Assembly: GCA_032718475.1 (NCBI GenBank)
Contig: JAUCBJ010000489.1
Location: forward strand, 1 to 53,390
Source: Nemertoderma westbladi
Taxonomy: Eukaryota > Animalia > Xenacoelomorpha
Length of the DNA stretch: 53,390 bases
Reading direction: 5' to 3'
Shown: one piece after another, positions 1-53,390 of the stretch
Layout: the number at the start of each line of letters is the position of its first letter
How positions within the stretch are numbered: position 1 is the first letter of the stretch
Position numbers and translations under genes: made by a program
The notes under the pieces: generated by a model
The model's database searches: none
Told to the model about the DNA's origin: nothing
Seen by the model: the letters and a program-made list of their open reading frames with translations, nothing else

Positions 1-504
1 TTTAACTACAATATTTTGTTTTTTGCCATCTCTCTCATATTGTCTTCTTTGTTTTTATAGGCTTGTTTGTTTTGGGCTTGTTTTGTTCACTGATCATTGT
101 GCTGTGGCTGTCCGATCCTCTGCTACTTTCCCTCAATTTGTACTGTGGTTAGTGCCGTTAACAACATAGTTTATTGTTTTGGTTAGAATGCTGCCACTGT
201 AACCTGCTCCTTTCCTTAAATTGGTAGGTAACAACAGCGTTTATTGATTCCCACATTCCCACATTTCCATCCAGCAAACCTAAAACAATAAAAAGTTGTG
301 AAATAATTGTTTAACTGTATCAAAATCTAATTACTGTAATACATTATGATAATGTACCGTATTGTATAATAATTTCAGATCAGACAGTCAGACAGTCAGA
401 TTCATAATGCAGTAATGTAGGTCTACAAAACTTCTACACATTGACCTGACTGCCTGACTGTGCCTGACACTCGCTATTGTTGCTAACACTAAATGTTCAC
501 TTCT

Positions 505-770
505 TGGTGCTCTTTTGTGGTCTTTTGCAGTCTTTTGCTGTCTTTTGCGGTCTTTTGTGCTCTTTTGCGGTAATTCGTCTTGCAGTATATCCATGCCTTC
601 TCTGTTCTTTTGTGGTCTTTTGCAGTCTTTTGCGGTCTTTTGTGGTTTTTTGCGGTCTTTTGTGGTTTTTTGCGGTCTTTTGTGGTTTTTTGCGGTCTTT
701 TGTGGTCTTTTGCGGTTTTTTGTGGTCTTTTGTGGTCTTTTGCGGTCTTTTTTGGTCTTTTGCGGTAATT
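505..770. repeat. 10-bp tandem repeat (TTTTG[C/T]GGT[C/T])n
   Basis: Direct 10-bp periodicity; accounts for the repetitive ORFs at 388-1032. Confidence 0.9.
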
Positions 771-919
771 CGTAGGACCGGTAATTAAATACATCTAATA
801 AATGGGTGTTTGAAAAAGGTGGACTCAGGGACTGGACACAGAAAACATGGACAACGGACAGACCAATCAGAAACGTATTAAGCAAAGCAGTTTGTAGCAA
901 TTGGTCTGGGGTTTGACTA

Positions 920-1635
920 AATACGCCACCGACAACCACCGACACCTTTCGCATACCACCGACAACAAAAGACACAAACCGTAAACCGACAGGTAAGATC
1001 GCAAACCGACAGTATACCGACAACTTCGGCAATGTTAGTAAACTATTTCAGTACCGTACATGATTATACAATTTTTATTTCCAGTCCAAATATTTATAAC
1101 AAAGTATATTGTCCACTGTCGGCCTGTTGTCGGTGGTGTAATTAGTCATGATAATTTCTTTAAAATATAATACCGCCTTCATATATCTGTTTGAATTATT
1201 ATATTGCATAGCGTAATGGTAAAAATCGTTAGTGTTTTTCATATGTCGGTGTGTTGCTAGTATTATTAGTTTTTGTCGGTGGTAGTCAGACTATTGTCGG
1301 TGGTATATTTCTGCGGTATCAGTTCCTATACCTACTCTAACACAGTACAGTGCAATACAATTCCGAAATTTATTACTTTTACATACAGCTGCACATTGTG
1401 TGACGTAATTGGTATTTACCTAAATGACGTAAAGTAAAGTGAAGGAAGGAAACAAGAAGTAACGGAAGCTCCTTTCTCTCTTGGATGTTACCGGAAAAGA
1501 ATGGTTGCCCAACACAATCTCCCAAGGATGACCACTTCATAACTATTCAACCTTTTATGTATCCCCATAAGCCAGGCGGCATATTGTACTGTTGGATTTG
1601 TTAACATAAGACTTTGCCTTAACTGGCTTTAAAAT
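920..1635 (+). repeat. Left long inverted repeat of MULE-like element
   Basis: Reverse complement of ~4490-5180 and, nearly identically, ~6185-6830 (e.g. AAACCGACAGGTAAGATCGCAAACCGACAGTATACCGACA vs TGTCGGTATACTGTCGGTTTGCGATCTTACCTGTCGGTTT). Confidence 0.85.
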
Positions 1636-1689
1636 TTGACTAAATACTACACCGAAAGGAGCAAGACCTTAGAACGGAAGCTTTAGGAT

Positions 1690-3491
1690 GCTTATTTTCC
1701 CATTCTGATAAGATATTAGAGTTACTAACATCAACATCCAGTCTAGACAAGGTACCTAGAGGAAAAAAGGAAAATTGTTACTTTATTGTCAATAATGAAA
1801 GAAATGTAGAATTAAGAAACAAAATAAAAAACCTAGATATGAAGATGACTGTGGAGCCTGGGACTCTGCACGCAGTTCTTCAAATTCATATTGGTATGAA
1901 CTTCACGATGACAATAACAACATAAAGAAGAGACTCTATACGAAACGAAATCTGGTACATTTTGCACAGAGGTACGGGAGGGTAAGAAAAAAAAATGATA
2001 TCGATTGACCCTCAACCAATAAGGGTCCTAAAGCTAAAGTTGGGCCGCTACTACTCCAAACTAAAAGGTGATAACCGATATCAGAAAAGAATATCTTGGG
2101 TAATAGAGGCTCCTTCTAGTTGTGCTATCAAGAGCAATATTGCCGTATGGGAATATATAGGAGAATTCCCAGGTCTTTCCGTGCTTGGAAATTCCTCTAT
2201 AACTTCCAATAATTATGTGAGGACAACAGAAAACGCATGGGATGCAATGGATAAAATAATACCTCTTGCTGCACCTAAGAAAGTGTATTCCGAACTAAGT
2301 AAAGGGGAACCAACCGATAAGTTTCCAAGAAACACAAAACAAATAAGAAACCGTAAGTACCAAAACTTACAAAGGCAACAACAAGAAGGTTCTACTGATG
2401 TTATTCATAGAAGCAACTTTTCTGATCAATTGCAAATTATTTCGTCTATGGTGCAAGATCATCCGTTTGTGCAACATGTACTGCATTCTAAGAATGAAGT
2501 GCCAACAGTGGTACTCTTTACTGATGATCAAATGCGTGATGTTAATAATTACTGTTGCACTGGTCGATGTGTCCTGGCGTTCGATAAGACATACAATTTG
2601 GGGGATTTGTATGTAACACCTTCAACATTTAAATGTATGTCTGTCATAAACACGATCACCCATTATTCTTAGGACCCACAATGGTTCATGCATCCTCCAA
2701 CTGTCACACTTACACCTTCTTCCTAAATTCAATAAAAAGCAGGCTTGGGGAAAATCTTACAAAACTTATAATTGGTTCAGATGATGAAGGTGGATTACAT
2801 AAAGCTATTAAAGATGTATTTCCGTATTCAACTATTCTACTCTGTGGTTTACACATTAGAAAGAACATCAGCAAAAAAATAACCGATATAGGATTGGATA
2901 AGCCGGCGCGTCTCAGAATTCTGGAAGCAATTTATGGAGCAAACGGTATTGTGAATTCCATCGACGATCAGGAGTATGATATGAAGGTGAATAAATTGTT
3001 GAATGAAAAACAAAGTCAAATTGCGTAAATATCTAGCAAAGAAACTAGAACTATTGGATAAGTTTGTTTGTGGACCGAAACGTGAAAATAAAGTTCCAGC
3101 GACCTGGACCAATAATATTTGCGAGTCAGCCAATCATTTACTCAAATTGGCCTTTGAATGGAAGCCGAGACCTCTTCCAGAAATGGTGCAACTTATTTAT
3201 GGTGTTGTTGAAGTTATGTACCGCGACTTTCAACGTGCGTTATTAGGCCAGGGAAATTATTCCCTCTCAAAAGAAGCTAAACGGCTAGCCATTTCCCCGG
3301 AACAATGGTCCGAGTTCAACGAAGAACAAAGACGAAAGGCCATAGAAAAACTTGCCAGTTTCAAATCTCTGCGAAGGCACCACCTTGTACATTCAACCGA
3401 TGGGAGACTAAAAACAATGTTTAAAAAGGCAGGCCGAAAACCGGGACAAGGCCGACGAAAGAAAACTCGCTCAATGAAATCTACGAAATAG
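1690..3491 (+). pseudogene. Mutator-like (MULE) DDE transposase, frameshifted
   Basis: ORFs 1995-2672, 2633-3028 and 3003-3491 join by frameshifts. Motifs FDKTYNL (D), GSDDEGGL (D), LLCGLH (CxxH), WTNNICESANH (E) and a basic C-terminus. Upstream fragments read VPRGKKENCYFIV and YEDDCGAW. Confidence 0.85.
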
Positions 3492-4449
3492 TATCATTGT
3501 AAACTGCACGATACCTAAAGATAGATACAAAGATAGATACCGCAAAGATACAATTTTCTGTTTAGTTCCCTTCCTAACTGCATTAAAATTACTGGAATTA
3601 CATTCAATAATTGATTTATATTCTATACAGTATGTTATATTATACCGTATCGTAATTATTCATAATTATAGATTGAACCTTAAGATAGAATGGATTACTG
3701 TATTGTTTCATCCTTCCACTATATGTTAAGGGGGCGTTCATAAAGTATGTTAAGGGGGCGTTCATAAAGTATGTCACCAAAATTTTCTAGATTGCATGAA
3801 TACACAGCGACAAACCGGGGACGATCTACAATCAGGGGACGTCCCCGGAATGAAAAGATATCAAAAATGGAATCTACGTACTAAAATTAATGGCTTCTGA
3901 AAATTTCAGATCATTTCGGCGATGTCCTCTGTTCCACCCAAACTTGTCAAATGCGTTTGTAAATTTGTGTTTGAGTTTTGAAAATTTCACTGACCCCAGT
4001 ATAATGCGATAGTTTTAAGTGTCCCTTTTCCATACAGTTAATATAACATTCCAAATACTCATTGTAGTATGATGTACCCCCCCCCCCCCCCCCCCCTCCC
4101 TCTACCACAAAGTGTGTCACGCAAGCTCGATCTGCGCCCCTCTGTCACATTAGTAAATTTGTAATACCCCCAAACCCCCCCCCCTACCCCCAGATAAAAA
4201 TATTTTATGTCAATAATACACAATATTTATCTTGTTTTATATTTAGCTTGTCTGTTTATCTCTGTGGGTTATTGCGATGGTTTGACTAAATAAACCTCTG
4301 AGAAATTTTGACTTGCAAACTGAAAGTGAAGAAAAATAAACCGGTTTATGTAAGTAATACATAATATTTATTTTTTTCTTATAAATTTCCATTGTATTCG
4401 TACAAGCTCCCGGGAACTTTTTTCTCGATTGCGAAATACCATAATTTCC

Positions 4450-5180
4450 AACACGAAATCAAAAAGCTGCATTAGGAATAATTTTATTGTTAAAGCCAGT
4501 TCATGCAAAAGGCAAAGTTTTATGTTAACAAATCCAACAGTACAATAAGCCGCCTGGCTTATGGGGATACGGATACATAATGGGTTGAATAGTTATGAAG
4601 TGTTCATCCTTGGGGGTTAGCGTTGTTTCTTTCAGGAAACATCCAAGAGAGAAAGGTGCTTCCGTTATTTCATGTCTCACTTCCTTTACTTCACATCATG
4701 TAGGGAAATACCAATTACGTCACACAATGTGCAGCTGTATGCAAAGTAATAAAATTCGGCAGTGCGTTTATGAACGGATACCGCAGAAATATACCACTGA
4801 CAACAGTCTGACTACCACCGACAACAGTCTGACTACCACCGACAAAAACTAATAATAATAGCAACACACCGACATATGAAAAACACTAACGATTTTTACC
4901 ATTACGCTATGCAATATAATAATTTAAAACAGATAATATATGAAGGCGGTATTATATTTTAAAGAAATTATCATGACTAATTACACCACCGACAACAGGC
5001 CGACAGTGGACAATATACTTTGTTATAAATATTTGGACTGGAAATAAAAATTGTATAATCATGCATTGAAATAGTTTACTAACATTGCCGAAGTTGTCGG
5101 TATACTGTCGGTTTGCGATCTTACCTGTCGGTTTGTGTCTTTTGTTGTCGGTGGTATGTCAAATGTGTCGGTGGCGTATT
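4450..5180 (-). repeat. Inner right inverted repeat of MULE-like element (more diverged copy)
   Basis: Inverted relative to 920-1635; ends TGTCGGTGGCGTATT, matching AATACGCCACCGACA at 920. Confidence 0.8.
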
Positions 5181-6144
5181 ACTTTGAAGGCAATTTTCTC
5201 GGAATGACATTCTTTCACGCAAATTTTTTATTAATTTCGTAAGATTTTATAATATTTCGAGTTATTTACAAATTAATTAATAACCGCAGGGGGTAGCCCC
5301 CCGTAATTTATGTCTCATATTTACACAATGCAAGACAACGTAACTGACAGACTTACGGGGGTTTGTCATTGTGACATTTTTTGCATTGTATCGAATGTTT
5401 TATTTACATACGCCTTGTATGTACAAAGCAAAAACGCTGTTAGTACAAAAGACAACCCTGAAGTCAAAATATTAATGGAAAGTGAAAAATAATACGCAGA
5501 AAAATTTCCTACCACCAGAAGAAATTAGAAAGTTACGGACATTTTAAACCAACAATCTGAAGACAAAAGGTAATTTGCGTTTTACTCTGAGAAATTACTT
5601 TTTTGACTTACGGTCTTTTTACATTGCACGGCAGAATTGGTGTTATAATATCTTCACAAGGAAATAAGCTCTAAGAATGTCGGTTTGCCATTTTGTTTGT
5701 CGGTTGGTTGACTACCAAAGGCAACTTTTCACATACACCGATATAAACAAAGTAATTCAATTTTTCATAATGGCAAAATGCCACCAGCCCCTCCCCCAGA
5801 GAGACCACTATCACCACACTTAGCTTTTAATTTCTTCCGGAGTAATTTTTATATTTTAGAATTACTTACAGTGTATTATGTAGAATGAATTTAATTTAGG
5901 AAAAATATTTTTGAAGACTATCTGTCAACCAATCTTTCAATCGATCAATATATTATTCCACCAACACATCAATCAATACATCAATATATACTGTATACAG
6001 TAGGTACCTGAACTGTATAAAGAAAAAGAGTAACAAAAAAGTAAAACACATTATCTTATACAATGCTATATTGCGCCTCTGCATTCTCACGGGCTGGGCA
6101 CCGTTTTTTGTTTCGGTTGCGCAAATTCCATACATTAAATGCCA

Positions 6145-6831
6145 ACACGAAAACAAAAAGCTGCATTAGCAATAAATTTTAAAGCCTGTTAAGGCAAAGT
6201 CTTATGTTAACAAATCCAACAGTACAATATGCCGCCTGGCTTATGGGGATACAGAAAAGGTTGAATAGTTATGAAGTGGTCATCCTTGGGAGATTGTGTT
6301 GCGCAACCATTCTTTTCCGGTAACATCCAAGAGAGAAAGGAGCTTCCGTTACTTCTTGTTTCCTTCCTTCACTTTACTTTACGTCATTTAGGTAAATACC
6401 AATTACGTCACACAATGTGCAGCTGTATGTAAAAGTAATAAATTTCGGAATTGTATTGCACTGTACTGTATGTTAGAGTATAGGAACTGATACCGCAGAA
6501 ATATACCACCGACAATAGTCTGACTACCACCGACAAAAACTAATAATACTAGCAACACACCGACATATGAAAAACACTAACGATTTTTACCATTACGCTA
6601 TGCAATATAATAATTCAAAACAGATAATATATGAAGGCAGTATTATATTTTAAAGAAATTATCATGACTAACCACCGACAACAGGCCGACAGTGGACAAT
6701 ATACTTTGTTATAAATATTTGGACTGGAAATAAAAATTGTATAATCATGTACTGAAATAGTTTACTAACATTGCCGAAGCTGTCGGTATACTGTCGGTTT
6801 GCGATCTTACCTGTCGGTTTGTGTCGGTTTG
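6145..6831 (-). repeat. Outer right inverted repeat of MULE-like element, cut off by an LTR at 6832
   Basis: Near-identical reverse complement of ~975-1635; direct repeat of 4450-5140. Confidence 0.85.
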
Positions 6832-7486
6832 TGTTCGCGCTTTTAAGACCTTTGGCAGTTTAACCCGCCAAATCTATATGTCTTCTAGGTTATAAATCGA
6901 CTTTAGCCTATGACAAGTATTTGACACAAATAAATCCAACATTAGCCGAAGCCAGTCTATGCGCGACCATTCACCCGCTGGATATACCCGGGAGACTGGA
7001 TTCGGATGCTTTAATTTGATTGCGGTGCAGGCCTACCGTACTATTCGATTGATCGTTAATATAATTCCTGACAAATATCATTCACTTTCGGGAAATATTA
7101 GCAGTTCCTTTAGGACGTGGCGCTCTATCTATATAAACAGAGCTATGGCTTACACTAAACACAACGGAATGGATTATAAGTTACACATAAGGCGCATTCT
7201 TTAGGAGATGCTTTGTTACGCGGACAAGCACATACAGACTATTGCACACCGCTGCACACTGAATTGCCGATAGTCACTGATTTTAATCATATATAAAGAG
7301 AATAGCAACCGACATTTGTAGGGCCTATAAAATAGCATTCAATTCACTACAAACCACGATAATATAAGTCGCAATTGCTATATGTAGCTGGTCTCTCTAA
7401 CCTTAGTGTATCAAGAAGATCGGGGTTTCTGATCGTTTATAGTTATTCTCCAAATAACAATATGCAAACGAATGATACATTTAATA

Positions 7487-8745
7487 ACACGAAGTGGGGC
7501 CTTCGCGCAGCACGTGACTTAATTATACTTAGTTATACATTTCGCCCTCTAGCGGCAGACTGGAGGACTCCAGACCGTTTACTGCCCACCAAAGACTCAG
7601 GCCGAATTCTACTACGTATCTGCTACGTTTCAGCTTGAACGGATCATAAATAACGAGATGGGAGAAAGATTTCACTTTCAAACATTTCGCCCTCTAGCGG
7701 CAGACTGAAGAACTGCACACGGATTAGCCTTCAATTCAATTCAATTCCTTCTTTCAAAGTCACAGCTAATGGTCTAGTACATATCTGCCAAATTTCAGCA
7801 TAAATGGATTAAAAGCAAAGAAATGGGAGGACATTTAACGTTTAGACATGTGGCCCTCTAGCAGGAGACTATTGCTCTGATGGTGTCTGAAAGTCTCTCA
7901 AACGTCTCAACTTTAGCTCATATTGATACCTACAAATTTTCAACTTGGCAGCTTTAAATCCGACAAAGTTATTAGCATGTCAAAATCGTAACGACGACAA
8001 CGATTTCACTTTCAGACCTTTGGCCCTCTAGCGGCAGACTGGAAAACTGCAGATGGATTCGCCTCCTTTGAAAGTCACAGCTAATGGTCTAATACATATC
8101 TGCCAAGTTTCAGCTTAAACGGATTAAAAGCAAAGAAATGGGAGGGCATTTAATGTTTAGACATGTGGCCCTCTAGCGGGAGACCATTGCACTGATGGTG
8201 TCTGAAAGTCTCTCAAAAATCTCAACTTTTGCTCATATTGATACCTACAAATTTTCAACTTGGCAGCTTTAAATCCGACAAAGTTATTAGCATGTCAAAA
8301 TCGTAACGACGACAACGATTTCACTTTCAGACCTTTGGCCCTCTAGCGGCAGACTGGAGAACTGCAGATGGATTCGCCTCCTTTGAAAGTCACAGCTAAT
8401 GGTCTAATACATATCTGCCAAGTTTCAGCTTAAACGGATTAAAAGCAAAGAAATGGGAGGGCATTTAATGTTTAGACATGTGGCCCTCTAGCGGGAGACC
8501 ATTGCACTGATGGTGTCTGAAAGTCTCTCAAAAATCTCACCTTTTGCTCATATTGATACCTACAAATTTTCAACTTGGCAGCTTTAAATCCGACAAAGTT
8601 ATTAGCATGTCAAAATCGTAACGACGACGACAACGACGACGACGACGACGACAACGACGACGACGACAACTATTTGCATAAATTGACCCACCCACTAACA
8701 GTGTCAATTCGCTAAGGCTCCGCCAACTTCGTGGCTCGCCCCACA
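7487..8745 (-). mobile_element. Non-autonomous Crypton/Helentron(HINE)-type element with internal satellite
   Basis: Both termini (TGTGGGGCGAGCCACGAA ... GCTGCGCGAAGGCCCCA..TCGTGT) are shared with 43281-44136; (GAC)n microsatellite near the 5' end; central tandem array. Confidence 0.65.
7666..8625. repeat. 315-bp tandem repeat, ~3 units
   Basis: CAAAATCGTAACGACGAC at 7981, 8296 and 8611. Confidence 0.9.
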
Positions 8746-9006
8746 AACAGCAAATAGCAGTAAATAATGTGCAATACGTACCGTACCGTTATGTGTTCTT
8801 AGTGTCTCGTACCGCTGTACCGTGCCGGTAACAGTTATGTGTTCTTATAATTAAAGCCGTTCTAATGTTGGAATAATTCAGAATAGTTCCATAGCCGATG
8901 TTCATTGCATCAGGAAAACCAACACACTGAACCCTGTGAGCTGTTGCAGGTAGCTTTCAACACAAAGGAAAAGCTCTCATTGGCAGAGTTCCAGTTTCTA
9001 TAAGTT

Positions 9007-9107
9007 CCATATAAGTTTTTGAAAGGACGTAGGGCTTAAGGGGTCTTAACACCATGAGTTAAAATAAATAGACGTCCTTTCCTACGTCCTTTCAAAAACT
9101 TATATGG
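9007..9107. repeat. Short foldback, ~27-bp perfect inverted repeat
   Basis: CCATATAAGTTTTTGAAAGGACGTAGG ... CCTACGTCCTTTCAAAAACTTATATGG. Confidence 0.85.
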
Positions 9108-9433
9108 CAACCACACCACGCCGGGCGTCATTCCGTAATATTAGAAAACTGAATATAAGTTCCATGAATGTCTGAATGCCAAACCTCCCTAGCCTTTGCA
9201 GCCCATAGCCAACACAAGGCTAAATCGCTCTGATTGGTCGATCATTGTTCTGATTGGTTAATCGAACAGAACAAAGAGGCCATACGTACAGCAAATCAGC
9301 CAACCAGCGGGCAGATTGTGCCACTAGAAGCAACAGTTTAGAGGATTTGAGCGAATGGGGGAAAACTGGATTACAAATGGAAAAGGCCAGTTATATCCCC
9401 AAAAGCTTTTACACCGCTCCCAGAAAATGGGAT

Positions 9434-11014
9434 TTAATTATATAAAATATAAAAAATCACAGTTTCTAAAATATAAAAATACTCTAAACAGTTAGTCTTT
9501 CTTGCGCGGACGGCGTTTACGCAATTTCTTGAGGCTAGCAAGAGTCCTTTTCTCTTTGGGGCGAGCCACTTTACTAGGAGGGCTATAACTCCTGGGTGAA
9601 GGGTGCAATACAATTGCATCAGAAGGTTTAAGGTTACGGTCGGTGTCTCGTCCATTTCGATCTGCTTCTCCTCGAGCTGATTTTCCTCCGCTTGTAGCTG
9701 GATACGTTCATCCAAAAACTCTCGCAGAGAATAGGATCGTCCAAGTTCGATAGCTTCTTAGAGATTCTGGATTTCCCGATCGAACTGAGATATAGTTACT
9801 TTGTTTACCGCTTGGACTTGCTAGTGCAATTTACGTTTATCTGAACAAGCGTAAGTTCCTTTTCTGATCTTTGTAGAATAGCGTCTAACTCATTTGGTAC
9901 AACGCTCTCCACCACTTTGGTGACAGGTTATATCGTGTTAAGCCGGGACGATGGTAAGGGTTAAACGGCGATATTAAATGTCCGCGTCCCAATCCGGCTA
10001 GGTAGGATGGGCTAATATCTAGGAAGCCCACAACCGGGGTGCCACCGACTAATCGTTCAGGTAACACTAGATCTTTGAGTAGTGAGTACAGCTTGGGAGG
10101 ATCCGTCATACTAATAGGATCAAGAGTCTAAGGTCTCACTAGGGAATGAGGAGATCTGATCGAGTATTCCGAAACTCTGATCATTGGTTTATTTAAGGAT
10201 CGTCTGAGTCGAACGAGCGTAGGTGATACATCGAACAAGTTTCGCTCGAAACTCCCGTAAATATAGCGAGTAAAACCGTGTTTAAAGCAACGTCTCCGCG
10301 GATGTTTATGTCTTTCCATTTGTTGGTTGGGTCTTGGGCATTCATCGCAATAATACCAAAAATGCACGTCTTGTAGGGGAAACGCGAGTGATCTTTCTCC
10401 AGCTTACAATATTCCTCCATCCGTTCGAAGCTATCCGGTACAACAGGTAGCGGTCGATCGGCGGTTAGACACATCACAGTGGAATAGAGCCGTTTGAGTT
10501 CTACCATGAGGTCATGATGTATACCTTGAAGATATCGAGTTTCTAGATTCTGTTGACTGGTAATATTGAGGTGTGTTTCTCTCAAGAATTCCAGATATTC
10601 GTTGAAATCGCTGCGTTTGTCCGGTTCTTCAACATCTCCACTTTCGAGTAGGTTTCAAATAGAATTTTCGTGTTCGAGTCTCAGTTTATCGTTCCGCTTC
10701 CGCTGGGTATGATATTTAAATAAAACCATTTCCCTTTCGGTGTCTATATTGTTAGTATCGTGTAGGTCGATAGGATGACCAGTAGTTAAGAAGCCCATAT
10801 ACATACCATTACGATGCGTATAGCGAGCGGTGAATTTTCTATAGTCCAACTCACGCGTATGTTGCTCCTGGGACATTGGCGGTTCGATATAACGACCATC
10901 GTCCTCCGTAGTAGTTGGACCAGCGTCGCCGCGTATCAAGCTATCAACAAACGCTTGTAAAGGTAGAGTATATCGCTCCCTGATACCAAGATCATCTTCT
11001 ATCAACTCAGCCAT
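9434..11014 (-). pseudogene. Degraded intronless ORF of ~520 codons, product unknown
   Basis: ORFs 10655-11014 and 10193-10585 are in frame across one stop; 10128-10367 and 9885-10109 likewise; two frameshifts link on to 9434-9715. GC content is higher than the flanks. Confidence 0.55.
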
Positions 11015-11848
11015 ATCTGCTATATGAGTTTATTAATATTATAATGAGTTTATATTTAGGCGAGCGGGCGTCGCTGCCTACCCTTCTCTGCCCCCGGACA
11101 GTGCGAGATCCTCAGCGCTGGTGTACTTTCGCCGATGTGCCTATCGCCAACGTCGTAGCTGCACAACGACTACAACAACCAGCACGAGTCACTCCACCGT
11201 CCGTCCCAAAGGCTTAGATATACTTCAGGTTCTTACTGGAGAGTTAGGGCTACTTTCACAATTGCGACTCGCTACTGTAAACACACCTTAGTAGTAACAT
11301 TCACCTACAAACGCACAAATTCCACGTGACTGTCACAAATGGTACACATTCTATCACACATTCGGGTCATTTGTCCGTTAGTCAGGTGCTTTCCAGAATG
11401 TCACGGTGTTATTATGTATCCTTGGATACTAGCGGTGTGCTATTTATTCCGTATGCTATTCAATGAGCAAGCTTTTTATTGTTCTGTTAACTCACTTCTA
11501 ATTCTAGCGTGGTTGTTGCCATGGTGACATTATGGAAAGCTAGCGGTAGAATTAGGGTAATTCCCATGCATACAGATCTGGGATGCTATTTAATAGTAAG
11601 TCTTTAATGGTCAATATCATCTTTATATATGATTTTATGAATTTTATCGGCTATTGACTCTATATTGGAGATTCTCGCACACTAATACACTTAATAGAGT
11701 GAATCTCCGCTCCCATGATCTATTAATTAATGGAAATTTGGGAATGTTATAAATTGTATAAAAATGACAATTTATTAAATTCATTGAAATATATGAATTT
11801 AAATTTATTCCCATAAATTTTATTATTTAATGTTAAATAGACACAATT

Positions 11849-12140
11849 TTATTCCAGAACGTGTCTGGGGACTGGGATCCTTGATTCTAGGAATTTTGTC
11901 TTTTTAAGAGTATCGGTAAGTGCTACGATATCTTAATCGACTAGAATTTTAAAGGATCTGAAATTTGACAGATTTTATAAATATTAATGGTTAATATTTA
12001 AGATGGGCACCAGTTTATTCCAGAACTTGTCTGGGGACGTTAACCACTGATTCTAGAATTTGTCTTTCAAGTATATCGGTGGGTGCCGCGATATCTTAAT
12101 CGACTAGAATTACAGATGGTCAAAGGGTTTAACAGATTTA
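11849..12140. repeat. Imperfect ~165-bp duplication
   Basis: TTTATTCCAGAAC.TGTCTGGGGAC...CGATATCTTAATCGACTAGAATT occurs twice. Confidence 0.75.
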
Positions 12141-12772
12141 TTTGCGTTGTACGCTACTGTTAAAGGGACATCACGCTACTATATGTATTATTTAATATAC
12201 GGTATGAGAGCAATATCGCACGAAGCAATGTCAGTGTGAAGAGGCAAGTCGTTTCCAAGGTCTACCCAGAGCTTGGTTTAGCCGAGACACGAGGATCTGA
12301 ACTTTGCATTCCTAATACTCTGCTTACCAATAATACTTGAATATAGTAGGAGCTTTATTGTACTTTAATAAGTACGGATATTTCATCTTACTGTAGTTAC
12401 GTATTTATAATATGATACGGACAGTAAGGAAAGAGAAAAAGAATTATTTCTCGCCGTCGCACTAAATATATAATATATAAGTAATTAAGTAATAAACACT
12501 AATTGTAAAAGCCTTTGCTGAATTGCCCCGTTATTTTTATTATCTTTTACATTAAAATACTCTGTAGTTGATTTAATAAGTGTAAGAGACCGTATTATTG
12601 CTGTATCGGTGTTTTTAGAGGATCTAAGACCTATTTCCTCCGTATGTGTACTGTGAAAGGCATATTTTATGATTCTATGGCAATTCGTGACGCAAAAGGG
12701 TGATAGCTACTCTTGAACAGTAGTTACTATGACTACGGTTAACAGCTGACATTCATACGTGTTGATTTCCTT

Positions 12773-13755
12773 TGTTCTACGGCGTCTCTCAGTTCAGTCA
12801 GCCAATGAGAGCGTTTTTGTGGCTCCTTGTACAGAAAATTTCCGAGAAATGACGCAATGCCTATGTGCAGTGTTTACATTCAGTCTTGAGCCAAAGAAAG
12901 AACGGCTTGGAAGTATTTTGTGCTTTACTGTTTTTTAGTCGTACACTAGTAGGTTTAATTATAAAGGGCATATATCCTTTAACATACCTAACGACTACCT
13001 GACTCATGGAATCACTGCTGACTGATCATACATGCTGACTGCTGAAACATTGCAAACTCATAACAATCAGTGTTTTCATTGTTGTTTTATACTGCTATTT
13101 ACTGTCAGTTCTTCATAATATGGTTGATGAATTATTATATTTGGAATAACGATAAACAACCCCGAAACCCAATATTCTTGATATACCGAAGGTAAGAGAG
13201 AAGGGTTACAGATAAACGATTGTGACTTATGTTAAAGTGGTTTGAAGTGAATCTAATGTTATTTGATAGACCCTACATGAGTCAGTCTGTGTTCCTTTTA
13301 TATGTGACTAAAATCAGTGAAGATTGGCAGATTAGTGTGCAGTATTGTGCAGCATTGTGTATGAGTGAGTCTGTTAAAGAAGCAATTCCTAAAGAATGCG
13401 CCATATATGTGAATTATAATTAAGCCATATCGTTGTGAGTAGTTTAAGTCATAACTCTGTTTATATAGATAAAGCGCCACGTCCTAAAGGAACTGTTAAT
13501 ATTACCGAAGGTGAATAATATTGTCAGAGATTATATAATACTGTCAGTCGAATAATACATTAGGCTTACATAGCAATAAAATTAAACCGTCGAACCCAAT
13601 CTCCCGGGAATCTCCAACGGGTGAATGGTCGCGCACGGATTGGTTTCGACTAGTGTAGTGAATCAAATACTTGTCATAGACTAAAAACTGATTTAATATC
13701 TAGAAGACATCTTAATTTGGTGGGTTAAACTGCCAAAGGTCTGAAAGCGCGAACA
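12773..13755 (+). mobile_element. 5' LTR of a BEL/Pao retrotransposon
   Basis: Begins TGTTC and ends GAACA; contains CCAAT, an Inr-like TCAGT and AATAAA (~13575). The 3' boundary is confirmed by homology with the copy at 6832. Lies upstream of BEL gag. The 5' boundary is less certain. Confidence 0.7.
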
Positions 13756-14037
13756 TTAAAGGATATAGCTTCTTTATTGCAGTAAGCAATAAAGTCGAAA
13801 GTACCGGTCGACCGGTAACCAGTAGGCCTGACTGCCTGATCATCCGGACCGGTACCTACTTCCGTATAAGTACACTAGTATTATTCGATTTGATTGTTGT
13901 ATACCGGTAGGCTGTTTAAGAGATTAGGGACTGTACACCCCTTGTTTCTTTTGGAGCTTACTTATTTCTGTCAGTTTTATTTGTTTGTAGGCCAGTATTG
14001 AACAGAAGGCGTGTAAACCTGATCAGATTGGACAGAC

Positions 14038-14600
14038 AATTTGTAGGCTGAGCTGTTGTCTGATTGCTGTTAGGTCCGAACGAATTGCAGTGTGTGTAGA
14101 GCACTTGTCCGATTAAGTACGATTAGGCAGTAGGGGCAGCGAACGCTGTAAGGTAATCCCCCAACTAAAGAATAAGTCGCACTACTGGGTTAGAGCGCAT
14201 ACTCCCTAATCATTTCGGAGTCTGCATGTCCTGTGGTTTATTTAGGCTTGAGAGTAGTCTGCCATCGTTTAGTCTGTACTTTGTTTGTGTAAGTCTGTAC
14301 GGGTAGCGTATAATTTTATTTAAATAATTTGTAGGCTGGATAGTTGTCTGGCTGTTATTAAGTCTGAACGGATTGCCGCGTGTGTAGATCATCTGTCCGA
14401 TTAAGTACGATTAGGCAGTAGGGGCAGCGAATGCGGTAAGGTAAACCCCCAACTAAAGAATAAGTCGCACTACTGGGTTAGAGCGCATACTCCCTAATCA
14501 TTTCGGAGTCTGCATATACCGTAGTTTGTTTAGGCTTGATAGTAGTCTGTCAGTGTTCGGTCTGTATTTTGTTTGAGTAGTTTGTACGCGTAGCGTAATA
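14038..14600. repeat. ~289-bp tandem duplication in the retrotransposon leader
   Basis: TGTCCGATTAAGTACGATTAGGCAGTAGGGGCAGCGAA...ATCATTTCGGAGTCTGCAT at ~14106 and ~14395. Confidence 0.85.
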
Positions 14601-15922
14601 TTTATTATTCAGAGTTTATGCGATTATCCGCAACATTCATTCCCCAAGTTTGTTCCTACAGTAATTGTGTTTGTTATACATACCGCTATAGTTAAATTAA
14701 CCCCGGTACTACACGGGCTGCTCGGCGTAGGTAAAGACTGGTGATTTTGTGCATCGGTCACTCCAGCAGATGCCGTGGTTCTTTTAGCTGTTCAAGTATA
14801 TTTAACTACTGATTATCTGTTGTACAAGTACTCGTACCTAATTTAGGGTTTAGTGTACAGTACTTTCCGAAGTAATTATTGTAGGCATTATATTTGTGTT
14901 GTAAAGTGGTTGATAGGCACATTCGATTAGCTCTATTAACTTCTAGGTAGGAACACTCCGTGATACATAACGTAGAACCTATAGCGATACGGCTATAGGT
15001 CGTCAGGCGGTGGTATTTTCCTATCTAGACAACGCAGTGTATTTACTACTACTTATTATTTCAAATACCGTAGTACTCTGTCCGTTGTAATAACCGGTTA
15101 TCTAACCCTTTGTTAGGCTGGTTTGTAGACTTCTTGTAAAATTACCCTAAAAATTCGTATTTGGTTTTTGTAAATTTTTGTGTTTATTTAGAGATTGTAA
15201 TCTCACCCGAATTGTACGTAATTTGTAGTATTAAGTAACTTAGGTAAATTAGAATTATTTGTTTTAGTGTCCTGTACGTAACACTTCACTGAAAGCGCAC
15301 CGCTTTGTGTAGTGATTACTCCCCAGAAATAATAACATTTATTTCAAACATTGACAAAACCCACTAAAACGGGTATATATATTATAAATCAAATCTAACG
15401 ATTTATAAATCGTAGGCCTACCATACAACCATTAGGTCTCAATATCAGTTGGATTACTGCTCAAATAACGGTAATAAAGTAAGTAAGTAACCAAGTAACC
15501 CTAAAATACAGAAATTCAATTATTTATAATAATTGATATACCGGTATTTACGATAGGCCTATTATCTTTATTTCTATAAATATTAGGCTGAAATTATACC
15601 GGTACTTGTAATTAATTCTAGTCCAGAATTATATATACTATAAATTGTAAGCTGTATACCGGTATTCCGATAGGCCTATTATATATTTATATATATTTGT
15701 GCTAAAATTATACCGGTATTCTGTGATAAACCTAGTCTGTAATAATACTTATATAGTTATATATACTATAAGTATACCGGTATTCTAATATATTATATAT
15801 ATATCACGCTACACTGAGTAGCAGTAACGGTAATTAATTACTAGGCTAGCAGTTCATACTGAGTTACTAGACTTGCTTAGACTGTAATATAGCAGTAGGC
15901 ATTCAACTGTACATACCTAGTC

Positions 15923-18900
15923 ATGTCTGATACTAAGCAGAACCTGTCAGACAGTTTATTAGATGTAACTATCTGCGACTCAGATAGAGACGTACAACTG
16001 TCTGGTCGTAAATCCAGTTCACCTCCCACTGTGAGGAAGGTCATCCCTCCAGTAGTAATAACAGAACCTAGGCTGGTCCAACATCGTAGGTCTATCATAG
16101 GCACCCGAGCTCAGGTCAAGCGGGACCAACAAGCGGCGGAACAGCAACAACCCGCTAGTCAAGAACTCATTCCTCAGCGGCCCAGCAGCTCCAGTAGTGA
16201 GGATACTGTAGAGCTGACACCCGAGAGCGGAGCAGAGATGACGGATGCGGTTTATACGGATCCCCTTCTCATCCTTCCTGCAGCCGTGCTCGCGGGGTTA
16301 TTGATCGCGGTGGAAGAACACCAGATCGATTGGGCGAGAAGTCAATGGTCAACTAGAGATAGCTACGCGGGCTACACTAGTGAAGAACTGAAGTCTATTG
16401 TCGAGTCGCAATGGAACTTCCCCGGACCCGGACTCCCGTTTGATTTATCAGAAGCTGCCTGGGAAGACATACACCGGATGGGAGTAGCCAAGGAAACCAT
16501 CGATCCAGCTGTGTGGAAGAGGTCCGCAGCCGGATACGCACAGGGATTCTTCAGCTCTATGGAGCGAATAGAAAAGCAACTTTTTCAACAACCTCAAGGA
16601 CCTCAAGAGCAGGGATCGCTGCTTTATCAAGTTAGAGAAAGAGTTCTGCGGATTAGGCTAATCTTATCCGCCTTTGAGGAGGCTTCTAAAAGAAGGCAAG
16701 ACACGTCGTTGCAAGTTGCCGTAAAGACTTGGTTTCAACGGGTGAGTCGCCAGGTTCAAGGAGCAGCTCAGTGGAAGGCTCAGTTGGAGGAGCGCTCAAC
16801 CCATGGAGAATCAACAGACGCTACTTTTTCCCAAGTGGAAAGTGAAGCGACGGCAGAGAAACCGCATAAGAAGGATGCCATTGATATCTATCTGTCAGAC
16901 TATCAGCGTTTTGTGGGAGATGAAGAGTTGAGGAGAAGGCTAGAGGGACTTAGCCCTAATAGCGAAGGAGCCAAACTTGTGTTAGATGCGATTGATGTGG
17001 ATAGGTTAGCGGCGAACCAAGCTAAATTCGATGAACAACTCCGCATCGCTAGAGAAAGGGAAGAACAAGTAAGGAAAAAGCGTATAGAAGACAGAAAGAT
17101 AGCAGCAGTGGCAGAGGCAGAAAGAAAAGCGGCAGCGGCAGAGGCAAAAGCGGCAGCGGCAGAGGCAAAAGCGGCAGCAGTGGCGGAAGCAGAACGAAAA
17201 GCGGCAGCGGCAGAGGCAAAAGCGGCAGCAGCAGAGGCAAAAGCGGCAGCAGTGGCGGAAGTAGAACGAAAAGCGGCTGAAGAGATCATCCAACTGGAGT
17301 TGGAAAATCTTCAAGAGAAGCAAGACGACTTCAGTAAACAGTTAGCAGCTAGTAATATGCAGATGATGAGTCGATCTACTCCCAAAAGACAAGGGTATAC
17401 CTCATCTGAGGAAGGCGATACCACCGACACTGAAGGCGGAAGAAATCGATCTCGCCTAAGCAGACGTAAAAGAACATTCCACCGGCAGAAATTGCCTGAT
17501 TTGCCTCCAGCTGTTAGAAGGCAACTAAATAACACCAACTTAGGTAGTACAGAGCCCACAGACCAAATAATTACCATAGAAAGACTCCCTACTATAGTAG
17601 ATGAGCCTGAAATAATTAGGCCTGTTCTTGAAATCACCCCTTCGGTGATAGACACACCTGTGCTCCCTGAAGCTACTTCTAAATTCCCTCTGCATAGCAC
17701 TAAGCTACCTGTGCCCAGTAGAACTGCCCAGGCGACAGTTCAGGTCCTGGACCCCGAGCGAAATATTCATAATTTATCGCCCGTTGTCCCTCGTCCGCCC
17801 GCTACAACGTTGGCGACTCCCGCTTCGGCGGTCGAATGGGTGGACAGGGGACGGCGGGGGATGGATATCCTGCTCGGGCAGATGCAGGAGACTGTCCAGC
17901 AATTCAAGGGCACAGTAAGGGAAAGTAGGCTAGAGTTGCAAGAAGTGCAGCAAAGTATCGCGCTAGAACGCGATAAATTAGTAAATACCCAAAAGGGTAT
18001 ACCACCACCCTCTGTAACAATGTGTCAACCTGTTAGGTCTGAAGTATTGCATGCGCAAGGTGTGGAGCCTACACGCATTTATACTGCTAGCGAAGTAGAA
18101 ACTCCTATAGTGAACCCTATTAAGGGTAATTATAGACCTGTTTGTAAGGATATTCCCTATGGAACTGATCATAATCCGAGGAATTTATATACCGATAACT
18201 CGATATTAAATAGCACAATGGCCCAAGAAAGTTTTACGCGTCAAATGGCTAGAACCGAAGCCCGGCAAGCGGTAAAGGTTGGAGAGATCGTCAAGTTCAA
18301 TGGAGATGAGATGAAATGGTTACCTTTTAATGAATATTACAAAGATAACATACAGAACTCTGTACTATCTAATGGAGAAAAACTTAGATACCTCATCGAG
18401 TGCTTGGAAGGATCTCCCAAGTTAATGGCGTTAAGGTTTATTGGACATCCAGACGGATTAAGACAAGTTTGGGATACACTAAACATCAGGTATGGTAATA
18501 GGAATAACATAGCTGGGTATTTGTATGCAAAGTTGGTAGCGCCCCGAAAGTTTATTAGCAGCGGGATTATAGAGTTTTCCGATGAAATTCAGGAGATCTG
18601 CAGACAATTAGATTGGCTAGGTAAGTCTCATGAGTATCAGAGTGCTATGGTTATTAGAGCAGTGGCTTCTACTTTACCGAAGGGTGGAGTAGGTACACGC
18701 TGGGATAAGAAAGTGTTATATATGATGGAACAACAACAACGAGACCCTACCATGGCTGATCTCATGTCATTCTTAGATGGAGAAGTGAAATTACAGCTCC
18801 TAAGACAGTCCAGAGAGAAGACACTGGAAAACAAGGTAAGTGAGAAACCCGTTTCTAGGAGAAGGGTAACACCAGTATGTTATACCGACGACGGTGAAAG

Positions 18901-19684
18901 CCAAACTTCTCAAGGAGAGGACAGCGGGAAAGACACTGACAGATCTTATGTCAATAAAATGCCTAAAGATCAGGTAAGTAAATCCAAGTCTCGACCCAAT
19001 GACAGAAGGGAACCGGTACAAAAAACCCCTCCTACGTCTCCTAAAAGAATTCAGGTGAGAAAGCCCGAGGAAAGAACAAGTGTGCACCACACAGCACATG
19101 TTAAAGTAAGTAACATCAAGCCCAAATGTGTGCTGTGCGACGGGCCCCACCGTTTAAATGCGTGTGATAAATTCCTGAGGAAATCACTAAAGGATAGACG
19201 TGAAGTCATGTGGGATAAGAGGTTGTGTTATAATTGCCTCAGACGAGGACACCAACGGCGAACCTGTAACTCCGACGCAAGGTGTGCAAAGTGCGGCGCA
19301 AAACATCATATCTTGTTGCACACGGAATTCGAACGAAACAGCCCGAGTCAGGTAAGTGAGTCCGAACTACATGTCCAATTCAGTGATGTGAATGACACTG
19401 ATCAATCTGAGATGGAAGGATTCTATACGGACGAGTTCTCCGACCAAAACGAATCCTGTTACCTAATAAACACCACCGCAGTGTATCGAACACTCGTGTA
19501 TGAGAAAGACACAGACAGCGACCTTACCTTAACTACTTCCGATCAACAACCATCTTGGAAAGCGCCAACTTCCAATATAGGAATCCGAGAATTTCCTGTA
19601 GTCCAGTTACGGGTCCACGGACCTCAGAAGAGCTATATAGTGAACGCCCTCCTGGACTCCGGTAGCACAGGACTGCTCATTTAA
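15923..19684 (+). CDS. gag: BEL/Pao Gag-Pro polyprotein, truncated within the aspartic protease
   Basis: 1253-aa ORF. DUF1759-like capsid region (KFNGDEMKWLPF...EKLRYLIECLEG), triple zinc knuckle (CVLCDGPHRLNAC, CYNCLRRGHQRRTC, CAKCGAKHHILLH) and protease motif ALLDSGS, followed by an abrupt switch to AT-rich DNA. Confidence 0.92.
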   Translation: MSDTKQNLSDSLLDVTICDSDRDVQLSGRKSSSPPTVRKVIPPVVITEPRLVQHRRSIIGTRAQVKRDQQAAEQQQPASQELIPQRPSSSSSEDTVELTPESGAEMTDAVYTDPLLILPAAVLAGLLIAVEEHQIDWARSQWSTRDSYAGYTSEELKSIVESQWNFPGPGLPFDLSEAAWEDIHRMGVAKETIDPAVWKRSAAGYAQGFFSSMERIEKQLFQQPQGPQEQGSLLYQVRERVLRIRLILSAFEEASKRRQDTSLQVAVKTWFQRVSRQVQGAAQWKAQLEERSTHGESTDATFSQVESEATAEKPHKKDAIDIYLSDYQRFVGDEELRRRLEGLSPNSEGAKLVLDAIDVDRLAANQAKFDEQLRIAREREEQVRKKRIEDRKIAAVAEAERKAAAAEAKAAAAEAKAAAVAEAERKAAAAEAKAAAAEAKAAAVAEVERKAAEEIIQLELENLQEKQDDFSKQLAASNMQMMSRSTPKRQGYTSSEEGDTTDTEGGRNRSRLSRRKRTFHRQKLPDLPPAVRRQLNNTNLGSTEPTDQIITIERLPTIVDEPEIIRPVLEITPSVIDTPVLPEATSKFPLHSTKLPVPSRTAQATVQVLDPERNIHNLSPVVPRPPATTLATPASAVEWVDRGRRGMDILLGQMQETVQQFKGTVRESRLELQEVQQSIALERDKLVNTQKGIPPPSVTMCQPVRSEVLHAQGVEPTRIYTASEVETPIVNPIKGNYRPVCKDIPYGTDHNPRNLYTDNSILNSTMAQESFTRQMARTEARQAVKVGEIVKFNGDEMKWLPFNEYYKDNIQNSVLSNGEKLRYLIECLEGSPKLMALRFIGHPDGLRQVWDTLNIRYGNRNNIAGYLYAKLVAPRKFISSGIIEFSDEIQEICRQLDWLGKSHEYQSAMVIRAVASTLPKGGVGTRWDKKVLYMMEQQQRDPTMADLMSFLDGEVKLQLLRQSREKTLENKVSEKPVSRRRVTPVCYTDDGESQTSQGEDSGKDTDRSYVNKMPKDQVSKSKSRPNDRREPVQKTPPTSPKRIQVRKPEERTSVHHTAHVKVSNIKPKCVLCDGPHRLNACDKFLRKSLKDRREVMWDKRLCYNCLRRGHQRRTCNSDARCAKCGAKHHILLHTEFERNSPSQVSESELHVQFSDVNDTDQSEMEGFYTDEFSDQNESCYLINTTAVYRTLVYEKDTDSDLTLTTSDQQPSWKAPTSNIGIREFPVVQLRVHGPQKSYIVNALLDSGSTGLLI
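17100..17280 (+). repeat. Coding minisatellite (AEAKAAA / AVAEAERK) in gag
   Basis: GCGGCAGCGGCAGAGGCAAAA 21-bp units, in frame. Confidence 0.85.
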
Positions 19685-19892
19685 CTATTGCCGGTATAAA
19701 ATTCATTATTGTATTATACAACAGGCTAATTGTATAATCATTACTTTTATTTTAAAAGATTAATATTAAAATATTTTAATGCTAATATATTTAGTTTATA
19801 ACGAAAATTTAAATGGTTTAAAAAATTGATCTGGGGGTATCATAGTTTTAGCAGCTTAGCCCCCTCCGAAAAAAAATTCCTGGATCCGCGCC

Positions 19893-20870
19893 TGTGTGCA
19901 GGCATGGGGAGAGTTCTATAAATTTTAATTTGCTGCAATTTGGTCAACGGATGTAATTGAAGTTTCCTCGTTAAGCAAGATACTAAATTTTATGGTAGCT
20001 AGTGTTTTATGTAGGTTTAGCTAGTAATTTCAACACTTGTACCGATATCATACTTCCTTCTATAAATATTTTATAGTAGCTAGTTCTTATTTCTATTTGT
20101 ATAGAAAACGTTCCAGAATATGTTAGCTATTCATTTTTAAAACAAATTATGTTCTAGAACAAATATTTTTTGTTCTAGAGCATTTTTTAGAAAAATCTGG
20201 ATTCGATTTAAAACGCATGGAATCGTTCTAAAACGTGTTTAAATTCAATAAAAAAAAAATTTTCAAAATTTTTTTTCAATTAAATTTCTTCACAATATTT
20301 TTTTTCATAATTTTTTTTATTCAATCTTAAACGTTTTAAATATAATCCAGATTTTTTTCTAAAAAATGTTCTAGAACAAAAAATATTTATTCTAGAACAT
20401 AATTTTTTTTAAAAATGAATAACTAACATATTCTGGAACATTTTCTATACAAATAGAAATAAGAACTAGCTACTACAAAATATTTATAGAAGGAAGTAGG
20501 ATATCGGAACCAGTGTTGAAATTACTAGCTAAACCTACCTAAAACACTAGCTACCATAAAATTTTGTATCTTGCTTAAGGCCATGATACACCACAGGAGC
20601 GGCGAGCGGCGAGCGGCAGCGGCGAGCGGCCGCGGCAAGCGGTCACTTTTTAAAAATAGAACACATTATTTTCTATGGGTGATGATACACCACAAATGGC
20701 TGCTGCCGCTCGCCGCTCCTATAGTGTATCATACTTAAAGTCGCCGCCCGCCGCTGCCGCCCGCCGCTGCCGCTCGCCGCTCCTGTGGTGTATCATGGCC
20801 TTTAAATTAAGACCGTTGACCAAATTGCAACAAATGAAAATTTTTAGAACTCTCCGCATGCCTGCACACA
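19893..20870. mobile_element. Palindromic (foldback) non-autonomous DNA transposon
   Basis: TGTGTGCAGGCATG.GGAGAGTTCTA termini are inverted; arms ~19970-20240 vs ~20325-20578. Confidence 0.8.
20578..20801. mobile_element. PIF/Harbinger (Tourist-like) MITE nested in the foldback
   Basis: TIR AGGCCATGATACACCACAGGAGCGGCGAGCGGC; TTA target-site duplication at 20575-20577 and 20802-20804. Confidence 0.85.
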
Positions 20871-21469
20871 TACAGTACAGCAGTAAGCTACCGGTTATAA
20901 TCCAGCCTCCATAAATTATGAAGGCTGCACGCTTGCAAGGCCTTAATCCAGTACGCTATGATTAGCTAACACTACACGATGAGAAAATGACCTATATCTT
21001 GAGTGCCATTATAGCACTCAGAATTTGATTTAGGGTACCTCATTCAGTGTTGGCCGAGTGGTTAAGAATATGTTCCAATCGTACACACTGTGGCAGTGAT
21101 TCTTTTGCACGTTTTTAATTAATTCTTGAAAAATAAGTAATAAGTTGGCCTATCATTGCTAAAATTAAACCAAAGTTGGTACGTATGCTAGTTGCAGTCC
21201 GTCAAAGGTTTAGGGAGAATCTGAAGTTTAGTCAAAAGTGAGACAGTCTGTCAGTCGGTACCGGTAGTTTCAGACTTTTGATTAAAACCGAAATAAGTCA
21301 GTCAATCATTTATGAAATATTTCAATATATGCTTCTCCATAAGCTGAATCATACTGGTTCATTCTCGATGAAGGCACTGGTATCTAAATATCTAAATTAT
21401 GCAGAATTTAAGAGAAGTGACGTACACACAACGAGAGCTTTACATCATACTAAAGTGTATGATAGGCCT

Positions 21470-21625
21470 ACACACAGTCTTACAGCACGGCAAGTGTACG
21501 GTGCACACAGACTTACATACAGGACGTAATGTGTACGGTGTACAGTCTTACAGTACAGCACGGAAAGTATACGGTACGCATCGCATAGTCTTACAGCCCA
21601 TACAGTACGCAGTCTTACTGCACCG
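21470..21625. repeat. Degenerate minisatellite (CAGTCTTACAG...GTGTACGGT)
   Basis: Repeated AGTCTTAC and GTACGGTG motifs. Confidence 0.55.
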
Positions 21626-22254
21626 AAAGCAACATTAGCTAACCACAGAGCGATTACTGTGAAGACTGTTGTATGTGATTCCTCAAATCTAATTTCTCAC
21701 CTATAATAATTAATTAATATGTTATGGTAATGAATGTATTACGCAGGTTACAGTAGTTGCTCCTCAGGTAGACGTTTCCATCAAAACTCACAGCAGTAGC
21801 AGAGGGAGTAGTGTAGGCCTACCGGTACTTTGTACCTGCCTAAGTGAAAGTATAATTGATTAAACATCCGGATCTGAATCAATGGCTAGATGAGAGGTAT
21901 TTGAGACATTTGTTTGCACACCGGAAGGTTTGTAAGTGCCAATGGGAATGGTAAAATTATTTATCTCAATATTTCCAACAGTGACTTTGTTATATATTAT
22001 GAACAATTTACAATAATTTTGAATAATTATTTATTTTAATTTATTTTATTCGATTATATAAATTGGATTTAATTTAGAGAGTTGTAGAGGTCATGATGGG
22101 TTGTTTTCCCATATTGAGCAAGGTCATAATTCATTAGATAAATCTTTTACAAATTAAATAGAGGAGTTGAACAATACAACTAATTTGTAAATTAAACTAT
22201 TTATAATTACTTATTTTAATTTAAAAATAGAAACCGTTTTCTAAATTTCTCTGA

Positions 22255-22730
22255 AAGGAAAGGAAAGGAATGGAATGGAATGGAAAAGAAAGGAAAGGAA
22301 AGGAATGTAATGGAAAGGAGCGGAGCGGAGCGGAGCGGAACGGAACGGAACGGAACGGAACGGAACGGAACGGAACGGAACGGAACGGAACGGAACGGAA
22401 CGGAACGGAACGGAACGGAACGGAACGGAACGGAACGGAACGGAACGGAACGGAACGGAACGGAACGGAACGGAACGGAACGGAACGGAACGGAACGGAA
22501 CGGAACGGAACGGAACGGAACGGAACGGAACGGAACGGAACGGAACGGAACGGAACGGAACGGAACGGAACGGAACGGAACGGAACGGAACGGAACGGAA
22601 CGGAACGGAACGGAACGGAACGGAACGGAACGGAACAGAGCGGAACGGAACGGAACGGAACAGAGCGGAACGGAACGGAACGGAACGGAACGGAACGGAA
22701 CGGAACGGAATGGATCGGAATAGAAAGGAA
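22255..22730. repeat. (CGGAA)n pentanucleotide microsatellite with GGAAA/GGAAT/CGGAG edges
   Basis: Direct observation; the ORFs here are repeat artefacts. Confidence 0.97.
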
Positions 22731-23959
22731 AATCAAATAAATAATTATTTATACATTAAGAAAGTCACTTACAGTTTAATTCTATCGCTGCGAATTCACT
22801 TCTCCAACTCGAACGTCATTAGTCTGATTAACGACTATAAATTATTTGTTGGTAAATTTTCAACTAAATCACAGCTATCTGATGTATTAAAAAGTTCCCT
22901 TTATAGCGAATTTCTCAACTCTACACAGAATTTCAGACACACCCACACCGGATTGGTTAAGAAATAAATGCGCAGAGTTCAGATAGGGCAATTCTCCCAG
23001 CAGTGGATAACGTTTAGATTTGGGAGCTTTAAGCTGGGATTATAGATTGTTTGAATTCCAGTCCAGCTGTTCGTCGAAACATATCGCAAATATCACTTAG
23101 TAGAATTACTACAGTATACTACACCAAAGTAATGGAAAGTAAATCGACTGACATTTTCCTTAACTGATAAGATTCACGGATTTCCGAAATGATGCATTAA
23201 TGGTACAACCCTGTCTATATAAATGCTACGTCCAACCTCTTTATTGAATTTTCGATTGCTACCAAATACTATCAAGAATTCAATCGCTAGCGAACAGTAA
23301 GTTATCAGTGAGATCTTTACGGAAGTGGTTGCGTGTGGGAACTCTTGTACTATAAACAAATGTCGCCTGCGGAATTATGTATTGATTTGTATTGCCTTAA
23401 TCTGGATTATATTACCACGAGATGCTTCGAATCAGAATGAAAATTGCAATGTTTGAACTGTTCTGCGTAGTTTGTTTGATATTCCGAACTGTACGTACAG
23501 TAAAGGATATTGAAATCAATACAGAATGTTAGTCAGCTAACCAGTCACCCAAACTCTAGCTCTAGGCTCAGATCTATAAGTTGGAAAATATCATTATATT
23601 TCATGTTGAAATATAAGTGATTAAATTTTGATGGGATGAATGGATAGACCTACAGGTCATAAATATGTTGACGGTACTGTTTATTGGTCACTGTTCTCGA
23701 TATAAACTACATAACAACTACGTCATAACCAGAGAAAAGGACAATAACCGAGGAGCAATATAAGTATGGTGAAGTGGAATGTGAGTAGTTATAGACATAT
23801 AGGAGCGCTTACTACATGAGCAATGAGAAGTGTTTAGCAAACAATGAAAGTATCAACAATGTACAGCACGAGCAGGTTGAATGTTAGGAAGAGTAATGAA
23901 ATAATATTAACATGGCTATGTATTAGTAGGCCTACCAAATTACCTACCTACCAATTGTT

Positions 23960-24295
23960 ACCTGTAAGACCTGTACAAAACACATGTGTTAACTTTCGTT
24001 TATTGTTTTGGCACCCCCAACACGCTTCTGTAACCTGCTCCTTTACTAACCTGTAATTCTACAAAACGTAATGGCAATGGGGCATAACGCTCTTTGGGAC
24101 CTAACGCGACTTTACCACTTTGTTTTGTACAGGTCACAAAGAGCAGGTCCCATTGCCATTTATAGAAGCAGGTTATGGGAGCAGTTTACAGAGGCGTGTT
24201 TGGGGAAGCAAACAATAATTGAAAATTAACAAATGTTGCAAGATTATGCAGGTCTTTATAATTGGGTCTGTGGTCTTTGTTTTGTAGTCACCCCT
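23960..24295. mobile_element. Palindromic MITE-like repeat, same family as ~165-240 and 30920-31080
   Basis: TTAACTTTCGTTTATTGTTTTGG...CTGTAACCTGCTCC has an inverted counterpart at ~24175-24235. Confidence 0.6.
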
Positions 24296-24477
24296 AATCG
24301 TATATCAGCAGTAATTTTTAATTATTGTTATTATTCAATCCATATAAGTTTACCTGTATAGTTGGTCTCACCTCTTTGGTAAAAGAGGCCATATGTCTCC
24401 TATAGCTGGAGTGATTGTGATATTATTAACCAGTTTATATGTTATCATCAACGTAGTTGAGAAAACCATTATGTGAC

Positions 24478-24758
24478 TATCGGATATTATACCATCACAA
24501 ACATCAACTCAATTTTACTTTGTCCACACCAATCTCACTATCAAACCCTAGACCAGGATTTCTATCCCCACGACAGAAGACCTGATACTCGGTATTCTGC
24601 AGAGTGAATCGTTTATCGGATATTATACCATCACAAACATCAACTCAATTTTACTTTGTCCACACCAATCTCACTATCAAACCCTAGACCAGGATTTCTA
24701 TCCCCACGACAGAACACCTGATACTCGGTATTCTGCAGAGTGAATCGTTTATCGGATA
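24478..24758. repeat. 136-bp tandem duplication
   Basis: TATCGGATA at 24478, 24614 and 24750; units almost identical. Confidence 0.9.
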
Positions 24759-26159
24759 AGATCCGCTAACAGTCACATGTATAATCTTTTATACCTTCCA
24801 GTAAGGTCCTTTGGGGTCGAACTAAACAAGATCATCCCAGCGAACTGAGGTTGTGTATAAAGATCGATATAGTATAGTTAGTAATTAGTAACTCTTTTAC
24901 ACACGCGACTTGTCTATAACTATAGAAATAGTTATAGATTATGTACAATGGTGAGAAGTAATGAACAATGTGTGAGCAAAAATGTGTTCGCATATAATGG
25001 AACCAACTATATGTGAAACGATGATACTAAAATGATGTTCATAATTTATGCATAAATATGAAACTTTATCTGATTCACATGCTCTAGTGATAGAGAATGT
25101 GAATTGGATCACTATCTCTTCGTATGGGGAATTGATCTTATATGTTTATCAGAACCTCAACAATGTATAAATCTGAGAATCAGTTCTTTAACAATACCCA
25201 CGAGAGCTAAATCGAGTCCGCAGTGAAGGTATAACGATAAAGAGAGTACTGCAGATATTACATAGTACCAGTAGTGTTACACTGCGGTATCTATATGCTA
25301 TACTCCATGTACAGAGATGATACCATATATCATATCCATACCTTAATACCATATATACCAATACCATATCTTAAGGTGGTGGGAATAGGGTCGTGTCCCC
25401 AAGGAAAATTATTATATTTCACAATAATTGTAAGAGTCTTGTTATGCACTGAGGATATGCATATGAAATGAAATCTCTAACTTGGATAAGATTGGAATTC
25501 TGAATATGAAATCGAATATTGATTCTGATTCTTGCAATGATATGCATGTATATGCAATTGTAAATAATTAATCTGGATTGGCCTATACCATCAGACAATT
25601 ATTGTACACCCTGAGGTGTTATACTTAGGAGGATTCCATTATTGAGTACCTAACCCTGGAGGATACTGACAGCACCCGTATTAACAATGGACTCTTCGAG
25701 TTAATCAAAAATTGGTAGATTGAACGTAAAATAATACCCTGGGGAAATACCAAATGTTCAGTAATGAACAAAATTAATGAAGTTGGATATTTTGTCTGTG
25801 AAAACTCTGGGGCTCTATAAAAATCGACGTACCAACATTAGGCCTTTAGGAAATGTATCTGATTTTATTTCATGCAAATATATGCATGCATGCAAATATA
25901 CATTTCCATAACAAATTGAAATTCCGAGGAATACACAACACCATCAAAACCAAAATCTCAAATTTCAACTTTGCAACGGCCACAAGAATACCTCAACTAT
26001 AGATTTGCCATGAAGATAAATAGGTGGAGTGATAAAAATAAATATCGATTGTAAATAATAATGCACTACCTCTCAAAAGATGGTAATGCACAAATGATTC
26101 TTATTGCTCCCAGAATCACTGGTCCTAATTTTGTCGACCCCAGTGGATGAAAGGCTTAT

Positions 26160-26232
26160 GGAATCTGGCAGGGCTGGAACCTACAACCAATAGATTGCAT
26201 GCTCGGCGTCCAACCAACTCAGCTACCCAGCC
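26160..26232 (-). repeat. tRNA-derived (SINE-head-like) sequence
   Basis: Minus strand GGCTGGGTAGCTGAGTTGGTT...TGCAAT...GTAGGTTCCAGCCCTGC has A- and B-box-like motifs but poor acceptor and anticodon stems. Confidence 0.55.
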
Positions 26233-26521
26233 TTTAGGACTTAAAATGGGGCATTTTGGTGATGACAAAATTCTAAGACACATATTGCATCTCATTCGAA
26301 CTACAATCATCGATATAGTGGATTATGTGACTCATAGCCCACTTCATAATAATTTCTTAAATATTTTTACTAATATTTACTGAATCTCATTTACCGCGCA
26401 TTGGTATTTATTATCTATTGCAGTCTTTCTTAGTTACACCGAAAAATTGAATTAAAAATATTAAATATAATTCGTAACAATTTTAATAACTAGTAAAACA
26501 TAAAGGAATTATTTCAGGCAA

Positions 26522-26894
26522 TTACAAATCGTCTCTAGTTTCTGGGAATCCCAATCGCTTTGCTTTCAGTTCGTCCATCGCACAACGGAAACCAACATTG
26601 TGGAAGGATTCAGCCGGTTTCGCTCCTTTCCTGGAGGTTATCCGTATCAGCTGGTTGACCTTGCCGTCGTAGGAATCCAGGTAGGAGCCCCCGCGTAGCA
26701 CGTACATATCCTTCTGCATACGGAGCGGTATGTCCTGTTCCCGGAATATCGACGAGGTCCACTCCCAGGTGTTACCGAGTAGATCGAACAGACCGTATTG
26801 GTTCTGCTGTTTATAATGATCCACTGGGGATAGACCTAGGTAGCCGTCCGCCAGAGTATTGTTGTGGGGGAAGGGACCCTGCCAGAGGTTGGTC
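26522..26894 (-). CDS. SUMF2: SUMF2-like (FGE-sulfatase domain) last exon
   Basis: ctttag acceptor, then TNLWQGPFPHNNTLADGY...NQYGLFDLLGNTWEWT...VLRGGSYLD...NVGFRCA. Lacks the SUMF1 CxxxxC motif; ends in RDDL (KDEL-like). Confidence 0.85.
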
Positions 26895-27653
26895 CTAAAG
26901 AAATATTATTATTATTTGTTTAATACAAACACAATAAATAACTTTGGATTCAACGCAATTGTATTCACAGAAAGTCGGTACAATGGATAAAAGATTTATG
27001 AAAGGGAACATAAAGTCCGGGTACATACTGTCAATCTACCGCAGAACATGTTAATAAGACATTCACAAATTAATTGTTTTTATAAAATTAAAATACAATT
27101 TCAAAGTTTTTATAAAAATTATTAAATTATAAATATTTACGCATAGGAAATGATTATGATACATTATCATTTGTCGGGTGAGGGGGCGTGTAATAATATG
27201 AATTTTAAAATTTAATATTCCAAGGATTTCGAATAACTTCTTAAGTAATATAATATATATCGTCAAAATAGCAGAGCACATTAATTATGTATAAAATTCA
27301 ATAACCTAATAACACCCCAACGCACCTTATATGGAACATGGCTGTAACTTCTAAACAACCAATGCAATGGGGTCCTATATAACTTATGTAAAAACTTATA
27401 AAGTTTGTGTTATAAATTATGGAGTTTGTGGAGACTGGAGAATGAATGCCTTTCCAAAAAATTTAGAAAAAAATATGTGCTCTAATGCCCAACGCACCTT
27501 AAATGGAACATAGCTGTAACTTCTGAACAAACACTTTTATTGCAAAAGTGTAAAAGTAAAGTTTTTTTATTGGGCCATTTTGAGTTAGTTTCCAAAATAT
27601 GAAACATTTTTGACATGGAGAAGTAGGGGTGGGCGTTAGACGGTTAATCAAAC

Positions 27654-27816
27654 CTGTTAGTTTTCGGGTTAGATCCCCAAGGATACGGGAGTTCTTCTTT
27701 GCCACCCCTGGCTGCACATTCCCATTCCAACTCACTGGGTAACCTCTTCTTCATCCAGGAACAATAGGCCAGAGCGTCGTTCCAAGTTATATGAACAACC
27801 GGTTCCTTCATGCGAC
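27654..27816 (-). CDS. SUMF2: SUMF2-like penultimate exon
   Basis: cag acceptor; [38 protein letters not shown]...YPWG; AG|gt donor in phase with the last exon (AG+G = Arg). Confidence 0.85.
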
Positions 27817-28213
27817 CTGATCGAAAATACAAACAATAAGTTATTGACACTGATTTACCGCGCGATGATGGATGCATTAGCAAATTACTGGTCTCTCGGG
27901 GATAGTTTTTGTACCAATACATCTACTGTACTTGGGAAGGAATACACTCCACCACAACAGATAAATTCTCAACTGACCAAAACGCACAGAGTTGAGAAAA
28001 GACGCAGTTGAGGCACAGAAACCATTGTTTTCTGAACCTAAACAGTTTCCCAAATATTACTTTAAATTTGGATACAGACACTTCATTTCATTTCATTTGT
28101 TTTTTTTATCATTTAAAATGATATTGTTTAATATACAGGCACAGATATGGCTGAAGTAAAAAAGGCTGAAGGAGCCTGAATAAATTAGAGTTCATGGAAC
28201 CTTAACCCTAACC

Positions 28214-29420
28214 TTATTCAGTAATACGCCTATGTTTGGTAGTGAAACCTGATTGACTTGAGTCATAACAACCTCTAATAAAGTCCGCATTGATTTTGTC
28301 CGTAGTAGTAGGATGGCCATGCGAGATTACATTTCTTAGGGTCCGTCTGTCATACCTGTGTCCGAGGAGGGAAATTATGGAAGGCAGGGGGTGGTCCATG
28401 GCAGCTCGTCTGTAAGTATTTCCCAAGCCTACATAATATTTCTTTCCATTCTTCCATATTAGAGCAAGGCGGGTCGACTGTTGCAATTTTTACATACCAT
28501 CCAACTTAGAGAAGGCCGCGGATGATTTTGGTGCTCAAACTCAAGCATTCGCTTTGAGATTGGTTTCCAATTAAGAATTTGATGTAATATAATAAATATC
28601 GTTTGCACAGCGATTCCATTCCATGCTTTAAAGATAGTGTCAACTTTATACCACCTCACTGTTCATCAATTCTTATGGAAGGCATTATTGGATATTGCAG
28701 ATATAATTTGTATAATTTGGGAGTAAGCACTCATTGGGTTACTGTGAAATGTTTGACCCAGTGAGTGGGCTTCTGGAATGAGGGTCCCGTCAGATTCCAT
28801 GTTTAGTGGTCAATACACAGTACGATTTGCTGCAACTAAAATCCAGTTAAAATTGGTAGGTTCCATTTTTAGGTTTACCCTGTCCATTTCTGCTTTGAAT
28901 ATCGCTTTGAATAATCAGTTTTAATATTTCTTCTTTGCTGCATCCAAGACGGAGTACATCACCCGCATAGCAGATTGCACCCATCCATATATGGAGTATA
29001 ACCTGCACCGTAGATTACTAATTTTCCAGTTTCCCAATTGAATCTTTGAGGTATAGGTTGTAGAATATGGGTGAGAGCAGAGACCCTTGTTTAACTTCAA
29101 GTGTGGTATGAATGCCTTTTTCCAACACCGAATCACGAAATTTAAAAAATAACGTACTGGTACTGTAATAGTGAATTAATGAGAGGCAATGAAGGGATAG
29201 GTTGGTACATAAATACTGATTGACGAGTTTGCCTATGCATCTCCAGGCACTGCATCACCATGGCAACCACAAGGTCTGCACCAACTCCTTTTTGGTATCC
29301 ATACTGTGAGGTGTGGGGATCTATGTTTTGGCATGATGTAGTTCTTAAGAAGTACCGCTTTGGGGTTCATAAAAAGGTGTTGAGTATAAAACGCATTACA
29401 TCTGATTTCATGGTTTTGGG
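28214..29420 (-). pseudogene. Highly degraded non-LTR (LINE) reverse transcriptase fragment
   Basis: Manual translation across frames gives QYGYQKGVG, EVKQGSLLSPIFYNLY and ICYAGDVL (degenerate YADD). Confidence 0.7.
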
Positions 29421-29429
29421 GGAAAGTGG

Positions 29430-30830
29430 CGCTGTACCTTACTTCACCTGCGCCCTTGCTTTACACTGTACCTTGCTCCACCTGCGTCCTTGCTGTACGC
29501 TCTACCTTGTTGCACCTGCGTCCTTGCTGTACGCTGTACCTTGCTCCACCTGCGTCCTTGCTGTACGCTCTACCTTGTTGCACCTGCGTCCTTGCTGTAC
29601 GCTGTACCTTGCTCCACCTGCGTCCTTGCTGTACGCTCTACCTTGTTGCACATGCGTCCTTGCTGTACGCTCTACCTTGTTGCACCTGCGTCGTTGCTTT
29701 ACGCTCTACCTTGTTGCACCTGCATCCTTGATGTACGCTGTACCTTGTTGCACCTGCGTCCTTGCTTTACGCTGTACCTTGCTCCACCTGCGTCTTTGCT
29801 GTACGATGTACCTTGCTCCACCTGCGTCCTTGCTTTACGCTCTACCTTGTTGCACCTGCATCCTTGATGTACGCTGTACCTTGTTGCACCTGCGTCCTTG
29901 CTTTACGCTGTACCTTGTTGCACCTGCGTCCTTGCTTTACGCTGTACCTTGCTCCACCTGCGTCCTTGCTGTACGCTCTACCTTGTTGCACCTGCGTCCT
30001 TGCTGTGCGCTGTACCTTGCTGCACCTGCGTCCTTGTTGTGCGCTGTACCTTGCAGCACCTGCGGGCTTGTTGTGCGCTGTACCTTGCTGCACCTGCGTC
30101 CTTGCTGTACGCCCTACCTTGCTGCACCTGCGTCCTTGCTGTGCGCTGTACCTTGCTGCACCTGCGTCCTTGTTGTGCGCTGTACCTTGCAGCACCTGCG
30201 GGCTTGTTGTGCGCTGTACCTTGCTGCACCTGCATCCTTGCTGTGCGCTGAACCTTGTACGCTGTACCTTGCAGCATTTGCGTCCTTGCTGTACGCTGTA
30301 CCTTGCTGCACCTGCGTCCTTGTTGTGCGCTGTACCTTGCTGCACCTGCGTCCTTGCTGTACGCCCTACCTTGCTGCACCTGCGTCCTTGCTGTGCGCTG
30401 TACCTTGCTGCACCTGCATCCTTGCTGTGCGCTGTACCTTGCTGCACCTGCGTCCTTGCTGTACCCTTTACCTTGTTGCACCTGCGTCATTGCTGTGCGC
30501 TGTACCTTGTACGCTGTACCTTGCTGCACCTGCGTCCTTGTTGTGCGCTGTACCTTGCAGCACCTGCGGGCTTGTTGTGCGCTGTACCTTGCTGCACCTG
30601 CATCCTTGCTGTGCGCTGAACCTTGTACGCTGTACCTTGCAGCATTTGCGTCCTTGCTGTACGCTGTACCTTGCTACAGCTGCCACCTTGCTGCTGCACC
30701 TGTGTCCTTGCTGTGCGCTGTACATTGCTGCACCTGCGTCCTTGTTGTGCGCTGTACCTTGCTGCACCTGCGTCCTTGTTGTGCGCTGTACCTTGCAGCA
30801 CCTGCGTCCTTGTTGTGTGCTGTACCTTGT
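29430..30830. repeat. 34-bp minisatellite, ~40 units
   Basis: Unit CCTGCGTCCTTGCTGTACGCTGTACCTTGCTGCA; explains all overlapping Cys/Leu-rich ORFs. Confidence 0.95.
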
Positions 30831-30919
30831 ATTACACCATATTTCAATCAATTTATATTTTTTCTTGGTTTATTTGATTATGAACTCAATTATCCAGTGA
30901 AATTTCTTAGTTTAAAAAA

Positions 30920-31080
30920 GGGTCAGTACAGAACAAACACCCAAGACCCAAAGACACAAGACCTGTACAAAACAAAGAGGTAAAATCGCGTTAGGTCCCA
31001 ATGCCATTAGGAGCAGGTTACAGAGGCGTATTGTGGGAACCAAAACAATAAACGAAAGTTAACTCATGTGTTTTGTTCAC
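30920..31080. repeat. Fragment of the MITE family at 23960-24295
   Basis: GGAGCAGGTTACAGAGGCGT...CCAAAACAATAAACGAAAGTTAAC and CGCGTTAGGTCCCAA are reverse-complement matches. Confidence 0.6.
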
Positions 31081-32040
31081 AGCAAACCAAACCTCGCGTC
31101 TAATTACTATTCCAATGACTAGCGATTCATTGAACTATGCATTTACATAGTTACCAATTTCGTTTCCAGAGCAACGGAATTTGTCTAATCATTTAATCAG
31201 TTTCATATTACCATTTAGATGGTACAATATTATAGAAAACTTATAAACCAAAATTGTCGACAAAACGAGGGAATTTAACACATCCCGTCAGATTTGTCGA
31301 CCTCAAAACCCTCGTTCCCAAAAGTCATAAACTATTGTGGTTTTTAAACTTTTGTTTCTGTTTCGTTTTTAAACGTTTTAAATTAATTAATTGCACCTAA
31401 AATCAATAGAACAATCCCTATTTCATTATGTGTAAATCTCCGTAAAGATTTGTTGAAATTTATTAAATTTCCTTGTAGTGAAATTGTCTAATTTTTAGCA
31501 CTCAGTCAGTTGCCATAATATATATAATTTTTATTATATGGGGCAGTTCTAGTTCCCGAGATACCGGCGTAGCAAATAATGTGATGCGTTGTCACTGTAA
31601 ATCTTATTCCATTCGCATTGAATCACAGCTTATTAATAAAACTATTCTGGAACATCACTATTCGGATCCTTATTCTCCCTTATTCTGCCTTTTGTCTGTC
31701 TTGAATTTTGCCTTTTTTTTTTAGAATTTCCAGCAATATATATATGATCCACCCTATATAGGTTTTGGAGCTTGGTGCATGTGCATCTATATATCCATAG
31801 TTACTCACAAAAAAACTTTTAGCACTTTTGTCACTTTTTCCACGATTTTTTCACTAAGCAACTCCAATTGTAGAACGCACAATGCAATAAATATGTAGCT
31901 CATAAAATAATTTCTATGTAGAAGTTAATAATGCTTCTACAGTATGCTTGTAGCATCACAGCTACTAGAAGTACAATCAAAATCTTCGATTAGTGCATAG
32001 AGATTCATTTATAACTACAGAATTTTCCTTCGACTCTCAC

Positions 32041-32112
32041 GCCTGGATAGTATAGTGGTTAGTACTTTGCGTTGTGGCCGCAAAAACCCCGGCTCGAATC
32101 CGGGTCCAGGCA
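32041..32112 (+). tRNA. tRNA-His: tRNA-His(GTG)
   Basis: 72 nt. Acceptor GCCTGGA/TCCAGGC, anticodon arm TTGCG-TTGTGGC-CGCAA, T arm CCCGG/CCGGG, T6 terminator just downstream. T-loop reads CTCGAAT. Confidence 0.88.
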
Positions 32113-32729
32113 ATGTTTTTTCGTCAGCGATAATACAATTATTTCGTTGTATTTCCTTTTTATAATAATTTATTATTAAAACTTTTAACGATTCGAAAAA
32201 ATATTCGATAATATTTTAATTTCATAACCTAACCGGAATGATGAGATTCCTGTAAATGATTCAAAAAGAGGCAAACAATTGCAATTAAATGTTATAAAAT
32301 GCAAAGTTGATTCTACCGTTCCGCGTCGCGTTTAGAATAAATATCGTGTTGTTATTTCACTCGCTGTCGCTCGGGAAACAAAATCACTAGTGTAGTGCCG
32401 TAACTAAAGTGATATTGTATGAACAATGACGTATATAGTTAGTCTTCATGTCTCTCCTCACCTGTAATGTTTGACTCGCGACCCTCAGGGTGTCTGTAAT
32501 CTGCACCGTAAACTTTCACCAGATATTCCTCACCATTCTTCCGTTCCACTATATATTCTTCCTCCCTGTATTTCCTCCCTTTTCGTTTTCCGGTCGGTTT
32601 TAAAATTGTTTCTGAAACTGAATATGAAAGGAAACCAACTTATAAGAGATACTTTACTATGTAGGCCTACTGTACTGCGCAAATACATTAATTATTTTTG
32701 GAATGAAATGGAATAAATACTTGGGTATC

Positions 32730-33316
32730 TCCGGGAGTGGAGAGTTGGTAGGGCGGGTTGAGGGTCGCCAAGTCCCTCAACAACACCACTTTCCTCAGGA
32801 GTGTGGGAGAGGTTAATTGGTTCAGCAAAAGAGACAAATAATAGCGGTTACACGGAACATATGTCATAAAGAAGACACACTAGCAACAATGAATAGTGGG
32901 CCTATATGCGCCGATAGTGATGACCCGGAGTCATATGAGGTACTTATGAGGTAGCTACGCCGAGCCACCAGCTACTGCGTAGGCCTGTACAGGTACTGAC
33001 ACGGTAGTTATTTGATGACAGAGATTCCTAGTCCAAACGGACGTGGAAAGTAGCTCAGAAAGTTTCAAGATTATTCTGTAAGAGGTAGAGTAGTATAACT
33101 ACTCTACATAAAATACAGAAATTGCGTACCGGGAAACGAGACCTCAGAGTATACGACGTGGTGTTGGTAACGAACTATACTAAAGAAGTTCAATTGGATA
33201 CTCGCAAGAGTAGTGTAACGAAACTAAGAAGAGACGGACACATCAGGACAGTAGAACTGAGAACTGTGAAGAGAGACAAGAAAACCATTCTGAGACCAAT
33301 AAACAAAATCAATTAA
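32730..33316 (+). pseudogene. Degraded BEL/Pao integrase C-terminus (DUF5641-like)
   Basis: RDLRVYDVVLV...DGHIRTVELRT...LRPINKI is typical of the BEL pol end; the upstream part is broken. Confidence 0.7.
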
Positions 33317-33690
33317 AGTCAAATAAAGTGATAAAGTAGGAAAATAAAGTATGATATTTAAATTAGGCCATATGATATTAGTGAGTGTAGATCTACATCA
33401 AATATCACCAAATCCTTATCGGTGTATTTGACTTAGTTGGGAGTTATTGGTTAGTACGTTGTCCACAATGTAGTTTAAGATGACTATGTTTGGTGTATTG
33501 GTGAGGTACATAAGAAGACTAGTTGATATCAGTAACAATATAGCATACATTCCAAGTCACAAAACCATTATTATTCACGACACTTCCTCTGGGGTCCATC
33601 CACAGCGCTCGACAGGTTAATCCGACAGCAAACTCCTGGCCGAACTCGAGTGTAAGTGAGAGACGGGAGGTAGATATTCAACGAGAGATA

Positions 33691-34186
33691 AGGCCCGTTT
33701 CCGCGCTGCTTTTTTTTTAGCTTTATTTCAAGCTTTTTTTTAGTTAAAACAATTTCTAGAAATTAATTGCTTCAAGATGAATCTGAGAATTTTGGAATGT
33801 TAAAATCTAAAATATAGAATAAAGTTGGAAAAAAAGCTGGTAATAAAGCTTGAAAAAAAAAGCTCAAAAAAAGCTCGAAAAACAGCTCAAAAAAAAGCTA
33901 GAAAAACAGCTCAAAAATAGCTGGGTCGAATATTATAATTATCTAATTTTTGAACATTCCTATTATATATTCATTTTAACTGAACGTTAGAAAAGGCAAA
34001 ACAAGCTTGAAAAAAGCTCAAAAAAGCTTGAACAAAAGCTCAAAAAACAGCTTAAACAAATCTCTATAAAAAGCTAGAAAAAAGGCTAAAAAAAAGCTAG
34101 AAATATATTTAAAAAAAACCTAGAAATGCAGCTCAAAAAAAAATCTCAGAATACCTCACATAAAAAAGCAGCGGGGAAACGGGCCT
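33691..34186. mobile_element. Harbinger-like MITE with internal AAAAAGCT repeats
   Basis: TIR AGGCCCGTTTCC.CGCTGCTTTTTT / AAAAAAGCAGCGGGGAAACGGGCCT; TSD not clean. Confidence 0.7.
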
Positions 34187-34350
34187 CCAGGAATGAGCTT
34201 AGTACGATTTCGACTTCTCACCTCTGCCGAAATCTACTAACATTATTCTAGAATATGATTTAATATTTAGCTGAGTTATTAAAACTCTCCATTCTTAATT
34301 ACTAATTATTATTAATAGTTTGTATAGTTTGTATAGTTAATAGTTTGTAT

Positions 34351-34924
34351 CCCACACCCTTGCGTGTGTGGCGCTGCCGTAGACTCATCAGCTCTACATG
34401 CTTTCACCTGCAACCACATTAAGAGCCGCCATCAACGTCACAGGCTCGGGAATGATGCAATTCATCGGGCACTTGCGTCTGCAGAGATTTCTAGCACGTT
34501 AGAACCTGTTGGAATGTGTAGAAGTGATGGTAAGAGACCGGACGGGGCCACATTGCTCCCATGGGTGAGAGGCAAGCCTCTTATTTGGGACTTTACCTGC
34601 GTCCACCGCCAGGCTCCCTCTTACTCCCAAACAGCACTCCTAGATGGTCCTACTGTAGCAGACATGGCTGAAGATAGGAAACTAATGAAATATAGCGAAC
34701 TCTCACGTAATTATATAATTCAACCTGTAGAAGTCGAATCACTGGGCAGTCTTGGTACCTCTACGATAGCATTCATCCGTGAGCTAGGGCACCGTATACA
34801 GAAGGTATCTGGCAACAAAAAATCGATTGAACACCTCCGTCAACGTTTAGGGGTTTGTATCCAGGTCGGTAATGCTGCATGCGTCAAAGAGTCCTTTGCT
34901 GCACATTCCGAGTCTTTTAGATAA
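34351..34924 (+). mobile_element. 5'-truncated RLE-type (CRE-like) non-LTR retrotransposon: zinc finger plus restriction-like endonuclease
   Basis: CVCG...HAFTC (CCHC), RH..GND, KRPDG, IWDFTCVH, KLMKY and QRLGVCIQVGNA. Confidence 0.8.
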
Positions 34925-35333
34925 ATTTTATTTAAATAGTGTCAGAGGAATCTAGCGTAAAAGCTAACGGGTCATTATTATTATATAATAAAAGATTAAT
35001 ATTTATAGATTAATATTTTAGTTCGGGGGGGGGGGGGGGGGGGTGGGCATAGAAATCAAATCGTCAGACTTTGTGCGTCATCCTTTGCCTAAAATGAAAT
35101 TCCGACTACTCTTTTACTTTGGTGGAATTAAACAAAAAATGTACCTTAGTGCATCTAATGTAGGCCTGCCCGTGGTTATTAAGTAGACAGGTTTCGTAAT
35201 CGACCAAAAAAATTACTTATTTATCTTGTGATTTATGTCCACTTTCCTCTTTCATTTGGCCTTGTGTTGACCACTTGTCACCCTTACAGACTTATATAGA
35301 AATATAAGTAAAGTAGTACAGTAGATACGAGAA

Positions 35334-35427
35334 ATTGCAGAACTGCGTTACATTGCAGAAATGAGTTACATTGCAGAACTGAGTTACATTGCAGAACTGA
35401 GTTACATTGCAGAACTGAGTTACATTG
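35334..35427. repeat. 18-bp tandem repeat
   Basis: TTGCAGAACTGAGTTACA, ~5 copies. Confidence 0.85.
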
Positions 35428-36129
35428 GAACATTTCTGATGCGGGACGAACTACATAAGTCCAGGAGAGGCTTACCGTAGGGGTATAATTAGTGGACACG
35501 TCAGTCATTGTCGTTGTCATCGTGGACGAATTTATTTGAACGCTTATAAGTCGGTCAATCTTCGAAGAAATTAAACAAAAATTTGTACACATGTAGTCTA
35601 TGAAAAGTTTCGAAATTCTACACAGACAGGCTTATATAGTTCTTCTGTCAACCGCTAGCGGGCGAAAGTCTAAGTCCAATAATTGTACCTCTACACAAAA
35701 TCCCATCTGGACTTGCGTGTAGACGAAGTGCCCACGTACGTGTTTAGACAACATACAGTTATGTTATGTTATATTCGAGATTGGAAAACATGCGCTGTGT
35801 GTTATTAAAATCAATTAATCATCGCACATTAAAATCAATGAGAATTAAATTAATTTATTAGTGGTGTTATGGGTGAATGAGTGGTTTCATATTATTAGAA
35901 CTTTATGTTGGGCACAGTTTTTGCAAAGTTGGAAATGACGTCCACGTGGGATCGATCTGGAGACCTCCGGGTTGCCATTGCCGATTTTGCAAAAAACTGT
36001 GCCCAACAAAAGTTATAATAAGTCAATTAATGGATGGTAACAAAACTAAGACTACAGTGTTCACAATACCTAACAAAATACGATTATAAAGTGCAGTATG
36101 AATAAATTACAGTGTGACTGTCCGGTGAT

Positions 36130-38261
36130 CTAGTTTTCCATGAATGTGTTGGCAAAATGATGTTCTCCATAGTTTATTGTAAGTTCCTCACACGCCGCAA
36201 TATCACATGCAGCAGCAATAAGCACGATATTACCAAATGGCATCGCAATACAGTTCTCAGCCTTAGGGTCATGGTTTAGTAAGCTTGCACATGGATAAAT
36301 ATCAGTTAGTTTTTTCAGAGGATCGCCATTTTCTCCAAAGGCATTTATATTCAATACCCGAAGTATATAATCGCTATTGACAGCATTCTTGTCTACATTT
36401 GAACATAAAATCTCCGGATTCTGTGGTAAATAGGGCAACATGTCAGATGTGTTTAGTTTACAGCTGAGCATACAACTGATATCTTCAATCAATGGAAGCT
36501 CCTCTTTGTGAACACGCATGTCTTCTCTGGATTCAAGTAGTAATAACTTCTTTACTGCCAGCCCATCGTATTTACAAAGACCAAGAAGTTTTCCGATGGA
36601 TTCCATTTTTGAATTACAAAACATTGTGCGGGTGTCATGATTACACAAAGTAACTGAGCTTGTCTTCTCTTTGTTAAAGTCAAATTCGCCATGCACGAGA
36701 GAATGTTCGTGCAAAACAATGTCATATTCTTTCAATGGTATAACGGAAACGATTCCTCTACCTTTGTTGGCTATGTAAACTTGCTTTATAGATTTTGATG
36801 CAAAATCATTAGACCAGTCCTTTTTAACATCTTTTAAGAATTTCATTAATAGTAAAGAAGTTTCGCCTTTTTTCGCCAAATGATTCATTATCCCAACATC
36901 AACAGGGTGATGTTTAAATAACATCTGATAAAATGTTACCATATTATAAGGTTTATGAATATTTTCATAAGCATTGCTAAGTAGTTTCAGTTGAATTTCA
37001 CCAGACACATTAGATGCTGTTACCTTAGACAACCCTATTTCCCCAACAATAGCAAAAACTTTAGATATTATGTAGAATGATTTCTCACGTACAACTTTAT
37101 CTTTCAGTTCAATTCGCAAACAGGCGCTCGCAGCCGCAATAGCAGTGTGGAATATCTGAAGTTTCATACAAACCAGAGCTATGTTGTTCAAAATAACAGA
37201 AATACCTTTCGAGTTATTAACTAACACAGATGTGTACTGAATTTTTGCCTCAATATAATCGCCTTGTTTATAAGCATCATTACCTTGTTTTTTAGAACCT
37301 CTGCAACCAGCGGTATCAGGAAATCTTGATACAAATATCGACAACATCTCCCAAAGACCTCTTATAGCCATATCATCGGTTTCTTTAAATCCCAAACTAC
37401 TCATAGCTCCCTTGTAACGAGCTAAAGCCTTGTCATTTCCTGGTTCAAACACTAACACAGCTGCAGCATCCAGAAGAGCATCTTTGTATTCGCCAAGTTT
37501 AATTTCTGTCCGAGCCCGATTATTAAGGACATCCTTGGTAGTGGAGCACATCTCGCTTTTTATACCTTCCATATAAACATCAAGTGCTGCGATGTAATCT
37601 TTAGACATAAAATGTCCCTTCCCCTTAGCTCTTATCTCATCAAGAGTTGATCCCTCATGCATGTCTATTATAACAAGATCAGATGGTGAATCCACACGAA
37701 TGCCGCGAGCTCCATCAGTAAATATTTTATAATAGGGCTCCGTAATTCTCACATTTGTTCCGGCAGGATATTTTATATCTGCCATTTCCATTAAATCCCC
37801 TTTTAAAGATGTCAAAAAATTATACAAAGCAAGTTGGGTTACATCTCCCATGGTATCTTCCATCAAAGTTGTGATGCCAACAGAAACAGTGGGCTCAACT
37901 ATGAATGTTCCCTCAATAAAATATCCTTGAGCAATTTCAAACAGTTTAAGGTCTTTAATAAATATTTTACTTAAATGAGAAAAATCGTGGGTGGCAAATT
38001 TTGTGGATGATCCCGAAATGATATGTGATTCTTTGTGTCCACCACTAGTACTGTGAAGCAATGCCTCCCGATAACCAGAGGATCTCACCATCCCAGCCCT
38101 TAATCTCATCATTGCAGCTGTTTCAATATATTGTTTTCTGTGTCGAACTGCACCCCATTCAGAAATCTGCTCAATAATAGTACAAACCAATGCCTTGGAA
38201 CAATCAATACCACAGTAAGACTTTATTAACTCACTTAATATCCGTTGGTTTTCATCAACAC
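36130..38261 (-). CDS. TPR + SET domain protein (putative lysine methyltransferase), large exon
   Basis: 686-aa ORF, extendable to a cccacag acceptor at 38262. N-terminal EDTMGDVTQLALYN...EPYYK...IRVDSPSD domain, two TPR blocks, SET motifs KGRGIVS, ASLLNHD and EELTINYG. Confidence 0.85.
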
Positions 38262-38583
38262 CTGTGGGTTTAGCAGCAAAAGAGTGGAGACATTATTAGC
38301 TCATAAAATAAATACTCTGCACATGACCTACCATATCTTTCTATCTATAATATGTACACTGCACTGCAGCCACCTTAAGAATGCTATATCGGATTATTGA
38401 CATAATTGCGCCATCTCAAATCCCTATGGGAATCGAATCCCTATGAGTTCGGCTAGCACGGATAATAAGTCTTACCATAGCCAACAAGGGGATGATTACG
38501 TGAAGAAGCAAAGAGAAAAACCAGTGTACATGTACAGAGCTCCTGTATTTCTTATGGAACAGAATATGGTCTACTTATGGGAC

Positions 38584-40620
38584 TTATGAACTACTACTAC
38601 TACTACTACTATTACTACTACTAGGATCGGCATGCTGCATTGCAGCTGCGTTTTTAGAATGCTGTGCCGGCTTGTTGACAAAATTGCACCACCACAACTC
38701 CCTATCACCCATGACATTTGCTAGATTATCCGCATTTATAAGGCCAGTGTCCTTTAAGATGCGTTTTAAGAAAGTCATGGGCTGTCCACCATGCTTATTC
38801 ACTCCATGAGGCTGCCAAAGTACAAGATTATGCACTGGCTGGTCCTCACGGCGAAAGCAATGTCCTGCAAAGCGGGGGCGATTTTGTTCTAGTGTCAAGC
38901 ATGGAGGAACCAATGAGACTCCTCCAATGTTATATAGTCTCTGGTTGGAGATGTGTACATTGTACTTGACACAATGAACCCAGCGTAGCCTTCTTGTGAA
39001 TGTGCCATCCACAGATTTGGTGTCCTCCGCAGTTAGAGCCCAGCATGGACTCCCATAGAGGAGAACTGGAACTACTGCTGCTCTAAATAATCGGACCTTA
39101 AGTTTCCGATTAATTATCGGTGACTTCCAAATCCTGGAAAGCCTATTCAAGGCTGCCCATGCCTTTCCCTTACGTATTCGAAGGTCCTCACCTGACTTCC
39201 GGATCCATGATCCCAGGTAACAGAAGTCGTCCACATGCTCAAGCATACCATCCTTTGAGCTTATGCTCATCCGATCAGAGACTTGCTGAGAACTTTCAAA
39301 GTTAACTGTCAGAATTTTGGTCTTTCTGGAGTTAATAAAAAGACCAACACTAGAAGCAGCATGTTCTAATGAGCTGAGGAGCCGTTGGGCTCCCTCTAAT
39401 GATTCTGAGAGTACTCCTAAGTCATCAGCAAAGTCTAGATCAGTTAGGTACTTGGCAGGATTTCCTCGACTTCTGGAGCCAGTAGGTGGAGTTATCATCA
39501 CCCCATCATCATTATAATGATCTAAGGACATGCGTAGAACATAGTCAACCACAATAATGAACAAGAATGGTGCAAGTGTGTCTCCTTGGAGGACGCCCCA
39601 TAACACTTCAAATGGTTCTGTGTCACCATCAACAGTAGACACAAATGTTGTCGAACCATCGTATACTGATCTGATTGCTGCAATAATTTCATCTGGAATC
39701 CCATATAATGAAAGTATGCTGAACATACGTGAGCGAGAGACTGAATCAAAGGCCTTGAAGAAGTCAACAAAGATAACAGCCAGATGCCAGAAGCCAGACA
39801 GCCAGATGTCTTTCTTTATTGATAACTCTTCAATTATCCTTCTAAGTGCCAAAATGGGCTCCATGGTCCCGCGACCTTTACGGAACCCATTCTGATTTCC
39901 ACGGAGCAGTCTTTCAATGGGATCCTGATGCGATTTAGTAGAATTCTATTGTATAGCTTTGCAGCAATTGAGATCAATGAGATTCCCTGAAAAGAACCAT
40001 AGAGTGTTAGGTTGCCCTTCTTGGGAACTGGCACCAACTTATTTGTTTTCATTTCTTGTGGGACTCTTGTTGTTCGGTACATGTCTACTACGATGGGATA
40101 GATGAGCTTTAAACACTCAGGTATTTTAAAGACCTCAGGGGGAACACCATCTACTCCACTGGCACGTTTGGTCTTAATGCTCTTTGCAGCAGCCTTCACT
40201 TCTGCAAAGGAGATATCGCCAATGGGAATATCTGGGAGTACAGACTCAGACACTTTTACTTCTATAAAGTTATCAGGCAATACCCTGTCATTATTGAGGA
40301 GTTTTTCAAAGGAGCCTTCCAACCATTGAGGCGATCGGCTGGTGATAGAGCCTTAACCTTGGTGGTTGGTTGGCTTAACTGCATTCTTGGCCGCTGTAGT
40401 CTGTTTGAGTCGGGACTCTTTATGTGCCTTATAGAGGACATTTCGGCACTTCTGAATTTTGTTGTCAATCCAAGGGGCCCTTTTCCTGTTTCGAGGGTAT
40501 ACAGGAACTGAATTTATGAACACTGGATACAGTATGAGCCCAAAGCTTTCCTGATCGATCGCCTTGTTGCAAAGGAAGTTACCTGAACCTACTCTAGAGA
40601 CTTGCCTCAGGTTCACCAAT
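38584..40620 (-). mobile_element. RTE-type LINE, 5'-truncated and frameshifted, with an (AGT)n tail
   Basis: ASGVDGVP, VPVPKKG, FVDFFKAFDSV, GVLQGDTLAPFLF, DFADD and YLGS motifs; frameshift near 39900; (ACT)n at 38590-38623. Confidence 0.9.
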
Positions 40621-41710
40621 GGTTGGTTAGTCTTAGTGGAACTGTGTTAGCGGATTCAATCCACTATGAGCTCCAACCAAAATGGGCGGGGGGGGGGGGC
40701 AATTCACCAATATTGGCCGGAAGTACCAGAAGTGCCGGAAATGACATATAAGCAGGAGAAAGGAGAGATGACGTAGCTAGAATAGGGCAAGCTGGTAGGT
40801 AGACCAATCAGTCACCTACAGTGAGCCAGGGGCCAACACAGCGCAAGGGAAAGCTATGCGGTATGATCAGTATGATGACCAATGGGATGGGGCATTGTAC
40901 TGTAACTGTATCAACCCATAGGCCACCATTATTGGTGCATTGGCCTAATGGCAGCTATTTTGTCAGCTATAGCTAGGCCACATTCTGCATTAGCACCACC
41001 ATTGCATTGTTACTACGCAACCGTTGTTTAACTACCATAGGCTACCAGTATTAGTGCAATCAGATAACTACGAACATTAACATCTAGATCAAACAAACTC
41101 TAGTTATTAGACTGGCCTTACGGCCAGAGCTAGACAATTACATTGTTATCTACAATAAGATAACAGCCGGGGCAGCGCATGGTAAAACAGCCCTACAAAA
41201 GTCGAACGGTCGGGTTCCCATCACAATATGAGAGCAATTTCCAATTCCAGAATCGCTAACCCACTCACAACTGGCATCCCTGGTGACCGAGGCTTTGGGC
41301 CTGAAGGGACATAAGGAAAGAGTCTCGATTAATTGCTGGCCACACTCTCCCTCCTATAGGGGGTAAGACAGACACATTTTTATCCGGTTTTTCCACTGGC
41401 ACTGTTGCAATCCATAGGTGGGTTTAGTGTTTGCCGAGTCAGCTCAAGGTCAAACACCCTGGCAGGGAAGGGAGTCTTGTGTTACGGAAGGGTGGACTGT
41501 CTCCCAAGCAGGGAGGTAGGTAGGCAGGCGGGCTTTCAGTCGGAAATAATATTAAGGCCGCCTCTGTACCCTTTAACTTAAACGCTAAATTAACTACCAC
41601 CTACCTTGCTGTACAACCAAACAAACAAAACTAACTAATACAATCGGAATGCTACGGTGATGGCTCCACTCTGTGACTGCCACAACACAAACATTGGTAG
41701 TTTCTCCAAC

Positions 41711-41906
41711 CTCCTTCTCCACCATAAAGACCTGAGTAGGTCATTGCCCGTCCAAGAACTGTATCGCGAAACGATTTAAGCATTGTTTTCTGTGCGTCGA
41801 CCCCCAGTGTTTTAAACATCACAGAAGTTTCTTCTCGGCAATATGAATTCAAAACCACTTTCCATTTTACATCATCTAACACGTCGTCATTTTGGGATAC
41901 CGCCAT
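41711..41906 (-). CDS. Probable first coding exon of the TPR-SET gene
   Basis: ATG-initiated MAVSQNDDVLDD...YGGEG; a phase-1 G|gttgga donor is compatible with the acceptor at 38261. The donor is weak. Confidence 0.5.
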
Positions 41907-42400
41907 TGTTCAATATTTATCAGTAAGCAATAGTGAAATTTTATCTACTTTCGTTTCGTTGAATATATCATTATTCATACAATAGATAATCTACACACAA
42001 AGCGACAGCAAATCAGAGACTACTAAACCCAGAGATCCAAGAATAGGTCTGCAACTCCCAAATCCAAGAAGATTTTGCAACATAATTTATTTGGGGAACT
42101 GTTAATGTCCATGAAACATAATAAAGAGACAATGATACTGTTCTTCTAACATTTCGCAGGTTTCCACTTATAAGTTGAAATTTACTGGGAATTATTGTAC
42201 TCTATATAGGAAGATTATTTATTTCTTTAAATTCCTCCTGATTTATGTGCCCATGTGCAGTATACCAGACTTTCTGCCGTTATATTTCACTTTGCAGTAT
42301 ACACCAATGCAAGAATATCAGATTTTTACTAAAAACCATCTACAGAAGTGCTAAATCAAACAAAAACAATAAACGAATTAGTATATGTACAGATTATAAG

Positions 42401-42794
42401 GCCCATGTGAAGTATACCAGACTTTCTGCCGTTATATTTCACTTTGCAGTTACCCCCCTGTGAAGACAGAAATAAGCGCTATAAAAAACTTAATAAGAAG
42501 AAATTTGTAAAATACAAATTCTTCATATATAAAATTCCAGTAGAATTTCGACCTAAAAGTGAAAACCTGACAATCTTCATCGTGACAAACTGCAAAGTGA
42601 AGGGCTGAATGTAACCAAAACAATAAACGAATTAGTATATGTACAGAGTATAAGACAGAAATAAGCGCTATAAAACACTTAATAAAGATAAATTTCAAAA
42701 AATAAAAATCTTCATATATAAAATTACAATAAAAAGTCGACCGAAAAGTGAAATCCTGGTATTCTTCACATCGGCGGTATTCTTCACATGGGCG
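42401..42794. mobile_element. Small TIR element with a duplicated left end (42249)
   Basis: GCCCATGTGAAGTATACC ... GGTATTCTTCACATGGGC. Confidence 0.55.
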
Positions 42795-42871
42795 GGTTCT
42801 CATATAGAAATTATAATTTTATTTTTATTTTATTCGAAAATATGCATATGGAATAAATCAATGCTATTCGT

Positions 42872-43125
42872 AAACTATAAGCCGAAGTTATACGCTACAA
42901 ACTATAAGCCCAAGTTATACGCTACAAACTATAAGCCGAAGTTATACGCTACAAACTATAAGCCGAAGTTATACGCTACAAGCTATAAGCAATGCCAAGT
43001 TAGATAATTCCAATTATTGGTTAACTGAAAACCGAAATGAATTAGGTAATTCCAATTATTGGCTAACTGAAAACCGAAATGAGTTAGATAATTCAAATTA
43101 TTGGCTAACTGAAAACCGAAATGAA
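42872..43125. repeat. Adjacent 27-bp and 42-bp tandem repeats
   Basis: AACTATAAGCCGAAGTTATACGCTACA x4; TTAGATAATTCCAATTATTGG.TAACTGAAAACCGAAATGA x3. Confidence 0.85.
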
Positions 43126-43280
43126 AAAAAAACATAATTTCAATTTACAAGGAATTTGGCAATGTTGTTGACTAACTCAACACTTCCAGCTGAGAGGGAC
43201 TAACCATAACCCAGCGCTGACCATTAATATGAGAACAATAAGAATAGTAGGCCTGCGTCACCTGTATTAGAGGATGTGTG

Positions 43281-44136
43281 TGTGGGGCGAGCCACGAAAG
43301 TAAGCGAGCTTAGCATACGGGTATCACTATCTCAACCTGCATGTCTGTTGTTCTGTCGTTCTGTCGTTCTGTAGATCCGTGTTTTTAAGCGTTAATAACT
43401 CCGCTAATCCTCGATAAAATCTAACCAAACTTGGTACACATGTTCTTTTGCAAAAGTTAATAAATTTTCCATATAGAATTTGCGTGGAATCTTGTATGCT
43501 AGTTATTTTGGTTGACCAAATGTACAGGACGAGTACAACGATGGTTGTAATGATAATGAAGACGTGTCTATGCTGACTATAATCCTAATAACGAGTAATG
43601 TTTTGACAATATTCGTAAACTACATGGTTTAGAATATTTTACGATATGTTATTTTATCCAATACTAATAATGGAATGTTGTGAGATACAGTGTACATTTG
43701 GTGACCAGGTTGTTCACGACGAACGCAACGAGATTTGTAGTGGATACGAGTATCCATCTGCCACAAATCAGCAATTAACCGCACAGCTTCGAGATTTTGC
43801 ATAGTTATAAAGATCGTCAGTCAGCGTTTAAGAAAAAAGAAAAAAATTGATTCAAAACTGGTCGAGCGCAACGAGGAGAATGAAGGAGAAGAGTATGGTA
43901 AAACGAAAAATGTCATACTTAACTTAAATAGCCCTAGTTAGTAGGTTTACAAATGACAGTTAAAGCATTTAAGGGTAAACTGAAATGTACCTCTGTTTTT
44001 TCAACCAATTTAACGCAAACTGAAAGCATCGCCATCATTCATTGCTAATTTGGGAATGACGGTCTTTGTTATCTAATAGAGATTAGTACACTTTCTTATA
44101 TAGACTCTCGTGCTGCGCGAAGGCCCCATATCGTGT
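43281..44136 (+). mobile_element. Non-autonomous Crypton/Helentron-type element, related to 7487-8745
   Basis: Shared termini, (TTCTGTCG)n microsatellite and ACCAAACTTGGTACA motif. Confidence 0.65.
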
Positions 44137-45124
44137 CAAAAGTACATAGTAAAAAGTAGAATGAGGTAGGTAGAATGATCAAGAATGAGTTTTATTGTTT
44201 CATATGAGTTTCATTTAAACTAAAAAACTAAGCTAAAAACCTACCAACTCGCGTAAAACTCAACCACTCGGACATAATAGTTGAATTTCGCTAAATTGAA
44301 AATGAGTGAAAAACAGCGGTGTTTTCCGCTTACTTTTTTTTATTGAATAATAGTCCTGTATTGAACAAAAAATAACCTAGAACGACCTCGAGTGAGGAAG
44401 ACAGACCGACCTCCTGTACAATACTTCAATGTAGAAGAAGTACATTATATAGGCCTATCAATGAATCAATAAACATTATACCCAGGAATAAAAATACTCT
44501 GCCTCTATAATTATTAATATAGTATATAACGAGAGAAAGCCGCCCCAATATTAGATTATTACAACAACATATCCATTGGGTAAGAAAGTGGAGGAGAGCC
44601 AGCCCGACTCCCAATTTTTTCGTTTATATTACGTGATAAATTTTCACTCATCTCGTCATGAACACAACATGTATGTAACCTTTTGTTAAATTTGTTGGCT
44701 ATGCGTTTGCGGCTGTTTGGGCGGGGTGTGGTAGGCCTACACTTTTCACACTGAAACATTTTGGTTGTGAAATGTTCAGGGCACAGCGATCAGAGATATT
44801 TTATATATATTTTATTATGAGAGGAAGAAGAACATACAACGTTATTTACTATATTATATGTAACGAAATAATTGTTTTCGGGTTTGGAAGCCTCCCCAAA
44901 TAGTTGATATACGATTATATTTAAAATTATTTCGATGGTCATGGTCATTCACCCGTCTTTAGTTAGAAATTTGTTTCCATGAAAGACAGTTTAGTTTAGT
45001 TTTTAATGATTTATTATCTCTTATCTGACTGGGGTAATAATAAAGGATAGGATAAATGGATGCAAAGTGTGACAGTAACAATTATTTCCCTGACAACCTA
45101 GCATGTCTTAAGTATATGATATAT

Positions 45125-48100
45125 CAAAGGGGGAAGTTTGGATTCACTGCATAAATGCAGTTCACCAAACTTCCCCCGAATGCACACTGTAACTTCCCCC
45201 TTCCCACAAATATCCACTGTTGAATTAATTTGAAGCGATATAATAAGTACAAAATTGTGCGAGTTTTTAATTGTGTGGTCCAATTGTTATTTGATCTCTA
45301 TTTATTATTTAAAGTGCATTTAATATCACACTGGTTTTTAGAATATTATACTATACAACCTTATGTTTTATTAATTTACCCAATCGAAGCCTCATAAGGG
45401 CCGGTTATTTTTGTACGCATATCCCCTAATGCGCTCAGTAAGGTTCAAACAACATATTAATATGAAAATAAAGTATCTGCAAAGAAAATAACCCAATACT
45501 ATATAATTTGACCTTATTAAAAAATTTGCACTTTTGCACACTTATTTGTACAAGTGCACTTTAGCAGATCGTAATGGTGGCTCTTATTTAACAAACTTAT
45601 GTTTATCCTCTACCGATCTACGATGGTGTATGATCAAGTGTCAGTCGCTAAAAGTGTCAAAAATCCAATTTAATAAATCTCGATATTTGCGATTTTTGAC
45701 CATATTCATGGACATTTTAAGTCACTTTATAGACATAAAAAGTTAAACAAATGTTACGATTATAGTTAGAAATCATTCCAAACTACATTTTAATCCAAAA
45801 AATAACATTCTACGATGAATAGAACTGGAAATAATAGTGTTTGAACTATCGAAAAAATGTTCACTATTTAAGTGCATTTTGCACTAAGTGTACATAAGTC
45901 TTTTCCTAAGTTTTATCCTATTTCACACACTACAATCTATCCTCTATCCAATGAAAAAAGTTTCAGATTAAACGGCCCTGTAGACCCGAAGTTATTTGTG
46001 TTTAAAAATAGTCACTCGAAAATTTCAAATTCTCTTGGTCACATAGTCTAGTGGTTATCAATCACGTTAATGAAACCTAAATTCGCGGGTTCGAAATCCA
46101 ATATTGACCTGACCATTCTTAATTTTTTTGCAAAAAAAATTATTTTTATTTTTTCACTAAAATCGCTCTAACTTCGGTTCTGGTGGTCCAAATTCAATAA
46201 AATTGGTATATTCTTTGCTGTAATTTTTTTCTTAATCTTTTGAGAAGGGGTTATTTTTGGCCCCAAAAAAATTAACAAAAAAGGGCCAAAATAACGCGAT
46301 ATTTTTCGACCCTTAAAATTCGTAATTTTAATTATATATGTTAAGATAAAAGATAGCGGAGTTAATTTGATACTTTTTACAGGTACTTTTGGCGCAATAC
46401 GCTAAATTATAATGGAATAGCGATTTGTTAAAAAAAAAAATTTTTCGTCCCTTTTTATAAAAATTATATTTCACACGATCGCCTGCCGCTCCAGTTTTAT
46501 AATACCTCCGGCGCTGTGATTAACGCTGTTAGATTGATAATTTAACGCACTATAAGTCTGTGTAAACAAATCTCCCGTAAGTTAAGTAGTTTTCGAGCTA
46601 GACGATTTCCCGCGAAGCAAGTTTGAAGCGCGAAATTATAATTTTGGCCCTCATTTTTTTAATATCATCCTTGGAGCAAAACCGATAACATATTTGAATT
46701 CCCCGTATGGATATTGACTGTATAGAATGTACCTTAACCAACTAAAGTTAAAAATAAAAAATTATTCGATAAAAACTACTTTACAAATTCTGGCCCTTTT
46801 TGGCCCCTATTGCCGACATATTTTTTGTACCCCCATTCGATAGGAACGTAGCCCCAATGGTCTTCTACGAGTTTCATAAAAGAATTAGTGGATTCCTACC
46901 CGCGTTGTCGAATTAAACATTTCGGAAATAAGTTTTCCAAAAAAGACGGACAAAAACGTACAAATTTACAGCCCCTTTTTCCACCCGAAATTTTAATAAA
47001 TCTCTTACCCCCATTCGATACGAAGGTAGTACCACTCTTCCCCTTTCCAACCGCGTTACTTTCGTCCCCGTACGATTAATATTAGCCGAGTTATAGCGGA
47101 TCCCGCAAAGTCATTTTGTCCGTTTTTTCAACTTTGACGGACATTTTCGGAAAAAAGGCGTGGTAATCTTTTTTGAAAAAAAAAACGAATTCACTAATTA
47201 ATCCCTTCTATCGTATCCCGGCGTCGGCTAAGCAATAACCTAGGGTTTTTTCGAGCCACTGTAGAGCGCCTTTCAAAAAAATTTTAAAATTGTCGAAAAA
47301 ATGACGGTTTTTTGTCCGTCGTGTCCGTCGAAGGGTTAGATTTAATAATGTTAGAGTTGCTAATATCTTAGAATTCCGAGCCGCTCCCCTGGTGAGAAAA
47401 TAAAAAAATTTGGTCAGTTCCTTCATCGAAAAGTCCCCCAGAATCCCAAGTTAACCTATATAGTTAGCGATGGCCTGCGGCTTTAGGAGCGGCCGCGGTA
47501 TTCACCTCCCTCATAGCGGCCGCGGCGGTGTTGCGTCAAATGGAGAAATATTTATCCCACCAAGGTGGGCCCCTCAATGAAAATATACTTAGAGAAAGAC
47601 CACGAGGTAAAGGGAAAAGTGATGGAGGGAAGAGGAAATATATGGGGTATGGGTCGAAAGACACGATGAGGGAAGAAAAGCTGATCTCGTTAATTTTATA
47701 TTACTTGTTATTTTAAGTAATATATTTTTGCTCCGACTGAATGCTTGCTCTATAGTCTATATACTGGTTACCCATGAATATTAATATATACTACATTATC
47801 GTTTGTACATAATACGAAGTCTGTAAGTTATAGTTACTGAAACATTTCAGCTCTGAAATTATAATATATGAATCGAGGCTGTATTTGTTACGATCTACAT
47901 AGAATATATAGGTTATTGAAACCGTTATATTGTGACGATGGATTATAGGTTTCTTTCACTGGTAAATCCCTATAAATGTTGAAGTAATAAAATTTAATTC
48001 CAGAACCAAAGTTTGAAGGTCTGCATTTTATACCACTCATAGCTTAGAAATTGTACAATGTATTGTCAATCTGAGTGAAGTCGTATAGGTTCAACGAACC

Positions 48101-51100
48101 CTGCGTAGTAAACAACAGGTCCTCCAAAGAATGTGCCTTTGGTAAATTATATCTTGAAGGGGGAAGTTAGATTCACTGCATAAATGCAGTTCATCTAACT
48201 TCCCCCAAATATCCACTATTGAATAAATTTGAAGGGATATTATTAAGTCCAAAATTGTGAGAGTTTTTAATTGTGTGGTCCAATTGTTATTTGATCTCTA
48301 AAGTGCATTTAATATCATACTGGTTTTTTAGAATATTATAACCTTATATTTTATTAATTTACCCAATCGAAACCCTTATATGGACCAGTTATTTGTACAC
48401 ATGTCCCTAATGCGCTCAGTAAGGTCCAAACAACATATTAATATGAAAATAAACTATCTGCAACGAAAAGAACCCAATAATACACCATTTGACCTTATTA
48501 AAAAAATTGCACTTTTGCACACTTATTTGCATTGCACAAGTGCACTTGAGCGGATCCTAAAGGTGGTTCCTATTTAAGACACTTATGTTTATCCTCTACC
48601 GATCTACGATGGTGCATGATCAAGTGTCAGTCGCTAAAAGTGTCAAAAATTCAATTTATTAAATTGCGACATTTGCGATTTTGGACCATATTCATGGACA
48701 TTTTAAGTCACTTTATAGACATAAAAAGATAAACAAATGTTAAGATTATAGTTAGAATTCACTCCAAACTACATTTTAACCCAAGTAATAACATTCTACG
48801 ATGAATAGAACTTGAAATAATAGTGTTTGAAATATCGAAAAAATGTCCACTATTTAAGTGCATTTTGCATTAAGTGCACATGCGTCTTTTCCCAAGTTGT
48901 ATCCTATTTCACACACTACAATCTATCCTCTATCCAATGAAAAAAGTTTCAGATCAAACGGCCCAGTAGAACCGAAGTTATTGATGTTTAAAAATAGTCA
49001 CCCGAAAATTTCAAATTCTCTTGGTCACATAGCCTAGTGGTTATCAATAACGTTAATGAAACCTAAGTTCGCGGGTACGAAATCCAATATTGGCCATTCT
49101 TAATTTTTTGTAAAAAAATTTTTTTTTATTTTTTCACTAAAATCGCTCTAACTTCGGTTCTGGTGGTCCAAATTCAATAAAATTGGTATATTCTTTGCCG
49201 TAATTTTTTTTTCTATCTTTTGAGAGGGGGTCATTTTTGGCCCCAAAAAAATTGAAAAAAAGGGCCAAAATTACGCGATATTTTTCGACCCTTAAAATTC
49301 GTAATTTTAATTATAAATGTTAAGAAAAAAGATAGCAGAGGTAATTTTCTACATTTTAAATGTAGTTTTGGCGCAATACGCTAAATTATAATAGAGTAGC
49401 GATTTATTAAAAAAAAAAAATTTTTTGTCCCTTTTTATAAATATTTTATTTCACACGATCGTCTGCCGCACCAGTTGTATAATAGCTACGGCGCTGTAAC
49501 TAAGGCTGAAAGATAGATAATTTAACGCTCTATAAGAATGTTTAAATGCGTCTCCCAGACGTTGAGTAGTTTTCGAGCTAGACGTGTTCCCGCGCAGCCA
49601 GTTTGAAACGCGAAATTATAATATTGGCCCTCATTTTTTTTATATCATTTGTGCAGCAAATCCAATCGAATATTTGGATTGCCCGTATCAATATTAACCG
49701 TATAAAATGCACCTTAACCGTCTAGAGTTAAAAATTAAAAAGTTATTAGTTATAAATCATTTATCATATTCTGGCCCTTTTTGGACCCTTTTGCCGACAT
49801 AATTTCTGTACCCCCATTCGATAGGAATGTAGCTCCTGTGATCCTTTACTCGTTCCGAAAAAGAATTGGCAGATTCCTACTAGCGTTTTCGAATTAAAAA
49901 TTTCGGAAATATTAATTATTTAAAAAAGACGGACAAAAACGGAAAAATTACGACCCCTTTTTCGACCCGACATATTAATAAATATCTTACCCCCATTCGA
50001 TACAAAGGTAGTACCACTCTTTCCCTTTCCACCCGCCTTACTTTCGTCCCCGTACAATTAATACTAGCCGAGTTATAGCGCATCCCGCAAAGTCATTTTG
50101 TCCGTTTTCTCGACTTTGACGGACATTAGCCACAAAACCATGGACTTAATTTTCAAAACAAAAATATGTGAAATCTAATTTTTAGACCCTCTTTCGATTC
50201 CGCGCGACGCCTAGTCCGTTGGGGCGATATTGATTTTTTTTTACATAGACCCTAATGGTGAATTCCCGCGGAGACGACGGACAATCGTCCGTAATGTCCG
50301 TCAAACCGATAGATCGGAGAATCCAGATGGATCAAATGTCTTAGAATCGGCCGAAGCGTCCTCAATGAAAATATACTTTACGAAAGACCACGAGGTAAAG
50401 GGAAAAGTGATGGAGGGAAGAGGAAAGATATGGGGTATGGGTCGAAAGACATGATGAGGGAAGAAAAGCTGATCTCGTTAATTTTATATTACTTGTTATT
50501 TTAAGTAATATATTTTTGCTTCGACTGAATGCTTGCTCTATAGTCTATATACTGGTTACCCATGAATATTAATATATACTACATTATCGTTTGTACATAC
50601 TACGAAGTCTGTAAGTTATAGTTACTGAAACATTTCAGCTCTGAAATTATAATATATGAATCGAGGATGTATTTGTTACGATCTACATAGAATATATAGG
50701 TTATTGAAACCGTTATATTGTGACGATGGATTATAGGATTCTTTCACTGGTAAATCCCTATAAATGTTGAAGTAATAAAATTTAATTCCAGAACCAAAGT
50801 TTGAAGGTCTGCATTTTATACCACTCATAGCTTAGAAATTGTACAATGTATTGTCAATCTGAGTGAAGTCGTATAGTTTCAACGAACCCTGCGTAGTAAA
50901 CAACAGGTCCTCTAAAGCGTGTGCCTTTGGTAAATTATATCTTGAAGGGGGAAGTTAGATTCACTGCATAAATGCAGTTCATCTAACTTCCCCCAAATAT
51001 CCACTATTGAATAAATTTGAAGGGATATTATTAAGTCCAAAATTGTGAGAGTTTTTAATTGTGTGGTCCAATTGTTTTTTGATCTCTATTTATTGTTTAA

Positions 51101-53390
51101 AGTGGATTTAATATCATACTGGTTTTTTAGAATATTATAACCTTATATTTTATTAATTTACCCAATCGAACCCTTATAAGGACCAGTTATTTGTACACAT
51201 GTCCCTAATGCGCTCAGTAAGGTTCAAACAACATATTAATATGAAAATAAAGTATCTCCAACGAAAAGAACCCAATACTATACAATTTGATCTCATTTAA
51301 AATTTGCACTTTTGCACACTTATTTGCACAAGTGCACTTTAGCAGATCCTAATGGTGGATCTTATTTAACAAACTTATGTTTATCCTCTACCGATCTACG
51401 ACGGTGCATGATCAAGTGTCTGTTGCTAAAAGTTTCAAAAATGAAATTTAATAAATCGCGACATTTGCGATTTTGGACCATATTCATGGACATTTTAAGT
51501 CACTTTATAGACATAAAAAGGTAAACAAATGTTAAGCTTATAGTTAGAAATCACACTAAACTACATTTTAATCCAAAAAATAACATTCTATGATGAATAG
51601 AACTGAAAATAATAGTGTTTGAAATATCGAAAAAATGTGCACTTTTTAAGTGCATTTTGCACTAAGTGCACATGCGTCTTTTCCCAAGTTGTTTCCTATT
51701 TCGCACACTACAACCTATCCTCTATCCAATGAAAAAAGTTTCAGATCAAACGGACGAGTAGAACCGCAGTTATTGATGTTTAAATATAGTCACTCGAAAA
51801 TTTCAAAACCACTTGGTCACATAGTCTAGTGGTCATCAATCACGTTAATGAAACCTAAGTTCGAGGGTACGAAATCCAATATTGGCCATTCTTAATTTTT
51901 TGCAAAAAAAAATATTTTTATTTTTTCACTAAAATCGCTCTAACTTCGGTTCTGGTGGTCCAAATTCAATAAAATTGGTATATTCTTTGCCGTAATTTTT
52001 TTTTCTATCTTTTGAGAGGGGGTCATTTTTGGCCCCAAAAAAATGGAAAAAAAAGGGCCAAATTTACGCGATATTTTTCGACCCTTAAAATTCGTAATTT
52101 TAATTATAAATGTTAAGAAAAAAGATAGCGGAGGTAATTTTCTACATTTTAAATGTAGTTTTGGTGCAATACGCTAAATTATAATGGAGTAGCGATTTAT
52201 TAAAAAAAAATTTTTTTTTGCCCCTTTTTATAAATATTTAATTTCACACGATCGTCTGCCGCACCAGTTGTATAATAGCTACGGCGCTGTAACTAACGCT
52301 GAAAGATAGATAATTTAACGCTCTATAAGAATGTTTAAATACGTCTCCCAGACGTTGAGTAGTTTTCGAGCTAGACGTGTTCCCGCGCAGCGAGTTTGAA
52401 ACGCGAAATTTTAATATTGGCCCTCATTTTTTTTATATCATTTGCGCAGCCAAAGCAATCGAATATTTGGATTGCCCGTATCAATATTAACCGTATAAAA
52501 TGTACCTTAACCTTCTAGAGTAAAAAATTAAAAAGTTATTAGTTATAAATCCTTTATCAGTTTCTGGCCCTTTTTGGACCCTTTTGCCGACATATTTTTT
52601 GTACCCCCATTCGATAGGAATGTAGCCCATGTGGTCTGTTACGACTTCCGAAAAAGAATTGGCAGATTCCTACTAGCGTTTTCGAATTAAAAATTTCGGA
52701 AATATTAATCATATAAAAATGACGGACAAAAACGGAAAAGTTACGGCCCCTTTTTAGACCCGACATATTAATAAATATCTTACCCCCATTCGATACGAAC
52801 GTAGTACTACTCTTTCCCTATCCACCCGCGTTACCTTCGTCTCCGTACGATTAATACTAGCCGAGTTATAGCGGATCCCGCAAAGTCATTTTGTCCGTTT
52901 TCTCGAATTTGACGGACATTAGCCGGTAAACCATCGACTTAATTTTTAAAACAAAAATATGTGAAATCTAATTTTTAGACCCTCTTTCGATTCCGGGCAA
53001 CTTCTAGCGGGTAGGGGCGATATTTAATTTTTTTTACATAGACCCTAATGGTGAATTCGCGTGAAGAAAACGGACAATTGTCCGTCATGTCCGTCAAAAC
53101 GATAGATTCGCTAAAAGCTCTGAAGAATCTTATTTTTTTTGCATTACGCGTCCCCCCTCGAAAAATCAAGAAAATCGTACGGCTGGAAATAGGTCGAATG
53201 GGGGGGGAACACCGTTTTCGCAGTAACTACGCGTCCAGTATGTAGACTGCGTCCTTTAGAGGGGCGGCGAATTCACCTCACTCAACGCCGCCCTTAATGA
53301 ATGTTTTTAAAAGATATTTCTTCCCACCAAGGCGGACCCACACGGAATATATACTTGACGAAAGACCACGAGGTAAAGGGAAAAGCGTGG
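45125..53390. repeat. Macrosatellite, ~3 units of ~2.8-3.0 kb, running off the window end
   Basis: ATTCACTGCATAAATGCAGTTCA anchors near 45140, 48170 and 50960; units are colinear throughout. Confidence 0.92.
46037..46109 (+). other. tRNA-like 73-nt module in the macrosatellite (copies at 49023-49095 and 51815-51887)
   Basis: GGTCA...TGACC ends, A box TAGTCTAGTGG, B-box-like GGTTCGAAATCC. Confidence 0.55.

Follow-up and report, generated by a model that had tools for sequence, protein, structure and literature searches.

A truncated BEL/Pao retrotransposon of Nemertoderma westbladi and the probable priming of its family from its own RNA

The element and its limits

The window, the whole 53,390-nucleotide stretch of Nemertoderma westbladi DNA analysed here, contains part of a BEL/Pao retrotransposon, running from a 5' LTR to a gag frame, and a second, diverged piece of the same LTR on the opposite strand:

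12504..13755, plus strand: 5' LTR, TGT...ACA, 1252 bp, delimited by loose contig ends, a drop in depth and the end of the second copy
6832..7456, minus strand: second LTR copy, 5'-incomplete, of a diverged subfamily (77-78% identity), with other repeats on both flanks
13575..13586, plus strand: AATAAA / ATTAAA, likely poly(A) signal (motif scan); ATTAAA is retained in the second copy
15899..19684, plus strand: BEL/Pao gag frame of 1261 codons with DUF1759, zinc knuckles and the start of a protease motif, ending right after LLDSGS

We aligned contigs from four public runs of the host, from four studies, to positions 12200-14400; one run, X5, is by our guess RNA. The retrotransposon family is highly repeated in these runs. 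Two unlike loose ends precede the TGT at 12504 (runs X4 and X5), that of the X5 contig being purine-rich and PPT-like. At the other end two X4 contigs diverge at 13756, and summed depth is about halved past 13753 in X1 and X3. Based on the loose ends before 12504 and at 13756 and the drop in depth after 13753, we place the LTR at 12504-13755; its 3' end reads GAACA at 13751-13755. The original prediction had taken this end to be fixed by the second copy, which does stop at the same place within 3 nt, but the final ACA there may be that of the neighbouring repeat. Because this ACA is shared with the adjoining repeat, and because the second copy (7456-6832, minus strand) aligns solely to 13132-13755 of the LTR, we regard it as a weak witness of the LTR end and as none for the primer-binding site (PBS). 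The LTR also carries splice-donor-like sites at 13186-13197, 13505-13516 and 13615-13626, all 3' of the 12-nt sequence described below; two of them have the identical exon end CCGAAG.

The TG..CA ends and purine-rich PPT-like flank are those of a BEL/Pao LTR, and the coding part agrees. The gag frame matches PF03564 (E 1.6e-11) and has two stretches that match a zinc-knuckle regular expression; its best relatives are Pao polyproteins, as for a BEL/Pao Gag, and all 15 homologues carry PF03564 (DUF1759), 13 of them also PF05380 (Pao peptidase). Assignment to the Ty3/gypsy chromoviruses, the group of Tf1/sushi, was rejected, Gag being of BEL/Pao type. A profile-free search returned no relative above 46% identity, most lying near 30%; no longer fused relative was found, and a search of viral contigs with Gag and a broad BEL/Pao alignment returned nothing. 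The protein has an N-terminal extension of about 780 aa before DUF1759, with a coiled-coil-like AAEAKAAA repeat at 16930-17330 (residues ~345-475). LTR and gag are separated by a leader of 2.1 kb, which includes a 288-nt tandem duplication as well as short TATACCGGTA repeats (14038-14603, 15537-15804).

Ten BEL/Pao queries matched no reverse transcriptase (RT) in the window, from which pol and the 3' LTR are absent. Since RT and 3' LTR are lacking, we consider the element a truncated copy. Nested inverted-repeat elements at 19893-20870, right behind gag (600-nt arms, 19971-20578), may have caused the truncation. Elsewhere the window contains the decayed 3' end of another BEL/Pao integrase (32948-33310; tblastn E 5e-6), with no LTR of this family behind it; an open frame of 720 codons that matches TPR and, weakly, SET and adjoins a non-LTR-type RT frame (RVT_1, weak DUF6451; 36130-38292 and 38584-40352, minus strand); three copies of a ~700-nt repeat (936-1637, 4418-5174, 6106-6834); a 315-nt tandem array at 7537-8631; and three tandem units of ~2.8 kb at 45104-53107.

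A primer-binding position complementary to the LTR

The two sequences at issue are:

13756..13767, plus strand: primer-binding position TTAAAGGATATA, without TGG, read from the sequence
12971..12982, plus strand: candidate self-primer TATATCCTTTAA, beginning at LTR position 468

It had been claimed that no TGG follows the LTR and that the 12 nt behind it are a perfect inverted copy of 12971-12982; both statements were confirmed in the sequence. With no TGG after the LTR, the 18-nt PBS for tRNA-Arg or tRNA-Gly that the ICTV lists for the family is absent. The 12-nt match is anchored flush, at offset 0, with the LTR end, and six offsets inside that end yield only 4-7 nt. When the LTR was shuffled by dinucleotides, 6 of 20,000 trials produced an anchored match this long; with the PBS shuffled instead, and with splicing and offsets of 0-3 permitted, 12 nt was reached in 2 of 200. 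Counted without gaps, the inverted repeat spans 22 nt at 82% (12961-12982 with 13756-13777), and the duplex energy goes from -11.6 kcal/mol for the 12-mer to -20.4 for this longer pairing; no other site in the LTR pairs as well with the PBS (-15.4 for the 12-mer site, -11.4 for the next best). Thus, the PBS is complementary to its own LTR over at least 10 nt, as in Tf1/sushi elements. A spliced primer in this LTR, sought under strict and loose rules, gave at best 10 nt with 8 Watson-Crick pairs, and we rejected a splice-junction primer here, the complement being contiguous. A family-specific 32-nt pattern had no match in metagenome contigs; a 17-nt pattern occurred at 10 loci in viral contigs, which lack similarity to the LTR and were dismissed as chance.

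Variation among copies was scanned over 12885-13034 at a 1% threshold, with depth taken as a sum over contigs, not as copy number. Two adjoining stretches stand out:

12943..12983, plus strand: block common to subfamilies that differ on both sides; depth peak, substitution-free at 1% in all four runs, loose ends at 12983/12984 (X3, X4, X5)
12984..13079, plus strand: stretch in which copies diverge strongly, from the second base past the 12-mer; depth lower by ~10-fold or more, with joints from 12983/12984 to 13079/13080 (X3, X5)

The 41-nt block contains a TATAAA and the 12-mer and ends one base past the latter. Six substitutions were recorded at 12925-12942 and two at 12984-12985, with none in 12943-12983; the substitution-free stretch thus spans the whole block and is not special to the 12-mer, and 12885-12924 is likewise free of them. 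Depth is highest at 12955-12969 and drops by about tenfold or more at 12985. At 12983 or 12984, contigs of X3, X4 and X5 depart from the window sequence into at least four different continuations (20 of 38 loose ends), and others join it at 12898, 12932 or 12943. The depth peak, the lack of substitutions and the contigs that leave and enter at its edges indicate that several subfamilies share the block; the second copy lacks it, since it is found only once in the window. Within the block, variants are confined to the TATAAA, which has lost one base in 1.3-10.7% of summed depth at 12963 and, in X1, in 1.4% at 12962. One X1 contig represents a subfamily with the 12-mer changed at two positions, a point against the self-priming reading. 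The 40 of 241 variant rows listed give no view of PBS variation between copies.

Matches between PBS and LTR in other BEL/Pao loci

Using five Pao polyproteins, with a Pfam check of four, we drew BEL/Pao loci from metagenome contigs and retained the best 80 of 439. A repeat flanks the coding part on both sides in 27 of the 80, and in 12 the LTR 3' end is fixed by diverging flanks. All 12 end-fixed loci have a PBS that, from offset 2-3, matches 10-15 nt of the same element's LTR. The match is contiguous in one (L079) and crosses a GT..AG intron in the others, with GTAAG donors in 10 and pyrimidine-rich acceptors in all; in these 11 (L013, L019, L023, L031, L041, L049, L058, L059, L072, L073 and L090) the complement forms only across the LTR intron. 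The junction-primer loci may be Sinbad-like. In L019, L031 and L041 a second acceptor just upstream suggests a 13-nt micro-exon. Only L072 has a TGG, at offset 1 (junction match of 10 nt), so a tRNA primer is possible for that locus.

The end-fixed loci comprise nine distinct PBS cores, L058 and L059 belonging to one family and L019, L031 and L041 sharing a core. Shuffled PBS strings reached a locus's own score in 0 of 200 trials at 11 loci and in 1 of 200 at L090. When LTRs and PBSs were swapped between loci, the window element included, 11 of 154 pairs reached 10 nt; nine of these lie among L013, L019, L031, L041 and L058/L059, which have related cores, and the other two pair the window LTR with the L058 and L059 PBSs, by chance. 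The match at 12 of 12 loci, in different letters per family, together with the shuffle and swap controls, is strong evidence at the level of sequence that the self-match is under selection in BEL/Pao.

In a scan of 52 further loci whose LTR ends are not fixed, run without a chance control, 12 gave at least 11 nt, 11 of them at GTAAG junctions; the remaining 40 gave no match, probably because most of them lack an LTR. Additional junction-type loci are L011, L012, L020, L022, L025, L027, L030, L036, L050, L052, L062 and L065, and in L062 and L065 the complement is flush with the LTR (offset 0), like that of the window element. Four loci were rechecked: L036 fits at offset 4, and L038, L063 and L044 have no clear site. 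Seven of 10 spliced relatives have a pyrimidine-AG in the 40 nt preceding the primer. Of 11 relatives, 3 have a TATA-like motif 120-135 nt upstream of the primer and 2 have one 29-41 nt upstream; in none is the distance 11 nt. This evidence carries over to the window element only by analogy, because its Gag shares no more than 27% identity with those of the distant loci and joins no supported group (two Gag trees, one from an unfinished search), and because its complement is contiguous.

Probable priming from the element's own RNA and its alternatives

Further motifs and pairings bear on how the LTR might be transcribed and primed:

12960..12965, plus strand: TATAAA, either a TATA box or part of the extended pairing and of a local hairpin, 12962-12981
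12802..12885, plus strand: CCAAT (12802) and initiator-like TCAGTC (12880), candidate upstream start (motif scan)
12931..12938, plus strand: pyrimidine run with AG, acceptor-like, just 5' of the shared block, read from the sequence; TTTAG is kept in variant loose ends (X1, X4)
13772..13794, plus strand: perfect 9-bp hairpin just 3' of the PBS, pair probability ~0.7 in 6 of 7 folds
13375..13383, plus strand: 9-nt complement of 13768-13776, the bases following the PBS; reached by 6 of 2000 shuffles when anchored and 61 of 2000 by energy; altered in the second copy
13626..13634, plus strand: pairs with the U5 end, 13747-13755, when either window copy is folded locally to minimum energy; 119 of 2000 shuffles, not significant alone

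We conclude that the feature in the window is the 5' LTR and PBS of a truncated BEL/Pao element whose family probably primes reverse transcription from its own RNA rather than from a host tRNA. Self-priming is the best reading given the missing TGG, an LTR complement that is not readily produced by chance, a shared block that ends one base past the 12-mer, and the same self-match in distant families. On these grounds that part of the original prediction stands. Its further suggestion, that the primer is the transcript 5' end as in Tf1, fared less well: a TATA box is expected ~30 nt before a start, and none lies there upstream of 12971, the sole TATA-like motif upstream of the 12-mer being the TATAAA 11 nt away. 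An internal primer is at least as likely as a capped-end primer, since the complement spans a splice junction in most relatives and three of their five TATA-like motifs lie 120-135 nt upstream.

Transcription would then start upstream of 12971, so that the 12-mer would lie towards the RNA's 5' end, probably within R rather than at the cap. The CCAAT at 12802, the initiator-like TCAGTC at 12880 and the acceptor-like 12931-12938 offer a candidate upstream start. The 5' copy of the 12-mer, possibly with up to 22 nt, would anneal to the PBS. In global folds the PBS/12-mer helix has a probability of 0.00-0.13 in six of seven transcript models and ~0.49 in one, and the 12-mer can sit in a local hairpin when upstream sequence is included; removal of a guessed intron, 13192-13469, before folding brought the helix no advantage. 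Since this pairing is not the dominant one in free folding, we propose that a Gag chaperone probably helps. A cut at or near 12982/12983 would free a 3' OH, the RNase H of RT being the presumed cutter by analogy with Tf1, and RT would copy U5 and R back to the cut, where strand transfer would occur. Strand transfer at this point would explain why copies diverge from 12984 on, although a U3/R junction there fits equally. The window copy itself could not prime alone, since it lacks pol. Its primer may be, by analogy, an intron-less form of the splice-junction primer of other BEL/Pao families. It is also possible, though here we lean slightly towards doubt, that a large part of BEL/Pao is tRNA-free, primed by an internal piece of its own RNA that is mostly assembled by splicing, with the window family intron-less and its primer masked in a hairpin until needed. 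Priming of this kind, if true, would call for an internal cut far from the cap and would link reverse transcription to the splicing state.

The first alternative takes the TATAAA at 12960 as a TATA box. Transcription would then start near 12990, past the 12-mer, which would form the end of U3, so that the RNA would carry it in its 3' LTR copy only; end-to-end pairing would circularise the genome, and the primer would come from another RNA or from a cut 3' copy, whether on the same molecule or on one packaged with it. The TATAAAGGGC context of the motif, seen too at the TATA-like motif of L031, is consistent with this, as are an A preceded by T at 12990, the lack of a TATA 30 nt upstream of 12971 and the divergence from 12984, which suits a U3/R junction equally well. 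However, the supposed TATA box suffers one-base deletions at 1-11% of summed depth, against none at 1% in the 12-mer, and the start would fall where the LTR varies most. Moreover, the complement in relatives is made by splicing and is hence transcribed sequence, and TATAAAG belongs to the extended 22-nt pairing. We therefore consider this reading unlikely.

Priming at the PBS by a host RNA, a tRNA half or another small RNA, with the LTR 12-mer a captured copy or decoy, appears distinctly less probable. The ICTV assigns host tRNA priming to the family (PMC8742986), and half-tRNA priming is described for Copia lineages in the accessible part of PMC6317226. Yet the PBSs of distant families differ and each is matched by its own LTR, which a small set of host RNAs would not yield. 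The one tRNA of the window, a tRNA-His (GTG) called by ARAGORN at 32041-32112, matches the PBS over 4 nt only, and 12400-16000 has no Rfam match. Least probable of all is an origin of the inverted 12-mer by chance or as a relic of events at the DNA level, such as an insertion with TTAA duplication into a palindrome (removal of 12983-13759 leaves one): the 12-mer is AT-rich, events of p ~3e-4 to 1e-2 do occur when many windows are screened, and the diverged second copy covers the 3' part only, but the match directly abuts an LTR end that is fixed by other evidence, one X5 contig runs continuously from the PPT-like flank through 12983 to 13079, the second copy has no TTAA flank, and the same signature occurs at 12 of 12 other loci.

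To our knowledge, self-priming has been demonstrated only for Tf1 and is predicted for Tf1/sushi, Tcn1 and TAR. A search of the openly accessible literature, judged mostly by listings, found no report of self-priming in BEL/Pao. Papers of 2001 on BEL-like elements of Fugu and C. elegans are said to describe PBS types and an element-encoded primer in Cer7, which could narrow the novelty. BEL/Pao priming is absent from the accessible parts of PMC3601003 and PMC8220671, and terms for PBS, tRNA and priming are absent from the main texts of PMC554778, PMC3118150 and PMC6238403.

The feature is real, and it probably reflects a known mechanism, self-priming, in a family described as tRNA-primed. Should BEL/Pao elements self-prime, the mechanism would be present in each of the three LTR superfamilies, and the family description would need revision. 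Such elements would presumably escape control via tRNA supply or tRNA fragments, and PBS finders based on tRNAs would miss them.

The precedent is Tf1, which, according to the accessible text of PMC7175516, self-primes with a primer RNA cut by the RNase H of RT; bioRxiv 10.1101/2022.12.06.519325 and PMC4600332 place the Tf1-type primer at the transcript 5' end and describe pretzel stems. The window element resembles Tf1/Tf2 of S. pombe, Tj1, Tosmo and other Tf1/sushi members in having no tRNA PBS and 11-12 nt after the CA of the LTR that complement the LTR itself. As in the 'pretzel' of that group (bioRxiv 10.1101/2022.12.06.519325), stems can be drawn on both sides of the PBS. Unlike these Ty3/gypsy chromoviruses, it has a BEL/Pao Gag and a gap of 773 nt between primer and PBS. 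The two flanking duplexes are drawable but weak (one is reached by 6 and 61 of 2000 shuffles, the other by 119 of 2000, and their partners lie 240 nt apart) and are absent as a rule from the 10 relatives tested, where 0 of 20 tests reached 5% (lowest 16 of 300).

Self-priming in Tf1/sushi, and its prediction for Tcn1 and TAR, are treated in the accessible part of PMC6317226, with the rule that a complement of at least 10 nt starts 0-5 nt after the LTR. The window element conforms to this rule like the TAR lineage of Ty1/copia (Houba, Osr-1) and plant Tcn1, which differ from it in being plant Copia and Gypsy elements. It shares with Belpaoviridae / Semotivirus (ICTV) a DUF1759 Gag, zinc knuckles, a protease that follows, a TG..CA LTR of ~1.2 kb and a PPT-like flank. 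It departs from the ICTV description, in which replication is poorly understood and the PBS is an 18-nt match to tRNA-Arg or tRNA-Gly, in lacking such a PBS (PMC8742986). With the splice-junction loci it has in common the general absence of a tRNA PBS, a PBS that starts with T and an own-LTR complement of 10-15 nt, whereas those loci build the complement across an intron, mostly at offset 2-3, in LTRs of 177-694 nt. Like the window element, L079 has a contiguous complement, and L062 and L065 have a flush one.
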